NCBI GenBank assembly: GCA_041489255.1
Contig: JBGPQV010000003.1
Location: forward strand, 64,001 to 128,000
Origin: Thermoplasmata archaeon
GTDB lineage: Archaea > Thermoplasmatota > Thermoplasmata > RBG-16-68-12 > JAFNFQ01
Length of the DNA: 64,000 bases
Direction of reading: 5' to 3'
The notes under the pieces are model-generated. The model did no database searches, had not been told where the DNA came from, and worked only from the letters and a program-made list of their open reading frames with translations. A program made the position numbers and the translations under genes. Shown here one piece after another: positions 1 through 64,000 of this stretch (position 1 is the first letter of the stretch; every line of letters begins with the position of its first letter).

Positions 1-3000
1 TCACTACCTCGAACGGCTTCCTCGCCGTCCTTCACGCCGTCATCGTCTGAGTCATCATCCAGGGGGTTCGTTTCGCCTGGACCATCTCCATCATTCCATA
101 CGCCCGCATCTGTTGCGCCATTCAGGTTTCGGTCTTCGAACTCTCCTGAATTCCGCGTCTGATCGTCATTGAAGTCAATCCACCCATCGGGTAGCCCATC
201 ATTGTCCGTGTCCCAGCGGAGCGGGTCAGTGACCGTGCCTGGGTCCGAGTCGATTCCAAGAAGACCGACCTCCAGTCCGTCGGGCAATCCATCCCCGTCT
301 GTATCTGCTTGAGATGGATTCGTCTCTCCTGGCCCAGAACCGGGGCCGCTTCCGGCATCCCATGCCCCGGTATCCACCACACCGTCGAGGTCACGATCCT
401 CGTATTCACCGACATCGCGCAGGCCATTGCTGTTTAGGTCAAACCAGCCATCGGGAAGTCCGTCTCCATCCGTGTCTATAATAGTCGGGTTCGTGGTCGT
501 TAATGGATCGGAGTCAGGGCCATAACTAACGCCATCGACAATGCCGTAACCCCACGGAGGGGATAGCGTGTCTGAGGCGCGCATCGGGGAGTCGTCGGTG
601 AGCCCCACCTCCAACCCATCCGAGAGATGGTCGCCGTCCATGTCTGGATTGAGCGGATCTGTGATGAATGTATCCTCGCCTGCGAATAGTTCTTCCCAGT
701 CTGTCAAGCCGTCGTTGTCGGTATCATCGCTCGTCGGATTGGTTCCATATAGTTCGACTTCGGCATAATCGAGCAGCAGGTCCCCGTCGGTATCGGGATT
801 GTTCTTATTCAAACCATTCGCGTCCTCCCATTCGTCCCTCAGTTGGTCACCGTCTGAGTCCAGTTCGATAACGACTATGGCAGTGTCATCGCCAAAGGAC
901 CCAGAAGCGTCCGTTGCCGTGAGAGAGACCGTGTATGTCCCAGATACTGTGAATGTATGAACGGTATTCGGCATCATTTCGTGAGGGCTGCCGTCGCCGA
1001 AGTCCCAGACGAAAGTGAGCGGTTCACCATCATCATCTTCCGCCTCAGCAGAGAATATTATGGGCGCAGCGGCGCCATGGATTCTCCGATCAGGACCTGC
1101 GAACGCAGTTGGCGGAGTGTTCGCGACTCTAATAAGGTGAGTATCATAGGACACAAGCCCGTGCTTGTCCGTCACACGGAGGGTAGCCGAGTACTCGCCC
1201 CGAGAAGAATACCGATGCATTGTGCGCGAGCCCGAGCCCGTCGAAGAGTCGCCGAAGAACCAAAGATAGGAGAGGTCGGACAAGTCGTCCTGGCCGTCGG
1301 AGGAATGGATGCCGCTGAGTACCGATGCATGCGTCTCTGCTCCTAGGGAGAGGACCTCAAAGGCGGCATTCGGAGCAACGTTAGAGACCGTAACGCTATG
1401 GGTCTTGGTGCTCATGACCCCGTTGTCGTCAGTGACTGTTAGAATCACGCCATAGCTTCCTTCCCGCCTGTAGGAATGGGTAGGCGAGACGCCTGAGGCC
1501 TTAGCTCCGTCTCCGAACTGCCAATAGTAGTCCAGAGCCGTGCGATCTGAAGCTGTGTCGGTCGAAAGGGAACCGTCATAGTACACCATCGTGTCCTCAT
1601 CTACTTGGGAGGGTGTGAATGCGAAGTCAGCGTTCGGCGCCCCATTCGTCACACTGACACGTCTGCTGTTAGCGCCCCAGTCCCCCTTCCCGTCTGTGAC
1701 CTTCAGCACTACGGTGTACGTTCCGGCGCGCAAGTACGCATGAGTGGTCGAGGCGGTGCTCGTGGTGGCCGTCACGCCGTCGCCAAGATCCCAAAAGAAA
1801 GATGGAGCCGGCGAGGAGGGCCCGTCGCTGTCCGCGTATATGCCCGTGAAGGTGAATGTCTGGTCCTCGGCTTTTGTCGCCGCGTTCACGTTGACGGCCG
1901 TAATCTCGGGAGCCTTGTTGTCCAGCACCCCGCCCTTGAACGTGCACGTGGCAGTGTTCGTGCCCCCATCCCCATCGTCGGCCTTCAGGGTGACGGTGTA
2001 TGTCGTCTTGGAGGAGGGGAATTTATGCGTCACGTTCCACCACACACGGTAGGGGGAAACGTGGCTTGGGTTTGCGAACGTCTGGACAGCGTCAGCGCTC
2101 CCGTCCCCGAAGTGCCACGTTAAGGTGAGGGCGTCGGCGCCGACCTCATGGGCAATCCCTTTGAGGACGGACGATGTCGCCCCGACGATTGATGCGTACG
2201 GCGCGCGGTTCTGCACGGTGACGGTCACGCTGGAAGTGGTAGAAGCCGAATGAGGATCGGTGACCGCGAGGTTCACCGTCGCGGATGTCTCATCGTACCA
2301 TACATACGTTGGCCTGCTCCCTGTCATCGATGCACTACCACTCCACGAATAAGCCAAGGCGTCGGCATCGCTCGACGTATCGGTGGACGCGGTGGCATCG
2401 AAGAGCACTGTCTGTGCTTCCGAAACGGTGATTGAATTGCCTGCTGTTGCCGTCGGCGCTCCGTTGGCGACGTTCACCACATGCTGCGTGGTTGACGTGG
2501 CGTCGTTGTCGTCGCGGACGGTAAGCAGAACAGCGAAGTTGCCCGGAGATGAATACGCATGGGTGATGGTCCTACCTTGGCCATACTGCCCGTCTCCGAA
2601 ATCCCATGCGAATGTCAGCGGGTGCCTAGTGATGGCGTTGCCCGGCAAGGCGTTGTCAGTTGCGGTGTCTGTTGAACCCGAGGCGTCGAACGTCACTACA
2701 GCATCCATGTATGGACTCGTAGGAGAATAGACGAAAGAGGCAGACGGATTGGCATTCACAATGACCACGTTCCGAGTCGCCGTGTCGGCGTTCCCGGCTG
2801 CGTCTCGCACGATCAGGTGCACGCGATAGGTTCCTGCGTATCCATAGGAATGCGTCTCAATGCCTGCAGTGCTCGTTGCCCCGTCACCAAAATCCCATTC
2901 GTATCGGAGATCCTCTCGCGGGTATGTGGCCGGCCACGAGGTCGTGGCATCAAACTGAATGCTCTCGTCCTCCGCCACGCTTGCGGTGTCAGCCGGAGTC

Positions 3001-3407
3001 GTGAGGATGACTGCCCCGGGAACTCCCCCTGATCCGTAGCTCGGACTCTTGATGTGGATGCGGATTGTGTCCAGAGCCATCGTCCCAGTCGACTCTTCGG
3101 CAACCAAAGCCACGTCGTAAATCCCGTCCGTTGTGAACGAGTGTACAGGTGAAGGATCCGTCGAAGAGGTGCCGTCTCCGAAAAACCATGTGAAAGATAA
3201 GGCATTTCCGGGTTGCCCGGGGCTTGACCCACTTGAGTCAAACTCGATGTCTTCTCCCGGATCTGCCGGGTCTGACTCTTCGGTTCCGTCGAGCGCATCC
3301 GCCACGGCGACAGGCGGCGGATAGCTCGCCTTGACAAGAGTTGTGGCGCCTGAGATCACGGTTATAAAGGCCAAAGCCAAAGCCATTAGACTTCTCATCC
3401 CGATCAT
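1..3407 (-). CDS. Large secreted surface protein with tandem PKD domains followed by DxDxDG calcium-binding (TSP3-like) repeats; 3' end runs off the window
   Basis: Absent from the ORF track because it has no stop in the window. Hand translation: GGAGG RBS (3416-3420), start ATG 3407 or TTG 3410, signal peptide MRSLMALALAFITVISGATTLVKA, repeated WxFGDG PKD motifs (TWFFGDG, EWDFGDG, WHFGDG), then DTDGDGLPDG/DTDNDGLTD repeats. Frame spot-checked as identical at 3407, ~2100, ~711 and 3. Confidence 0.85.
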   Translation of the reverse strand, partial: MIGMRSLMALALAFITVISGATTLVKASYPPPVAVADALDGTEESDPADPGEDIEFDSSGSSPGQPGNALSFTWFFGDGTSSTDPSPVHSFTTDGIYDVALVAEESTGTMALDTIRIHIKSPSYGSGGVPGAVILTTPADTASVAEDESIQFDATTSWPATYPREDLRYEWDFGDGATSTAGIETHSYGYAGTYRVHLIVRDAAGNADTATRNVVIVNANPSASFVYSPTSPYMDAVVTFDASGSTDTATDNALPGNAITRHPLTFAWDFGDGQYGQGRTITHAYSSPGNFAVLLTVRDDNDATSTTQHVVNVANGAPTATAGNSITVSEAQTVLFDATASTDTSSDADALAYSWSGSASMTGSRPTYVWYDETSATVNLAVTDPHSASTTSSVTVTVQNRAPYASIVGATSSVLKGIAHEVGADALTLTWHFGDGSADAVQTFANPSHVSPYRVWWNVTHKFPSSKTTYTVTLKADDGDGGTNTATCTFKGGVLDNKAPEITAVNVNAATKAEDQTFTFTGIYADSDGPSSPAPSFFWDLGDGVTATTSTASTTHAYLRAGTYTVVLKVTDGKGDWGANSRRVSVTNGAPNADFAFTPSQVDEDTMVYYDGSLSTDTASDRTALDYYWQFGDGAKASGVSPTHSYRREGSYGVILTVTDDNGVMSTKTHSVTVSNVAPNAAFEVLSLGAETHASVLSGIHSSDGQDDLSDLSYLWFFGDSSTGSGSRTMHRYSSRGEYSATLRVTDKHGLVSYDTHLIRVANTPPTAFAGPDRRIHGAAAPIIFSAEAEDDDGEPLTFVWDFGDGSPHEMMPNTVHTFTVSGTYTVSLTATDASGSFGDDTAIVVIELDSDGDQLRDEWEDANGLNKNNPDTDGDLLLDYAEVELYGTNPTSDDTDNDGLTDWEELFAGEDTFITDPLNPDMDGDHLSDGLEVGLTDDSPMRASDTLSPPWGYGIVDGVSYGPDSDPLTTTNPTIIDTDGDGLPDGWFDLNSNGLRDVGEYEDRDLDGVVDTGAWDAGSGPGSGPGETNPSQADTDGDGLPDGLEVGLLGIDSDPGTVTDPLRWDTDNDGLPDGWIDFNDDQTRNSGEFEDRNLNGATDAGVWNDGDGPGETNPLDDDSDDDGVKDGEEAVRGS

Positions 3408-3500
3408 CAATGTATCCTCCTCACGTCCCAACAATCCGCTCAATCCAATTGAATGGGACGCACGGGGATAACCATCTAGCCTTAAATGTTTAGTCTCCCG

Positions 3501-4548
3501 AACTGTGTTGAACAAATCCCGTCTTTTTCTCCCTCCGACCTCCCGACCTCCCGCCATCAGGGCATCTGCAGGAGCATCGCGTAGACAGCGAACTTCGCCA
3601 TGACCTCCCTGTACATCAGGTCGAGCCTCCTCGCCATCACGTTCTCCCCGAATATCCTCTTCTCGCCGGAGAAGGTCCACTCAGCCGCCCACCTCATCCC
3701 ATACCCGTGTTTCTCCCTCCAGCCATCGTACCCGAGGGACCTGAGCTCCCTCACCGCCCTCGGCCTGGCCGATGAGCCCAACGATTTGCAGGTCGCACCA
3801 GCCTTGATCCTGATCCCCGCCCCGATTCCTTTGTCCTCCAGGAGCTGGAAGTTCGCGCGGCTGTCGTAGGCGGCGTCGGCGAGGACCTCCCGTATGCGCC
3901 CCTTCCCCAGGGCCCTCTCCGCCTTCTCCAGCAGGGCGGGGAACATCGTCGTGTCGCCTATCCCCTCGTCGGTAGCTTTCATCGCCACGGGCCCTCCGTC
4001 AACGTCCACCGCCAGGTGCACCTTTATCCAGCCCCGGTGGCGGTGCCACTTCTCCCTCATCCACTCCCCCCTGTTCGTGACCTTGATTCCCGTGCTGTCG
4101 AAGGCGATCACGAACGGCCCGTCACCCTGAGGCGCGGGAATCTCAAGCTCCATGTCGGCTATCCGCCACCAGAGGGTCGTGTAGTCGGCAGGCCTGACCT
4201 TCCCCACGAACTTCGACATGCCGCAGAGGAAGCCCTCCATCTGCCTGTACTGCATCCTGAGGATCTGCCTGACGGCGGCGAGGAATCGCATCATGCTCTC
4301 GGGGAAGCCGTATGGACGCCCCCTCTTCCCGCCGTTCATCGTCCTCAGTTCGTCTTCCCACGAGTCCAGCCAGTCCATGCTGAGGTACAGCTCCCCCCGC
4401 CGGACGAGCCGCTCGTTGTACCCGGGCCAATTCCTCTTATCCTTGTAGTGCCTTTCACCCTCGCTCGGCATGGGTCCCATCCCTGCTGACAAGGCAGGTT
4501 CTCATGCCGAGTTCCCACCATCAAACCATCGATTTATTCAACACAGTT
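3501..4548 (-). mobile_element. Complete IS5-family insertion sequence (IS903-like), 1048 bp
   Basis: 18-bp terminal inverted repeats AACTGTGTTGAA(C/T)AAATC at 3501-3518 and 4531-4548 (1 mismatch); 8-bp direct repeat GTCTCCCG at 3493-3500 and 4549-4556; single transposase ORF inside. Confidence 0.95.
3557..4492 (-). CDS. IS5-family DDE transposase
   Basis: NWPGYNERLVRRGEL N-terminal motif, AFDSTGIK (D), WIKVHLAVD, LADAAYD (D), YGMRWAAEWTFSGEK (Y-R-E-K motif). True start may be a downstream ATG. Confidence 0.93.
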   Translation of the reverse strand: MSAGMGPMPSEGERHYKDKRNWPGYNERLVRRGELYLSMDWLDSWEDELRTMNGGKRGRPYGFPESMMRFLAAVRQILRMQYRQMEGFLCGMSKFVGKVRPADYTTLWWRIADMELEIPAPQGDGPFVIAFDSTGIKVTNRGEWMREKWHRHRGWIKVHLAVDVDGGPVAMKATDEGIGDTTMFPALLEKAERALGKGRIREVLADAAYDSRANFQLLEDKGIGAGIRIKAGATCKSLGSSARPRAVRELRSLGYDGWREKHGYGMRWAAEWTFSGEKRIFGENVMARRLDLMYREVMAKFAVYAMLLQMP

Positions 4549-4893
4549 GTCTCCCGCAAATGGACGGAGTTAAATCGCCTAAAACGCGCTCGATTCGTCC
4601 ATGTTCCATGCCGTCCCCAAAGCCTCCGCCCTGGCGGGCGGGGGCACCTTTCCTTTTTATGCGGTCTTAGGCTGGAAGTGAGGCTCGTCGAGGGGCTGCC
4701 GACTGATGCTGTAGACATGTTGAAGCAGTACCTCGCAGGACAGATCGGCACGATGGGGCTCGCAACACGACTCGAAGAAATACGCATGAAAGCCGCCACA
4801 CTGCCGGGCTCGTTTCTCAAGCCATGATTTTGTCGATATGATATCGAGTTTGCAAAGTATTTTATGTCCAGGCGGAGGTAGTAAAGTCACATC

Positions 4894-5316
4894 ATGCCCC
4901 CCGAGGAAGAGCGAGAAGGCGAGATGGAGGAACCTCAGGAGCTGGCCCAAGAACAGGCCCCGGAAGTCCCCGTGGCCCCGCCAAAGCCCGAGTTGCGCAT
5001 CGTCGACTTCTCGACAAAGAAGATCAATCCGTTCTGCACCGTCTGCGGTCTCGAGAAGGACAAGTACATGGAGGTCGAGGTCAAGGGAGTGATCGAGTAC
5101 ACATGCAGGGACTGCTACCGCAGGTCGAGGGGCGCGCCCGCCATGCCTCCGGCGGCGACCTGCAGGAAGTGCGGAACGCCGATGCAGGTGGGCGACAACT
5201 TCTGCGGGAAGTGCGGCAACCCCGCGGTGCTCAAGTGCACAGCCTGCAACAATGAGGTGGAGGAAGAGGACAGGTTCTGCGCGAAGTGCGGGGCGAAGCT
5301 ATCCTTCGCGGACTAG
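4894..5316 (+). CDS. Zinc-ribbon protein with C-terminal double zinc ribbon (DZR)
   Basis: Six CxxC pairs: CTVC/CRDC, then CRKC-FCGKC-CTAC-FCAKC; acidic/Pro-rich N-terminus. 3' end overlaps the convergent JAB gene by 18 bp. Confidence 0.8.
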   Translation: MPPEEEREGEMEEPQELAQEQAPEVPVAPPKPELRIVDFSTKKINPFCTVCGLEKDKYMEVEVKGVIEYTCRDCYRRSRGAPAMPPAATCRKCGTPMQVGDNFCGKCGNPAVLKCTACNNEVEEEDRFCAKCGAKLSFAD

Positions 5317-6258
5317 CACCGCAGATCCCCTGGGCAGCTTGAATATCTTCCTTGGCAGCGGGCTCGTCTCGTGCACGCGGAAGCTGCCGAGGTTCGCCTC
5401 GAAGCTCTTGACGCCGTCGAGCGAGGTGCTCCCGCCGCCGAGGCTGTTCCACAGTAGGAACACCACATCGTCCAGTATCTCGTTCTTCACGGCGGTGCGC
5501 AGCTCCTCCGCGTTCCCGCCGCGGACGAAGACTATCGGCTCCAGGATCATCTCCAGCTCTATCATGGCGGTTGAGCCGGTCTTCGTGATGACCAGGGAGT
5601 TCGATTCCGCCCCGCCCTGGAGCGCGGGCACCTCGATCGTGTTCGTGTCCTTCTTGACCCTGAGGCCATCGCCCCGCAGGTCCCTCTCGACGAGCGCGAG
5701 CATCTCCTGCTCCAGGTAGCCGGGCACGAAGTCGACTCTGGGCAGGGTCGTCTCCCGCCTCAGGCTGAAAGCGAGCGGGCAGCGGTAGGACTTCATCTCC
5801 TCCTTGTAGGATATCGATTCGACGATCTCCGGCTTCACCGGTTGCGCGCCGTCCCTGAGCACGAAGAACTCCGTGTCCGTCCCGTCCGTCACCACGCTCA
5901 GGTAGTTCTCGTGGCGGGAGGCTCTGGACTTGAGGGTGCTGTCGTCAGTCGCGCTGTGGAACACCGCGTGATCTGTCTCGTCCCTGAAGGGATGGCTGTG
6001 GAAGATGCCGACGATGCCCACGTTCCTGGGGTACTGCATCGCCAGCTCGACCTCCTCCCTCGCGTCCGCATGCGCGCCGTATCTGCTCTGCGACTTGTAC
6101 CTGGTGCAGGGGACCGAGTCGCAGACCCAGACCTCGCTCCTCCCGAAGAAGCCGAGGAGCCAGCCGATCGTCTCGACGCCTCTCGACCGCGCGACCTCGT
6201 TCACGTGGATGTTGATCTTTCGCAGCGCGCTCCGCTGCATGCGCACGCTGACCGTCAC
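5299..6258 (-). CDS. JAB/MPN+ (JAMM) metalloprotease with ODR4-like C-terminal domain; predicted deconjugase of the Ubl operon
   Basis: Start reassigned to GTG 6258, overlapping the E1 stop (GTGA); 319 aa. JAMM residues E29 (GVETIGWLLG), H87-S-H89-P, S102-x-x-D105 (HSATD). C-terminal motifs AVKNEILDDV and LPRKIFKLPRGSAVLV. Confidence 0.88.
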   Translation of the reverse strand: MTVSVRMQRSALRKINIHVNEVARSRGVETIGWLLGFFGRSEVWVCDSVPCTRYKSQSRYGAHADAREEVELAMQYPRNVGIVGIFHSHPFRDETDHAVFHSATDDSTLKSRASRHENYLSVVTDGTDTEFFVLRDGAQPVKPEIVESISYKEEMKSYRCPLAFSLRRETTLPRVDFVPGYLEQEMLALVERDLRGDGLRVKKDTNTIEVPALQGGAESNSLVITKTGSTAMIELEMILEPIVFVRGGNAEELRTAVKNEILDDVVFLLWNSLGGGSTSLDGVKSFEANLGSFRVHETSPLPRKIFKLPRGSAVLVREG

Positions 6259-7010
6259 TTCGCACCACCGCAGACCGGGCACTTGGGGTCCCGCTTCCAG
6301 TTGTACCTCTGCATCTTCCCCTCCAGGCCATAATAGAGGATGTAAGGCGCGACTTTGCCGAAGCCAAGGAGGTACTTCAGCGCTTCCTGACACTGCAGGC
6401 TCGCGATGATGCCCATGGTTGTGGGAAGCGAAGTGAAGTGGCATGCGCCGTCTCCGGATTTCTTCAGGTCCGTTGTGCTGTCATCCTTCAAGGCGGGTTT
6501 GTTGCAGCGGTAACAGGGCGTCTTGCCGGGGATGATCGAATGCACGGAGCCGTTGATTCCGTCAAGGGAGGCTCCGCCGTCGATGAGGGGGACCTTCAGC
6601 CTCACGCACAGGGAATTAAGGAACAAGCGGACGTGGAACGAGTCGACGCATCCGAGGACGAGGTCGGACTCCCTCGCCTCCTTCAGGAGGGCGTCGTAAC
6701 CCTTGCCGTCGGTGACGTCGTTGGGATAGGTGAGAAGCTCAACGTCGGAGTTCGCCGCGAGGAGGTACTCCCTGAGCGCGTCCACCTTGAACATGCCTAC
6801 CTGGTGAGTCCTGTAGATCAGCCTGTTCAGGTTCGCTTCCTCGAGCTTGTCGAAGTCGAATATCGTCAGGCGCCCGATGCCGCAGCGCGTCATGATCTCC
6901 GCGCAGGTCGCGCCGAGGCCGCCGACGCCGACGACGGTCACCTTCTTCTCCTTCAGCTTCGAGAAGTCCGCGAACGGGAAGATCTTGAGGCGGGCGTATC
7001 GCTCAGTCAA
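6255..7010 (-). CDS. E1 Ubl-activating enzyme (ThiF/MoeB fold), UBA5-like
   Basis: GVGGLG ATP loop, TRCGIGRL, DFDKLEEANLNR, CVDSF, zinc pairs CYRC/CPVC, and GAC190HFTSLPTTMG...ALKYLLGFGKV, which matches the UBA5 active-site segment (GVCAASLPTTMG...VLKFLLNFGTV, recalled). TTG start overlaps the E2 stop. Confidence 0.92.
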   Translation of the reverse strand: MTERYARLKIFPFADFSKLKEKKVTVVGVGGLGATCAEIMTRCGIGRLTIFDFDKLEEANLNRLIYRTHQVGMFKVDALREYLLAANSDVELLTYPNDVTDGKGYDALLKEARESDLVLGCVDSFHVRLFLNSLCVRLKVPLIDGGASLDGINGSVHSIIPGKTPCYRCNKPALKDDSTTDLKKSGDGACHFTSLPTTMGIIASLQCQEALKYLLGFGKVAPYILYYGLEGKMQRYNWKRDPKCPVCGGAK

Positions 7011-7473
7011 GCCATCCCTTCCCCCTCATGTCCTTGACCACGCTCTGCACCCAGTAAGAGACTTCCCTCTTCAGGTAGAGCGCGATGCTGCAGTAGTCGT
7101 CCCACCAGTAGTTCTGTTCCATGTGCATGTCGCAGAGCCTCAGCCCGAGCACGCCATCGTCCACCTTGCGGTCGGTGTAGTTCATCAGCTCGGGAATGCG
7201 GCAGGCGGGAGGCGTCTGCGGGTAGGCGTCCTTCAGGACGAGCTCTATGTCCCAGGAGTGCGGGCCGTCGAAGACCGTGCCGGTCCAACTAGTCGCCTTG
7301 TCCCCCGTCGGGCTGAGGCTGAACCATTTCCCGCCTTCTAGAAACCTCAGGTACTCCTCGAACCTCCTGAGGGCGTACCTCTCCTCCTTCGCCCTCACGC
7401 GCCAGGTTTCGTCCCGCGGCGAAGCTACGGTCGCGCACTGGAGGAAGTAGAAGAGGTCGTCTTCCTTGGCCAT
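7003..7473 (-). CDS. E2 Ubl-conjugating enzyme, UFC1-like
   Basis: UBC-fold YPQTPP motif; SPRDETWRVRAKEE, WFSL, TSWTG, DIELVLKDAYPQTPPACRIPEL and RLC114DMH are colinear with UFC1 motifs ([53 protein letters not shown]; recalled). No HPN motif, as in UFC1. Confidence 0.88.
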   Translation of the reverse strand: MAKEDDLFYFLQCATVASPRDETWRVRAKEERYALRRFEEYLRFLEGGKWFSLSPTGDKATSWTGTVFDGPHSWDIELVLKDAYPQTPPACRIPELMNYTDRKVDDGVLGLRLCDMHMEQNYWWDDYCSIALYLKREVSYWVQSVVKDMRGKGWLD

Positions 7474-7476
7474 GCC

Positions 7477-7722
7477 TCACCCGACGATCGAGGGGTCTAT
7501 CACGTGGATGTTGGTGCTCCTCTCCGCGATCTCCTTCACCGTGCCGCCTGGGATCGGCGAGCCGCCGGGGAAGGTCGCGCTGAGCACCGTCGCGTCCTTG
7601 TTCTGCCTCTTCGCGGCTAGGACGAAGGCTTCCTGGAAGAGCATGTCGTCGGGGACCTTGAGGGTGACCACGGGCTTCTCGGCTTCACTTATGAAGATAA
7701 AACGCAGGACGACTTGGGGCAT
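7477..7722 (-). CDS. Ubiquitin-fold modifier, UFM1-like, ending in Val-Gly
   Basis: 81 aa beta-grasp-sized protein MPQVVLRFIFISEAEKPVVTLKVPDDMLFQEAFVLAAK...IHVIDPSIVG-stop; colinear with UFM1 ([38 protein letters not shown]...LRIIPRDRVG, recalled); first gene of the E2-E1-JAB operon. Confidence 0.85.
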   Translation of the reverse strand: MPQVVLRFIFISEAEKPVVTLKVPDDMLFQEAFVLAAKRQNKDATVLSATFPGGSPIPGGTVKEIAERSTNIHVIDPSIVG

Positions 7723-7752
7723 GAGGCACCTGGGTTTGCCATGCTGGGCGCG

Positions 7753-7766
7753 ATATTAAGGGTTTG
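7753..7766 (-). promoter_or_regulatory. Putative archaeal BRE/TATA promoter of the Ubl operon
   Basis: Minus strand reads CAAACCCTTAATAT about 30 nt upstream of the Ubl ATG, in the short gap after the upstream gene. Confidence 0.5.
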
Positions 7767-7778
7767 TGGTGAGGCGTC

Positions 7779-10523
7779 TCATTGCGGTCCGGTTGGCGGC
7801 GGGCGGGGAGGCTGTGTCTTGGATTGTCCCTGATTCGCGTTTTCTTTTCGGCGACGTTTCATTGTGACGAGGGCCAGAATGACGATAATGACGGCGACAA
7901 TGGTGGTGGCGAGGAGCCACCAATACTGAATGATGATTTCGAAGAGTGATGCACTGATCGTGAAGGGGTTGCTTTGCGCCCAACCCTTCATCCCTCCCGT
8001 ATCTATCACAGTGATGTTCATGACTACATCGTCCGCCTCGATATCCGGGAGAGTCCATTGGTAATTCTCCTGTCCTTTGAGGGCTTGCGCAACAGAATAT
8101 GTGATTCCTCCCGTCGAGTAGTTCAGATACACGATGAGGTTTGCATCTGCATCTTCGTTGTCCTGCATGGACCATGAGATAGTGTGGTCGGAGCCTTTCT
8201 CCCAATGCTCGCCACCGGTCGGCGAGGTCATAGTGACAGACGGGGAAGCGTTCGGCGTGAAGTTCAGCTTGACGACAAACACATCATACGCCGCGTCCAG
8301 TGTATCCTTGAAAGCGTGCGGTGTAACAGGGAAGTCCGCCGATCCTGTGCAACCCGCCACATAGGCGTTGCCCTCAAGGTCCAGGGCGATTGATTCGGGG
8401 CGATCGTAGTCGTTGCCGCCCAGATATGTTCCGTAGATGAGAGCGTCCCCACTTGTGTTGAGTTTCGCGACGAATCCATCCTCGGATGTGTGGGGATTTG
8501 TGTCCAATGCACCTGGGGTGACGGGGAAGTCCGGCGAGTTGGTGTAGCCTGCCACATAGGCATTTCCCGCTGAATCCAGAGCTATCGAAAACCCATATTC
8601 GTCTTGTTCGCCGCCAAGAAGAGTCGAGTAGACCAGCGAACTGCCCGTCTCTTCAAGCTTTAGGACGAACGCATTTGCGCGTGAATTGTGAACTGACTCC
8701 TGGAAAGCGCCCGCGGTGACGGGGAAATCATACGAACCCGAGTGGCCTGTTATATAGACACTCCCGAAGGGGTCCACGGCGATGGATCTGCCTTCATCCC
8801 AATCATCGCCGCCGATGTAGGTTCCGAAAACCAAAGGACCTCCTATTGTGTCGAGCTTCACGACGAACGCGTCCTGCTCGCCACCCCAGGTTTCGTCGAA
8901 AGATCCTGATGTAACGGGGAAGTCGGGCGAATTCGCTGCACCGGTCACAAAGGCATTTCCGGCAGAGTCGACTGCAATCGAATGAGCCCATTCGAATTCG
9001 CCACTGCCGCCGAAATAGGTTGCATAGAGCAGAGAGTCGCACGTCGGGTCCAGTTTCGCGACAAAGAGGTCATCCGCCCCATTCATGGCGATGTCGTATG
9101 CATTTGATGTGACGGGGAAGTCGCTAGAATTCGTCCATCCGGCTACATAGGCATTTCCAGAGGAGTCAACTGCAACAGAGACGCCGTATTCAGCACCGCC
9201 ACCGCCAAGAAAAGTCGAATAGAAAAGTGTATCTCCTGTCGGACCGAGCTTGGCTAGGAATGCGTCAGACGTTCCATTTAGAGTCGTGTCGAAAATGCCC
9301 GAGGTCACTGGGAAATCCGAGGATTCTGTCCGGCCGGTCAGGTAGGCATATCCAGCGGAGTCCAAGGTTATAGAGCCGCTTGACTCTCCAGAGCTGCCCC
9401 CCAGATAAGTTCCATAGACGAGGGAGCCCCCGTCTGAGCTTAGCTTCACCACGAGTATATCCCTAGAACCGTCGAACGTAGTGTCGAATGCGCCGGGGGT
9501 AACAGGGAAGTCCGGAAAAGTAGTTTCAAGCGCTACGTACGCGTGTCCGGTCGAGTCCACGGCAATGGCATCACGGATGGTCAGCATAGGAGTGCCACCG
9601 AGAAACGTCGCGTACACCAAAGGATCTATTATCAGAGGGGCGAAATCATCGATGCCAGCACAGCCCAAGCCATAAGATTCACCCGTATGGAGTGTAAAAA
9701 AGCAGTCCACTGGTCTACCCTGTTGATATGCGATGGGGGCCGTGTCTCTGATGTCCCCTACGGCGGTGTGGATTAGGATATCACCCTTCGAATCTGACGA
9801 AAGGCCGAGTATTCCCTCATAGGACATGACGATGGTCCCCGGGTTTTTTCCGGGATCGAGTGCAAGATCGTATTTCACGCCATTTTCTGTCATGCGATAG
9901 ATCAGATCAATGCCGTCGTACAGATCATCGTAGGCTATCTCTCGGAAACTCTTCACGTTTTGTCGCCACTTGGCCGGATCGCTTCCGATGAAGAAGTTGC
10001 TCATGAAAGACAATGGTTCGCGGCCTTTCGGCACGACCGTGTTCGCGCCCCCGAAGCTCAGGCGGACAAGTGCACCCTGAGGGGCGGCTTCTTGAGAAGA
10101 AGAGCGCAAGGAGAATTCCTCTATAGAAGGCTCAATGGCGGGCGTAGGCTCCCTCTCGACCATCTTGATCAGGACTGAACTCTCCCCGAAGCCCATCTGG
10201 ACGTCACCAAGGTCCGTGTAAAAGAGTACGTCCCGATTGTCGAGCTGCCCTGCATTCTCCACAAAATAACCGGCGGGCAATGATGTCATCGTCCCCTTTA
10301 GCCCTGCCTGGATTTGAGCACCTGAATTGTTCATTCCTCCAGTGTCTCGCGACGTTGCAGGCAACAGGCTGGCAAGCAACATCGCGCAGCAGAAGACTAC
10401 GCCAAATCGCAAGCATTCCCGACTTGGTCTCTCCGTGGAACCACCAGACGGTCGATGTAGCAGGCGACTGATAAACATTCGGGACGGAACGATGCGCCTG
10501 ATTGCCCGGTCCAGAAGATTCAC
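7779..10523 (-). CDS. SBBP (beta-propeller) repeat surface protein with C-terminal membrane anchor
   Basis: FVENAGQ...IIDPLVYATFLGG N-terminal region, many SIAVDSxGNAYVxGxTxSxDFPVT / DAFVxKL / YxTYLGG repeats, an Ig-like domain, a C-terminal TM helix plus KRRRK. Start uncertain. Confidence 0.9.
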   Translation of the reverse strand: MNLLDRAIRRIVPSRMFISRLLHRPSGGSTERPSRECLRFGVVFCCAMLLASLLPATSRDTGGMNNSGAQIQAGLKGTMTSLPAGYFVENAGQLDNRDVLFYTDLGDVQMGFGESSVLIKMVEREPTPAIEPSIEEFSLRSSSQEAAPQGALVRLSFGGANTVVPKGREPLSFMSNFFIGSDPAKWRQNVKSFREIAYDDLYDGIDLIYRMTENGVKYDLALDPGKNPGTIVMSYEGILGLSSDSKGDILIHTAVGDIRDTAPIAYQQGRPVDCFFTLHTGESYGLGCAGIDDFAPLIIDPLVYATFLGGTPMLTIRDAIAVDSTGHAYVALETTFPDFPVTPGAFDTTFDGSRDILVVKLSSDGGSLVYGTYLGGSSGESSGSITLDSAGYAYLTGRTESSDFPVTSGIFDTTLNGTSDAFLAKLGPTGDTLFYSTFLGGGGAEYGVSVAVDSSGNAYVAGWTNSSDFPVTSNAYDIAMNGADDLFVAKLDPTCDSLLYATYFGGSGEFEWAHSIAVDSAGNAFVTGAANSPDFPVTSGSFDETWGGEQDAFVVKLDTIGGPLVFGTYIGGDDWDEGRSIAVDPFGSVYITGHSGSYDFPVTAGAFQESVHNSRANAFVLKLEETGSSLVYSTLLGGEQDEYGFSIALDSAGNAYVAGYTNSPDFPVTPGALDTNPHTSEDGFVAKLNTSGDALIYGTYLGGNDYDRPESIALDLEGNAYVAGCTGSADFPVTPHAFKDTLDAAYDVFVVKLNFTPNASPSVTMTSPTGGEHWEKGSDHTISWSMQDNEDADANLIVYLNYSTGGITYSVAQALKGQENYQWTLPDIEADDVVMNITVIDTGGMKGWAQSNPFTISASLFEIIIQYWWLLATTIVAVIIVILALVTMKRRRKENANQGQSKTQPPRPPPTGPQ

Positions 10524-10617
10524 TCGGGTTATTGTTGATGGCGACGTTCATCTGGGAATGCGAAGGCATATGTCCGACTATCGACATTCGAATTCAATCA
10601 TTTGGAGGCAGTCGAAC

Positions 10618-12537
10618 ATGGCATTAACCAATTCGCCGCGAATCGAGTCGCTGTTATCCGCCCGCTTGTTCATGGACCCCCAGGTCGTCGGGAACCGCAT
10701 CTTCTTCATCAGCAATATGAGCGGCCAGATGAGCCTCTACGCGATGGACCGTGGCGGGAGCGTCCCCGAGCCGCTCATCCCGCCGGACATCGCCATGCAG
10801 AACCCGATGCTCATCGGCGGCTACTCCTATTGCGTGCTCCCCAAGCTCGGCAAGATAGTCCTCATGCTCGATCGGCATGGAGACGAGAACTACCAGCCAG
10901 TGGTCGTCCCCATCGATGGCGGCTATCCGGAACCGATCTTCAGCAATGAGCTTGCGGATAAGCGCGTTCACATGGACGCGCCGGACATGAAACGGAACAT
11001 CGTTTACTTCCCGACGGAGTCACGCAAGGAGCAGATGATCTACACCTACCAGGCAGACCTCAGGAGGATGAAGTTGCGGCTCATGGGGAAGGGCACTTGG
11101 GGGCCATGGCTTGACACCGCAAACGAGACGCACGACAGAGCCGTCCTCATCGACGGGTACACGGCGGCGGATAACGTGCTCTACCTGTGGGAGAAGGGGG
11201 CGAAAGAGCGCAGGCTGCTGTACGGCAAGCCGATCGAGGAACGAAAGGAGGGTGAGATTGTCCCCTTGAACGGCATCAGCAATAGTCAGTTCATAGAGGA
11301 CGACCGAGGCCTCATCTTCATCACGTATCTGTTCGACGACGCTGGCGGGCTCGGGTACATCGACCTTGCGAAACCCGAGAAGATAACGCCCGTGGCGGTG
11401 AAAGGGACTGTCCACGAAGGGAGAGGAATGCTCGAGTCTCTGCATCATCTCGAAGAGGACCGGTATTCGCTGTGCTACAACATCGACGGGTGCTCATGGC
11501 TATATGAAGGGACGTACCACACCGCCGCCAAGGAGATGAGGATTGAAGCTACCGTGTGCGGCACCGTAGGACTATCCAGCGGGATGCTGCAGTCTCACCG
11601 TTATGATAAGGCAAGGAAGCGTTGGGCTCTCACATACTCTACCGCCACATCGCCGGCTCAGATCTACACGGTCGAGGGGAAGGAACGCAAGGTGACGAGG
11701 CAGACGAACGAGCGAGTCCTCGCAATCCCGCCGGAACTGCTCTCACCGGGCGAGGATGCGTCGTATGAGTCGTTCGACGGCACTCGCGTTTCTGCACGTC
11801 TCTACCATCCCCCCGCCTCGCTCGGTTTCGAGGGAATGCGGCCGCTCGTCTACTACGTACATGGAGGGCCGCAGAGCCAGGAGAGGCCTGACTTCGCTTG
11901 GTTCTCAATGCCCCTGATACAGTTCCTCGCAATGAACGGGTTCGCCATATTCGTGCCCAATGTCAGGGGGAGCTCGGGGTACGGGCTGAACTACATGAAG
12001 CAGGTGGACAAGGACTGGGGCGGGAAGGACAGGCTGGACCACGTGCACGCGATGACGAAGGTGCTGCCCAAGGACAGGAGGCTGGACGTGTCGAGGGCGG
12101 CGGTGGTCGGCCGCTCATATGGCGGCTACATGACGCTGACTTTGGCAGCGAGGCACCCGGACCTCTGGGCAGCGGCCTGCGACATGTTCGGTCCGTACGA
12201 CCTGATCAAGTTCTACGACAGGATTCCGGAGACATGGAAACCCACTTTCGCTCTGACGATGGGGGATCCGGTGAAGGACCGCGATTTCTTCATCGAGCGG
12301 TCTCCGAAGACATACATCGAGAACGTCTCGTGCCCCCTTCTCGTCATCCAGGGCAAGAACGACCCCAGGGTCGTGGAGAAGGAATCGATGGATCTAGTTG
12401 AACAGCTGCGTTCGAAGGGGAAGGATGTGGAGTTCCTTGTGTTCGAGGATGAGGGGCATGACGTCATCAAGTTCCCCAACAAGGTCAGGTGCTACAACAC
12501 GATCAAGGAGTTCTTCACGAGTAGATTGAAGCCGTGA
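10618..12537 (+). CDS. S9 family (prolyl oligopeptidase/acylaminoacyl peptidase) serine peptidase
   Basis: HGGP, PNVRGSSGYG, catalytic GRSYGG, QGKNDPRV (Asp), DEGH (His). Start set at ATG 10618 after GGAGG. Confidence 0.93.
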   Translation: MALTNSPRIESLLSARLFMDPQVVGNRIFFISNMSGQMSLYAMDRGGSVPEPLIPPDIAMQNPMLIGGYSYCVLPKLGKIVLMLDRHGDENYQPVVVPIDGGYPEPIFSNELADKRVHMDAPDMKRNIVYFPTESRKEQMIYTYQADLRRMKLRLMGKGTWGPWLDTANETHDRAVLIDGYTAADNVLYLWEKGAKERRLLYGKPIEERKEGEIVPLNGISNSQFIEDDRGLIFITYLFDDAGGLGYIDLAKPEKITPVAVKGTVHEGRGMLESLHHLEEDRYSLCYNIDGCSWLYEGTYHTAAKEMRIEATVCGTVGLSSGMLQSHRYDKARKRWALTYSTATSPAQIYTVEGKERKVTRQTNERVLAIPPELLSPGEDASYESFDGTRVSARLYHPPASLGFEGMRPLVYYVHGGPQSQERPDFAWFSMPLIQFLAMNGFAIFVPNVRGSSGYGLNYMKQVDKDWGGKDRLDHVHAMTKVLPKDRRLDVSRAAVVGRSYGGYMTLTLAARHPDLWAAACDMFGPYDLIKFYDRIPETWKPTFALTMGDPVKDRDFFIERSPKTYIENVSCPLLVIQGKNDPRVVEKESMDLVEQLRSKGKDVEFLVFEDEGHDVIKFPNKVRCYNTIKEFFTSRLKP

Positions 12538-12732
12538 GTGATCGTGGCCTGATCGCTGGCCAGACAGACCCGCTCTGAACCCCGCTGTGAACCGCCATCC
12601 TGACAAGGTTCTCTCGGCAGCGGATCGTCCATTGAGCCTACAGTTGATCCGGCAAGAAGATACATCGGGTGGATGCCCATCTTCGAGGTTTATTGTCAGA
12701 CTCTCCGGGCAGACCGGCCCAGCACGAATATG

Positions 12733-12769
12733 AAAAAATAAGGCCGTCCGCAATTATGGAGGACGGCCT
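12733..12769 (-). terminator. Hairpin plus T-tract terminator for minus-strand genes
   Basis: Stem AGGCCGTCC/GGACGGCCT (12741-12769) followed on the minus strand by TATTTTTT. Confidence 0.6.
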
Positions 12770-12826
12770 CGTTGTGGAGGGATGCTTGTGCGATTATATC
12801 GCGAACCTGCTGAAGTAGATTGCGGT

Positions 12827-13045
12827 TCATTCTTGGGACTTCTCAACGTCAGTTTGACGTTTCCAGACTGACCTGATGACAGACACGAGGAGGCCCGCTG
12901 CAAGCATGGTGCAGTCCACGCCCGTGCCCCAACCGATCAGAGGCGGGATCCTGAGAGGCTCGAACGAGAGGGAGAGGATGCCCGTGGCGGCCTCTATAAG
13001 AACGAAGGGTAATGCCGTGAGAACGAAGGACTTCATCACCGCCAT
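12827..13045 (-). CDS. Small two-TM membrane protein, hypothetical
   Basis: 72 aa with two hydrophobic stretches and a basic tail; lies just upstream of the terminator. Confidence 0.5.
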   Translation of the reverse strand: MAVMKSFVLTALPFVLIEAATGILSLSFEPLRIPPLIGWGTGVDCTMLAAGLLVSVIRSVWKRQTDVEKSQE

Positions 13046-13161
13046 CTTGTCATTCCCGCCCGTTTGCGTGTTCTTTCACTGACATTCCTATGATGGTGCT
13101 TTCCTTGCTCGCACGGCCATCCAGCCTCCCGGTCTCCGGTGTGGCGGTTACTGAGGCATTT

Positions 13162-15744
13162 CTAGCAGCAAGGCACATGCCAGTCCTGGTCATCGGACAG
13201 CAGGACCCAGTACGCCGAGCCGGGGCACATGTTGGTCGTCGCCCACTCTGAAATCTCAATCCTCCTCAAGTTGTATGAGGTTGCGCCGCCGTCATAGACC
13301 TCGATCGCGCGCAAGCCGGAGACCTGCGCGGCGAAGTCCGCGAAAGTGTACGTCTCGTTGAAGGAGGGGAAGCCGATCAAGTTCCAGCCCGCCCTCAGCT
13401 CGACCACGATGCTCTCCGGGACCAGCCCGGCGATTGTCATCGTACCGGGCGACGTCACCTGGACCCAGTATCCTCCCTTGATGTCAAGAGCTGCGAGGTC
13501 GTTGTATGGCCGGCCCGGCACGTGGCTCTTCCACGGGTCCTGCGTGTCGCCGGCGAAGAACGTGCGGACTGAGGCGAAGCTGATGGTCCTGAGGACGAGA
13601 GACGGGTCATTGTTCGCCTGGTCAAGAGGGAAGGAGAGGAGCTGGTCGGCTGCTTCCACCGCCCTCTGGAATTTGCCCGCCATTCCTGACGGCGCGCTGT
13701 CGAAGTACGAGTCGTTCGCCGTGACGTAGTAGAAGAAGTCCTGAGCGTTCGAGTGACCTGAACCGACATCCGTCCAGGAGTATGCCAGGCTCCTCGTCGC
13801 CGTGATGTTCGCGACAACGGTGAATGGCCCGCGGACGCTGCTCGACCTCCACACCCGGTAGAGTACGACATCGTTGGCGCCCTTTCCTTCGTCCGCGGAT
13901 GATTGCCATTTGACTGTGACGTGCTCGTAAGAAGCGCCCGTGAGCTCTGCGCTCAGCATGACCGGGGGCGAGGGCGGGCCCTCGTTCGGCCATGTGGTGA
14001 ACTGAAGGACCTCTCCGAAAACGTCCAGTTCGGTTCCCGCCCCTGCCCTGAACTCGTAGGTCGTGATGAGCTTCAAGCCTGAGATCGTGGCTTCGAAGGT
14101 GTCCGGGGAGTAGAGCTCCCCCGCCACCACCCGGTTCCAGCTTGTCGCGCCTTTTTCCCTCCATTCGAAGAAGGCGTTCGCGGAGGTGTAGTTGCCGAGG
14201 GTCTCGAGCCTTGCCGTCAATACTGCTCGCGTGCCGGTTGTCTGCGTCAAGCCGAGCGTCTTCACGAGGGGTGGAGTCGCGTTGAAACCGGGGAATCTCA
14301 TGTAGGAGATGTTGATGACCCAGCTGCTCTCGGGTCCCTGCTGGGATTCCCAGGCCATGTGTATGACGCCGTCCGCATTGAAAACAGTGGGATGCCATGT
14401 AGGCTCCACGATGTCCGTTACCCTCGAGGGTGTGCCCCAAGTCCGTCCGCCGTCATCGCTTGTCATCGAGAATAGTTCTAGGGGAGGCGTGCTCAGCGAA
14501 CTATGATTATCCCTTTCAGCAGATGAATCCACCCATGTCAGAAACAGACGATGGCCCAATGATACAACGTTGGGACTCCACGCCATGGCTCCGCATTTAT
14601 CCATGTCCCAAGCACCAAGGAGGCACTCAGGCTGACTCGGGTCATCCTTGTGATCAACCACTACTGAAAATGGGCTCCATGTAGTACCGAGGTCAGCTGA
14701 GGTGAAAGACAGTATTTGGAACCAAATGACGCTGTACCAGAATTCGCCTACGGTGAATGCCGTGAGATTGTCTCCCCGAACCGAGACGGTGGGAGTGCCG
14801 TAGAAGTCGTAGTATGTATCCGCGAACAGGAATGCGCCTTGGTCCACATTTCCATGTCCGTCATCCCATGTTTGGCCATTGTCAAGGCTCCTTTTGAAGA
14901 AATGGAGCCTTGGATCTCCACACCCGTAGAATAGGAAAAGACGCTGACGGTCTTCCGCCACAGACTCGATTCCACAGCTAAATGGTTCTTCCGGCGTACG
15001 GGCAAGTTCCTTCTTCTGCGTCCAAGTGGATCCTCTGTCCTCACTCCTGGAATAATAGATGCGGGATGCAAAGTATGGAAAGGTGGTATTGGATTCGGTC
15101 CAGAACATGTGAAGGAAGTCTCCGTTGGCCAAGATGTGAGGAGTAAATGAATCGTTGCGCGTGCCGACTATAGTTTCGTTCAGCCATGTCGATCCAGAAT
15201 CGAGAGAGCGTCTGAAGTAGATTCGCGACATGTTCACGGCGCCGTATAGATTCTGCTTCCATGCCACAGATATGGAAGAGCCACTCACAGCGATCGTCGG
15301 ACTCATCGCGTATCCGAATTCCCGGTCGATCGCATGGGGATTGAGGCGGAGAAACCTTGTCTGATTGTTCGCACGCCAAGTTTTGCCTCCGTCCGTGCTT
15401 CTCGTGTAGTAAATGCCCCAGTCCCTATTCCCAGGCGGGAAGACACTGTCGTTCTCCCAGTCCGTGAAGACCATGTGGACGTTGGATCCCTCTGACGCAA
15501 TCGCGGGCATCGCCGAAGTATTCACATCGGGCACATTGCTAGTGATTCTGAGAACCTCAGACCAACCTTGGGCAGGGAGCCATGAGAAGTGGGAGGGAAG
15601 GACATCATTGTCAGGCAATCCTGCCTCGGCATTCAGGTGATGCAGATTCACTTGAGCCAGAAGTGTCGCTGCCACCGCCAGTCCGCATGCTAGTCTGAGA
15701 TACTTTCTGTCCCCCGACGGTAGTAGGCGTCTTCCCCGCGTCAC
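13162..15744 (-). CDS. Secreted BNR/Asp-box (sialidase-like beta-propeller) protein with FN3-like domains
   Basis: Signal peptide; Asp-box repeats STDGGKTW, SLDSGSTW, SEDRGSTW, SLDNGQTW, SADLGTTW, SDDGGRTW; FN3-like domains; C-terminal LRAGWNLIGFPS domain. Confidence 0.85.
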   Translation of the reverse strand: MTRGRRLLPSGDRKYLRLACGLAVAATLLAQVNLHHLNAEAGLPDNDVLPSHFSWLPAQGWSEVLRITSNVPDVNTSAMPAIASEGSNVHMVFTDWENDSVFPPGNRDWGIYYTRSTDGGKTWRANNQTRFLRLNPHAIDREFGYAMSPTIAVSGSSISVAWKQNLYGAVNMSRIYFRRSLDSGSTWLNETIVGTRNDSFTPHILANGDFLHMFWTESNTTFPYFASRIYYSRSEDRGSTWTQKKELARTPEEPFSCGIESVAEDRQRLFLFYGCGDPRLHFFKRSLDNGQTWDDGHGNVDQGAFLFADTYYDFYGTPTVSVRGDNLTAFTVGEFWYSVIWFQILSFTSADLGTTWSPFSVVVDHKDDPSQPECLLGAWDMDKCGAMAWSPNVVSLGHRLFLTWVDSSAERDNHSSLSTPPLELFSMTSDDGGRTWGTPSRVTDIVEPTWHPTVFNADGVIHMAWESQQGPESSWVINISYMRFPGFNATPPLVKTLGLTQTTGTRAVLTARLETLGNYTSANAFFEWREKGATSWNRVVAGELYSPDTFEATISGLKLITTYEFRAGAGTELDVFGEVLQFTTWPNEGPPSPPVMLSAELTGASYEHVTVKWQSSADEGKGANDVVLYRVWRSSSVRGPFTVVANITATRSLAYSWTDVGSGHSNAQDFFYYVTANDSYFDSAPSGMAGKFQRAVEAADQLLSFPLDQANNDPSLVLRTISFASVRTFFAGDTQDPWKSHVPGRPYNDLAALDIKGGYWVQVTSPGTMTIAGLVPESIVVELRAGWNLIGFPSFNETYTFADFAAQVSGLRAIEVYDGGATSYNLRRIEISEWATTNMCPGSAYWVLLSDDQDWHVPCC

Positions 15745-15811
15745 AAGGTTCCCTTACCTTGGTACATAAGTTCCAGACTACCTGTATTTTTCGGCTCTCC
15801 TTTATAAATCC

Positions 15812-18800
15812 CTATGGGAAATCATGGGGTATCCAGGTATTGCCTCCTATCTGGACTATCTCTTGCCAAGGATCGTGACCGGGTATGCTCGCGCCTATCG
15901 TTTGATGATAATACTCACGCACACTGTATCGTGTCTGATATTCTGTTACCCAACCGCTAATGTCGCCATTCGCGTTTGTTGAGCCTTGAATCTCGTAGAC
16001 ACCAAGTTCCACGCAATAACTGTACGCACTTGCGCCTTGATACGGTCTGCCTGCATGGGTGATATGAAGGGTGAGCCACCATTGTTGCCACACTTTTCTG
16101 GGTTCGTTCCCCGAGAGGTCGTTATCGTTTAACAAAGTTCCCGAGTTCGTTGCTTCATCTCCTCTCATGTGTATTGCCCAACCAGCATTTGCACTGAATG
16201 TGTTCGAGTCCAAGCCTGAACCGCCGATGATCGGCGTGGCGTAGTCAGATAGCAGGCCATCTCCGATGTTGTCCGTGATTGAATTACCCTCGATCGTAGG
16301 CGACCCGGTGTAGATGTAGATTCCAGCCTGAGCGTTGCCCTCGATGTGGTTTCCTTGAATCGTCGGTGAGCCGCTGTTGACATACACGCCAATGTTGTTC
16401 CCTGTCAGTTGAGTCCCGAAATGATTCGAGGGTCCTACGACAATCGATGTGCCTTCCAGGAATATCCCGTATTGGCTGCTTGAAACGATGGTATTTCCTT
16501 GGATCTGAGTATTCACTCCGGCCGATGGCGCAACATGTATGCCGACGCTGTTGCTGTGGATTTGGCTGTTATCAAGAATCGTGGGCCGCGCATCTCCCGA
16601 AATTTCTATGCCATAGGGACAATTCAAGATTTCATTCTCAGGACCCACTGTGGTTGAGGATGATTTGTCGATTCTGACGCCCGCACTGATTCCCCAGGCA
16701 ATCATCCATCCAGCGCTGATCTCGTTATTGCTGATAATGGAGGATGAATGATCATACTCCCATATGCCGAATCTGGCACCACCGAGATCATTTCCCATCC
16801 AAGTCTCGGCACCACCGATTGTCGGTGAGGAGAATATGGTCTGTATGTCGATGTAGTCCCAGTAACAATTATCTGATAGGTCGTTCGCCTGGATGACCGG
16901 GAAAGTCGGCAATGCTTGATTCACCGCAATGGAGGCATATCTAGCGCAGATTGTATTTCCAGCGTTCTGACTTCCGATGGTTGAGTGGTCATTTATCGCT
17001 GCGAATATGCCGTAGCTCGGGCCAATCCACCAATTATTGATCAATTGGTTCCTTACGATTGTCGCGGCAGGTCCTCCCGTGAGTGTGCCGTGGAGAAGTA
17101 TGTCAATCAAACGATGATGTCCCACATAATTATCCTCGATCAGGGGACTTGAGGCGCCATATGCGAAGATTCCATAATCTTGTCGTACCGACAACCGGTA
17201 AAGCCAACCTATCTGCTCCCATACGACCTTACCTTCTATCGTATTCAGGGCGATATGCGGCGATGCGTCTTGGAGATACACCCCGGCGCCTATCCAGAAA
17301 CCGTGCCCAAGGCCATTCCCTGTGATTAGCTGCGCGTCTACTTGAGTGCCCACAATCTCGGCTGAGCATTCCTTGACGTTGATGCCATAGCGCAAGTTGT
17401 CGGCTATCGTATTGTCCGTGATGATTGGGACACTACCGGGATATCCTGGCACCAGACCGTATAGGTACACACCAATGTCGTTCGAATCTATAATGTTCAA
17501 GAGAATCTCAGGCGCAGCGAAGCTGCTATGGATACCTGACTGCACATTGGAATGGATACCGTTGGATGATATCTCTGGAGTGGTAGGGGGCGAACCTCCT
17601 CCTTTCACGACAATCCCAAACTTGTTTTGTTCAACTGTGTTGCCATCAACAACCGCCGCCGAATTCGATATCTGGATCCCGTTCTCTTCATTGAGGCGGA
17701 CCAAGTTTCCGGCAATGCCAGCTTCGACCTTCGTCGTGCTCAGGCTACAGTGTGGCGGCCCATCTAGGTAGTATCCATTGACCATGATTCCCCAAGTATT
17801 CTCGTGGACATCATTGTTATTCGTCATTCGGGGACCGGAGTTCATGCTTCTGATGCCGAAGTCATTGTCGTGAATATCGTTCCCATCAATCAGCGGGGTG
17901 GCTCCAATCACGCAACCCTGACCTTGTTGTTCCCCCCGGTCGTCCCAATCGTCTACAACCTGAATCCCGATAGCGGTGCCAGCTAGATTGGTGTTGGCAT
18001 ACACCGGGTTGTTTCTAACAACGGGCTTGTCGATCGTAGTTCCGCTCCAAGAATATCTAGATCGAACCCTGATTCCCACCTCGGAATTCTGTCTGATGGT
18101 GTTTCCTTCAGCGGTGACTGACGGGGAGAACCTGATGTCTATGCCAATCGGATTTGAGTAGACATCATTGCCGGCGATGCTTGATGGCGCGGAATGCACT
18201 CCGAAAGCATAGATGCCAAAGACTAGCGAATCATGCACATCGTTTCCCTCAATGATGTAGTACTGACCATAGTCAAAACAGATGCCACACCAATAGCCAC
18301 TGACATCGTTGTCCTTGATTCGCGAAAATGGGAGTTCCGCGTACACGTAGATTCCATATGAATACGTCGCTGGCGATGACGGCGCGGTTATCGTGTTGAG
18401 AGCGACATAATAGCTAGGATCAGATGTGTATGAGAATATCGACGCAACCCCGCCAAATACATTGTTACGAATGCTATTCTGCTGGATGGCCGGGGAACTC
18501 TCGAACCCTGTGACTCCGAATTCCTGATTACCGCTGACACCTCCGGAAGCTCCAGTCCAGAGATTCTCTGTCACAGTCGGAGCGGACTGATATGCGTATA
18601 TCCCCGACTTCTGGTTCCCCTCAATCCAGGAACCTTTCACCAAAGGCCCGTTCGAAATGGTAAATGGATTCGCAGTTGGGTTTGCGCCAGACAGCCCGAA
18701 GAATATTTCATTCGTTGTGGCAGGCAGGGAATCTATTTTGAGTGTGTAGGTAGCCCAGAGACTCGAATCCTGATAATAAGTGGCCCCCGGTGATGTGGCG

Positions 18801-20140
18801 CTGTCCTCATATCCGGTGGGATTGTTCTGCGTCTGGATTTTCCACCACCAGTTATGACTACCCCCAGGCTCGCTGGTGTACCTTATCCACCAACCCTGGT
18901 CATCACACCATGCCCAGAATGCCAAGATTGCCGTGTTTACATCAGGTTGACCATAGCAGGATCTCGTTGCTCCGGTGTACCTCACTTCAACACCATTCTG
19001 CGAATTCGCATAGATATGCGAATTCCTTATGTGACCATATGAGGTTTCGAGGTAGACCCCATGAACCGCATTCGAATACACATCCGTGTCGGACATCTCC
19101 ACTCGGCTGCCACTATAGGCTATCAGTCCAGATGAACCGCTATTCCTTATGATGGAATCATAAGAGTAAGAAAGATGGCTGTACTTCTGGAAAACCGCAA
19201 GACCACCCGAGTTGACAATCACCCCGGTACTCATTCCTTCTACGATGCTGCCTGTGACCTCAAGATAACCGGAATTGGAGAAGGAGTAATAGGGTGGGAT
19301 TTCCTCATATCGTTGGACAGTTGACCATCCGCCGTCATGAGCTTTGACATACAGGGCGCCTCCGGACCAAATCTCGACCCCAGTGCCAGAAGTACCCGGA
19401 TCTAATTTCAGAAAGCTGTGCTCAAGAGTCAAGCTTCCCGTTCCCTGGATTTGGACGAGACCGCTGACCGGTATGTCCTTATGCAGACAGTACTGCGCAT
19501 CCGTTATGATCCATGGTTGGCCCCAGGGCGGCCAATTGCACTTTTGCTTGCCAAGGATGGACGAACCCCCCCTTCTTTGATTCGGGACGTTCTTCGGATC
19601 TTGATCGGGTGGCAGAGACAGTCCACCTCCGCCTGGGCTCCTCGGTCCATCTCCAAGTCCGAGCATGCCGTCCCCGCCTGGAGGTTCGATTGGATTCATG
19701 GCATCAGGCATAGCAGTCTGTATCAGGGCAACATTCATCTGGAGACTGTTTCCGATTTGCGGGACAACAAACGCAGTGACATTCCAATCTGAGCCTCCGG
19801 TGGCGTTCAAGTCAAGAACATCGATCGTTATCATGTCGCCCCTTAGATAGCCGAGGCTGAAGTTTGCCAGATTCTCCATGTAACTGCCACCGTCAGCAGA
19901 TCCATACAACGTCTCGTTGGTTCGTTCATTGAGCAAGGTGAGGGCCGCGTACTGTGGCGGATTGTATGGGGATTTCGTCACATCTCCATAAACCCAGAAA
20001 TCGTCGAAGCCGAAGTCCCCGACCGCTTTTCCATTCTGTGTTGACAAGCTTAGGCCCGAGCATACAGTCATCGTCAACACAACACACACGCCTACCACTT
20101 TCAAGTCTACACCTCTCACGACATCAATCTCCTGCCTCAT
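15812..20140 (-). CDS. Large secreted right-handed parallel beta-helix (NosD/PbH1-type) protein
   Basis: Signal peptide and dozens of SPxIxxNxIxxNxxGI repeats; 1442 aa. Confidence 0.88.
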   Translation of the reverse strand: MRQEIDVVRGVDLKVVGVCVVLTMTVCSGLSLSTQNGKAVGDFGFDDFWVYGDVTKSPYNPPQYAALTLLNERTNETLYGSADGGSYMENLANFSLGYLRGDMITIDVLDLNATGGSDWNVTAFVVPQIGNSLQMNVALIQTAMPDAMNPIEPPGGDGMLGLGDGPRSPGGGGLSLPPDQDPKNVPNQRRGGSSILGKQKCNWPPWGQPWIITDAQYCLHKDIPVSGLVQIQGTGSLTLEHSFLKLDPGTSGTGVEIWSGGALYVKAHDGGWSTVQRYEEIPPYYSFSNSGYLEVTGSIVEGMSTGVIVNSGGLAVFQKYSHLSYSYDSIIRNSGSSGLIAYSGSRVEMSDTDVYSNAVHGVYLETSYGHIRNSHIYANSQNGVEVRYTGATRSCYGQPDVNTAILAFWAWCDDQGWWIRYTSEPGGSHNWWWKIQTQNNPTGYEDSATSPGATYYQDSSLWATYTLKIDSLPATTNEIFFGLSGANPTANPFTISNGPLVKGSWIEGNQKSGIYAYQSAPTVTENLWTGASGGVSGNQEFGVTGFESSPAIQQNSIRNNVFGGVASIFSYTSDPSYYVALNTITAPSSPATYSYGIYVYAELPFSRIKDNDVSGYWCGICFDYGQYYIIEGNDVHDSLVFGIYAFGVHSAPSSIAGNDVYSNPIGIDIRFSPSVTAEGNTIRQNSEVGIRVRSRYSWSGTTIDKPVVRNNPVYANTNLAGTAIGIQVVDDWDDRGEQQGQGCVIGATPLIDGNDIHDNDFGIRSMNSGPRMTNNNDVHENTWGIMVNGYYLDGPPHCSLSTTKVEAGIAGNLVRLNEENGIQISNSAAVVDGNTVEQNKFGIVVKGGGSPPTTPEISSNGIHSNVQSGIHSSFAAPEILLNIIDSNDIGVYLYGLVPGYPGSVPIITDNTIADNLRYGINVKECSAEIVGTQVDAQLITGNGLGHGFWIGAGVYLQDASPHIALNTIEGKVVWEQIGWLYRLSVRQDYGIFAYGASSPLIEDNYVGHHRLIDILLHGTLTGGPAATIVRNQLINNWWIGPSYGIFAAINDHSTIGSQNAGNTICARYASIAVNQALPTFPVIQANDLSDNCYWDYIDIQTIFSSPTIGGAETWMGNDLGGARFGIWEYDHSSSIISNNEISAGWMIAWGISAGVRIDKSSSTTVGPENEILNCPYGIEISGDARPTILDNSQIHSNSVGIHVAPSAGVNTQIQGNTIVSSSQYGIFLEGTSIVVGPSNHFGTQLTGNNIGVYVNSGSPTIQGNHIEGNAQAGIYIYTGSPTIEGNSITDNIGDGLLSDYATPIIGGSGLDSNTFSANAGWAIHMRGDEATNSGTLLNDNDLSGNEPRKVWQQWWLTLHITHAGRPYQGASAYSYCVELGVYEIQGSTNANGDISGWVTEYQTRYSVREYYHQTIGASIPGHDPWQEIVQIGGNTWIPHDFP

Positions 20141-20361
20141 CCTGTCGACATGACGTGTCGATCAGCAACAAGCGATAAGACACTGGAAGACTCAAACAAG
20201 AAGCTTGACCAGCCTGCTTTATTCAGGTTGGCCACTTTTTGGCCATACTACGCGACCTCACGGTTTTTTCAGGGAATCACCGAAGCGAACCTAGCTCCAG
20301 ATAACCGTCAGGATGACTTCAGCTCTCCAATGTCCAAACAGCGAAAAGGATCATTAGCATC

Positions 20362-20838
20362 ATGAATCTCGTGAGAGCGCATCGTGGCCTGATGTTCTTA
20401 TTGGACGAGGTGGATATATCCACCGCACCCTCTAATATGACCGAATCGCACAGATGGGCAATGTCCCACACCGGCAGGGACGCACCCCTCATCGCAATGC
20501 CGCGCCCGCTCGCAAGGAGCACTCTGGAAACGCTCGCTTTCTTCAGATACCACCATGAAGGTCGATGTGAGGATGTGGCACGAGTCACAGGGCTCTCCCA
20601 CAGGACGGCGAGAAGGAGATTGTGCCAGCTTGTCGAAATCGGAGTGTTGGATGCGGTATGGACAAAGACCTTTCCGAGCATGCGCAGGTTTCGACTGTTG
20701 GAGAATCATATTGACCTAGCACGCTCCGCCTCCACCTTGCTAGAAGAACCGCGAGGCATGGAATCACTCACCATCGGAATTGCCCCCATTGCTGAGAGGC
20801 GCGGCAAGGTGAGACGCGTGTCGGCAAAATCCAGGTAA
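20362..20838 (+). CDS. Winged-helix DNA-binding protein
   Basis: CEDVARVTGLSHRTARRRLCQLVEIGVL helix-turn-helix followed by a wing (RRFRL). The real start is probably a downstream ATG. Confidence 0.6.
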   Translation: MNLVRAHRGLMFLLDEVDISTAPSNMTESHRWAMSHTGRDAPLIAMPRPLARSTLETLAFFRYHHEGRCEDVARVTGLSHRTARRRLCQLVEIGVLDAVWTKTFPSMRRFRLLENHIDLARSASTLLEEPRGMESLTIGIAPIAERRGKVRRVSAKSR

Positions 20839-21023
20839 AGGGAATCACTCCCCGAAGAAGCGGATCGATGATCAAGGATTTAGACTCCTGAGTAAGCATG
20901 TTAGCTTCGTCGCCTGAGTATCGAAAGCATCAAACACCAGAAGGAAAAAGGGTACCGGAAACGCGTGGATGTCGCCCAGTACCCCGGGCATTTCTCCAAA
21001 CAAGGCCTGCCTCGGCTTGCCGC

Positions 21024-21386
21024 TCACCGGCTCATCACCGCAACACCGTGCAGCCCCCAGCTTTCAAGGTTCGACAGGGCGCGCCACTTCAGCGGCCATG
21101 GCACGCACACCCTCGTCTCCCCCTGTTCGAGGGCCGCGCGGATCCTGTCCCTCGTCTCGGCGGAGTCCACGTCGCGCTCCAGGAGGACCAGCACCCTCAC
21201 TGCGTGAGAGAACTTGGTGGCGAGGATGTCGTGCAGCCTGGCTCCCCCCTCCAATAGAGGCTCGGATACCCATGACACCGAGAAGCTCTCCTCCTCCAGG
21301 AGGTCGCTGCAGCGGTCGAGGGCTTCCTGTAGGTCGTCCTCCATAACACTTATTGCCTTCCGCGAGAGGCTCTGCATGGCTTGCAT
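21024..21386 (-). CDS. Hypothetical protein; degenerate PD-(D/E)XK-like paralog of 24478-24837
   Basis: Ungapped alignment to the 24478 protein over ~66 aa (shared DI, ETR, V-x-x-P, G); divergent from the STAND gene across a shared TTTAAG box. Confidence 0.65.
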   Translation of the reverse strand: MQAMQSLSRKAISVMEDDLQEALDRCSDLLEEESFSVSWVSEPLLEGGARLHDILATKFSHAVRVLVLLERDVDSAETRDRIRAALEQGETRVCVPWPLKWRALSNLESWGLHGVAVMSR

Positions 21387-21440
21387 GCTACCTACGTTCC
21401 CTTCGTGACATTTAAGCCTCACGTGGAACTATCCACTTCG

Positions 21441-24023
21441 ATGGCCCTTCGCGTGAACCTGCCGGAGCGGTGCCTGCTCTACCTCCTCGACCGGGCCGGC
21501 GCGAGGGGGGACGATTCGGACGCGGAGAAGCTCGCGCAGGCTTCAATCGCGGAGGCCCTCCACGCCAGGCAGGCGCACGTCTCCAGGGCGATGCGGCGGG
21601 TCTGCGCCAGGGGATGTGCGAAGATTGTGAAGATCCACGTCCGCGGCAGGGGCAAGCGGAGGCTCGCGTACATGCTGACGAGCAAGGGCCTGCGCGAAGC
21701 CAAGGAGCAGCGCCAGCGCCTCGAGGACGCCATCGTGAATGTCATCGACCTAGAGGGGAGCGAGAAGGAAATCCGTCTTCGCGAGGTGTACGCGCTCCTG
21801 CCACGGCGCCCGAGGATCTCCGACCTGATAACAAACCTTGAGGATGGACGCCTGGACCTGCGACGCTTCGTCGCCTGGCAGGGGCGGATGTACGGGGGGA
21901 AGGTCTACGACGTGCGCGAGGCGATCACCGTCCCGCACTTCACCGGTCGGGCGGAGGCTGTCTCCCGCCTCGACGAGTTCATGGGCGAACCGAAGGCGCG
22001 CGGTTTCCTGCTCGTCGGCCTCCCGGGAGTCGGGAAGACCGCGGTCGCGTCAAAATGGGTCGACAGTCTCAGAGGGCGGGTGCATGTCTTCTGGCGGAAC
22101 GTCCGCAGGGACATGGAGGCGCGCGACATGCTTTCCGATCTCGCGGACATGCTGCAGTCCGTCGGCCGACCTGCCTTGTCCGAATACCTCGGCCGTCCTT
22201 CGGAAGATGGCCGGGACTTCTCCCTGGATCTACTCAAGCGAGACCTCACCGGGCTTCGCGTCCTGCTGGTCCTCGACAACGCCCACCTGGGGCGGGAGGG
22301 CGTCGCCGGACTGGTGACCGGAATCCTCAATCTCGAGCCCGCGCCGGACAGCCCGAAGGTGCTCCTCCTTGCCCGGGAGAGGGTGCCATTCTGCACGGCC
22401 GAGGACAAGGCGCTGGGGAGGGTGCGCGAGTTGGAACTGACGGACTTGCCGCACTCCGAGGCGAGCGCGATGCTGAAGGCGATGGGTGTCAGCGATGACC
22501 GCCGTGATGTCATCCTGGAAAGATGCGGCGGGAACCCGCTCTCCCTCGAGCTGGCGGCTAGCGGCGCCATGCCCCTGGAGGCCATCAAGCGCACCTCTGC
22601 CGATCGGCTCATGCAGGACGTGCTATCCAGGCTCTCTCCCGAGGTTCGCGACACGCTCGCGTTCGCTGCGATGTTCGAGGGAGCGGTGCCCCTGGACCTG
22701 CTTGGCGGGCATGCCTCGGAACTCCTCAGGCTCTGCGTTCTCCGTGAAGAGGAGAGTGGCGTGGGGAGCATGCACGACATCGTGCGAGAGGCCGCGCTCC
22801 GCGACATACCGCCTGACCGACTCATCAAACTCCATGTGAGCGCGGGCGACTTCTACGCGCGTAGTCATGACCCCGGCGACATCCTGAGGGCTGTCAGGCA
22901 TTTCGTGGCCAGTGCGGCGGACGAGGAAGCCCAGGAGCTCGTTGCCGACCGAGGACAGGACATCATAGACGCGGGGCTGGCGGGGAGCCTGCTCTCGCTC
23001 CTCGACCGGCTCGCCTGGACAGCGAGGGACAGCAGGCTGGGCAACAGGGTCACGCTCCTGCACGGCAACGCGCTCTTCGCCCTGGGCCGGTGGGTCGAGG
23101 CCGCCCGCGAGTACGAGAAGTGCTCTTCGGCAAGCGACCCTTCTATGGCGGCTGAAGCGATGCTCGGACGGGGGAAGGCCGAGGTGCAGCGCCGCTCCCC
23201 CTTGGCCCTCCAGCACCTGACGGCCGCTCAGGAGCAGCTTGAGAGGATGGGCTCCCTGCGGCTACTCGCAGAGGCCCAGTACTGGATCGGTGGCGTCCAT
23301 GAGGACGCGGGACGGCTGGACGAGGCGCGGGACGCCTTCGAGAAGGGGCGGGCCATCGCATTCAGCATGGGAGACAGGCGATGGGAGGGGCTGTGCAGGT
23401 ATGGCATAGCGCGCGTTCACCATCTTCAGACTGACGAAGCAAAGGCAGCCGAGGAAGCGATGGAAGCCCTTCGACTGCTTGAACGCGAGGGTTACCGCCT
23501 CGATATTGCGAAAGTCTGCGCAGCCCTCGGCGGTGCCCTGATGGCACTGGGTCGGAAGGATGAGGCCGATTCCTTCATCGTCAGGGCTGTCAATGAGGCG
23601 AGGGCCACTGGCGCCGTCGGCGTGTTGGCGTCGAGTCTGTACAATCTTGCGAGCCTGAAGCAGGTGACGGACAGAATGGAAGAAGCAGTCCCACTTCTGG
23701 AGGAAGCTTTGGGGCTCTTCGAACAACTAGAGAAGTATGACGAAGCCGCATGGTGTGCGGCTTGGATTGCTTCGGAGGACTGGTTGGCCGGACGTGTGGA
23801 ACGAGGAGACTTATACGCGTCTCACGCGAATCAGTTGATCTCACGAACGACCGAGCCAACTCTACGCGTTCGAGCACTTCGAAACTTTGCCCGCGCCGCC
23901 ATGAGAGCCGGCCGCAAAGGCGATGCGAGTCTACACCTGAAGCAAGCTATCGCGGAAGCGCGAGCTGCGGGGCTAGAGAAGTCGTCGGCCGATCCTGCAA
24001 ATGAGCGGGAGAGTATCGGCTAG
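21441..24023 (+). CDS. wHTH-STAND NTPase-TPR signal-transduction/regulatory protein
   Basis: N-terminal wHTH (QASIAEALHARQAHVSRAM...YMLTSKG), FTGR, Walker A GLPGVGKT, Walker B LLVLDNAH, GxP motif CGGNPLSL, MHDIVRE, C-terminal TPR-like repeats. Confidence 0.9.
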   Translation: MALRVNLPERCLLYLLDRAGARGDDSDAEKLAQASIAEALHARQAHVSRAMRRVCARGCAKIVKIHVRGRGKRRLAYMLTSKGLREAKEQRQRLEDAIVNVIDLEGSEKEIRLREVYALLPRRPRISDLITNLEDGRLDLRRFVAWQGRMYGGKVYDVREAITVPHFTGRAEAVSRLDEFMGEPKARGFLLVGLPGVGKTAVASKWVDSLRGRVHVFWRNVRRDMEARDMLSDLADMLQSVGRPALSEYLGRPSEDGRDFSLDLLKRDLTGLRVLLVLDNAHLGREGVAGLVTGILNLEPAPDSPKVLLLARERVPFCTAEDKALGRVRELELTDLPHSEASAMLKAMGVSDDRRDVILERCGGNPLSLELAASGAMPLEAIKRTSADRLMQDVLSRLSPEVRDTLAFAAMFEGAVPLDLLGGHASELLRLCVLREEESGVGSMHDIVREAALRDIPPDRLIKLHVSAGDFYARSHDPGDILRAVRHFVASAADEEAQELVADRGQDIIDAGLAGSLLSLLDRLAWTARDSRLGNRVTLLHGNALFALGRWVEAAREYEKCSSASDPSMAAEAMLGRGKAEVQRRSPLALQHLTAAQEQLERMGSLRLLAEAQYWIGGVHEDAGRLDEARDAFEKGRAIAFSMGDRRWEGLCRYGIARVHHLQTDEAKAAEEAMEALRLLEREGYRLDIAKVCAALGGALMALGRKDEADSFIVRAVNEARATGAVGVLASSLYNLASLKQVTDRMEEAVPLLEEALGLFEQLEKYDEAAWCAAWIASEDWLAGRVERGDLYASHANQLISRTTEPTLRVRALRNFARAAMRAGRKGDASLHLKQAIAEARAAGLEKSSADPANERESIG

Positions 24024-24373
24024 CCGGTTGTGCAGATTGCTGGCGTAGACTTCTCAGATTCGACAGAGCCGTAGACGGCGGTTATTGCGAAACTGTAGGT
24101 TACTGAATTGTAGAGGCCTAGGACTGCGAACAGGGTTGCTGTTGCAAGTTGTGTGTTGACCTTGCTGTAATCGGACTCGCCCGATGCCTTCTTGTATACG
24201 TTGTAACCGGACAAACCTCCACCCGTCACAGCCTCCCAAGATACATCCGCCGAGTTGGCGGCGCAGACCGCTGTCACCGACTTGGGCGTGGAGTAGCCCA
24301 TTCCTTCATCCGCAACGGCGACACCTGCCACCGCCAGACACACGACCAGAGCCAGGATTCCTTTCAGGATCAT
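24020..24373 (-). CDS. Small secreted fibronectin type III domain protein
   Basis: Signal peptide, VSWEAV, GYNVYKK, YSFAITAVYGSVESEKS. Confidence 0.8.
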   Translation of the reverse strand: MILKGILALVVCLAVAGVAVADEGMGYSTPKSVTAVCAANSADVSWEAVTGGGLSGYNVYKKASGESDYSKVNTQLATATLFAVLGLYNSVTYSFAITAVYGSVESEKSTPAICTTG

Positions 24374-24477
24374 GGTACACCTGGCCAGGTCTTGGCGTCC
24401 AAGAGGATGAAAGCGCGGTGGATATATCCACTGAGGGATTAAAATGGAGGATGAGGGTTTTCTGCGTGGCGTTCACC

Positions 24478-24837
24478 ATGCGAGTAAGTCCAAGAGACAC
24501 GGTGCTTCACGACCGGATGCTCCTGCTGCAGATCCAGACGTACCAGAAAGAGGGGTCGAGGGTGGTGGCCGCGGACCTGGACGGCTGGCCGATGCCGCCC
24601 ATGGTGGGCAGGCACGTCCCCGACATCATGGTCGAGTTTCACGGGAAGGTGGTCTACAACGAGGTGGAGACCTGCGAGACGATCGAGTTGCCGGAGACGA
24701 GGGAGCAGCTCGAGGACTTCGCGGAGCGGGCGACGCTGCATGTCACGATTCCACAATCCTGCCTGGAGACAGCTAGGCGAATCACAGCCGAACGGGGCAT
24801 CGAGGTCGAGACGTTCTGGCCCTACGGCGGGACGTGA
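24478..24837 (+). CDS. Small PD-(D/E)XK restriction-endonuclease-fold protein
   Basis: HDRM...ADLDGW.MP...HVPDIMVEFHGKVVYNEVET: PD...EVE core. Start set at ATG 24478, about 30 nt after ATTAAAAT. Confidence 0.7.
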   Translation: MRVSPRDTVLHDRMLLLQIQTYQKEGSRVVAADLDGWPMPPMVGRHVPDIMVEFHGKVVYNEVETCETIELPETREQLEDFAERATLHVTIPQSCLETARRITAERGIEVETFWPYGGT

Positions 24838-24859
24838 GACTACGCCGGTTGAGTCTGAA

Positions 24860-25453
24860 ATGCTCGAGATGAAGCGAAAGGTGTGCCTGGTCGGGGACGA
24901 GGGAGTCGGGAAGTCGTGTCTCATCCGCCGGTTCGCGTGCAACACATTTGACGAGGCCTACATCAGAACCGTTGGCACCATGGTTTCCAAGAGGGAGGTC
25001 GATCTCCCGGAGATGGGGTGCAGGATCACTCTGATGATCTGGGACATCATGGGCCGCAAGGACTTCATGGAGCTGTTCAAGGCTGCCTACTTCAACCACG
25101 TCAGGGGAATCGTTGCGGTGTTCGACCTGACCAGGCCCAAGACGCTCGACTCGCTGGATGATTGGATACGCAGCGTGCAGTCGTCCGTGGGCAAGATCCC
25201 GACCGTCGTCATGGCCAATAAAGTAGACTTCGAAATGGCAGACCGGTCGCTCGACGAAGACATCCAAGGATTCTGCGACTCGCATGCCCTCCGGTTTCTC
25301 AAGACCAGCGCCAAGACCGGCGAGAACGTGAAGGAGGCCATCAGTTACCTGGCGAGGGAGATGGTGACGGATGAGGAACAGGGAAGGACCTCGCCGCCTC
25401 TCGAGTCCCCATTGATCGCCTCACGCTCGCCTACGCGGGGGCGGACCGTCTGA
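24860..25453 (+). CDS. Rab/Ras-like small GTPase
   Basis: G1 GDEGVGKS, G2 YIRTVG, G3 IWDIMG, G4 NKVD, G5 TSAKTGENV. Confidence 0.93.
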   Translation: MLEMKRKVCLVGDEGVGKSCLIRRFACNTFDEAYIRTVGTMVSKREVDLPEMGCRITLMIWDIMGRKDFMELFKAAYFNHVRGIVAVFDLTRPKTLDSLDDWIRSVQSSVGKIPTVVMANKVDFEMADRSLDEDIQGFCDSHALRFLKTSAKTGENVKEAISYLAREMVTDEEQGRTSPPLESPLIASRSPTRGRTV

Positions 25454-25790
25454 TGTCGCGCCATGGCGATTTCCAAGAAGTTGTGCTCAGTGGAGTCAAT
25501 CCGCCGATGTCACTCATCCTCACCCATGCGTGACTCTGTTCGAAGGGACATCTGGAAAAATGAGACCGTCCACAATTAGAAAGGATGGTCTCGTTGTGGA
25601 AGGATGCTTGCGTGACGTGAACCTACTGAAGCAGATTGCGGTTGCGGACGCATCTGATGTCTGCCAGCACATCCCATCATGAAGGAGAGGGATAGCGGAC
25701 GAACCGACCATCGAGCCTATATGGAGACCCAAGCCATAACCTCGCCATGCAGAAAGGCTTTATTGCGTGGAGGAGCCTTCTTGCACCCGC

Positions 25791-26249
25791 ATGTCATTCG
25801 TCATCCAGACGCAGGTGCTCCTGCCCAACCGCCCTGGCGAGCTCGAGAAGCTTTCCCGCGCCATCGCCGAAGCCGGCGTGAACATGCACGCAATAATGAT
25901 GCGCGAGGACATAGGTGGATCAACGGTGCGGATCGTCCTCGACAAGCCCAAGGTCGCGAGAGACGCTCTGGTCAAGCACAGCTTCGCCGTGACTGAGTCG
26001 AAGCTCGTCGGAGTCCTAATCGCCGATCAGCCGGGCGAATTCTGGAAAGTATCGGCCGCGCTTGCCGCGCACGGCGCAAACATCCAATACTCCTACACCG
26101 CCGCCAAGCCCGTCCACGGGAAGGTCGCATTGCTGATCGCAATCGGAGGATTGCCGCCAGAGCGCGCGGTCGAAGTACTCGAAAAGGAAGGCTTCGAATG
26201 CGTCGATCACGCAACGCTAATCGCCGCGGCGTCGAGGCCCAGCTCCTGA
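25791..26249 (+). CDS. Tandem ACT-domain protein
   Basis: LPNRPGELEKLSRAIAEAGVNM and IADQPGEFWKVSAALAAHGANIQYSY ACT signatures. Confidence 0.88.
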   Translation: MSFVIQTQVLLPNRPGELEKLSRAIAEAGVNMHAIMMREDIGGSTVRIVLDKPKVARDALVKHSFAVTESKLVGVLIADQPGEFWKVSAALAAHGANIQYSYTAAKPVHGKVALLIAIGGLPPERAVEVLEKEGFECVDHATLIAAASRPSS

Positions 26250-26344
26250 ATGCTGGATGTCACGTGACCGGGATGAGAAATGATACGAGAACCTGCAGCA
26301 AGTCTCCGCCATCCCATTGTCGACGCAAGTCTTTGGACGTGATC

Positions 26345-27070
26345 CTATCTTCGCTTGCTGTTCCTTCTCAATTCCTCCCTGAAGCTTTTGGACGCTCGCT
26401 CGGTCGCGACCGTGATCATGACCGGCGGCAGTCCCTTGACGTGCTTCCTCAGGAATGCCTCTGTCCTCCTCTGGTCCTTCTTCCAGCACTCCCTCAGCCA
26501 TGTCCCCACCGCCCTCTGGACCCAGAACTCGTCGTCGTGAAGGAGCTTCTCCAGCAGCCTGAATGGTTTGTCCAGCTCCCGCGCGCTCACGAACTCGCTG
26601 AGCGCGTAGGTGGATGCCCGCCGCCGCCAGAAGTGCTCGGCTCTCGTCCACTTGATCAAGTCTTTGAACTTCGCGGGATGCGAGTGCACGTACGCGCTGA
26701 CCGGACCCGACGCGAGGCCATCGCTGAGCGCCCAGCCGATCGCCTGATCCACCATCTTGTCCATCAGCTTCCAGGAGGACTCGTCCAGGACCGCCTCGTT
26801 CCTGCTGAGGACGCCGATCGCGAAAGCCTTCTCCTCCCATGTGCCGCCAGACCAGAGCACCTTCGCCAGCTCGTTCAGTTCAGCGGCTTTGAGTCTCGGC
26901 TCCCTGCCCCTGAATTCCTTGTGCAGTTCCCTGAATTGCGGGGTCGAGAGGCCGAGCACGGGATAAGGCGATCCGATGTAGGCCTGCATCTTGGAGTCCC
27001 CGCCGGGCTTTCCAAGTGCCTTGAGGCGCGAGACGATCCACGCCCTCTCCGCCCTGACGTCGACTGCCAT
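26345..27070 (-). CDS. DNA alkylation repair protein (AlkD-like HEAT-repeat family)
   Basis: MQAYI...LGLSTP, WALSD, HFWRRRA, DDEFWVQRAVGTWLRECWKK. Confidence 0.88.
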   Translation of the reverse strand: MAVDVRAERAWIVSRLKALGKPGGDSKMQAYIGSPYPVLGLSTPQFRELHKEFRGREPRLKAAELNELAKVLWSGGTWEEKAFAIGVLSRNEAVLDESSWKLMDKMVDQAIGWALSDGLASGPVSAYVHSHPAKFKDLIKWTRAEHFWRRRASTYALSEFVSARELDKPFRLLEKLLHDDEFWVQRAVGTWLRECWKKDQRRTEAFLRKHVKGLPPVMITVATERASKSFREELRRNSKRR

Positions 27071-27095
27071 GCGGCGGGAGAATGAGTAAAGTTAT

Positions 27096-27884
27096 CTAAC
27101 CGTTGCGCCCGATCATGTCCAGGACGAAAGCCAGCGACTCCCCCGTGTCCACCCTGTAGTTGTTGTTCGTCGACTTGCATGGCGCGTCTCCCCAGACAGT
27201 GAGCGCCACTATCGTCTCAACTCCCGCCATGTCGCGATACAGCGTCGGTCCGCCTGAATCACCGTAGCACGTCCCGCCATAGCCCAGGTGCACGTTTCCA
27301 GACATGTACAGCCATGCGTTGTGCAATGACCTGAATCCCGATGTGGAGTACCATCTCGCATCAGGACCGGGCATGGATTTCCTGTTCGGCGGCATGCTCT
27401 GGTCCGCACCATATCCGACGTTGATGAAAGTGGCATCCTTGAGCAATCCTTTCGCGTACAGCTCGTCCAGGAGACCCTCTGATGGAAGGGTTCCTGGTGC
27501 CACATCCGCGACCCGTTCCTTGAGAACGAGTACTCCGATGTCATGCGGGTCTGACCACGACCCCCCATAATCGGGGTGCGTGTAGGCCTCGCTCACCTCG
27601 AGCCACACCGCGTCGGCCGCCCAAATGTCGCGAGAGAAAGTCACTCGCACATCCGCCAGCTGAATCCCCCCGGTCGAGAAGTCCGTCGTGCAATGACCTG
27701 CCGTCAGGAATACCTTCGGCGACACCAGCGACCCCGAGCAGTATTGGTACCACCCGCCACTCCATCGCACGATGATCGCCCCTCCGTATGTATGGCCATG
27801 ATCAGGGTAACCCCAGGTGATGGCCCCCGCGGGAGTCGAAAAGGCGACAACTGCCATCATGACCGCGATTCCAGCAAGACCCAT
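27096..27884 (-). CDS. Secreted trypsin-like (S1) serine protease
   Basis: Signal peptide; CSGSLV, LTAGHC (His), HDIGVL (Asp), CYGDSGGP (Ser). Confidence 0.92.
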   Translation of the reverse strand: MGLAGIAVMMAVVAFSTPAGAITWGYPDHGHTYGGAIIVRWSGGWYQYCSGSLVSPKVFLTAGHCTTDFSTGGIQLADVRVTFSRDIWAADAVWLEVSEAYTHPDYGGSWSDPHDIGVLVLKERVADVAPGTLPSEGLLDELYAKGLLKDATFINVGYGADQSMPPNRKSMPGPDARWYSTSGFRSLHNAWLYMSGNVHLGYGGTCYGDSGGPTLYRDMAGVETIVALTVWGDAPCKSTNNNYRVDTGESLAFVLDMIGRNG

Positions 27885-28036
27885 AGTAACTGGGCCGGAC
27901 CTTCTTCCAGAATGCACTCGAAACCCCCTCTCCCGTGGATTGACGCTTGCGTAGATAAAGATTGACCAGGCCCTTTGCTGCGTCGAGATTCAAACGGAAA
28001 CTTACAAGAACTGTCAGAGCCTACGAGAAACGACAA

Positions 28037-28555
28037 ATGGCGCTGAAGAGTCCGGTCCATAGATGGGAGGCCAGGAACTGGGACACGAAGGGCTCGATTC
28101 CTCACAGCGCGGTGTACCTGGAGGCGACGCAGGGGAGACTGAGCGTCTACGTCCCGACGCCAAAGGGACGCGCGGTGCAGAACATGATGATAATCGGGGC
28201 TCCGCTCTGGTACGCCATCGGGTTGCCCCTGCTCATAGTGACCGTGCTCGACTACTCCGGGGCGCAGCGCCTGAGCGGTTTCATGCTCGATCTATTCCTC
28301 CTGTTCGTCTGGCCTGCCGGAGCAGTCCTCGTGGCAGTGTACGCCAGGAGACAGGGCATGGTGTACGCGATGCAGAAGCCTGAGGCCGTGTTGCCCGTGA
28401 CGAAGATCAGGGGCGTGACCCTCGGCCTGATCCAGCAAGACGTCCTCCTCGTGGTGAACGGCGAGAACATCGATGTCACGGTGACCGCACGCGCTTCCAG
28501 ACTCGTGACCGCACTCAAGCTGACGGAACATCCAATCGATCTGCGCACTCGATAG
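28037..28555 (+). CDS. Hypothetical two-TM membrane protein
   Basis: Two hydrophobic helices (IIGAPLWYAIGLPLLIVTVL; FLLFVWPAGAVLVAVY) flanked by soluble segments. Confidence 0.6.
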   Translation: MALKSPVHRWEARNWDTKGSIPHSAVYLEATQGRLSVYVPTPKGRAVQNMMIIGAPLWYAIGLPLLIVTVLDYSGAQRLSGFMLDLFLLFVWPAGAVLVAVYARRQGMVYAMQKPEAVLPVTKIRGVTLGLIQQDVLLVVNGENIDVTVTARASRLVTALKLTEHPIDLRTR

Positions 28556-28565
28556 TCGCGGGCCT

Positions 28566-31500
28566 CTAGCGCTCCGGCTTTCTCTGACGTTCCATCGAGG
28601 AAAGGTCGTCCCTGTGACGTTCCTCATGCCTCTTCCTGCTTTGCCGCACCAGATACGCGTGCACCACGAGGGACGCGGCAGCCACGATGATGATGACCAG
28701 GATCATCAGCCAAAACAGATCGGCCGGCCGTTCAACGCTTATGATGAGCCGGGACGTGATCGTCTGCCCCGCCGTCTCGGCATTGCCTGCCTTGTCCGTT
28801 GCGATTGCTTCGACTATGTAGTCTCCCGACTCGCTTGCCGCGAAGGTCACATTCGGCCCGGCCCCGGACGCCACCGGCTGACCGTCTTTGGTGACTGTCC
28901 ACGAGACGCTGGGCGTGCTCTGATTGTCAGACGCGTAGACCGTGCACCTGACCGTGCTTCCCTCGTCGACAATTAGGTTGTCGCAGTCGATGGTCACTTG
29001 CGGCCTTTCGTCGTCATAGACAACCGTGATCGACGCCAGCAATGAAGGGTTTCCAGCCCTGTCATGAGACTGTGCCTCGATCTTGTTCTCCCCAGGGGCG
29101 AGCGAGACCGTCGCGCTCCAGCCCATTGTCCCCGTGGCGTCTATCCAATTGCCCGTTCCCACGCGGATCTTCACCGCGGTCAGGATGTTGTCGTCGGAGG
29201 CGGTACCGGCGACTGACAGCGTTGAGTCCCGGATCATGGCGCCGTCGGCGGGCACCGCGATCGCGATGGTCGGCGGGACCGTGTCCACCTGCACCGTGAC
29301 CGTTGCGTGAGCCGACTCAGACCCGGCGATATCAAACGCCCTTGCCCGCAGAACATGTGTACCGTCGAGGAGACCGCTGCAGGCATACGTCCAGGAACTC
29401 GTCCCCGATGCCCTGCCCCATGTCACCCCGCCATCGCAACTGACCTGCACCTGGTCCAGCCCGCTCATCCCGGGACCTGCGGGGTCGCCCGTCGTCCCGT
29501 TGAGCACGACCGATGAGCTGTTCATCCATTGATCGTCGAGGGGCGACGCGATGGCGATTGCGGGAGCATCCGGGTCGTACCGCAAAGTCACCTCCGGGCG
29601 TGTCGACTCCCAACCGACGGTATCGAAGGCCCGGGCCTGCAAGACATTCGTGCCAGCGGTGAGTGTACAATCATGAGTCCAGGAGACCGTGCCCGCCGCC
29701 TGATTCCACGTGAGGCCTCCGTTACAGCTGACTTCCACACGCGCGACGCCACCGCCAAAATCGGAAGCAGTGCCAATGACGGTCATCACGGGAGACGTGA
29801 CCCAGCCGCCGCCCGATGGAGCGGTGATCGTGATCGCCGGCGGGGTGATGTCGACATGGAGCAGAATCTCCGCGCGCGCTGACTCCCAGCCGACCATGTC
29901 GAACACCCTTGCGCGGACCGTGTTCAGGCCCTCCACGAGGCCCGTGCAGACGTGAGTCCACGAGATGGTTCCCGACGCCACGAACCACGTCGTCCCGCCG
30001 TCGCAGCTGACCTCGACGCGGTCGAAGCCGCTCCCCGTCTCCGATGCTGTGCCCTTGATCATGGCCGTCGTGGTGTTGAGCCATTCGCCGTCAGGCGGTG
30101 CTGTGATTGCGAGGATCGGACGAGTCGTGTCAACTTGGACGGTCACTGTCGAATGCGTCGACTCCAAGCCCGCCTTGTCAAATGCCCGCGCCTGGATGCG
30201 GTGGGACCCGTCGGCGAGGCCGACGCAGTCGGATGTCCATGTGTCCGTGCCCGCGGCGTTGCTCCATGAGGCTCCGTCATTGCAGCTGATCTCGACACGG
30301 TTGAGGCCGCTCAGCGCGTCGAAGGCTGTGCCGGTCACCGTTATCGTGGAGACGTTGAACCATTGGCCGTCAGCAGGATCCGAAATCGCCAGGGTCGGGC
30401 GGTCAGGGTCGTAGAAGACCGCGACTGATTGGACTGCAGAGGGGTTGCCCGACCTGTCCAACGCCCGTGCGTCAATCTGATTGGAGCCGAGCGCCAGGCT
30501 CGTGCTGGCCGTCCATGACGATTTCCCCGTCGCGATCATCCAGAGTCCGCCGTTCGTGCGCACCTCGACCCGATCCAACCCGCCAAGGTCGTATGCCGTG
30601 CCCGTGACCGCGACCGGGATGGCGGTGAAGTACTGACCGTCCATCGGGGACGCGATTGCGAGCGCTGGCGGCACGAGATCGGGGTACTGCTCCATCAGGG
30701 GGTACCTGTCTCTGCTCTCGAAGTTCACGGCGTAGGGCACATCCCCTATGCCGTCGCCTTCAGGCTGGTCCTGGTTCGGCCCGCTGTAGAGGTCGCTATT
30801 GTGATAGTCGCTCCAACAGTTGCCCCCGGAGGGGTAGCCGTCGTCCCAGGAGCCGGGAACGGGATTGTTGTCCGAGGCCTGGATGACATTCCCCAGGAAG
30901 TTGTTATGATGCACAACGACTCCGGGCGATGAGTCGAACGAGACCCCGTAGAGATTGTTGGACAGCGTGTTGCGCGCAATCGTCGGATAGGGAGAGGAGA
31001 TGAAAAGCAAGCCCTCTCGAGTGCTGTTGGACACGGTGCTCATGGTGATCGAGATGTTGGCCGAGGAGGAAGCGTAGATTCCCCGCCAATTATCCGAGAA
31101 CCTGCCCTGGGCAATCGTGGTGTTCGGTGAGGACCAGATGGAGATTGCATCAGTCGTGCTCGACGTGACCGTGTCGTTGAACATGCTGATTCCTGTCGAG
31201 GAATAGAGAAGGATTCCGATCAGGCTGTCGGATACCTTGCTGTTGCCGATGAAACCGTCATCGACGTACGCCATCTCGATACCCGCTTCGGTTCTTGCGA
31301 TGTTGAGGTTCGACACGCTCACGGACAGGCAACTCGCGAAGATGAGCTGGCCGACGGCGACCCTGTCGACCGTGACGTCCATGCAGCTGGTGTAGTAGTA
31401 GATGGGCAGGCCGTTCACGGTGTTGTCGGGCGTTATTATGTGAGAATCGAAATGGAGGGGGGAACTCCCCCAGAGGAAGACGCCATCGTCAAAGAAGACA

Positions 31501-32060
31501 TTGGACATGATCGAGATGTTGACCGAGGACGATAGATAAATCCCGTACGAGCCGTTCGAGATCTCGTTCGAGACTATCGCGCTGTCCCTGGAAGACTCCA
31601 GGTACATGCCCAGGGAATTGTTCGAGACCTTGCTGGAAATGACAGTGATGTTGCCGGAGGAGACGAGATGGATGCCCGCGAGGTTATCCGACACCGTGGC
31701 GTTCTCAACCCTGCCGTTGATCGCGGTGTTGAGGTAGACACCGTCATTGAGGTTCGTTCTTCCCGAGTGAATCGTGACATTCCTGATCACGAAGTGCGCG
31801 TCGGTGTTCCTGATCTCGATGCCCCGACCGGTTGCTGCGTCGATGTCCCACCCCTCAATGACGAAGGGCGTGTCATATGTCCCGACGCCTCCTGCGACTC
31901 CGTTCGCTACTGTGAAGTCCGCATTGCCGTCTATCAAAATCGGAGCGTGGGGCGTCAGCGCGGAGACATCGTTCGGCAGAGAGACGAGCACTGATAGAGA
32001 TGTCAACGCCACCGCCATTGCCGTGATCAGAGTTATTCTCGGAGTCGAATCACCTGGCAC
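28566..32060 (-). CDS. Surface protein: NosD-type beta-helix, tandem bacterial Ig-like domains, C-terminal TM anchor
   Basis: GTG start after GGAGGAG; HAPILIDGN...IEGWDI, WDDGYPSGGNCWSDY, repeated TGTAxDxxSGxxRVEVSCxGGxTW Ig-like units, TM plus basic tail. Confidence 0.88.
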   Translation of the reverse strand: MPGDSTPRITLITAMAVALTSLSVLVSLPNDVSALTPHAPILIDGNADFTVANGVAGGVGTYDTPFVIEGWDIDAATGRGIEIRNTDAHFVIRNVTIHSGRTNLNDGVYLNTAINGRVENATVSDNLAGIHLVSSGNITVISSKVSNNSLGMYLESSRDSAIVSNEISNGSYGIYLSSSVNISIMSNVFFDDGVFLWGSSPLHFDSHIITPDNTVNGLPIYYYTSCMDVTVDRVAVGQLIFASCLSVSVSNLNIARTEAGIEMAYVDDGFIGNSKVSDSLIGILLYSSTGISMFNDTVTSSTTDAISIWSSPNTTIAQGRFSDNWRGIYASSSANISITMSTVSNSTREGLLFISSPYPTIARNTLSNNLYGVSFDSSPGVVVHHNNFLGNVIQASDNNPVPGSWDDGYPSGGNCWSDYHNSDLYSGPNQDQPEGDGIGDVPYAVNFESRDRYPLMEQYPDLVPPALAIASPMDGQYFTAIPVAVTGTAYDLGGLDRVEVRTNGGLWMIATGKSSWTASTSLALGSNQIDARALDRSGNPSAVQSVAVFYDPDRPTLAISDPADGQWFNVSTITVTGTAFDALSGLNRVEISCNDGASWSNAAGTDTWTSDCVGLADGSHRIQARAFDKAGLESTHSTVTVQVDTTRPILAITAPPDGEWLNTTTAMIKGTASETGSGFDRVEVSCDGGTTWFVASGTISWTHVCTGLVEGLNTVRARVFDMVGWESARAEILLHVDITPPAITITAPSGGGWVTSPVMTVIGTASDFGGGVARVEVSCNGGLTWNQAAGTVSWTHDCTLTAGTNVLQARAFDTVGWESTRPEVTLRYDPDAPAIAIASPLDDQWMNSSSVVLNGTTGDPAGPGMSGLDQVQVSCDGGVTWGRASGTSSWTYACSGLLDGTHVLRARAFDIAGSESAHATVTVQVDTVPPTIAIAVPADGAMIRDSTLSVAGTASDDNILTAVKIRVGTGNWIDATGTMGWSATVSLAPGENKIEAQSHDRAGNPSLLASITVVYDDERPQVTIDCDNLIVDEGSTVRCTVYASDNQSTPSVSWTVTKDGQPVASGAGPNVTFAASESGDYIVEAIATDKAGNAETAGQTITSRLIISVERPADLFWLMILVIIIVAAASLVVHAYLVRQSRKRHEERHRDDLSSMERQRKPER

Positions 32061-32196
32061 GAGGACTCCTCCAGATACTGGAAAGACGTGCGGACAAATC
32101 AAAGTATCGTCGGGACCTTGGATCGCTCGTTTCGACTTCTTTTTCGCGGGGGCAATGCATCCTCTCTGCCTTTGCCCTCCGAGTCAACGATCGAAG

Positions 32197-32270
32197 AGCC
32201 ACCAGGGAGATTTGAACTCCCGACCCGCTGCTTACAAGGCAGCTGCTCTGGCCAGCTGAGCTATGGTGGC
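32197..32270 (-). tRNA. tRNA-Thr(UGU)
   Basis: GCCACCATAGCTCAGCTGGCCAGAGCAGCTGCCTTGTAAGCAGCGGGTCGGGAGTTCAAATCTCCCTGGTGGCT folds as a cloverleaf; anticodon loop CTTGTAA; TTTTATAT box upstream at 32294-32301. Confidence 0.96.
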
Positions 32271-32329
32271 ACCATCGGCTCATATGACCGGCGATATAAA
32301 ACCCTAGCCGGTGACGGTGCGCGACCGCA

Positions 32330-34885
32330 CTAGACCTTCGCTGGATTCGACCTCGGTTTCATTCCTTCCTCTGGCGGCTGCTTGGCGGCGGCGCTGTTGT
32401 AGAAACCCTTCTTGATGATCTCCACCAGCGTCACGTACACCACGATCATGCCCAGCAACACCAGCAGGAACGCCCAGGGCAGGGGCTTGAACTCGAACAG
32501 CTCGCCGAGGGGCGTGTACGGTATGATCCAGGCAAGAGCGACGACTCCGATGCTCGTCACGGTGAGTATCCTGCTCGGCTTGCTCTTGTAGAACGGGATC
32601 CTCCGAGTCCGTATGACGAATATGATGAGCGTCTGCGTCGACAGCGACTCGACGAACCAGGCGGTCTGGAACAGGGATGCGTCCAGCACGTGGGGTTCCT
32701 GAAAGGTGAAGTAGGCGATCATCGTGAAGAATGTGAGGAAGTCGAACACCGAGCTTACCGGGCCGAACGTGAGCATGAATTTCCGTATGAACTTGATATC
32801 CCATTTGCGCGGCTTCTCCAGATATTCCTGGTCTACATTGTCCGTCGGTATGCCCAGTTCGGACATGTCGTAGAGCAGGTTGTTCAGCAGGATCTGAATC
32901 GGCAGCATCGGGAGGAACGGGAGGAACACCGCCGCGCCAGCCGCGCTGAACATGTTGCCGAAGTTCGAACTCGTTCCCATCATCACGTACTTCATCGTGT
33001 TCCCGAACGTCTTCCTCCCCTCGAAGACGCCTTCCGCGAGCACCCTGAGGTCCTTCTTCAAGAGGATGATGTCCGCGGATTCCTTCGCGACGTCGACGGC
33101 GGTATCGACGGATATGCCGACATCAGACGTCTTGAGCGAGGGAGCGTCGTTGATCCCGTCCCCCAGGAATCCGACGACGTGCCCGTTCTTCTTCAGTATG
33201 CCGATTATCCTGTTCTTCATGTCCGGCGTCAGCCGCGTGAAGACGTTGCTTTTCTCGACGACCTCGGCGAGCTTCTCGTCGGTCATCTCGGTTATCTCGT
33301 GCCCCGTCGCGACGCCCTTCGGCCTGAAGCCGAGGCTATGGCACACCATCGCCGTCACTAGCTCGTTGTCGCCGGTGAGTATCTTGAGCTCGATCCCCGC
33401 ACGTCCAAGGAGGTTGAGCGCCTCCTTGGCCGATTCCCTCGGAGGATCGAGGAAAGCCCCGAACCCGAGGAACACCATGTCCGTCTCGTCCGCGGGCGTG
33501 TAAAGGGACTTGTCCGCAGCGACGCGCTTGTACGCGACCCCGAGGACCCTGAAACCCTGGAAGCTGAGCTCGTAGTAGACCTCCTCCATCTTCATCCTCA
33601 GATCTGATGTGGAGTCACTGACTTGGTCGCGTAGCTCGACGCGAGTGCACACCTTGAATATCTCCTCGGGCGCGCCCTTCGTCACGATGTACCTCTGCCC
33701 CTCGAGCTCCACGACGACCGAGATGCGCCTCCTCATGAAGTCGAACGGGATCTCGTCGATCTTCTTGTACGCCTTCAGGTCGACCTCCTCGTGCTCGAGG
33801 ATCGCGGCATCCAGTGGAGACTTGAGCCCGGTCTGGAAACGGCTGTTGATGTAGGAGAAGAGGAGGACCTTCTCGTCCTCTGCATTCTCCAGATTGGGAT
33901 GGCGGATGAGCTTGATCTTATTCTCCGTGAGCGTGCCGGTCTTGTCTGCACAGAGCACGTCCATGCTCCCGAAGTCCTGTATCGAAGCGAGTCGCTTGAC
34001 GATGACGTCCTTCTTCGACATGGCGACCGCGCCCTTGGATAGGTTGACCGTGAGAATCATCGGCAGGAGCTCGGGGGTCAGGCCGACCGCGAGGGCGACC
34101 GCGAAAAGGAGCGACTCCAGCATGTCCTTCTTCAGGAGCGCGAGGACGAGGAACACGAACATCACGAGGGCGAACGTGACCTCCATGATCAGGACGCCGA
34201 ACTGTTTGAGCCCCTTGCCTGACTCCGACACCGGCGCGCGGGGCAGCAGCTTCTGAGCGATGCCACCATACTCAGTCGACGTCCCGGTCTTCGTGACGAT
34301 TGCGGTGGCGGTGCCGCTCACGACCGAAGTGCCGAGGAACACATAGTTCCTCCATCCGGTGATCTCGTCCGGCGGTTTCGGGATCGCTTCGGCCGACTTC
34401 TCCACGGGGAACGATTCCCCGGTGAGCGCGGACTCGTTGACGTGAAAGTCCTTTGCGGTGACGAGTCTCGAGTCCGCAGGAACCATGTCTCCTGCGGAAA
34501 GGAAGATGACATCTCCAGGGACTATCTCGGAGAGCTTGCATTCCTTCTTGACCCCGTCCCGCAACACCGTGGCGGTTGTCGTGATTCTCTCCGTGAGCTT
34601 CTCCGCCGCCTTGTTGGCTTTCCTCTCCTGGTAGAAGTTGAGAGAGACGCTGAGCAAAACCATTGTGAATATCAATGCGGAGTTGACCCTCTCGCCAAGG
34701 AATCCCGATATGAACCCGGCCAGCAGCAGTATTATGACCAGGGGATTCCTGAAAAGACTCGCGAACTCGGCGACGGCCGTCCTCTTCTGCTTCCTCATGA
34801 TGACGTTCGGGCCGTACATCTCGAGGCGCTTCTCGACGTCCTGCGCGGACAGTCCCTCGATCGACGTCTCCATCTTCGAGGGCAC
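32330..34885 (-). CDS. mgtA: Magnesium-translocating P-type ATPase
   Basis: LTGES, AVGLTPELLP, DKTGT phosphorylation site, IPFDFMRRR, GDGINDAP, TSSNFGNMFS, QILLNNLLYD, FQTAWFVES (P3B signatures). Start uncertain. Confidence 0.93.
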   Translation of the reverse strand: MPSKMETSIEGLSAQDVEKRLEMYGPNVIMRKQKRTAVAEFASLFRNPLVIILLLAGFISGFLGERVNSALIFTMVLLSVSLNFYQERKANKAAEKLTERITTTATVLRDGVKKECKLSEIVPGDVIFLSAGDMVPADSRLVTAKDFHVNESALTGESFPVEKSAEAIPKPPDEITGWRNYVFLGTSVVSGTATAIVTKTGTSTEYGGIAQKLLPRAPVSESGKGLKQFGVLIMEVTFALVMFVFLVLALLKKDMLESLLFAVALAVGLTPELLPMILTVNLSKGAVAMSKKDVIVKRLASIQDFGSMDVLCADKTGTLTENKIKLIRHPNLENAEDEKVLLFSYINSRFQTGLKSPLDAAILEHEEVDLKAYKKIDEIPFDFMRRRISVVVELEGQRYIVTKGAPEEIFKVCTRVELRDQVSDSTSDLRMKMEEVYYELSFQGFRVLGVAYKRVAADKSLYTPADETDMVFLGFGAFLDPPRESAKEALNLLGRAGIELKILTGDNELVTAMVCHSLGFRPKGVATGHEITEMTDEKLAEVVEKSNVFTRLTPDMKNRIIGILKKNGHVVGFLGDGINDAPSLKTSDVGISVDTAVDVAKESADIILLKKDLRVLAEGVFEGRKTFGNTMKYVMMGTSSNFGNMFSAAGAAVFLPFLPMLPIQILLNNLLYDMSELGIPTDNVDQEYLEKPRKWDIKFIRKFMLTFGPVSSVFDFLTFFTMIAYFTFQEPHVLDASLFQTAWFVESLSTQTLIIFVIRTRRIPFYKSKPSRILTVTSIGVVALAWIIPYTPLGELFEFKPLPWAFLLVLLGMIVVYVTLVEIIKKGFYNSAAAKQPPEEGMKPRSNPAKV

Positions 34886-35414
34886 GAACTCTGGAGGAAT
34901 CGTGAGGAACGACTTCGCGCTCTGCGACGGCTTGATTATGTGGTTGCCCTGTCTCGTGATTAGTCCCCCGTCCGCGCTGCGTCTAGAATGTTCTCCAATC
35001 CATCATGGGATGTCAGGATGCGATTCGCGCCGATTCCGGAGCGCGAGAAGGCCACGCTCCTGCGGCCAGAGGCCCGTGAGCTTGCCCGCCGCTCACCCAT
35101 CTGTATGAAGCCGATCAAGAAAGCAACCAGCGCCAACCGCAAGGTTCATTCAATCCACCGGCCCGCGTGCCTTTGATATCCTGAGCACTGCGCTCTGGCA
35201 GCCACTTGAAACCGGGCATTGCCTGAGGCACTATTTAGGTTTCACCCTCCACACAATCGCTGGCCCGGAGCCGCACGTAGTCCCACGTCTGACCTTCGGA
35301 CATGAGAGCCGGCCGAACGACCTTGACGAACCTCCCGGCTAGTCTTCCTTTTTTTTGGAATCACTCGTCACCAAAGATATATAAACGAACCTTCCGCTAA
35401 CGGACTCGATTCCC

Positions 35415-37187
35415 ATGGTCGCCTGTCCGACGTGCGGTGGCGAACTCGAGTTCATCGCCCAATACGACCGCTATTATTGCTACACGTGCAAAAAGTATGC
35501 GCCCAAGGAATTGGGGAAAGCTGCGGAACCGGCAGCAGCCACGCCGATACCATGCCCGACGTGCGGCAGGAATCTCACGTTCATTCCAGAGTATGACCGC
35601 TACTACTGCTACTCCTGCAACAAGTACGCGCCCAAGGGCATCGAGAAGCCGCCGGCCGAGCAGAAGCCTGCCGAGGAGAAGACTCCCGACGAGAAGCTCT
35701 GTCCAACGTGCGGCAAGCCGCTCCAGTACGTCGAGGCGTACGGGCGATGGTATTGTTATTCCTGCAAGAAGTACGCGCCGAAGGAAGAGGAGAAAACGCC
35801 AGAGGCCGTCACGTTCGCCCCCGCGGTCATCCCGGAGGAGAAGCCCGCGGCCGAAATGCCGCCGGCTGAAGCACCTGTCGAAGTCACCCCGCCTGTTGCC
35901 GCAAAGGTCGAGGAGGCCCGCGTGGAATCGCCAAAGGAAGAGGCGCCACCCGCAACCACGCCGGTTCCCGAAGCGGCAGCGCCGGCGCCTGTCGCACCCG
36001 CCGCCGAACCTGCGCCAACGGACAGACCGCCTCTCGAGAAGAGGGCGATCGAGACGGGCAAGAAATCATACCTGGTGAGCCTCTGCCAGGCGTATGGACT
36101 CGATTCGTCCGGCAACAGGTCAGTCCTTAAGCAGCGCCTCCTGGATTACATGACCACGCAGGGATTGATCCCGAAGGAGGAAGAAGAGGAGGAGGGAGTC
36201 CCAGCGGAGGTCGCCCCGACGGTGACCGAAAAGCCGCCTGAGGCCATCGTTCCTCCTGAGAAGCCTGCGGAAGCGCCAGTACCAGAGGAGAAACCGCAGG
36301 AAGTGCAAGCGGCCGCAGAGAAGCCGCCGGAGGCGGCGGTGCCCGTCATTGCTCCTCCTGTTGCAGAGAGACCTCCAGAGGCCGCCGCAGCTCCGGAAAT
36401 AACCCCGGAAATGCCGAAACCCGCCGTTGCAGCGGTCGAAGCCCCGCCAGTCGAGAAAATCCCGGAGAAGCCGCCTGAGGTGGCTCCCACGCCCCAGCCG
36501 AAGCTGATCGTCGTCAAGGCGATCAGCCCGTGCCCGACATGCGGCAGGGAGCTGACATTCATCAAGACCTACAACAGATACTACTGCTACAACTGCAGGA
36601 AGTACGCGCCGGAAGAGGCCAAGACCGCACTCCCGCAACCCGTGGCTCCGAAGCCTGCCGCGCCTGCGCCCATCGCGGCAAAGCCAGCGGTCCGCGCGGG
36701 GCCTGAGGCGAAACCTTGCCCCACGTGCGGCGGCGCATTGAGCTACATCAGGCAGTACAACAAGTGGTACTGCTACACCTGCAAGAAGTACGTCGCGGAT
36801 AAGCCGTCCAACCGTTGCCCGACTTGCGGCGGTCCACTCGAGTACCTGGCGCAATACGACCGCTATTACTGCTATGACTGCAAGAAGTACGCACCCGAGA
36901 GGGCGGTGCAGGCGGCCGCCCAGGTCGTCAGGGTGGGAAGGGTCGGCGCCGCTGCGCACACGCATGGCGGCATCGGAGCCGGAGTGGGCCTCGCCGTCGT
37001 GGCGCTGGTGATGTTCATCCTGGTACAGCTGCTCTCTTCTGTTCCGGACATGCTGGGAGTGACCGTGTTCGTGATACCAAACCAACTCCAGATCGTTTTC
37101 CTGCTCCAGTTCCTGTCAGGGCTGTTCCTCATATTCGCAGTCATCGCCGGCCTCGTCGGGGTCAGGAAGAAGGAGAAGAAACCGTAG
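35415..37187 (+). CDS. Membrane-anchored protein with six CPTCG...YCYxC zinc ribbons, a SAP-like motif and Pro/Glu/Ala linkers
   Basis: Six CPTCGxxLx(F/Y)xxxYx(R/K)(Y/W)YCYxCxKY repeats (3+3), central KKSYLVSLCQAYGLDSSGNRSVLKQRLLDY, two C-terminal TM helices; TATATAAA at 35378-35385. Confidence 0.85.
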   Translation: MVACPTCGGELEFIAQYDRYYCYTCKKYAPKELGKAAEPAAATPIPCPTCGRNLTFIPEYDRYYCYSCNKYAPKGIEKPPAEQKPAEEKTPDEKLCPTCGKPLQYVEAYGRWYCYSCKKYAPKEEEKTPEAVTFAPAVIPEEKPAAEMPPAEAPVEVTPPVAAKVEEARVESPKEEAPPATTPVPEAAAPAPVAPAAEPAPTDRPPLEKRAIETGKKSYLVSLCQAYGLDSSGNRSVLKQRLLDYMTTQGLIPKEEEEEEGVPAEVAPTVTEKPPEAIVPPEKPAEAPVPEEKPQEVQAAAEKPPEAAVPVIAPPVAERPPEAAAAPEITPEMPKPAVAAVEAPPVEKIPEKPPEVAPTPQPKLIVVKAISPCPTCGRELTFIKTYNRYYCYNCRKYAPEEAKTALPQPVAPKPAAPAPIAAKPAVRAGPEAKPCPTCGGALSYIRQYNKWYCYTCKKYVADKPSNRCPTCGGPLEYLAQYDRYYCYDCKKYAPERAVQAAAQVVRVGRVGAAAHTHGGIGAGVGLAVVALVMFILVQLLSSVPDMLGVTVFVIPNQLQIVFLLQFLSGLFLIFAVIAGLVGVRKKEKKP

Positions 37188-37227
37188 AGGCCAAAGCTAC
37201 TTGTGCTCCGTCGGAGTGAGCGACAGC

Positions 37228-38238
37228 ATGGGCCACGAAAGAGGAAGGCATCGCGAGCCCGACCCACGGAGCTTCGTCTCCGCCTGGACGGAGAAGGACC
37301 TTCTCGACGGCAAAGTGGTCGACTCCTTCGTGGTGATCTTCCGGACTACCGGGTGCTACTGGGCGCGGAGCGGCGGGTGCTCGATGTGCGGCTACGTTTT
37401 CGACACGTCGCTCGATGTCTCGGAGGACGACCTGATGCACCAGCTCAAGACGGCTGGCGAGAAGCATCAGGGGCAGCCGGTCACCAAGATATTCACTTCC
37501 GGGAGCTTCTTCGACGAGCACGAGGTGCCGCCGCAGTTCAGGAAGGCGGTGCTCAGGGAGTTTGGCGGGAAATCGAGGAAGGTCCTGGTGGAGACTCTCG
37601 CCCCCTTCACGAAGAAAGAGCTCGTTGAGGAGGCGGTGAGTCTTTGCGACAGGTTCGAGGTCGCGTTCGGCCTCGAGTCGGCGACGCCCGCTGTCCTGAA
37701 GTATTCAGTGAACAAGCCGTTCGGACTTGAGCAGCACTTGAAGGCCGCTTCAATCGTGCATGATTGCGGCGGGAGCGTCAAGACCTACCTGCTCGTCAAA
37801 CCCCCTTTCCTCACGGAGAGAGAGGCCATCGAGGATGCCGTGACATCTGCTCAGAAGGTAGCTGACTGCTCCGATACTATTTCGTTCAACCCCGTGAACG
37901 TGCAGAGGGGCACGCTCGTCGAGAGACTGTGGCGGCGGGGGCAGTTCCGCCCGCCATGGCTGTGGTCCGTCACTGAAGTGATGACACGGACGAGGCAGCT
38001 CAAACCTCGCGTCATGAGCGATCCGACGGCGGCGGGACTGCCGAGGGGAGCGCACAATTGCGGGAAGTGCGACACCACTGTTGCGGCGGCAATCAAGGAC
38101 TTCTCACTGGGACTCCGCCAAGACTTTGGCGGCATGGAATGCGAGTGCGTGCAGAGATGGCTCGATACATTGGAACTGGAAGGACCACTTCAGGCTTCAC
38201 TCGATATGGAGACGCTATTAGACCGGATGAAATGGTGA
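37228..38238 (+). CDS. Archaeosine biosynthesis radical SAM protein RaSEA
   Basis: VIFRTTGCYWARSGGCSMCGY, KIFTSGSFFD, GLES, YLLVKPPFLTE, NPVNVQRGT, PPWLWS, RGAHNCGKC. Confidence 0.9.
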   Translation: MGHERGRHREPDPRSFVSAWTEKDLLDGKVVDSFVVIFRTTGCYWARSGGCSMCGYVFDTSLDVSEDDLMHQLKTAGEKHQGQPVTKIFTSGSFFDEHEVPPQFRKAVLREFGGKSRKVLVETLAPFTKKELVEEAVSLCDRFEVAFGLESATPAVLKYSVNKPFGLEQHLKAASIVHDCGGSVKTYLLVKPPFLTEREAIEDAVTSAQKVADCSDTISFNPVNVQRGTLVERLWRRGQFRPPWLWSVTEVMTRTRQLKPRVMSDPTAAGLPRGAHNCGKCDTTVAAAIKDFSLGLRQDFGGMECECVQRWLDTLELEGPLQASLDMETLLDRMKW

Positions 38239-38313
38239 AGACTCACTGCGAGTCCCGCCGGTCTTGAAAGCGCAACGTTTTTGTTGCGTTGGCCATTCCA
38301 TTGGCAAGAGAAT

Positions 38314-38634
38314 ATGCAGACGTATGATATCAGGAGAGGACAGGAGAAGAACCTGCAGACGCCCCAGCTCAAGGATCTGGCGATCGAGGTCTTTGGCGGT
38401 GCGGGCGAGGAGCAGGGGAAGGTCATCGTCTCGTTCGGCGCTCTCGCGAAGCTCACCGTCTGGCTGGACGGCAAGAGCCTCTGCGTGGAGACCCAGATGA
38501 AGACAGATGTGCCCAACGATGTCGCCTCTGACACTATCAAGAGGTACAACGCCTTCCTGGAAAGGGCGACTGGCTACACTACGAAAGAGCGGGCGAAGAA
38601 GGCACAGGGGAAGGCGAAGAAGGGCGGCAGGTAG
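38314..38634 (+). CDS. Conserved archaeal protein (DUF5611-like)
   Basis: MQTYDIRRG...SFGAL...YNAFLERATGYTTKERAKK. Confidence 0.75.
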   Translation: MQTYDIRRGQEKNLQTPQLKDLAIEVFGGAGEEQGKVIVSFGALAKLTVWLDGKSLCVETQMKTDVPNDVASDTIKRYNAFLERATGYTTKERAKKAQGKAKKGGR

Positions 38635-38707
38635 GCGGCGTTCCGCTTCAGGCGATACTGACAACCTTATCTACAATCGCGCTTTGGCCAGTGCTCAAAG
38701 GTAGCGC

Positions 38708-39985
38708 TTGAACCAGGAAGAGAAGGCAGAGCCCGGGCGCGTCCCTCGGTCCATTTATGCCAACCAAGTCGTAGGGTCTTTCGGAAGCGGCATGGCCGCG
38801 TCCTCGGTGCCCGTCTATGCCCTTCGTCTGAACGCCACGAGCATAGACCTCGGCTGGCTTCAGGCCATCCAGAACTTCTTCCCGAACGCCCTGCAGATTC
38901 CCTGGGGGAAGCTCAGCGACCGCATGGGCCGCAGGACTCCGTTCATCATCGTCGGCACATCGCTGGCCGCCGTCGCCTATCTCATGATGATCGCGTCGTC
39001 GACCGCCCTCCTCGTGATCCTCGCCGCCTTGTTCCAGGCAATCGCGACTTCGGCGGTCATCCCGGCGTGGTCAGCCCTGATCGGAGAGAAGATCCCGGTA
39101 ACCAAGCGAGGGAAGAGCCTCGGCAGCATTGGGCGCTGGGCTGGGCTCGCGGGCATCGTGGGGAGCCTTGTCGCGATATTCGTCGTCTCGGGCGCGCCGC
39201 CGGACAGCTCTTCCGTTTTCCACATGCTTTTCCTTCCCGCGTTCGTGGCGGGGCTCGCCGCGGCGCTCATCATTCTCGCGCTCCGCGAGCATAGGTCCGT
39301 GCCAAAGACCGAGGCTGGCGGCGACCCGGACAGCGGGAACGGGGACGAGAAGCTGTGCGATTTCAGGTTCTTCGTCAAGACTCAGGTGTTCTACAACTTC
39401 TTCATGTCGTTCATCTGGCCGATCATGACGATCACCCAGATCACGGTGCTCAAGGCGAGCAACCTCGAGGTGGCGATACTCTCGCTGATCGGCTCCGTCG
39501 CGACCGTGGCCGTCCAGAGCCAGGTGGGGAAGCTCATGGACCGAGTCGGTCCGGTCAACATGATCAGCGCTAGCAGGTTCATGCTGGTGATCGTGCCGCT
39601 GGTCTACGGCTTCGCGACGAGCATGTACCACCTCTACGTGATGAACCTCCTCCTTGGCGTTGCTCTGGCGATCGGGAACGTGGCCTTCTCCGGCTACATC
39701 CTCGACATCGCCCCGCCGCGGAAAAGGGGCGAGTACTTCGCGAACTTCAACACCGCGATAGGCTCGGTCACGTTCGTGGGGAGCCTCATCGGGGGATACA
39801 TGGCCAACTACCTCATGGGCTTCTGGGGACTCTGGTACGGGCTCCTGGCGGTCTACATGGTGTCGTTCGCCGGACGGCTCGCAGGTGCGATCTGGACGCT
39901 GAAGGTGAAAGAGTGCCGCAATTACCCGGAGAGGATGAGGGACGTGATGATGGACAACATACCGTTCATCCGCCCGCCGCCATAG
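38708..39985 (+). CDS. MFS transporter
   Basis: About 12 TM helices; motif A GKLSDRMGRR and its repeat GKLMDRVG. Confidence 0.92.
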   Translation: MNQEEKAEPGRVPRSIYANQVVGSFGSGMAASSVPVYALRLNATSIDLGWLQAIQNFFPNALQIPWGKLSDRMGRRTPFIIVGTSLAAVAYLMMIASSTALLVILAALFQAIATSAVIPAWSALIGEKIPVTKRGKSLGSIGRWAGLAGIVGSLVAIFVVSGAPPDSSSVFHMLFLPAFVAGLAAALIILALREHRSVPKTEAGGDPDSGNGDEKLCDFRFFVKTQVFYNFFMSFIWPIMTITQITVLKASNLEVAILSLIGSVATVAVQSQVGKLMDRVGPVNMISASRFMLVIVPLVYGFATSMYHLYVMNLLLGVALAIGNVAFSGYILDIAPPRKRGEYFANFNTAIGSVTFVGSLIGGYMANYLMGFWGLWYGLLAVYMVSFAGRLAGAIWTLKVKECRNYPERMRDVMMDNIPFIRPPP

Positions 39986-40636
39986 TCAGCGCAGGCCGTA
40001 CATGAGTCTGTGATCCTCGTCTATCGGCCCCGCACCGCCGAGGAACAGGTGGTCCACCGCAACGACCCCGCTTACTACGAGGAAAGTCTCCACGCCGAAG
40101 TGGTACCTGTCCTCCGTCTTGTTCTCCAGCCTCGCGAAGAAGTCGGGGCCGTCAGCCGCCAGATGGAAGTAGTGATTCGTGAGGCAGTCCGACATCACTG
40201 AGCTGCTCGCATGCATTTCGTAGGGATGGTAGGGATCCTCCCGCCATTCCCAGTCCAGGCCTAATCTGATCGCGAGCAGGGGGTCCCTCACGCCGTCGAG
40301 CCTGAACCTCGCCGAGATCTCTCCCGCCGTGACGTCGAAGTGGAATCCCGCGAGGGGATCGAAATCGTTGGTCCTCACAATACTCACGTCCACGCCGGTG
40401 AAACCCGCCGAGCGCAGATGCAATGCGATGAGGTGACTGAGGTGCGATTCCGAGTCTTTCAGCCCGCCCTTGAGGATCGCTTCCTTCACCGCATCGTCGA
40501 CCGCTAGCCTAGTCGCCGCCAAGGTATCCGCCGACGTCAAATTGGGCCTGTGCCTGGCATACGCCACCGCGAATATCGCGGCGGTCGCGACGCAGCAGGC
40601 GATGACCACCGCCAATGCCTTGTGCAGCTCCCTCAC
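39986..40636 (-). CDS. Hypothetical protein with N-terminal TM/signal anchor
   Basis: Hydrophobic N-terminus ALAVVIACCVATAAIFAVAYA; codon style like neighbours; ends flush with the convergent MFS gene. Confidence 0.65.
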   Translation of the reverse strand: MRELHKALAVVIACCVATAAIFAVAYARHRPNLTSADTLAATRLAVDDAVKEAILKGGLKDSESHLSHLIALHLRSAGFTGVDVSIVRTNDFDPLAGFHFDVTAGEISARFRLDGVRDPLLAIRLGLDWEWREDPYHPYEMHASSSVMSDCLTNHYFHLAADGPDFFARLENKTEDRYHFGVETFLVVSGVVAVDHLFLGGAGPIDEDHRLMYGLR

Positions 40637-41162
40637 GCAGGGGCATCCATCAAGTGCGACGATAGAACTTCCCCATGGAGCAAGCAAACCGAGAAGCTAC
40701 CGCCTTATCGCATCCGCGGTGTCCCCCTGAGTGAATTCACGACCCTATGGAGGAATCCTTAACTATCCTATGGACATACTCCAGTTAGAGTGAAAGGGAA
40801 TGGTGACAGCTAGGAATGCGGGAGCGATGGTCGTCATCTTTCTATCCTCAAGGCTGGGACAGACGATTCTTGTCGTTGTGGTCTCAATCGTGATGATTCT
40901 TCTAATGTTGGTGATTGCTCGACCGATTTGAGAGATCCCTTCTGGCTTCATCGGATTGAGAAAATCCGTTGACCTCGATGATGCCTCATGGAATGTCAAG
41001 GCAGTAGCAAGTTGCTAAACGCTCCCAAGTGCTGAGTCTTCGGGCTGAAATCGAGCATGAGCGTTCCTGTCCCAATCACATATGAGCAGCCCAATCCCAT
41101 TTTTTAGTATAGTCCACGGCCTGATAAATAATCCTATAAGCTACCGCCATATTGCATCCGCG

Positions 41163-42341
41163 GTGGCCCTCCTACCAGACTACGGCAACGCGAAGGATCC
41201 CGCGGTCAGGGCGAAGTACGCGTACCTGCAGTCGGGGATATGCCTTGCAGGGAACGCCTTCCTTCTGTCTTCCAAGCTCTACCTCTCGATCATCTGGGGT
41301 TCGGTGGCGGTGCTCGGGGACGCGCTCAACCACACTGCCGACGTCGCGGTTTCCGCCACGATACTGCTCGCTTTCAGGTGGTCCAAGAAGGAGGCTGACG
41401 AAGAGCATCCCCAAGGCCATGGACGCATAGAGCACGTCCTGGCCATCGTTGTCGCATCGATGGTCGTGACCATGGGAATCCTCATCATCCGGGAGGCATC
41501 TGGGAAGTTCAGCAATCCTACGATCGAGGGCAGCATGCTCTTCGCAGCCCTGATGGTCGCCTTCGCCTGCGTGAAGGCGATGATGGCCGCCCTCAGTTTC
41601 GCGGTGGCGAAAAGGATAGAGAGCAACGCGATCAGGGGAGACGCCTGGAACCACACCACCGATGTCCTAATCTCCATGTCACTGGCCGCCGCAATCTTCG
41701 TCACGACGCTCAACCCCGAATACAGGATACTCGACCCCGTCTTCGGCATCGTCGTGGCGTGCATCGTCATGTACGCCGGCGGTTCCCTCATCCGCGAGTC
41801 AGCGAGCGTGCTCATAGGCGAGGCACCGCCCGAGGAGATGGTCAGGAAGATCCGCCAGACCGCCGTGGCGGTCAAAGGCGTCAGGGACGTGCACGACATC
41901 GTCGTACATGACTACGCCACCAGGAAGGTCGTCTCCCTCCATGTCGTCGTCGATGAGAGCATCACCGCGCAGGAGGCGCACCGCATCGCCACTGAAGTCG
42001 AGGACAACATCCAGGAGCACACGGAATGCCTGCCGACCGCCCACATCGAGGTGACTGAGCCCAGGCTCGACCCGGATCAGATTGAGGAATTGGTGCGCAC
42101 CGCCGTGGCGGCTCACAAGGCCGTCAAGGAGTGCGTGAGCGTGGAAATCATCCCTTGCGCCGATGGCGGCGACATCATGCTGACCGTCGCGGTGGAGGGA
42201 GACCTCAGAGTGAGGGACACGGACCGCATCCTACGTGAGCTGGAGGGGGACATCAAGGTCCGCCTGCCGCATTACCGCCCGATCGCCCGTGCGGTGCCTT
42301 ACGGCGGGGGACCGAGACCCCCCGTTCGCCAGGGGTCCTAG
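41163..42341 (+). CDS. Cation diffusion facilitator (FieF-like) with duplicated C-terminal domain
   Basis: [55 protein letters not shown]. Start may be 41082. Confidence 0.9.
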
Positions 42342-42649
42342 AGGCCGAATAGGGCGCTGAGGCCGGCCGCAGCCTCTTCCTCAGTGACCTTCTCTTCCTC
42401 TTTCTTCTTCTCTGCTTTCTTCTCTTCCTTCTTCTCCGGCGCAAGTGCGGCCGCTGACGCGGCAGCTGGCACCGCCACGGCCTTCGCGAGGGCCTCCTCT
42501 ATGTTGACTCCCTCGAGGGCCGCGGTCAATGCCTTGATCCGCGTCTCGTCCGGCTTCACGCCAGCCGCGGTGAGGATCTTCTTCAGACCGTCCTCCGTGA
42601 CAGGCTTGCCGGCCGCGTGCAGCACTAGCGCGCTGTACACATATTCCAT
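42338..42649 (-). CDS. rpl12: 50S ribosomal stalk protein P1 (archaeal L12)
   Basis: [11 protein letters not shown]...[13 protein letters not shown]; GGAGGT RBS. Confidence 0.97.
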
Positions 42650-42669
42650 GTTTGTTACCTCCTTGAGCG

Positions 42670-43659
42670 TCATCCTGGACCGGGCTCAGAAGCCGCGTCC
42701 CCGGTCCCTTTCTTCTCCTCCTTCTTCCCCTTCTTCTTCTCTACCTTGCCGCCCTCCGGCTTCGCTTCAGGCGGTTGCCCCGACGGCACACTCTTCTTTT
42801 CCGCGCTGACATCGACCGATGCGAGCGAGGCGAGCGCGAGCATGCTTGCCTTCGCCTTCGCGAGGATCAGCGGCAGCGACTGCTTCGTCAAAATGCCCGC
42901 GTTGACGGCGAGGTTGAGCGCATCGGTGTGCGCCTTGCCCAGCATCGGCCTGATTGTGCTCTTCGTCGGGTAGCCGATGTTCACGGACAGGTTGAACGCC
43001 CTCAGGCCTGCGGTCTGGAAGTCCGCCATGACCTTCGCCTCGTCGATCGCCAGGACGTCGCGTCCGTAGAACATGCCGTCCTCGTAGGCCCCCCTGAGGT
43101 CGAGGCCGACCGTCATTGGGAATATCTCGAGGCGCGTGAGCGCCTGCGCGGTGAGCCGCGGGATCTTCTCGCCCTTGGGGACGAGCAGCTTCTCCTTCTT
43201 GATCACGACCTTGCCCTTCTCTATCGCGGCGGGGATCCCCGCCTTCTGCAGGTCTCCGACCACCGGCCCGGGCTTGAACGGCGTCTCGCCCTCGTGGATC
43301 CAGATGTCATCAGGCGCGACATCCCCTCCCTTGGCGGGAGCCTTGGTCTTCGTCGACTCCATTTCCTTGAACAGCCTGAACGGGTTGATGTTGGCGGTGA
43401 CGACCGCCGACTGCCCGGAGATGGCGGTCTTGAGCTTGTCGATTCCGGCCTTCTGAGTTGCCGCCTGCTCCAGCGCTATCGCGAGCAGGTTCGACTTCGT
43501 CACGCGGAGGTTTACCTTGCCCCTGAGCTTGCGCCGCATCTTCTGGAACTGCGCCGCGGGTATGCCGTGGATATTGACAATCCCGATGACCTGAGACTGG
43601 CCGAACTCCTTCACGAGCTTCTCGACCAGTTCCTTCTTGCGGGGGGATACGTGCGCCAT
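42670..43659 (-). CDS. rplP0: 50S ribosomal protein uL10 (P0)
   Basis: [50 protein letters not shown]. Confidence 0.96.
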
Positions 43660-43669
43660 TTCCTTCACC

Positions 43670-44308
43670 TCACAAGAACCTCACTGCCGGCCCCATGGTC
43701 GTCTTCAGGTAGGCGGAATGGATGTTGAACCGCCCCCGTTCGAGCTTCGTCAGCACCCTTTTGAAGAGGAAGTCCACGTTCTCCGCGATGTCCTCGGGGG
43801 TCATGTCCCTCGTGCCCACCGGGGCGTGGAACGTCCTGCGCTCCCCGCTCTTCACGCGGACGGTGTTGCGCATGGCGGTGATTGTCGGAACCGGGTCGGC
43901 GTTTGGCAGGATTGGCTTCGGCATCTTGCCGTGCGGGCCGAGGATCTGACCCATGCGCTTGCCGATCACGGGCATGAGTGGCGCCTCTGCGATGAAGAAA
44001 TCGAACTTCCTCGCGAGGTCCCTCACCTTCTTCTTGTTTCCCGCGAGCTCCTCGAGTTGGTCAGGCTGGATAACGAGGTCTGCAACATTCTTAGCTTTGA
44101 GGGCTAGCTCGGCCGAGCCTATCAGGCAGATCTTGATGGCCTTGCCGCGTCCCTTAGGCAGTGCGACCTCCACATCAACTCTGTTCTTTGGGACGGAGAG
44201 GTCCACGTCTCTCAGGTTGAAAGAAATCTCGACTGATTCCTTGAACTTGCGGGGCGGGGCCGATTCCAGGACTTTCTTGACCGTGTCGACCGTCCGTTTT
44301 TCTGCCGT
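43670..44308 (-). CDS. rpl1: 50S ribosomal protein uL1 (apparent ACG start)
   Basis: RKFKESVE, LPKGRGK, DFFIAEAPLM, LGPHGKMP, KTTMGP. GGAGG lies 8 nt before ACG-GCA-GAA-AAA, giving 212 aa. Confidence 0.95.
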   Translation of the reverse strand, partial: TAEKRTVDTVKKVLESAPPRKFKESVEISFNLRDVDLSVPKNRVDVEVALPKGRGKAIKICLIGSAELALKAKNVADLVIQPDQLEELAGNKKKVRDLARKFDFFIAEAPLMPVIGKRMGQILGPHGKMPKPILPNADPVPTITAMRNTVRVKSGERRTFHAPVGTRDMTPEDIAENVDFLFKRVLTKLERGRFNIHSAYLKTTMGPAVRFL

Positions 44309-44317
44309 ATGCCTCGC

Positions 44318-44360
44318 CTCCTGTAGTACCAGCGGCCAATCTAGGCCTCCTACATGGGAG
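44318..44360 (-). promoter_or_regulatory. Putative L1-binding autoregulatory leader overlapping the rpl1 RBS
   Basis: Minus strand CUCC-CA-UGUAG-GAG-GCC-UAGAUU-GGC-CGCUGGUA-CUACA-GGAG: two stems with an asymmetric internal loop resembling the rRNA/mRNA L1 site (GGAGGC...GCCGC..AC); CUCC can pair with the GGAG RBS. CTTATTAA box at 44383-44390. Confidence 0.7.
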
Positions 44361-44619
44361 AATCGATGCAAAGAGGGTCTGGTTAATAAGCCTTGCTAAT
44401 GCGTTCCGCGGTTGCGCCAGATGGATAGTCATGGTAAGGGATGAGCGCTTCTTCGGAGTTGACCCCTGATGCCATGGCCGGCATCCATATCGCGCCATCA
44501 TTGGCGTCCTCCTCAATGCCGCCTAGTCGGATCGCCTCCTCGCAGTCCGTGTCCCGGTCGCCCCCGCTTCCGCCGCCGTCGGCCCCGATTTTCCGCCAAT
44601 CCGGAGATGATTTCTCCAC

Positions 44620-44920
44620 ATGTGGACCTTCCGGGTCACCATGCGGAGGAATAGGGTCACCATGGTGATTTCACATTTCGCCACATAGACTCATCTCGTC
44701 ACCACCCCCGCAGGTGCTTCGCGACCCTCATTCATCGGTTCTCCACGTAGACCTCCGGGGTCTGCTTGGTGACCTTCCGGGTCACCGCGTGGACGTCGGA
44801 GGTCACCATGGTGACATCGCAGGTCACCACGGTGGAAGGCCAATCCTGACTCGGAAACGCAGGTCGCAATGGTGGAGGTCACGGGTCACCATGGTGAGAT
44901 AGGGGGTCTACTTGGTGAGG
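44620..44920. repeat. Degenerate 21-bp-period repeat array with palindromic core GTCACCATGGTGA(C)
   Basis: GGTCACC-like cores at 44634, 44655; 44759, 44780, 44801, 44822; 44862, 44884, 44905. Confidence 0.75.
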
Positions 44921-45130
44921 AGAGAGGCGCGGATGGTGATTCATGCCGCGCTATGGAGAAACGGGTCGGCGCGGGTTTGCCGCCCTCGAATCCAGGCGAT
45001 AACGAGGTTTGCTCGTTCGTTCAAGACTCAGAGGCTTTGGCGGAACCTCGCCGCGGGCATGGGCCCGTGCAGCACGAGCGCCTCACCGAACATCCGCTTT
45101 GCGGACTCTCCGCCATAGAAAGACGCGATG

Positions 45131-45164
45131 AAAAAAAGAAGAATGAGGCCCCGTGAGGGGCCTC
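45131..45164 (-). terminator. Hairpin plus T-tract terminator
   Basis: GAGGCCCC-GTGA-GGGGCCTC (45145-45164) followed on the minus strand by ATTCTTCTTTTTTT; about 50 nt downstream of the 45215 stop. Confidence 0.65.
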
Positions 45165-45214
45165 TTCGGTCGCATGACCTCTGTCCGGATTCCAAGGAAT
45201 CCCGGTCATTACTG

Positions 45215-45640
45215 CTAAGGCTTCCCCGGCGCGGGCTCAGCGGTCAGGTTCTGCGCGGGCTCGACCCCGGTGTCGTTGTCAGGCCTCTTCATCCTGCTCC
45301 GGATGCGCCTGAAGTTCTTGGCGGGGACGCTGTTCTTGTCGACGGCTCCGATCATCATGTCAAGCTGGCTGGAGCCGACGACGTAGAGCTGCTTCAGGTC
45401 CGCCTCGTGCTCCTCGGTGATCTCCCTCAGCTCCCGCTTCTTCTGCTCCTGCTTCTCGTTCGAGGCGTTCGCCTTCCTGTGCTGTGCAAGGAGCTTCTGA
45501 TGCATAACGTCGATGTCGAGGTTCCCCTTCATCAGGGCCGCTCTCTCGGTGACCTGGAGGTCCTCGACCTTCTCGATGGTACCTAGGATCTGCGCTTCAC
45601 TGTATCCCAGTCTCTTCACCTCCTCCCCCATCAAAGACAC
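45215..45640 (-). CDS. Hypothetical helical/coiled-coil protein
   Basis: GAGGTG RBS, GC3-rich codons, heptad-like stretch ANASNEKQEQKKRELREITEE, own terminator. Confidence 0.7.
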   Translation of the reverse strand: MSLMGEEVKRLGYSEAQILGTIEKVEDLQVTERAALMKGNLDIDVMHQKLLAQHRKANASNEKQEQKKRELREITEEHEADLKQLYVVGSSQLDMMIGAVDKNSVPAKNFRRIRSRMKRPDNDTGVEPAQNLTAEPAPGKP

Positions 45641-45710
45641 GCACCGCGCACCTCATCCGAGGAGGTTAATGACGTTGGCGGGAAGATACTTCAACCCTCC
45701 CCGCTCGTGC

Positions 45711-45770
45711 ACTGTGAAAACACTGTGAATGAACTGTGAAAACACTGTTAATACACTCTAAATACACTCT
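45711..45770. repeat. Tandem 11-bp direct repeats (five full units plus a partial one)
   Basis: ACTGTGAAAAC ACTGTGAATGA ACTGTGAAAAC ACTGTTAATAC ACTCTAAATAC ACTCT. Confidence 0.85.
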
Positions 45771-45787
45771 CGCCAAGGATAGGGATG

Positions 45788-46261
45788 TCAGTGCTCCGAA
45801 ACACCTTCTTGCGGACGCGCAGCTCCCAGAAGCTTGGACGACTTCGCCGCATCTGCACCGGAACCTCCGAGGCGAGGCGGGGGCGGCTGGAACCTCGCCG
45901 GTTGCTCATGCGGAACGCCTTTGTGCTCGCGCGTGTCCTCGCGCGGACGGCCGCCTCTGCTCTCGGACGCGGATTTACCGCCCGGCTTGGCGGTGAACCG
46001 CTTGCCGAGGGACCTCCCCACCGGCGTGAGCTCGTACACGATCATCCGCCTCGTTCCCGTATCGATGTAGGCTGTCTTGACCTCGATGCAGCCCTCCTCT
46101 ACCAGCTTCCTCAGCTCGTTCCCGGCGTGTGTCCTGCCGATCCCGAGGGCACTGGCCATGCCCGCCTGGGTCATCTCCACAGGGAAGACGTAATCATCGC
46201 GCGAACGCGGGCAGGTCATCAGGTGCGTGATGAGCTTTACCTTTATCGTGCATTCCGCCAT
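45788..46261 (-). CDS. Stand-alone winged-helix protein of the same type as the STAND N-terminal wHTH
   Basis: MTQAGMASALGIGRTHAGNELRKLVEEG...YELTPVG aligns with LAQASIAEALHARQAHVSRAMRRVCARG...YMLTSKG of 21441; low-complexity tail. Confidence 0.8.
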   Translation of the reverse strand: MAECTIKVKLITHLMTCPRSRDDYVFPVEMTQAGMASALGIGRTHAGNELRKLVEEGCIEVKTAYIDTGTRRMIVYELTPVGRSLGKRFTAKPGGKSASESRGGRPREDTREHKGVPHEQPARFQPPPPRLGGSGADAAKSSKLLGAARPQEGVSEH

Positions 46262-46619
46262 AGAAGTCTCCTAGCGTAATACATTGACTAGGAAGTATAA
46301 GAAAAGTCCGGAGAATCGTTGAATTTAATGGGATAGTCTTGATATCGATAATGTCAATGAACGCGTTTCAGTGTCAAACGGGAATATTGATTGTGATAAT
46401 GAGGAGGAGCACGCCCATCTGCCGTCAGAGCAGTCAGTGGCGCCCTCGGTTACGCGGCGGACCGCGGCATAGAGTACCTGCAGACCGGGACGCTGGAGTG
46501 GGACTGGGGGCAGTTCGGGCTCAGCGTGGGCACAGAGGCCGCGGCGGGGGCGACGAGGGAGACACGTATCCGGATGCCGGGAAGGCTGAAATCCCCGGAC
46601 GGCATGCGATGGCGGGAAC

Positions 46620-47510
46620 ATGGATGCGTTGACTCTGGCGGGAATCGTCCAGGACTGCCTCCCCGAGGTCCGCGTGAGGAGCGTTTCACGGCTGCAGGAA
46701 GGCTGGGCCAGCTTCGTCATCGAGGTCAACGGCGAGCTGATCTTCAGGTTTCAGAAGAGGCCGGAAGTGGAGGACAACCTGAGGAAGGAGATACGGCTGA
46801 TGCCCAAGCTGTCAGAACACCTCTCCTTTCGAGTTCCTTACTTCGAATATATCTGGGAAGGCGGCAAGGAATATGATGGTTGGTTCGTGGGCTACAGGAA
46901 GATCGATGGCGTTCCGATCGGCAGGTGGTGCACGAAGAAAGCGCACTCCGCCAGGATGATCCGCAACCTCGCCAGGATGCTCACCGAGATCCACCACTTC
47001 CCTGTGAAACGCTACCCAGTGCTCAAGCTGCTCTTCTTCGGACCAAGACAGCGGAAGGACAAGCTGAAGAACCTCTACGCGCAGGTAATGGAGAAGGTCC
47101 TGCCGATCCTCAGCGCGACGGAACGGCGCAGGACAATCGACTTCTTCGAACAGCAATTGGCGGTCGCGGAGAACTTCCGCTTCAACTCGACGTTGACACA
47201 CGACGACCTGAGCGGACCGCACATCCTGTGCGACAGGGGCGGCGACAGAATCAACGGAGTCATCGACTGGGAGGACGGCTGCACCGGGGACCCGGCGGTA
47301 GATTTCTACGGCATCCTCCAGGATTGTGGCCCATCCTTGACGAAAAAGGTGCTGGAGGGGTACAAGGGTGAGCCAGACCCCGGCATCATGCAGAGGGCCC
47401 GGCTCTATCTGGGTGTCGTCCCGTTCTACGAGGTCCTGTACGGTCAGGAGCACGACGAGGCGACGGCCAAGTTTGGACTGGCACGCCTGCGCGCAACCAT
47501 TCTGAGATGA
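46620..47510 (+). CDS. Aminoglycoside phosphotransferase/kinase-like family protein
   Basis: EGWAS, LIFRF, catalytic-loop variant THDDLSGPHIL, GVIDWED, GDPAVDF. Confidence 0.88.
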   Translation: MDALTLAGIVQDCLPEVRVRSVSRLQEGWASFVIEVNGELIFRFQKRPEVEDNLRKEIRLMPKLSEHLSFRVPYFEYIWEGGKEYDGWFVGYRKIDGVPIGRWCTKKAHSARMIRNLARMLTEIHHFPVKRYPVLKLLFFGPRQRKDKLKNLYAQVMEKVLPILSATERRRTIDFFEQQLAVAENFRFNSTLTHDDLSGPHILCDRGGDRINGVIDWEDGCTGDPAVDFYGILQDCGPSLTKKVLEGYKGEPDPGIMQRARLYLGVVPFYEVLYGQEHDEATAKFGLARLRATILR

Positions 47511-47533
47511 TGCGGCGCAGTCCGATGCTGTGC

Positions 47534-47791
47534 CTATTCCTTGCTGCCCCAGCGGCTGAACATTATGATGAAGATTATCATCACGACGGTCAGCACGACA
47601 GCGACGACCATGTAGCCAATCCAGCCCATCAGGCTGATGGTGGCGAATGTCGTGTCGATCCCCGCGACCTTCAGCCCGCCCATGACGACCTGGTTCCAGA
47701 TCAGGGCGATCACCAGCCCGAAGGCTGTGGCCATAGAGGCCGCGACAGTCTTGCGCACTTCTGCTTTTGACAGTTTCCGTTCCTCTGGCAT
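47534..47791 (-). CDS. Small two-TM membrane protein (DUF5654-like)
   Basis: MATAFGLVIALIWN motif plus a second TM helix. Confidence 0.75.
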   Translation of the reverse strand: MPEERKLSKAEVRKTVAASMATAFGLVIALIWNQVVMGGLKVAGIDTTFATISLMGWIGYMVVAVVLTVVMIIFIIMFSRWGSKE

Positions 47792-47976
47792 ATAGGAGAT
47801 TCCTCCTCGCGGCGAGCAAGAATGTCGGTTTATATTAATTCTTTGGAATTCACGCGCGGAGCCGCACGCGATTTCGGTTCACCGGCATGCTCAGACCGAT
47901 GAAAAGAGAAAAATAGTCGGGGCGCGCATCGGATGTCCGGCGAAGAGCCTCAGTCAGATGGGATGGTGTTCGAGCA

Positions 47977-48603
47977 ATGGATCCCGCTACGGTAGTCCTG
48001 CGACTGTTCATAGGCTTCAATCTGGCCCTCGGCATCGGACTCGAGAGGCAGCTGAGCAGGAAGCCCGCGGGCTTCGGCACGTTCACCTTCGTCTCCACCG
48101 GCGCCTGCGTCATCGCGATAATGGCTGAGGAACTCGAGCCCGACAACATGCTTGCGCTCCTCGGCGGCGCGATCACGGGCATAGGTTTCCTCGGAGCCGG
48201 CTCTCTGATAAGGAGCCAGGACAGGGTTTTCGGGTTCACCACCGCCGCGCTCATATGGGCCATGGCGGCGATGGGGCTGGCCATTGGGGTCGGATTGTTC
48301 TACCTGGCTTTCTCCTTCTATGGCGTAGTATGGGTAGTCATAATGACGGACAGGCTGCTCGAGCGGCAAGGCTTCGGTTCGCACGCGAAAGTCCTGGATA
48401 TCGTCCTTGCCGAGCCCGCCAATCTCGATGACATCAAGGCGATCGTGCCCGTGAAATCCGCCTACTACGAGCGGTATTACTTCGACAAAGGCACGCAGGT
48501 GATGCAGTTCAAAGCGCATGTCCGCATCAAGCCTGCCGATGTGGAGAACCTTCTATTGAGCTTGCAGCGGAACGCGAAGGTGAAGAGCGTCTCTCTGGAG
48601 TAG
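47977..48603 (+). CDS. MgtC/SapB family membrane protein
   Basis: IGLERQ...PAGFGTF, ITGIGFLGAG, GFTTAALIW. Confidence 0.9.
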   Translation: MDPATVVLRLFIGFNLALGIGLERQLSRKPAGFGTFTFVSTGACVIAIMAEELEPDNMLALLGGAITGIGFLGAGSLIRSQDRVFGFTTAALIWAMAAMGLAIGVGLFYLAFSFYGVVWVVIMTDRLLERQGFGSHAKVLDIVLAEPANLDDIKAIVPVKSAYYERYYFDKGTQVMQFKAHVRIKPADVENLLLSLQRNAKVKSVSLE

Positions 48604-48952
48604 TTCTTGGTGAATCGTAAGCGCCAATAGACAAGGTTTGCGAGGGAGATTCTTGGTTGATGGCTCGCTCGTTCACATACGCTGCATGCCTTCCGAGTCC
48701 GAAGCCTCGAACTCCGCTTCCTCCTTGGCTGGAGCCACCATCTCTTCCCGGATAAGTTGAGCGTCACGAGGATTTTAACCGTTATGGTGACAACGGCCAG
48801 GATGGCAGTTAGAACTCATGGTGGCTGGCCCCACGGCAATCAACAAGATATCGGGGTGGAAACAAAAGAAGTGGGGAATGCTTTTATCATTGTTCGGAGA
48901 ATCCCCGAATGTGCGAGAAGGGGCAAGGTTGGGGCGGTCGGAACCGCTGGTA

Positions 48953-50584
48953 TTGGTCAGAAGAATTCCAACTGTCGTGATTATCGTCACGATCTCCATT
49001 TCACTACTGTGTGGTGGTGTGGCGGCGCAGGATCAGCGCAAACCGGTTGTTGGCGACTTTTTTGAATATGAATACGACATTTGGCTCGACAGAGGATGGG
49101 GCAACTACGAAGGTTATACGGAGCATACCTTTTCGCACGGCCTCTACACCGTCATCAACGTCACCCAGAACACCTGCACCATGAAGGCGGTTGTCTCCTG
49201 GGAATATCGTGCTTCCGACGGAACATATCAGGCCGGAGGTTTCGACCACAACATCACATTCTCGCTTGACACACGGCTCTATATTTCCGGCTATGAACTT
49301 GACGAGAACGTGACCGATCCCGCGGTATGGTTTTACGCCGGCACCGGCCTGCAGACCGGCCAGCATGTGAAGATCATCGGACAGGACTTCGTCGTCCAGA
49401 GCACATCGTCCTCCGTCTGGATGGGTTGGCTTCCCATATCAGGGGTGGAGCTGAAGAACACTGGCAGTTTCTATAGGAACGATGTATACGGAGCTTTCAC
49501 AGCGACATTCACCGACATTTATCATTTCGATGGATCTACGGGGTACCTTCTCCATGAGTGGTACGAAGAGGTCGATGCTGACGGGCATGGAAATGGATTC
49601 AGATGGAGAGAGGAAGTTAGGGTAATACAATCCAGCTATGCCGCGCCGGTTCACATCTCGACCTTACTGGTCTCATATGTGGTCGTACCTGGCATTATCA
49701 TTGGCCCAATCATCGCAGTGATCTACCGCTCCTACGGACCACGTAGAGTCCGTTTGGCGATGCAGAGCGCGCTCGCGTTCGGCTCTCCCACAAAGGAGCG
49801 TTTTGTTATGAAACGCGTCCGGAGGAGAAGGATGCCGAGGCTGGCGCTCGAAGTGAAGGCGACGGCTGGCCTGACTTTGTACTTTGAACCTTTCATGGAG
49901 CGATTCGTCAACAGGGCCGTGGCGACGAAGTCAAAGATCGCTGTTGCGCGGCAAGACGGAAAGCTCAGAGCGATAATATTGCGTGAGAGGAAAACGCGTT
50001 TCGGATCATACTTCGGGCCACAAGAGCTCGCGGTCCCCATGGTGAAGTACCTGCGAGTCATTTACTTCCACTCTGAGCACCCGGACGGTGGTGAGATTCT
50101 TGAGAGATACAAGGTCCTTCAGCTCTCGCCAATCCCCGACAGGGATTACGACACAGAGGCCGCGCGTCCGTTGAACATCAGTGACTGGGGCGCCGTGACA
50201 AGAATCTGGAGGAAGGTCTACGGTGAGGACGATGAATTCCTCACGACCGCTAGAGAGGACGGGGATATGTGTATTGTCGGCGTCGATGAAGGGGCTTTGG
50301 CCGGGTTCGGCCTCTGCTCGGTTACGGGAGATGTCGGCCGCATGCACAGCCTGACCGTTTCTCCGGAGCGAAGGAACAGAGGCATTGGGCGGCAAATCAG
50401 CTTAGCCCGCCTGCAGGCTATGCGCACCCTGGGTGTTTCACGGGTGATCATGGAAGTCGATATCGGCAACATTCCCTCACTCAGAATCGCCGCGGCCCTG
50501 GGATTTTCGGAAATCGGCGAGACCTACATAGTGACAAGGAAGAAAGGCGGTCTGGGGGATGTCCCGTTCCGGAGATGGATATGA
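48953..50584 (+). CDS. Single-pass membrane protein: extracellular domain plus cytoplasmic GNAT acetyltransferase
   Basis: Signal-like N-terminus, aromatic/acidic beta-rich domain, TM (LLVSYVVVPGIIIGPIIAVIY), C-terminal LTVSPERRNRGIG...GNIPSLRIAAALGF GNAT motifs. Start uncertain (48818-48977). Confidence 0.8.
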   Translation: MVRRIPTVVIIVTISISLLCGGVAAQDQRKPVVGDFFEYEYDIWLDRGWGNYEGYTEHTFSHGLYTVINVTQNTCTMKAVVSWEYRASDGTYQAGGFDHNITFSLDTRLYISGYELDENVTDPAVWFYAGTGLQTGQHVKIIGQDFVVQSTSSSVWMGWLPISGVELKNTGSFYRNDVYGAFTATFTDIYHFDGSTGYLLHEWYEEVDADGHGNGFRWREEVRVIQSSYAAPVHISTLLVSYVVVPGIIIGPIIAVIYRSYGPRRVRLAMQSALAFGSPTKERFVMKRVRRRRMPRLALEVKATAGLTLYFEPFMERFVNRAVATKSKIAVARQDGKLRAIILRERKTRFGSYFGPQELAVPMVKYLRVIYFHSEHPDGGEILERYKVLQLSPIPDRDYDTEAARPLNISDWGAVTRIWRKVYGEDDEFLTTAREDGDMCIVGVDEGALAGFGLCSVTGDVGRMHSLTVSPERRNRGIGRQISLARLQAMRTLGVSRVIMEVDIGNIPSLRIAAALGFSEIGETYIVTRKKGGLGDVPFRRWI

Positions 50585-51807
50585 CGGCCGAGGCTGGATT
50601 CGAACCAGCGTATCTCGCGGGCAAGAGCTGGTTCTCGCTGGCCAAAATCCCTCTCGAGATTCCACCGATGCGCAATCCGAACATCAAGTGGCCTAATGAC
50701 GACGATCTCGATTGCGCGTACGTCCCCAGCGCGATGGTTCAACTGGTGGGCGATGGAGTCCCGGTGATGAAAGCGCTCCGCGACGAGAACAGGAGCGGTT
50801 TCCTTCCTGACAAGAGAATGATTGTGGCGGGGCAAGAACTCGTGCTCAATGTGAAAGGATGCGGCTCAATCATGGCCCCATATGAATTGAGCACGATTGA
50901 CGGTGCCACGTTGGCGGGAATATGGCGCGGCGATGTCCAAGTTCAAGAGAAGTTGAGGACGCTGCAATCTGACGGCATCATAACAAGCGAGCAGTGGTTC
51001 TCTGGCGAGAGCCCCTATGGCGGTCAGGGCTACGAGAACGCGGTCGACTCCCTTCGAATCAGTGAACTCGCAGGCAGAGGACTGCACATCGAAGGATTCC
51101 ACATCTGCCCGGTGCTCCAGGCATGCATCTTGCCGAGGCGATACTGGAATCTCGCAAGGCACCTCTACTGGTTCAGGAGGCACGAAGGACCGATTTGCCA
51201 AACGATTCGTATGATGCCGTCCGATGTCAGGCTGTACTTCCACGGATCAACCACCCTTGGCGCGGACCCCATGTCTGTGTGTAAGAGCTTCGACGTACGC
51301 GAGGACGAAGAGTACAAAGCATTCGAGCTGAACCTCGCTCGCACAGGGGTTGCCGCATTGACCCTTCTGGCACGGACGTTGCGCTACGATCAATCATCCG
51401 GCAACTGGCGGGGGCTGGATTATGAAGACGTATGGCTGGACAAGGACGCAGTTCTCGCACCCGATGGGAAGCTCTACTTCGCGGACCTAGATGGTCTGGC
51501 TTCGGTGAAGCTCGCAGAGGAAGGGATTGAAGGCGCGATCAGGAAACAGTTCGACAAACACGCCTACGAGTTCTTCTATGCACTCATGGCCATCGAGCGT
51601 GAGAGACAACGGACGCATGGTAGGATGGATTGGCAGGAAACTGCACGCTATGTCGGGGAGATGTTGCGGCTCGCCATGAACGGCGATAAGCACGTGCAGG
51701 TGGAATGGGACGGGGGGGATATCCTGATGCTGTACACCAGAGGCGCTATGCCAAGCTCATCATTTGAATTGCTGAACCTTCGGAGGGATGCACAAGATGC
51801 TCACTAG
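50575..51807 (+). CDS. Hypothetical protein with SelO-like atypical kinase fold
   Basis: LNVKGCG, PYGG, RMMPSDVRL, WLDKDAVL...YFADLD occur in the same order as SelO LKGxG, RxAPSxIR, NTDN...IDYG motifs. Confidence 0.65.
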   Translation: MDMTAEAGFEPAYLAGKSWFSLAKIPLEIPPMRNPNIKWPNDDDLDCAYVPSAMVQLVGDGVPVMKALRDENRSGFLPDKRMIVAGQELVLNVKGCGSIMAPYELSTIDGATLAGIWRGDVQVQEKLRTLQSDGIITSEQWFSGESPYGGQGYENAVDSLRISELAGRGLHIEGFHICPVLQACILPRRYWNLARHLYWFRRHEGPICQTIRMMPSDVRLYFHGSTTLGADPMSVCKSFDVREDEEYKAFELNLARTGVAALTLLARTLRYDQSSGNWRGLDYEDVWLDKDAVLAPDGKLYFADLDGLASVKLAEEGIEGAIRKQFDKHAYEFFYALMAIERERQRTHGRMDWQETARYVGEMLRLAMNGDKHVQVEWDGGDILMLYTRGAMPSSSFELLNLRRDAQDAH

Positions 51808-53269
51808 CAGATTGCGCGCGATCTTGGAGGCGCTCTCCGCGCGTGTCCAGGTGTCAATGCAGGAAGACGAGTTGTTTTACTTAATGGGCAAGAAGGTCGT
51901 CACGTTCGTTTCGAATGATGAATACAGGCGTCTCTCAGCGGGAGCATACTCACACGACACCGCAGCATCAGAGGTCCGCGAGGGAGAGCGGAATCTTGAG
52001 AGCCTCGACGCAAGCTACGCTCGATCGGCATCGCCAGACGAGAAAGAATACCTCAAAGCGCGAGCTGATGCCATGCAGAAGCTCCGCGAGGCTCAGCAGC
52101 AGATGCTGATGCTAATGCACCAAGCCACTTCGATCCACCGCTTCGTGCAGCTGAAATCGCTGGGCGGTTATGTCGCGATATCAGAGCACGGCAGGGAAGT
52201 CCTCGATGCTCTCCCCGCGCTCGCTTCCATTCAGACGGGGTCCGAACCAGCTGAGGCTGACGGCGTGCTCTATTCGCTCGAAGCGGGTGTGACTAGAGTC
52301 GGTAAAATCGCGAAGGCGATCCAGACCGCCCTCCAAAAGTGGGATACATCCTACGTGGCGACCAATTTCTCCGACACGCAATTGCTCGCGGCAGCCAGTG
52401 ATATCGCACCCTTTGGCGGCGATTACATCTCGTTTCTCAAGACGGCGCAGCAACTGGCCGAGATTCTGGCGAAAGCGAGACACGTCTCCCTCTACGCAGC
52501 AGGGCCAGAGCCTGACAAATGCCAACGCGCTTCCGTTGTGGCGACAGAAATGATGGATATCCTAGGTTCAAAGGTCCAATGGGGCAATCGCAAGTCCTCG
52601 CTTACAGCGGCTTCAATGTCATCGGAGCTGAATAGGTACTCGGGATTTGACACAATCAATGCAGTCATCGCTATTCACGCGGACATGCTTGGTGCGAAAC
52701 CTATTTCATCGCGGGACACAGACAAGCCGCGCAACCCAAGTTACCAAGATTCGTCTCTGGGCTTCCAGAGGCTTCTGTTGATGCTCCCCGTGAGCCCTGA
52801 GGTTCTCGCGCTCAGGATGCAAACCATTGTGGACCATTTAAAGAAACGCGTGCCCGACGCACCCATTGTGGAGATCTGCGATTCGGCTGCGATTCTGTGT
52901 GCCGTCAAGGAGCGATCGCCAGACGATCTCATGGCTTCCTTCGACGCAGCAGATGCGTGGCTGAAGAATGCGCTGAGCAGTCATGTCGTCGCCGCGGCAC
53001 TCGCAGCCGCGCTTCCGGGCCCTGTGGAGACCACGAAGCTTTGGACGCGTCACCTGATCTCCAAGCTTGAAGCAACGAACAAGACAGCGGGAAACGTCGA
53101 GCCTTTACACCTCTCTCTCAAAGCGCTTTGGTCCTCGGTTTTCGGTCCGAAGCGGGACATCCCCATGCTGTTCGGCATGGCGGCATACTGGATGTACCTC
53201 TACGAGGAGACGATACGGGAATTCCGCGCACATCCATTGCACGTCCACTACGTGCCGTGGTTTGGCTGA
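51788..53269 (+). CDS. Hypothetical helical protein, third gene of the GNAT/kinase-like operon
   Basis: 493-aa ORF overlapping the upstream stop; N-terminal coiled-coil-like region; no recognised motif. Confidence 0.7.
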   Translation: MHKMLTSRLRAILEALSARVQVSMQEDELFYLMGKKVVTFVSNDEYRRLSAGAYSHDTAASEVREGERNLESLDASYARSASPDEKEYLKARADAMQKLREAQQQMLMLMHQATSIHRFVQLKSLGGYVAISEHGREVLDALPALASIQTGSEPAEADGVLYSLEAGVTRVGKIAKAIQTALQKWDTSYVATNFSDTQLLAAASDIAPFGGDYISFLKTAQQLAEILAKARHVSLYAAGPEPDKCQRASVVATEMMDILGSKVQWGNRKSSLTAASMSSELNRYSGFDTINAVIAIHADMLGAKPISSRDTDKPRNPSYQDSSLGFQRLLLMLPVSPEVLALRMQTIVDHLKKRVPDAPIVEICDSAAILCAVKERSPDDLMASFDAADAWLKNALSSHVVAAALAAALPGPVETTKLWTRHLISKLEATNKTAGNVEPLHLSLKALWSSVFGPKRDIPMLFGMAAYWMYLYEETIREFRAHPLHVHYVPWFG

Positions 53270-53285
53270 GCCCGAAGAAAGATAA

Positions 53286-53360
53286 TGCTCCCGCCGGGAT
53301 TTGAACCCGAGTCGAAAGCTCGAGAGGCTTTCATGATTGACCGGACTACACTACGGGAGC
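53286..53360 (-). tRNA. tRNA-Glu(CUC)
   Basis: GCTCCCGTAGTGTAGTCCGGTCAATCATGAAAGCCTCTCGAGCTTTCGACTCGGGTTCAAATCCCGGCGGGAGCA cloverleaf; anticodon loop CTCTCGA. Confidence 0.96.
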
Positions 53361-53481
53361 TTTGCGTCGACTAAGTAGGAGGATATCATAAACCTTGCTC
53401 AGAGAACCGCAGCGACTCCCGAAGTTGAGAAATAGCCAAGGGAACTTCTCCTCTCCGCAGTCCGCTTGATGGCGGGAGAGA

Positions 53482-54084
53482 ATGACAGAGGCGATACTGA
53501 GAAGGCACTTTCTGAATCGCGAGAATTGGCGTGCGTGGCTCGAAGTGAATCACGCGTCCGCGAATGAGCTCTGGCTGATTCTCTACAAGAAGCACACGAA
53601 GAAATCCAGCATCCGCCTCGACGAGGCTGTCGAGGAAGCGCTGTGCTTCGGGTGGATCGACGGGAAGCTGAGGAGGATCGATGACGAGAAGCATGAGATC
53701 CGGTTCACCCCTCGGAAGATGGGCAGCACTTGGTCCGAAACCAACATCAACAGGGTCAAGAGGCTAATCAAGGAAGACCGGATGACCAGCGTGGGGCTGA
53801 AAAAGTACAGGGACGGCATGAGAGATCCGAGGATGAAGCTGCTCAGGAAGGATTTCGAGATACCTCAGTTCATCGTCGCCGCATTGAAACGGAACAAGAG
53901 GGCGTGGGACGCCTTCGACAAGCTCGCTCCCTCTCGGAAGCAACAGATCGTGTGGTGGATAGCGACCGCCAAGAGGGAGGAGACCCGCGAGAAAAGGATC
54001 AAGGAGACGATCAGGCGAAGTCTGACGGGGAAGTTCACCTGGTGGGACGACCAATACAGCAAGCCCGAGCCGTCAAAGGTCTGA
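53482..54084 (+). CDS. YdeI/OmpD-associated family protein
   Basis: WRAWLEVNH, AVEEALCFGWIDG, FTPRKMGSTWS, AKREETREKRI. Confidence 0.9.
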   Translation: MTEAILRRHFLNRENWRAWLEVNHASANELWLILYKKHTKKSSIRLDEAVEEALCFGWIDGKLRRIDDEKHEIRFTPRKMGSTWSETNINRVKRLIKEDRMTSVGLKKYRDGMRDPRMKLLRKDFEIPQFIVAALKRNKRAWDAFDKLAPSRKQQIVWWIATAKREETREKRIKETIRRSLTGKFTWWDDQYSKPEPSKV

Positions 54085-54132
54085 ATCCGCGCATTTAATA
54101 TCCGTCGAACCGGTGTCGCCGCCGGTGTTAAC

Positions 54133-54957
54133 ATGAAGGTCCTCCTCGCTCAGCTCTCGCCCAAGGTCGGGGACAAAGAAGCCAACATCGCCATGATGGA
54201 GAAGGCGATCAGAAAAACGAAACCCGACCTCGCCGTCTTCGGTGAACTCTTCCTCACAGGGTACATGGCCCGCGACTCGTGGAGGACGCTCGCAGAGCCC
54301 GTGCCCGGACCGAGCACGCAAGCGGTCTCCGAGATAGCGCGCAAGAACTCGACCCACATCATCTTCGGGATGCCCGAGAGGGACACGAAGGCCAGACTGC
54401 TCTACAACGTGGCGGTACTCGTCACTCCAGATGGCACCGTGGAGAAGTACCGCAAGATCCACCCCGCCAACTTCGGGCCCTTCGAGGAGGGAATCTACTT
54501 CGCACGAGGGCGGGAGCCGAAGCTTGTCGAGACGGAGCTGGGCAAGATTGGCCTGATGATCTGCTTCGATTCCTTCTTCCCCGAGCTCGCGAAGGTCCTC
54601 GCTCTTCAGGGCGCCGATATCTTGGCGGTAATCTCCGCCGCGCCGAACACGAGCAAGCCGATGTTCGACAAGGTGCTGCCCGCCAGGGCGGTGGAGGACA
54701 CGTGCTTCGTGCTCTACTGCAACCTCGTCGGCACAGAACTCAACATTGTCTTCGCTGGCGGGACTCAGGCAATAGGGCCTCGCGGGGAGTACATCGGTGT
54801 CGCCAAGGACTACAAGGAGGACCTCGTGTTGGTTGATCTCGACCTCGCTGACCTGGGACCCGCCAGGCAGGCAAGGCCGACAATCAGAGACACCGACCCT
54901 CATCTGGTCGACCTCGCCCTCGGTCGCGGCGGGAAGAAGGGGCGGCGCAGGGACTAG
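54133..54957 (+). CDS. Carbon-nitrogen hydrolase (nitrilase superfamily)
   Basis: Glu-Lys-Cys triad: FGELFLTGY, YRKIH, ICFDSFFPE; ARAVED. Confidence 0.92.
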   Translation: MKVLLAQLSPKVGDKEANIAMMEKAIRKTKPDLAVFGELFLTGYMARDSWRTLAEPVPGPSTQAVSEIARKNSTHIIFGMPERDTKARLLYNVAVLVTPDGTVEKYRKIHPANFGPFEEGIYFARGREPKLVETELGKIGLMICFDSFFPELAKVLALQGADILAVISAAPNTSKPMFDKVLPARAVEDTCFVLYCNLVGTELNIVFAGGTQAIGPRGEYIGVAKDYKEDLVLVDLDLADLGPARQARPTIRDTDPHLVDLALGRGGKKGRRRD

Positions 54958-57900
54958 CCGTCGTCTGGCGGTGGCGGCGGGGCCTTCCTTTCAGCTAGCT
55001 CCTGCTGTTGCTCAGATTCCTTCCTCTTCCTTCGCTTCATCAGCAGGAGAATCACCGCCATGATGATGACGATGATGATCGCGACTGCGATGAGGATGAC
55101 CGATGTGTCGGTTCCTGAGGACCGCGACAGGGTCGTGCCGTCCTCTTGGGCCGGAGCGGACTCAATCCCTCGCGAGTTCACCGCGGTCACGTTGTAGTAA
55201 TAGATAGTCCCATCCGCCAGCCCGAGACCGACATTGTCATCGAGGAAGGTCGTCACCGTGACCAGGGGGCCGTTGACCTTCGTCCTCTGACCATTAGGCT
55301 GCGTCATCCTGTAGACGTTGTAGCCCCTCAGATCTGTCAATGGCGATGAGTCCGTGTTCAGGCTCGGCGCGGCCCAGCTCAGCCTGAGGGCTCCGAAGCC
55401 CTCCGGCACGACGGTGAGACCCGCCGGCGGGTTCGGCACCCTCTCGATGATCGAGGTCGTGTAGGTTTGACTCCGGACTCCGTTCAGGCTGCCGTCGACC
55501 GCCCAGATGTAGTAGGAGATCGAACCTGCGTGCGGCTGGCCCGCCACCTCGTAAGAGTACTCATCGGCGGTCACGACAGCCATGCTCACATTCCGCCTGA
55601 CGCCGTCGACATCCGTGTAGTCCAGCTTCACTTCCTGGACGAGGATGTTGTCGGTCACATTGGCGGTGATATTGAGCGCGACGGTGACCGGCCATGTCGC
55701 CCGGGGCGTATGTTCGATCGAGGGCGGCACCGACTCGGTTGTCTGGAAGATGCCCGTGTTCGTCTCCCAGTTCCCGCTGCTGTCGACCGCGGAGACCTTG
55801 TATTGATATGCGCCGACCAGATTCACCGCGTATTCGTAGTAGAAGGTCGGGCCACCGTCCATCGACTGATTCTCCGGCGTCTGGCCCGGGGCGGTGATTT
55901 CCACCCAGACCCCGGCGAGCAGGTAGTTGTCGGTGACATCCGCCGTGATGTTCGTCGAAGAGAGAAGCGCGACCGGGCTCGGCGTGGCGGCAAGATTGAC
56001 GATCAGCGGGGGCGTGTTGTCCTCGACATCGAAGGTGCTGACCGCCACCGCCCACAGGTCGACCGAATCCTTCGCAGACACTTTGAATATGTAAGCTCCG
56101 AGCTGGTCGGGAATCGTCTCCCTGGAGTACCTCGGTCCCGCGATCATCGACCGGTTCGTCCGCGTGAGGTCCGGCGCCGTCACCTCGACCCAGACCTCCG
56201 AGAGCAGGTAGTTGTCGGATACGAGCGCCGAGAGGTTCGTCGATGCGAACACTTCCACCGGGTTCGGGACTGCCCTCAAGTCCGAGATGGATGGTCTCGT
56301 CGTGTCCTCACATGTGAATTGACCCGAGGTCGAGTTCCGGTTACCGCTGGTGTCGGATGCCCAAATCACGAACGTGTGCAGACCGAGCATCCCGCAGTTC
56401 CTCTCCAGGAAGTAGCGCATCCCGAATGGGTCATACGACATCGTGGAGTTGATGGTACCGGCAGCGGGATTCGTAACGTTGAGCCAGACTTGGCCAACGG
56501 CGACATTGTCGCGAATCACGGCTGACACATTTACGGGGAAGTAGACCTCCTGAGGATCCGGGATTGCCGTGGCTGACGTGAGCGTCGGCCTCTCGACATC
56601 CACGAATGAGGCGGTGGTGAAGGTCCAACTGTATGGCGTTGCGAGGTTGTTGCCAGGGTCGGATGCGTCTCTGGCCGATGTCGTGAAGTTCGCGGAGTAC
56701 TGGGTGCCCGACGCAAGCACGCTCGTCGGGCCGAAGGTCATTATGCTCCCTGCCCAAGACAGCGTTCCCGCCACGGGAGTCCATGTGGCAGTGTCCTTCA
56801 GCGAGAAAGCCGACTCCGCCGATGTCCTCATCATCGGCTCGGACCATGCTGCCTGGACATTCGCGCTGGTCGGAACGCCGGTCTCCCCCGAGAACGGGCT
56901 TGTGGAGGAGACTATTGGCGGTGTCGAGTCGATCTCGAGCGCGGGAGAATATCCGTACCCGGTTCCCCCAATTGTGTCGACGACGACGGCCTGCAAAACG
57001 ACCGCAGTGCTGTCTTCAAATGGGACTGTCCAAGCGTATGGCCTGGCATCGCCTGCCACGCCCTGGAGTCCAGCGATCTGATGGTCGAAGGGACCAGCTC
57101 CCGTCACTGAGTAATTGACCCAGACCTTGAGGTTCCCGATGGAATCCTCGGCGTCATACGCCGTCCAATCGATGTTGTGAATCGTCCCGCCGGTCCAGCT
57201 CTCCCCGCCTGCAGGTGCGGTGATGCCGATCGTCGGCGGCGTATTGACAATCGTGGTGAAGGACCATATATAATCAAGGATCATGGAATTGCCTGGATTG
57301 GATACGTCCCTCGCGCCGGTCCAGACCGTCGCGGTGTAGGTCGTGGAATATGAGAAATCCACATGATCAATGGTCAACGTGTCATCTGGGAAGATCCTCT
57401 GCGACCAGCTGAATATCAAGGTGCCCATATTCGGCACCAGAGTGAAGGCTGATTCAACTGAGGCGGTGTCCATTCTCTCCGAGAACTGGACAACGATAGG
57501 AGCAGTGAGAGCGACCCCCGTGCCCGTCGGTGACGCGCTCACGACGAATGGCCACGTCGAGTCTATCTGGGGGACCAAGACCGTGCTGTACCCTTTTAGT
57601 CCGTTTGCGTCGATGACGGTCGCGTTTATCCTCACATCGGTTGCGTCGATTGTCGGCACTGTCCATCCGTAGATGGTCGCGCCAGCAAGCGGTCCTGCAA
57701 TCGTGCCTGAGCTCGGCGTCGAGGTGTAGTTGAGGTAGATCCTGAGGCTACCGGGCGGAGTCGTGTCGTCGCTCATTGTCCAAGTGATCATCTGCGAAGA
57801 ACCGCCCGTCCAGTCCTGCGCGCCACTCGGGTTTGTCAGAGAAATCGAAGGTGGGTTGTTCACAGGCGGAGCCGTGCCGCTTCCGAAGCAGTAGATCCTT

Positions 57901-59141
57901 CCACCGTTGCCCCATGTGCCGACGCAAACCCTCCCGTCTGAGATCGCAGGTGAAGAGTCAACGTCCCCATACAACGGCGCTTGCCACCTGTATGCGGCGG
58001 GATTCGTCTGGTTCGCGTTGAACGAGTAGAGGTAGTTCGATTTAGATCCGATGAAGACCTTGCCGTCCGAAATGGCGGGGGAAGACCAGATGTCTCCTCC
58101 TGTCGCGTAGTTCCAGACCACGGCACCTGTCTGCGCATCAAGCGCGTAGAGATTGTCGTCGACGGAACCCACGAAGACCTTGCCGTAAGCCACCGCAGCC
58201 GAGGAGAAGAATGATTGCGAGCCCGAAGGCGGGAATGCCCATATCTGGCTCAGGTCATTCGCGCTGAGGGCGCGGAACTTGGCTGCTGTGGTCGTGAATG
58301 TGTAGCCATCCCCGATGTAGACTTTCCCATCGTAGATCACCGGAGAACCGTACATGCTCTTGTACCTGGCAGATGTGGCGCTGGCAACCGCAGCTCCCGA
58401 TTGGGCGAGGCTAATCTTGTAGACGTACCCGTCGGGTGCCGCGAGGTACGCGTAGCCATTGCAGATCGCTGGTGCACCATACAGGCCGTAATTGGTGCCA
58501 TCGGGGTGAGCCGACTGTGTTTGGAAGTACCAGACCTCGCTCCCTGTGTTCTGATTCAGGGCATGCAGCCGCCTGTCAGCCCCTCCTATGAAAACCATGC
58601 CCTGGGCGACCGCAGGCGTCCCGCTCCCCCATAGAGTGTTCGGGACCGTGAACCTCCATTTGACGGTGCCGTTGTTGGCATGAAGGGCATAGAGCTTATC
58701 GGCTCCAAAGAACAGCAGTCCGTTGGAATATGCTGGAGTGGCGCTCACGCCAGTGTTGCTCGAAACCTGTGCGTCAGTTCTCATCCTCCAAGCCAGGGTG
58801 CCGTTGTTGATGTGGAAGGCGAGCATCGAGTCCCCTGAGGGAGAACCCATCCCGATGAACACCTTGCCCTCGGCAATCGTTGGCGAACCGTACATGTTCG
58901 GGCCGGTGGAATTGTACCAAAAGACCCTCTCATCGTCCGGGGAAGGTGACTTCGTGAGCGACGAATGCGTCTCGTTGTAGGTGTACATCGGCCAGGGATA
59001 TGTGGTGGTGGCCATAGGTTGAAGCGAGTCACTGCCACTGTTCCCCCAAGGCCGAACCGGTTCGCTGGCGGTGAGCCAAGGTGCCTGCGCCACAACCATG
59101 AATCCTGCTGCCAGCACGAACACGAGGCCAAGGCGACTCAA
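54954..59141 (-). CDS. Surface protein: PQQ-like beta-propeller, Ig-like and FN3 domains, C-terminal TM anchor
   Basis: Signal peptide, SSPAIxDGKVFIGS/LYALxAxxGxxxW repeats, VQFSERMD/WSEPM Ig-like units, GYNVYR FN3, TM plus KRRKRK. Confidence 0.9.
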   Translation of the reverse strand: MSRLGLVFVLAAGFMVVAQAPWLTASEPVRPWGNSGSDSLQPMATTTYPWPMYTYNETHSSLTKSPSPDDERVFWYNSTGPNMYGSPTIAEGKVFIGMGSPSGDSMLAFHINNGTLAWRMRTDAQVSSNTGVSATPAYSNGLLFFGADKLYALHANNGTVKWRFTVPNTLWGSGTPAVAQGMVFIGGADRRLHALNQNTGSEVWYFQTQSAHPDGTNYGLYGAPAICNGYAYLAAPDGYVYKISLAQSGAAVASATSARYKSMYGSPVIYDGKVYIGDGYTFTTTAAKFRALSANDLSQIWAFPPSGSQSFFSSAAVAYGKVFVGSVDDNLYALDAQTGAVVWNYATGGDIWSSPAISDGKVFIGSKSNYLYSFNANQTNPAAYRWQAPLYGDVDSSPAISDGRVCVGTWGNGGRIYCFGSGTAPPVNNPPSISLTNPSGAQDWTGGSSQMITWTMSDDTTPPGSLRIYLNYTSTPSSGTIAGPLAGATIYGWTVPTIDATDVRINATVIDANGLKGYSTVLVPQIDSTWPFVVSASPTGTGVALTAPIVVQFSERMDTASVESAFTLVPNMGTLIFSWSQRIFPDDTLTIDHVDFSYSTTYTATVWTGARDVSNPGNSMILDYIWSFTTIVNTPPTIGITAPAGGESWTGGTIHNIDWTAYDAEDSIGNLKVWVNYSVTGAGPFDHQIAGLQGVAGDARPYAWTVPFEDSTAVVLQAVVVDTIGGTGYGYSPALEIDSTPPIVSSTSPFSGETGVPTSANVQAAWSEPMMRTSAESAFSLKDTATWTPVAGTLSWAGSIMTFGPTSVLASGTQYSANFTTSARDASDPGNNLATPYSWTFTTASFVDVERPTLTSATAIPDPQEVYFPVNVSAVIRDNVAVGQVWLNVTNPAAGTINSTMSYDPFGMRYFLERNCGMLGLHTFVIWASDTSGNRNSTSGQFTCEDTTRPSISDLRAVPNPVEVFASTNLSALVSDNYLLSEVWVEVTAPDLTRTNRSMIAGPRYSRETIPDQLGAYIFKVSAKDSVDLWAVAVSTFDVEDNTPPLIVNLAATPSPVALLSSTNITADVTDNYLLAGVWVEITAPGQTPENQSMDGGPTFYYEYAVNLVGAYQYKVSAVDSSGNWETNTGIFQTTESVPPSIEHTPRATWPVTVALNITANVTDNILVQEVKLDYTDVDGVRRNVSMAVVTADEYSYEVAGQPHAGSISYYIWAVDGSLNGVRSQTYTTSIIERVPNPPAGLTVVPEGFGALRLSWAAPSLNTDSSPLTDLRGYNVYRMTQPNGQRTKVNGPLVTVTTFLDDNVGLGLADGTIYYYNVTAVNSRGIESAPAQEDGTTLSRSSGTDTSVILIAVAIIIVIIMAVILLLMKRRKRKESEQQQELAERKAPPPPPDDG

Positions 59142-59282
59142 CTCAGAATCTGCCTCCTTGATGAAACCGTCCAGCGCTCACGCCGAAGACTTCGACTGAT
59201 TGGTCTCTGCGAGTCTTCAAAATGAGTGCCCACAGACGAGTTTGAAACATTCTGCCCATATAAGTAGCTACCCCACCCATAC

Positions 59283-59816
59283 TCACGACCCGCTTCTCGC
59301 GTCCGCATCCGGCACCGTGCATCCCCGCCAGTATTCGCAGCAACCAGCCACCTTCGAGATGGCGGGAGTGATCAGGAACGCCATCAGCGCGAACACAGTC
59401 ACGGCGATGAACAGGAACCATGAGAACTGAAACACGAGAATCGGCGCGGCGGCGAACACCGGCGCGAGCCACGAGGGGGCGACGTAGGCCCAGATGAGCC
59501 TATACCGCTTGGGCATCAGTCTGACGTCCCCTTTCCTGAAGAGCGCTGTCGACATCGTGCTGTAGCCGCACGGGCAGACACCGCCATAGTACGGGCAGTT
59601 CACGCAGACAGTCGCCCACATCGCCACGGTGCTCGCTACGCAGTAGAAGGCGTAGATTACGGCGGCGGGCCAGCAGAACAGGGAGATCGTCGTCACCCCG
59701 ACCGCGTATGTCGCGAATGTAGCGGTGTTCCCCTGGAAGAACGCCCTCGGGAACCTGTACTCCCGTTCGATGACTGTCGCAGCAGCCTTGTCCACGACCG
59801 ATGTCGACGACTCCAT
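59283..59816 (-). CDS. Cys-rich multi-TM membrane protein, last gene of the nifB operon
   Basis: About four TM helices, CVNCPYYGGVCPCG loop and C-terminal CCEYWRGC; ATG 17 nt after the nifB stop. Confidence 0.7.
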   Translation of the reverse strand: MESSTSVVDKAAATVIEREYRFPRAFFQGNTATFATYAVGVTTISLFCWPAAVIYAFYCVASTVAMWATVCVNCPYYGGVCPCGYSTMSTALFRKGDVRLMPKRYRLIWAYVAPSWLAPVFAAAPILVFQFSWFLFIAVTVFALMAFLITPAISKVAGCCEYWRGCTVPDADARSGS

Positions 59817-59833
59817 CTTCTGCCCACTTCTCC

Positions 59834-60673
59834 CTAGTAGAATGCGGATGAAATGTCGCAGCCAAGCAGCCCTATCGCGTCGGCCCTGCACCTAGCGCAG
59901 TGCTCGATCTGCCTTATGTGCTTCCTGCACTCATTTCTGACTGTTCGAATCTCCAGCCCGCTCGGCGCCTTCCTCTCTTCGAACTCGCTCCCCTTGACAG
60001 CCAGGAACGGGATGACATTCTGGACCAGCGCACCCGCCTCGCTCGCCCTCAGTGCAATCTTCGGAAGCTCCTCCTCGTTGATGCCTGGGATGAGCACCGA
60101 GTTGACCTTGACGATAAGACCCTCGTCGACGCACTTCGCCAACCCGTCCCATTGCTTATCGGACAATGTCTGGAATGCGTCCTGACCTGTCAGCGTCTCG
60201 CCGCTGTCCCTCACCCACGAGTAGATCTCCGCCCCGATCCGCGGCTCGAGCGCATTGATTGTCACAGTAACGTACTTGACCCCGAGGGACACGATTTCAT
60301 CGACATATTGCGGGAGGAGGAGGCCGTTCGTCGCGAGGCAGAGCGTCATGTCCGGGAACTCCCCGCCGACGAGCCTTAGCGTCTCGAATGTCTCCTTGTT
60401 CGCGAGCGGTTCGCCCGGACCCGCGATCCCAATGACGGAGAGATTTCCCAGCTTATCGCGGACGCGGCGCACCAGCGCGGCCGCCTCTTCCGCCTTGAGC
60501 AGCTTCGACGTTACCCCTGGACGCGTCTCGTTCGAGCAGTCGAAGGCCCTGTTGCAGAACCTGCATTGGATATTGCACGCGGGAGCGACAGGCAGATGCA
60601 TCCTCGCGTACTTCCAGTGAGCCTCGGCGCTGTAGCAGGGATGAACCGATATTGACTCAGGGATCGCGCTCAA
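59834..60673 (-). CDS. nifB: NifB-type radical SAM protein (SAM domain only)
   Basis: All NifB motifs present: HPC, CNIQCRFC, ETRP, AGPG, TVTIN, CARCRADAIG. Confidence 0.88.
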   Translation of the reverse strand: MSAIPESISVHPCYSAEAHWKYARMHLPVAPACNIQCRFCNRAFDCSNETRPGVTSKLLKAEEAAALVRRVRDKLGNLSVIGIAGPGEPLANKETFETLRLVGGEFPDMTLCLATNGLLLPQYVDEIVSLGVKYVTVTINALEPRIGAEIYSWVRDSGETLTGQDAFQTLSDKQWDGLAKCVDEGLIVKVNSVLIPGINEEELPKIALRASEAGALVQNVIPFLAVKGSEFEERKAPSGLEIRTVRNECRKHIRQIEHCARCRADAIGLLGCDISSAFY

Positions 60674-60676
60674 GCC

Positions 60677-62035
60677 CTACTCCACCCCCTCTCGGTTCGC
60701 TTGAATCATCTCGAGGAAGGCCTCGACTCTTATCCTGATCTGGCCGATGTCCCCGTCGCTCAGCTCGCTCCTGATCGTCAGCGCGGGGATGCCCATTCTC
60801 TTGAGCAGGTTTGTGAGCCTCGTCGCGTCGAGCGTGTGAAGGTGACATCCCTGCATCGCGTGGAAGATGACGCCCTCGACTCCGCCATTCTTCACCTCGT
60901 TGATGATGTTCTCCTCTCTCTCGACGTTCGGAGTGAAGCATGGGCAGGTCGATGGGAACAGGTAGCGGTCCGCGATCGCGTCCAGCATGGCCCTCTCGGT
61001 CCACTCGTCAACGACGACAGGGTCGTAGAGCACCCTGGTCCCTGAACAGAGTTCATCTGAGACGATGACCGCACCGACCTCCTCGACGATGTCCGGCAGC
61101 TTCCAGTTCGGCCACATGACGGGCGAGCCCGCAAGCATCACGCGGGGGGCATCCCCGTTCGCTACGTTCTTCTTCGCCAAGACCATCTTCTCCAGCTCGT
61201 CTGAAAGCCTGTTCACGTTCTCCGTCCACCGCGCGATGTCGTCGACGTATGCGAGCCAAGCAATCAGGAGGAAATGCCTGCCCCAGAGCACGTCGCCCTT
61301 CCTCCTCGTGTCCAGCAGCCTCCTCCAGGCCTTGTGCGCGCGCTGGTACTTCTCGATGGACGCCCGGAGGCTCTTCCTCGTTATCTTGTTCCCCGTGAGC
61401 ATCTCCATCCTGTTCCTGACCGTTATGATTTCCTGGATCCACTGCCTGCGGATCGACTCTCCCTGCTTGATGCGGGGAACGTTCATGGGGACTATCGCCC
61501 TGACCTCCCTGAACTCGTCGGAGATCTTCAGCTTCGCATCGCACGGCGCGGGAGCGATGATGGCGTCGCACTGGGAGAACAGCGGGAAGTCGTCTATCAT
61601 CATGCACCCCGCGCACGCCTTCACTATGGAGCACATGTTCGGGTCGCCGAGGTACGCCTCGCCCAGGCCAACTGGCGGTAAATAGCCGCATCCGAGGGCC
61701 ACCGGGAGGGCGCCCGCCGCATCGACCAGCTCGACCGGCACGAAGTTGCAGAGCGTGCCGACCACCTTCCCGCCGCCCGCCTTGAACTGGTTGATCTCCT
61801 TGACGCGCCTGTCGTGAATCCTCGCGACATCGATGAAGTAGTCCATTACGGCCGGCTTGTTCTTCAGGGAGGCGAGCTTCTGCGCCTCGTCCTCGATCTT
61901 CTTGATGCTGTTCGCGGTCATATCGGCTCCCCGGCCCGCCACGAGAGACTTGATCCTCTCTCGCGCGCCGGAGTCCGCCTGCGCCTTCGCATCGTTCTTC
62001 GCCGGCTCAATTCCCTTTCTCTTCTGTAGGCTCAC
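60677..62035 (-). CDS. 2-hydroxyacyl-CoA dehydratase-family protein, double-cubane cluster protein (DCCP)-like
   Basis: VGTLCNFVPVELVDAAGA, NMCSIVK, APCDAKLK, DELCSGTR, RYLFPSTCPCFTPN, QGCH, GQIRIRVEAFLEM. Confidence 0.85.
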   Translation of the reverse strand: MSLQKRKGIEPAKNDAKAQADSGARERIKSLVAGRGADMTANSIKKIEDEAQKLASLKNKPAVMDYFIDVARIHDRRVKEINQFKAGGGKVVGTLCNFVPVELVDAAGALPVALGCGYLPPVGLGEAYLGDPNMCSIVKACAGCMMIDDFPLFSQCDAIIAPAPCDAKLKISDEFREVRAIVPMNVPRIKQGESIRRQWIQEIITVRNRMEMLTGNKITRKSLRASIEKYQRAHKAWRRLLDTRRKGDVLWGRHFLLIAWLAYVDDIARWTENVNRLSDELEKMVLAKKNVANGDAPRVMLAGSPVMWPNWKLPDIVEEVGAVIVSDELCSGTRVLYDPVVVDEWTERAMLDAIADRYLFPSTCPCFTPNVEREENIINEVKNGGVEGVIFHAMQGCHLHTLDATRLTNLLKRMGIPALTIRSELSDGDIGQIRIRVEAFLEMIQANREGVE

Positions 62036-62047
62036 TTCAATCTCCCC

Positions 62048-62983
62048 TTAGACAGGATAATCGACCATTGACTTCGAGGTGAGGATCTTCTTCCCCATGA
62101 ACGTCGCAGAGAGCGCGCCGTCCTCGGGGCACGCCTCAAGGCAGGAATAGCAGTGTGTGCAATTCCGCGCTGTCACGTTGCGGCTCGTCTTCTCCTTGTA
62201 CATGTCCTCGATGCCCATGGGGCAGACCCTTGCGCAGATCCTGCAGCTCGTGCACTTCGTCGCGTCCTTCGTCAGCTGCATGAAGGACCTCCTGTGCACT
62301 AAGCCCATGAGCGCCCCTGCGGGGCAGATGTGACACCAGAACCGCCTGATCACGAAGCACATGACGATGAAGAATATCGCGGTGCCTATGGAGACTATCG
62401 GGACGATTGTCGTCGGCGGCAAGATGCCTAGCCAGATCTGCGGATAAACGTAGAGCGCCCTGTTCGGGTCGACCCACTCGTAAGGTATCGGCAGCCCGGT
62501 CCTCAGCTGGCTCAGGCCGGTGCCAGGCATCCCCAGCGCGACCGTGTATGAGAGAATCAGGAACAGGGCCAGGTACTTCGTAGCGTGCAGAGCATCGCTC
62601 ACCATCTTCGACATCCTGTAATACGGGATGCCGAGCCGCTTCCTGAGACCGGAGAGCAGGTCCTGCGGCAATCCGAGGGGGCAGAGCCAAGCGCACCAGA
62701 CCCGCCCGAGTATGAGCACCAGTATGATGAAGAGGAAAATCGGCAGCACGATGTCGGTGTAGAGCGTCTTGAACTCCGCCACCGCGGTGTCCTGCAGCTT
62801 GTAGACGAGCGAGTAGGTCGGAGCGTCCGCGAAGAACTTCGTCGTGGCGTTCGGCCAGTAGATGTCCCTCAGGTAAGGCGTCTCGCCGAACGACGCGACC
62901 CCGAAGACCATACAATTGAAGAGCACCAGGGCTGCGACCTGGAACGCCAGCCTCGGCCTCGAAATCCTGTGCTGCCTTTTCAT
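62048..62983 (-). CDS. Membrane 4Fe-4S protein (NapH/FixG-like)
   Basis: GRVWCAWLCPLG, RFWCHICPAG, two ferredoxin motifs CTSCRICARVCP and CTHCYSCLEACP. Confidence 0.9.
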   Translation of the reverse strand: MKRQHRISRPRLAFQVAALVLFNCMVFGVASFGETPYLRDIYWPNATTKFFADAPTYSLVYKLQDTAVAEFKTLYTDIVLPIFLFIILVLILGRVWCAWLCPLGLPQDLLSGLRKRLGIPYYRMSKMVSDALHATKYLALFLILSYTVALGMPGTGLSQLRTGLPIPYEWVDPNRALYVYPQIWLGILPPTTIVPIVSIGTAIFFIVMCFVIRRFWCHICPAGALMGLVHRRSFMQLTKDATKCTSCRICARVCPMGIEDMYKEKTSRNVTARNCTHCYSCLEACPEDGALSATFMGKKILTSKSMVDYPV

Positions 62984-62989
62984 GATCCT

Positions 62990-63679
62990 CTACTGACCTC
63001 CGTGCGTGCTCACGAATGCGTTCACGATGAAGTAGACGCCAAGGACGATCATCATCAACGCCGCGCCCACCCTCATGTAGAGCGCGTACCTCTTCGACTC
63101 GCGGATGATGTTGCCCGAAAGGAATCCGATGACCGGGTAGATCGTCGATGCCGCGGCGAAGACCATGACCATGCCGATCGCGAGGCCGAAGTCGACGGAG
63201 ATTAGCAGCGGAGCCAGCACCATGATCTTCACGCATGGCGTCGCTCCCCTGACGACACCGAGGAGGAATATGTAGGCAATCTTCGCCTTCGAATTCCCCT
63301 CGAAGTCTATCTCGCCGCCATCGGCCATGACCGCCCTCTGGCCCTTCCCGTGGTGCATTCCCCGGTGGAACAGCCTGAGGAGAGGATGACCGTGCTTCGC
63401 CATGTGGTGTCTTGTGAGGACTCTAATCAGGACGAAGGCGCCGAGCGCGACGGTCAGAGCGCCGAACGTGACGAGGAAGAAGACCGGGTTCAGGTCCTGG
63501 ACGAGGCCGAGACCGGCTATCGCGCCTCCGAGGAGGACGAGCCCCAGGAACCTTCCAGCGATGAACGCGGCTCCTCCCTTCTTGCTGTCGATGGAGCAAC
63601 CCAGGGAGAGCAGCGCGCAGACCCACGCGTTGCCGAGTGAACCGCCGACCGCTGCCGCCGCTAGCAATTCCTCAATCAT
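62990..63679 (-). CDS. Multi-TM protein of CcdA/DsbD-like or TauE-like type with His-rich loop
   Basis: Six hydrophobic helices, membrane Cys in GNAWVC and GATPC, loop HHMAKHGH...HRGMHHG. Confidence 0.65.
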   Translation of the reverse strand: MIEELLAAAAVGGSLGNAWVCALLSLGCSIDSKKGGAAFIAGRFLGLVLLGGAIAGLGLVQDLNPVFFLVTFGALTVALGAFVLIRVLTRHHMAKHGHPLLRLFHRGMHHGKGQRAVMADGGEIDFEGNSKAKIAYIFLLGVVRGATPCVKIMVLAPLLISVDFGLAIGMVMVFAAASTIYPVIGFLSGNIIRESKRYALYMRVGAALMMIVLGVYFIVNAFVSTHGGQ

Positions 63680-64000
63680 TTCGCATCCTCCTCCTTCGCC
63701 GCCTTCGGCTTTCTGACCTTGATGTAGATGTTGATGCCGATGAGCAACATGATCACGAGGGAGGCGATGGCCAACTCGAAAGCCCAGCCCGTGTAGTCCC
63801 TCCCGCCAAGCGTGTACTCGATCGTGTGCTTCGCGCCATCGATCACGAAGATGTGCGGGGCGGTGTACGCGCTGGTGAAGTCCGCCTTGCCCTGATAGCC
63901 GCCCTGGCCGGCCACTATCTCGATCTGTCCGTCGCCGTCGACATCGCCGAGGGCGAGCCCAAGCACATCAGAGCCGAGCAGGGGGCTCTTCCATTCGATC
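63676..64000 (-). CDS. FG-GAP-like repeat protein with C-terminal TM anchor (5' end outside the window)
   Basis: Frame open to the window edge: IEWKSPLLGSDVLGLALGDVDGDGQIEIVAG...TM-KVRKPK; overlaps the next gene's start (ATGA). Confidence 0.75.
   Translation of the reverse strand, partial: IEWKSPLLGSDVLGLALGDVDGDGQIEIVAGQGGYQGKADFTSAYTAPHIFVIDGAKHTIEYTLGGRDYTGWAFELAIASLVIMLLIGINIYIKVRKPKAAKEEDAK

Follow-up and report, generated by a model that had tools for sequence, protein, structure and literature searches.

The enzyme NifB builds the nitrogenase-type iron-sulfur core, and the locus described here raises the question of what it serves in an archaeon that has no nitrogenase genes. For nitrogenase-free organisms, the sole answer proposed since 2025 has been activation of methyl-coenzyme M reductase (MCR) in methanogens. 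What double-cubane reductases naturally do, and where their electrons come from, has been a standing question since 2018. Here the two questions meet: the nifB gene lies inside an operon that encodes a double-cubane-cluster protein (DCCP) linked to surface propellers and to Fe-S and carrier proteins of the membrane, without the usual ATPase, and the operon thereby gives a short list of candidate NifB clients.

The DNA analyzed, called the window below, is a stretch of 64,000 nucleotides from an uncultured sediment archaeon (Thermoplasmata archaeon) whose genome is 96.5% complete. The original prediction described a tightly packed run of six genes at 59283-64000, all on the minus strand, and all six were found in place (memb202, NifB, DCCP-like, NapH-like, memb229 and FG-GAP protein), with intergenic gaps of -4 (an overlap), 6, 12, 3 and 17 nt. 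Together with the propeller gene that follows them, they are as follows.

54954..59141, minus strand: PQQ-type beta-propeller surface protein, 1395 aa (Pfam PQQ_2 4.5e-32, Big_5 4.7e-30; fn3 domains too)
59283-59816 (ATG start) or to 59891 (GTG start), minus strand: memb202, small Cys-rich membrane protein with four hydrophobic segments and 9 Cys
59834-60673, minus strand: NifB, 279 aa (NifB279; TIGR01290, 361.4 bits against a cut-off of 343.65)
60677-62035, minus strand: DCCP452, double-cubane-cluster-family protein, 452 aa (Pfam HGD-D 2.2e-86)
62048-62983, minus strand: NapH-like membrane polyferredoxin, 311 aa (NapH311; Fer4_5 1.2e-14 and two ferredoxin motifs)
62990-63679, minus strand: memb229, His-rich membrane protein with six hydrophobic segments
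63676..64000, continuing beyond the window edge, minus strand: C-terminal part, including the membrane anchor, of an FG-GAP beta-propeller surface protein (FG-GAP_3 5.2e-26 for the full protein)

The gene for the 1395-aa PQQ protein, 141 nt beyond memb202, is the last of the conserved cluster, and its orthologue occupies the identical position in families f1, f2 and f3. The protein has hydrophobic segments at residues 4-22 (N-terminal and signal-like) and 1348-1366 (a C-terminal membrane anchor). At full length the FG-GAP protein has 440 aa and a membrane anchor, and upstream of its gene, past the window edge, are genes for a WD40 propeller (411 aa; Pfam WD40 8.7e-46), a PQQ propeller (550 aa; PQQ_2 6.4e-41) and an FtsX/MacB-type permease (1217 aa; FtsX 5e-28). 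The idea that this gene order is an assembly accident was rejected, as a congeneric genome and a second family share it.

A genuine NifB without its known clients

Judged by its sequence, the window NifB is genuine, with all of its K1, K2 and radical-SAM ligands in place. In addition to its TIGR01290 score above the cut-off, it aligns with solved NifB structures (E = 3.3e-82 for 6Y1X and 9.6e-73 for 7BI7), with an identity to a solved NifB of about 50%, as estimated by eye from the alignment. The original prediction had relied on six signature motifs; the check made here used instead the metal ligands of the solved structures, and the identification held. His26 and Cys13, 33, 37, 40, 46, 112, 249, 259 and 262 are identical residues in 6Y1X, while 7BI7 has a one-residue gap next to Cys46 and a residue other than Cys at position 249. 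These residues were divided between the K1 and K2 clusters in the way we take to be established. The protein consists of the radical-SAM core alone, without a NifX domain, and is the only nifB match in a genome-wide TIGR01290 search (361.7 bits). A second NifB lineage, that of G041-G043, G045 and G053, is missing one K1-cluster Cys, and its product may therefore differ.

The absence of nifH, D, K, E and N, originally noted for the window, extends to the whole genome, in which PF00148 (Oxidored_nitro), PF00142 (Fer4_NifH) and PF02579 (NifX) gave no match, leaving no nitrogenase-type or NifH-type gene. Because PF00142 matched in 14/14 control genomes, its zero here is unusual, and the PF00148 result is given more weight. 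Likewise, MCR_alpha (PF02249), McrC/MCR_C (PF04609) and Mmp7 (TIGR03274) had no match in this genome, MCR_alpha was matched in 0/41 genomes of the order, and PF00148 in 0/5 NifB-bearing relatives. Every known NifB client is thus without a counterpart in the archaeon's own genome. Because it has neither nitrogenase nor an MCR system, its NifB must serve something else.

The double-cubane protein, its membrane partners and the activator

Double-cubane cluster proteins form cluster IV of the FldB/C family. The best NCBIfam model for DCCP452 is NF040772 ('double_cubane'), with 297.1 bits against a cut-off of 350 and 96 bits for the next family, so that it is a divergent member; against the DCCP structure 6ENO, E = 1.5e-66. 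Its seven Cys (C96-X19-C116-X18-C135-X29-C165-X164-C330-X33-C364-X32-C397) follow the DCCP motif CX19CX18-19CX29CX166-170CX32-34CX32C (given in an excerpt of PMC7317905), except that the spacer between the fourth and fifth Cys, 164 as against 166-170, is two residues short. All seven are invariant across 8 aligned orthologues, and DCCP452 is the sole 7-Cys DCCP of the genome. From this set of ligands we infer that it carries an [8Fe-9S] double cubane.

NapH311 contains the motifs CAWLCP and CHICP and two CxxCxxCxxxCP ferredoxin motifs. With 82.7 and 84.6 bits for the NapH models TIGR02163 and NF007013 (cut-offs 213 and 234), it falls far under the family cut-offs and is not a NapH orthologue, although its motifs suggest that it works like members of the NapH/MauN family. 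The neighboring memb229 has Cys21, Cys28, Cys149 and a cytoplasmic-type loop with 7 His, and its position upstream of NapH is kept in f1-f3. It had no Pfam match, including to DsbD_2 (PF13386), even at E <= 10, and no NCBIfam match; its Protein Atlas features gave 0.93 against DsbD_2 clusters, a value to be read as a lead only. We regard it as a probable DsbD_2-like carrier of thiols or metals. At the other end of the run, memb202 has a length of 177 aa with the ATG as its start, or of 202 aa with the GTG at 59891. A C-x2-C-x6-C-x-C-G-Y motif follows its second hydrophobic segment, and Cys residues cluster at its C-terminus. Neither Pfam, searched up to E = 10, nor NCBIfam gave a match, and it belongs to no described family. 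It adjoins NifB in f1, f3, G041-G043 and G045.

An ATPase activator was originally expected to lie past the right edge of the window, but the WD40, PQQ and FtsX genes are there instead. No BcrAD_BadFG activator was found in the operon or within 15 kb past the window edge, nor any activator in the 20 kb fetched around the locus, and tblastn at the related f1-f3 loci found none. A search of the genome did recover three BcrAD_BadFG ATPases, none of them beside DCCP452: they adjoin other HGD-D genes, on contigs C5 and C10, and the C5 partner is without 2 of the 7 motif Cys. These three ATPases could act on DCCP452 in trans. Among the DCCP loci fetched from a phylum sample of 301 genomes, 29/33 have an activator within 4 kb.

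The two kinds of module differ in their proteins as well. Four Cys are found in 12/13 activator-type NapHs and are missing from the NapH of activator-less modules, in which His277 is present in 10/11; NapH311, with His277 and without the four Cys, is of this second variant ('type II'). Similarly, a His at DCCP reference position 123 occurs in 13/13 activator-type sequences and in 0/11 activator-less ones.

Genomic linkage and candidate roles of NifB

A core of propellers, DsbD_2-like protein, NapH-like protein and DCCP is widespread in Thermoplasmatota, usually with an activator and without NifB. In the 301-genome sample, 32/39 genomes with DCCP are without NifB; NifB is therefore not required for building the double cubane, and the system runs without it. 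Conversely, outside MCR-type families a DCCP orthologue is present in 7/9 genomes with NifB, compared to 32/250 without; of the two remaining NifB genomes, one carries a nitrogenase-type gene close to NifB and the other has a completeness of 63%. The 41 genomes of the order comprise 12 with both genes, one with DCCP only (86% complete), one with NifB only (78% complete) and 27 with neither, and families f4-f7 have neither gene.

The nifB-DCCP linkage, when followed across genomes, recurs in several lineages. Four gene orders place NifB in or near the system: DCCP-NifB-memb202 in f1 and f3; DCCP-Act-Act-memb202-NifB in L037; memb229-NifB-NapH-DCCP in L047; and FtsX-PQQ-NifB-memb202 in G041 and G042, with DCCP 18 kb and 9.5 kb off, respectively. 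G045 has both activators and NifB, and in G048, G120 and G211 DCCP is activator-linked with NifB elsewhere in the genome. In a quick tree, one DCCP clade (SH-aLRT 93) has 11/11 members from NifB-bearing genomes, 10/11 of them without an activator beside DCCP, and the corresponding NifBs fall in two separate clades with support of 99 each. Because the NifB-positive DCCPs are largely one clade, whose members as kin are not independent, the contrast between activator and NifB may represent one or two historical events.

The explanation that we favor, at a probability of roughly 0.4, is that NifB serves a remodelled, activator-poor DCCP system and that its product is probably not the DCCP active site but an 8Fe cluster acting as a relay, as genomic context suggests. 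The locus itself may tentatively be regarded as one lineage's version of an archaeal membrane redox system that is conserved but has yet to be described. On the outside, such a system would have surface beta-propellers held by anchors and a permease of the FtsX type, in the membrane a DsbD_2-like carrier and the NapH-like polyferredoxin, and on the cytoplasmic side the 7-Cys double-cubane reductase. Most Thermoplasmatota have the DCCP gene followed by that of an ATP-driven activator, in a genome without NifB. In the clade of the window, the dedicated activator has mostly been lost from the module, NapH and DCCP show clade-specific changes, and NifB, present in every member examined, often lies within the operon. 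The cluster that NifB makes would be of the [8Fe-9S-C] type and serve some component of the system, more likely as a very-low-potential relay that feeds DCCP via the membrane module, either replacing the activator or working beside it. Because all six ordinary double-cubane ligands are kept in DCCP, the NifB product is most likely no replacement of the catalytic cluster. A protein with an evident L-cluster site was not found. Precedent comes from an excerpt of PMC12176620, in which L-type clusters, with NifB as their likely maker, form an electron path outside nitrogenase and those of the MCR activation complex are proposed as a very-low-potential relay.

An alternative, in which NifB acts on the catalytic 8Fe cluster of DCCP itself, by making or altering it so that, for instance, a carbide-containing or otherwise fused cluster replaces the sulfide-bridged double cubane, is suggested by the 3 nt between the two genes in the window, by their adjacency in f1, f3 and L114, by the 8Fe:9S count common to L-cluster and double cubane (excerpts of PMC7317905 and PMC12176620), and by the divergence of DCCP452, below the NF040772 cut-off, as the only such protein in the genome. 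The evidence makes this unlikely. Ligation by six Cys, within a set of seven that is invariant in the 8 orthologues, fits two cubanes and not an L-type cluster, for which the MCR activation complex provides two terminal ligands (PMC12176620, in excerpt). Most DCCP genomes do without NifB, and NifB is unlinked to DCCP in family f2 (on other contigs or 165 kb off) and in G043 (700 kb off). To our knowledge, E. coli has no NifB. The DCCP of Carboxydothermus was nevertheless produced in E. coli with its cluster (excerpt of PMC7317905). The intact Cys set, assembly in E. coli, the 32/39 genomes and the f2 arrangement together render maturation of the DCCP cofactor a weaker proposal than service to the system. 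The original suggestion, that NifB matures an 8Fe cofactor for a membrane-fed reductase, is consequently retained for the system, given the recurrent NifB-DCCP/NapH linkage and the absence of known clients, and not for the cofactor of DCCP.

It is also conceivable, though somewhat improbable, that NifB has no functional tie to the operon, its client being elsewhere or the gene being a leftover of methanogenic ancestry shared with Methanomassiliicoccales in a rearrangement-prone neighborhood of surface-protein/FtsX operons. The same class does hold MCR-bearing families, with NifB in 42/42 sampled genomes; the neighbors of the solitary NifB in f2 are unrelated genes; genes of the memb202 family occur generally in surface-protein and FtsX operons and adjoin NifB at 1/29 loci; and a metagenome scan found no module gene within 6 kb at 79 of the best 80 NifB loci. 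However, chance placement accords poorly with four gene orders, with linkage in two separate NifB lineages, with the enrichment of DCCP among NifB genomes outside MCR-type families, with the lack of both genes in f4-f7 and with a genome that has no known NifB client. A different radical-SAM reaction, for example modification of memb202 or another operon product, appears very unlikely: although memb202 directly follows NifB in f1, f3 and G041-G043, the f2 memb202 paralogue adjoins a different radical-SAM/SPASM enzyme, and the second NifB lineage has lost a K1 ligand, the window NifB has its full ligand set, its similarity to solved NifBs and a score above the equivalog cut-off, and most memb202-family genes have no linkage to a NifB.

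If NifB does serve the remodelled DCCP system, its presence in a double-cubane operon points to a further use of this enzyme, which would extend the range of uses known for nitrogenase-type clusters and bear on ideas of how they arose before nitrogen fixation. A more specific version, which we consider a speculative proposal with the odds well against it, is that NifB-made [8Fe-9S-C]-type clusters have, in addition to nitrogenase-family enzymes and the MCR activation complex, a third home as an ATP-independent, very-low-potential relay in the NapH-like/Cys-rich membrane module of non-methanogenic, non-diazotrophic Thermoplasmata, charging the double-cubane reductase in place of an archerase-type activator.

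Comparison with known systems

DCCP452 shares with the DCCP/DCCP-R system of Carboxydothermus hydrogenoformans (6ENO, 7YYL; PMC7317905, PMC9351452) the HGD-D fold family and the complete [8Fe-9S]-ligating 7-Cys motif. It differs in an N-terminus about 20 residues longer, in having no adjacent DCCP-R and in its setting within a membrane/surface-protein operon with NifB. With polyferredoxins of the NapH/MauN/NosR/CcoG type, NapH311 has in common the Fer4_5 domain, Cys-x(2-3)-Cys-Pro motifs and a C-terminal two-cluster ferredoxin domain, but in place of NapG, NapC and NapA its partners are the DsbD_2-like protein and DCCP.

The NifB-NifEN-NifDK pathway of diazotrophs has the same NifB core, with radical-SAM, K1 and K2 ligands, whereas the window genome has no NifH, NifD/K/E/N-type or NifX-type gene, and its NifB has no NifX domain. 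In nitrogenase-free methanogens, NifB has been proposed to supply L-type clusters to McrC/Mmp7 (PMC12176620; bioRxiv 10.1101/2023.10.20.563283, abstract). There, as here, a full ligand set occurs without nitrogenase, and the implied 8Fe cluster would act in low-potential electron transfer. In contrast to those methanogens, the window genome is without MCR, McrC and Mmp7, the NifB clade of the order is separate in a quick tree from that of the MCR-bearing Thermoplasmata families, and the neighbors of NifB are DCCP and membrane Fe-S proteins.

The operon and its two metallocluster proteins

The operon comprises six tightly packed minus-strand genes in the ORF listing of the window, with spacings, from the FG-GAP gene to memb202, of a 4-nt overlap, 6, 12, 3, and 17 nt, and another surface protein gene lies 141 nt after the six-gene run.

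63676 to past 64000, minus strand: FG-GAP protein, C-terminal part (440 aa in full)
62990-63679, minus strand: memb229, small membrane protein (229 aa)
62048-62983, minus strand: NapH-like polyferredoxin (311 aa)
60677-62035, minus strand: DCCP-like double-cubane cluster protein, DCCP452 (452 aa)
59834-60673, minus strand: NifB, NifB279 (279 aa)
59283-59816 (ATG) or to 59891 (GTG), minus strand: memb202, small membrane protein (177 or 202 aa)
54954-59141, minus strand: PQQ-propeller surface protein (1395 aa)

Family scans of the operon bore out the gene labels of the original prediction (FG-GAP; Fer4_5 plus ferredoxin domains; HGD-D, 2.2e-86; Radical_SAM, all Pfam), and neither memb202 nor memb229 had a Pfam or NCBIfam match, even at E <= 10; memb229 resembles DsbD_2 proteins by Protein Atlas features only (0.93). 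Beyond the right window edge lies the remainder of the FG-GAP gene; the operon then runs through genes for a WD40 propeller of 411 aa, a 550-aa PQQ propeller, and an FtsX/MacB-type permease of 1217 aa, after which unrelated genes follow. Each of the four propeller proteins has a hydrophobic segment at its N-terminus and is anchored at its C-terminus. The activator ATPase (DCCP-R-type, BcrAD_BadFG) that was thought possibly to lie past this edge is not among the genes fetched there, the propeller and permease genes being found instead.

The window is C3:64001-128000 of the host genome (2.74 Mb, 41 contigs, 96.5% complete). The stretch was found in several sediment metagenome runs, and no RNA run was listed for 59283-63679. 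Elsewhere in the window, many giant surface proteins are encoded on the minus strand (3-3680, 7782-10523, 13165-15744, 15815-20140, and 28569-32102), including 8x PKD, an SBBP propeller with DUF7948, BNR, and two NosD/beta-helix proteins (1442 and 1178 aa). A small Ras-family GTPase (24740-25450, plus strand; Pfam Ras 6.9e-33, Roc 3.7e-24) is encoded directly 3' of an 880-aa AAA/TPR protein gene (21381-24020, plus strand); Ras-like GTPases are uncommon in archaea.

NifB279 scored above the TIGR01290 cut-off (361.4 vs 343.65 bits) and aligned with solved NifBs (6Y1X, E = 3.3e-82; 7BI7, E = 9.6e-73) over a span that begins at the HPC motif and takes in the C-terminal CxxCRADA motif. At His26 and Cys13, 33, 37, 40, 46, 112, 249, 259, and 262, 6Y1X has the identical residue; in 7BI7, Cys46 falls next to a gap of one residue and position 249 holds a residue other than Cys. 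The assignment of ligands to individual NifB clusters follows the literature. The absence of nitrogenase genes near NifB, noted originally for the window, holds genome-wide: Oxidored_nitro (PF00148), Fer4_NifH (PF00142), and the NifX-type domain (PF02579) had no match in the genome. A zero for PF00142 is unusual, its control having matched in 14/14 control genomes, and the absence of nitrogenase rests more on the PF00148 result; PF00148 matched in 0/5 NifB-bearing relatives. Searches for MCR_alpha, MCR_C, and methanogenesis marker 7 found none in this genome, and MCR_alpha occurred in 0/41 genomes of the order. According to a 2025 study, McrC/Mmp7 contains three L-type [8Fe-9S-C]-like clusters acting as an electron path, and NifB is named as their likely maker in methanogens (PMC12176620). 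Apart from nitrogenase, MCR activation is the sole use of NifB yet put forward, and it does not fit this genome. The window NifB is a real NifB without a known client in its genome.

The best NCBIfam match of DCCP452 was NF040772, 'double_cubane', at 297.1 bits, below the cut-off of 350, with the next family at 96 bits; against Carboxydothermus DCCP (6ENO), E = 1.5e-66. A review of the DCCP family gives its motif as CX19CX18-19CX29CX166-170CX32-34CX32C, six Cys of which ligate the [8Fe-9S] double cubane (PMC7317905). DCCP452 reads C96-X19-C116-X18-C135-X29-C165-X164-C330-X33-C364-X32-C397, and eight orthologues retain every one of the seven Cys. Because the score is below cut-off and the motif is full, DCCP452 is, judged by its sequence, a divergent yet complete 7-Cys DCCP.

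A genome search for the activator found none beside DCCP452 but three BcrAD_BadFG ATPases over cut-off elsewhere, two on one contig (C10), both adjoining two HGD-D genes, and one on another (C5), directly after a lone 410-aa HGD-D gene (G000:C5:106017-108048; L008:1375-3406). The C5 pair was considered as a second DCCP and its activator and rejected, as the protein has 5/7 DCCP Cys; it is a dehydratase-type enzyme without a partner, accompanied by an activator of its own. Because this protein lacks two Cys and the ATPases lie elsewhere, DCCP452 is the only 7-Cys DCCP of the genome and has no activator of its own. The operon therefore contains a complete DCCP without a dedicated activator, in a conserved membrane and surface setting. 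The only published context found for the natural role of DCCPs is the Haft & Gwadz preprint, which reports a statistical association with selenium metabolism and with the SAO locus, SelD being present in almost every genome that encodes a high-scoring DCCP. In this genome, no SelD match exceeded the TIGR00476 cut-off (best 86.6 bits vs 125). In four other loci (L238, L239, L036, L040), activator-linked DCCP genes encode 757-846 aa and so are fused to a further domain.

Linkage of NifB, DCCP, and memb202 across genomes

Within the order (41 genomes, families f1-f7), NifB was found in 13 genomes, a DCCP orthologue in 13, and both in 12, with a single DCCP-only genome (86% complete) and a single NifB-only genome (78% complete). 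All 14 belong to f1, f2, or f3; both genes were absent from the 25 sampled f4-f7 genomes and from two f3 genomes, one f7 genome giving a weak HGD-D paralogue match only (26% identity). By tblastn on fetched loci, f1 and f3 share the order FtsX-PQQ-WD40-FGGAP-memb229-NapH-DCCP-NifB-memb202-PQQ, and f2 has the same cluster without NifB and memb202. The f2 NifB lies elsewhere, 165 kb off in the one single-contig genome and on other contigs in the rest, beside genes that look hydantoinase-type and deaminase-type, putative names from ORF starts alone.

A wider scan with the DCCP alignment against one genome per species returned 80 loci, the closest labelled Thermoplasmata and 'Methanobacteriota' MAGs, with NapH beside DCCP in 28, an activator in 23, and NifB within the locus in 7. 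Two new gene orders were memb229-NapH-DCCP-Act-Act-memb202-NifB-PQQ (L037) and memb202-PQQ-WD40-FGGAP-memb229-NifB-NapH-DCCP (L047). Whole-genome searches of 21 further genomes with the module (surface propellers, DsbD_2-like memb229, NapH-like protein, and DCCP) found NifB in 8: in 2/12 with an activator in the locus and in 6/9 without, the other three of the latter being contigs of 2.3-5.2 kb. An FtsX-PQQ-NifB-memb202 operon lies 18 kb from DCCP in G041, 9.5 kb in G042, and 700 kb in G043. When metagenomes were scanned using the NifB alignment, the module occurred in only one of the 80 closest NifB loci (L114; NifB 70% and DCCP 82% identical to the window). The proposed nifB-DCCP linkage was thus kept in f1/f3, L037, L047, and G041/G042 but not in f2 and G043, and NifB shows a recurrent physical and phyletic association with one clade of the operon. 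Literature searches on NifB and on double-cubane clusters in archaea found no paper on such linkage.

Across 301 Thermoplasmatota genomes, NifB occurred in 51, of which 42 fall in four families (36/36, 4/4, 1/1, and 1/1), three of these with MCR (one genome tested in each of the three). A DCCP orthologue was present in 39 genomes, 32 of them without NifB (20/21 in family f31). Nine NifB genomes belong to none of the four families; seven of these have the DCCP, G045, G046, and G048 among them. From these counts, DCCP does not imply NifB, and otherwise orphan NifB nearly always occurs with this DCCP. An activator lay within 4 kb in 29/33 DCCP loci fetched from this sample. The two NifB genomes without DCCP are G101 (63% complete) and G070, in which a nitrogenase-type gene (Oxidored_nitro, 7.5e-118) lies three genes from NifB and which may harbor a nitrogenase-like system in Thermoplasmatota. 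In G070, which has no MCR_alpha, an NMT1-type binding protein and two putative ABC-transporter-like genes, the latter from ORF starts only, lie between NifB and the Oxidored_nitro gene (L260:4000-8679), with glutamine synthetase on the other flank of NifB.

In G211 (L251:3965-6366), NifB is fused to a NifX-type domain (Nitro_FeMo-Co, 5.3e-13), and 125 nt further on begins the gene for a 337-aa HGD-D protein with only 3/7 DCCP Cys. Because members of this 3-Cys HGD-D family are common where NifB is missing and none was found in the MCR families, the arrangement was treated as a single case, not as a general NifB-HGD-D link.

The memb202 family, marked by C-x2-C-x6-7-C-(P)-x-G-Y following the second hydrophobic segment and by clustered Cys at the C-terminus, was found in 46/301 Thermoplasmatota genomes and comprises undescribed Cys-rich membrane anchors. 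A role as a dedicated NifB partner was rejected, since NifB lay within 1.5 kb in only 1/29 fetched loci. A NifB-memb202 complex prediction run without controls scored 0.02 against a mark of 0.32, which counts neither for nor against a complex. Most members come after anchored surface proteins or FtsX, or form one protein with them. At L204:1498-3222 and other loci among L195-L223, the domain forms the C-terminal end of a secreted protein of 575 aa or comes after FtsX or NapH-like genes. Family f2 has a paralogue in another conserved set (L110:8212-13550, L113:6525-13905, L112:5716-9439) with a ~1220-aa FG-GAP surface protein, XcbA/DUF7714, a NadA-like protein, and a radical-SAM/SPASM enzyme whose best matches, all under cut-off, are AhbD/NirJ. 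Because memb202 is rarely beside NifB, usually accompanies surface proteins or FtsX, and has this f2 paralogue elsewhere, it is a general part of surface operons and not NifB-specific.

Remodelling of the module and the possible role of NifB

When 11 activator-less modules were compared with 13 activator-linked ones, NapH Cys at reference positions 48, 58, 169, and 172, between hydrophobic segments, were all present in 12/13 activator-linked vs 0/11 activator-less sequences, three of the latter having isolated Cys. His277 of NapH, which lies within the last ferredoxin motif, occurred in 10/11 activator-less vs 1/13 activator-linked modules, and DCCP His at reference position 123 in 0/11 vs 13/13. 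G045 combines activators and NifB with an activator-less-type NapH; in G053, whose contig ends right after DCCP, NapH is of the activator-linked type, with Cys at three of the four positions.

In a quick midpoint-rooted DCCP tree, f1-f3, G041-G043, G045, and G053 formed a single clade (SH-aLRT 93), all 11 members of which come from NifB genomes. In a quick NifB tree, f1 and f3 (support 99) grouped with f2 (84) in one clade, and G041-G043, G045, G053, G046, G155, G048, and G052 formed a separate one (99). MCR-family NifBs formed a third (99). With its backbone unresolved, the tree speaks neither for nor against vertical descent of NifB from the Methanomassiliicoccales-type clade. In the alignment, the second lineage (L103, L105, L106, L037, L047, L107) has '..S-x-Y/F-Y-H-S/T..' at ligand Cys46, and Cys249 is missing in L107 and L108; NifBs that lack one of these Cys may bind their clusters differently.

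Because two NifB lineages serve one DCCP clade, the presence of NifB appears to matter to the module, which argues against its sitting there with no functional tie to the operon, a reading considered unlikely. The reading favored here, with a probability of roughly 0.4, is that NifB would supply an 8Fe cluster to the module. In the original prediction, NifB would build or modify the catalytic cluster of DCCP; because DCCP452 keeps the six-Cys ligation of an ordinary double cubane and most related modules function without NifB, the NifB product is likely not the catalytic cluster, and that version is judged improbable. That the NifB-like enzyme performs a different radical-SAM reaction is more improbable still.

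If NifB does supply an 8Fe cluster to the module, its product is more likely to be an extra low-potential relay than the catalytic cluster, in a lineage that has dispensed with its dedicated activator. This specific proposal is a hypothesis, itself judged unlikely, and its precedent is the MCR activation complex, in which L-type clusters form the electron path that such a relay would resemble in the NifB-linked module.
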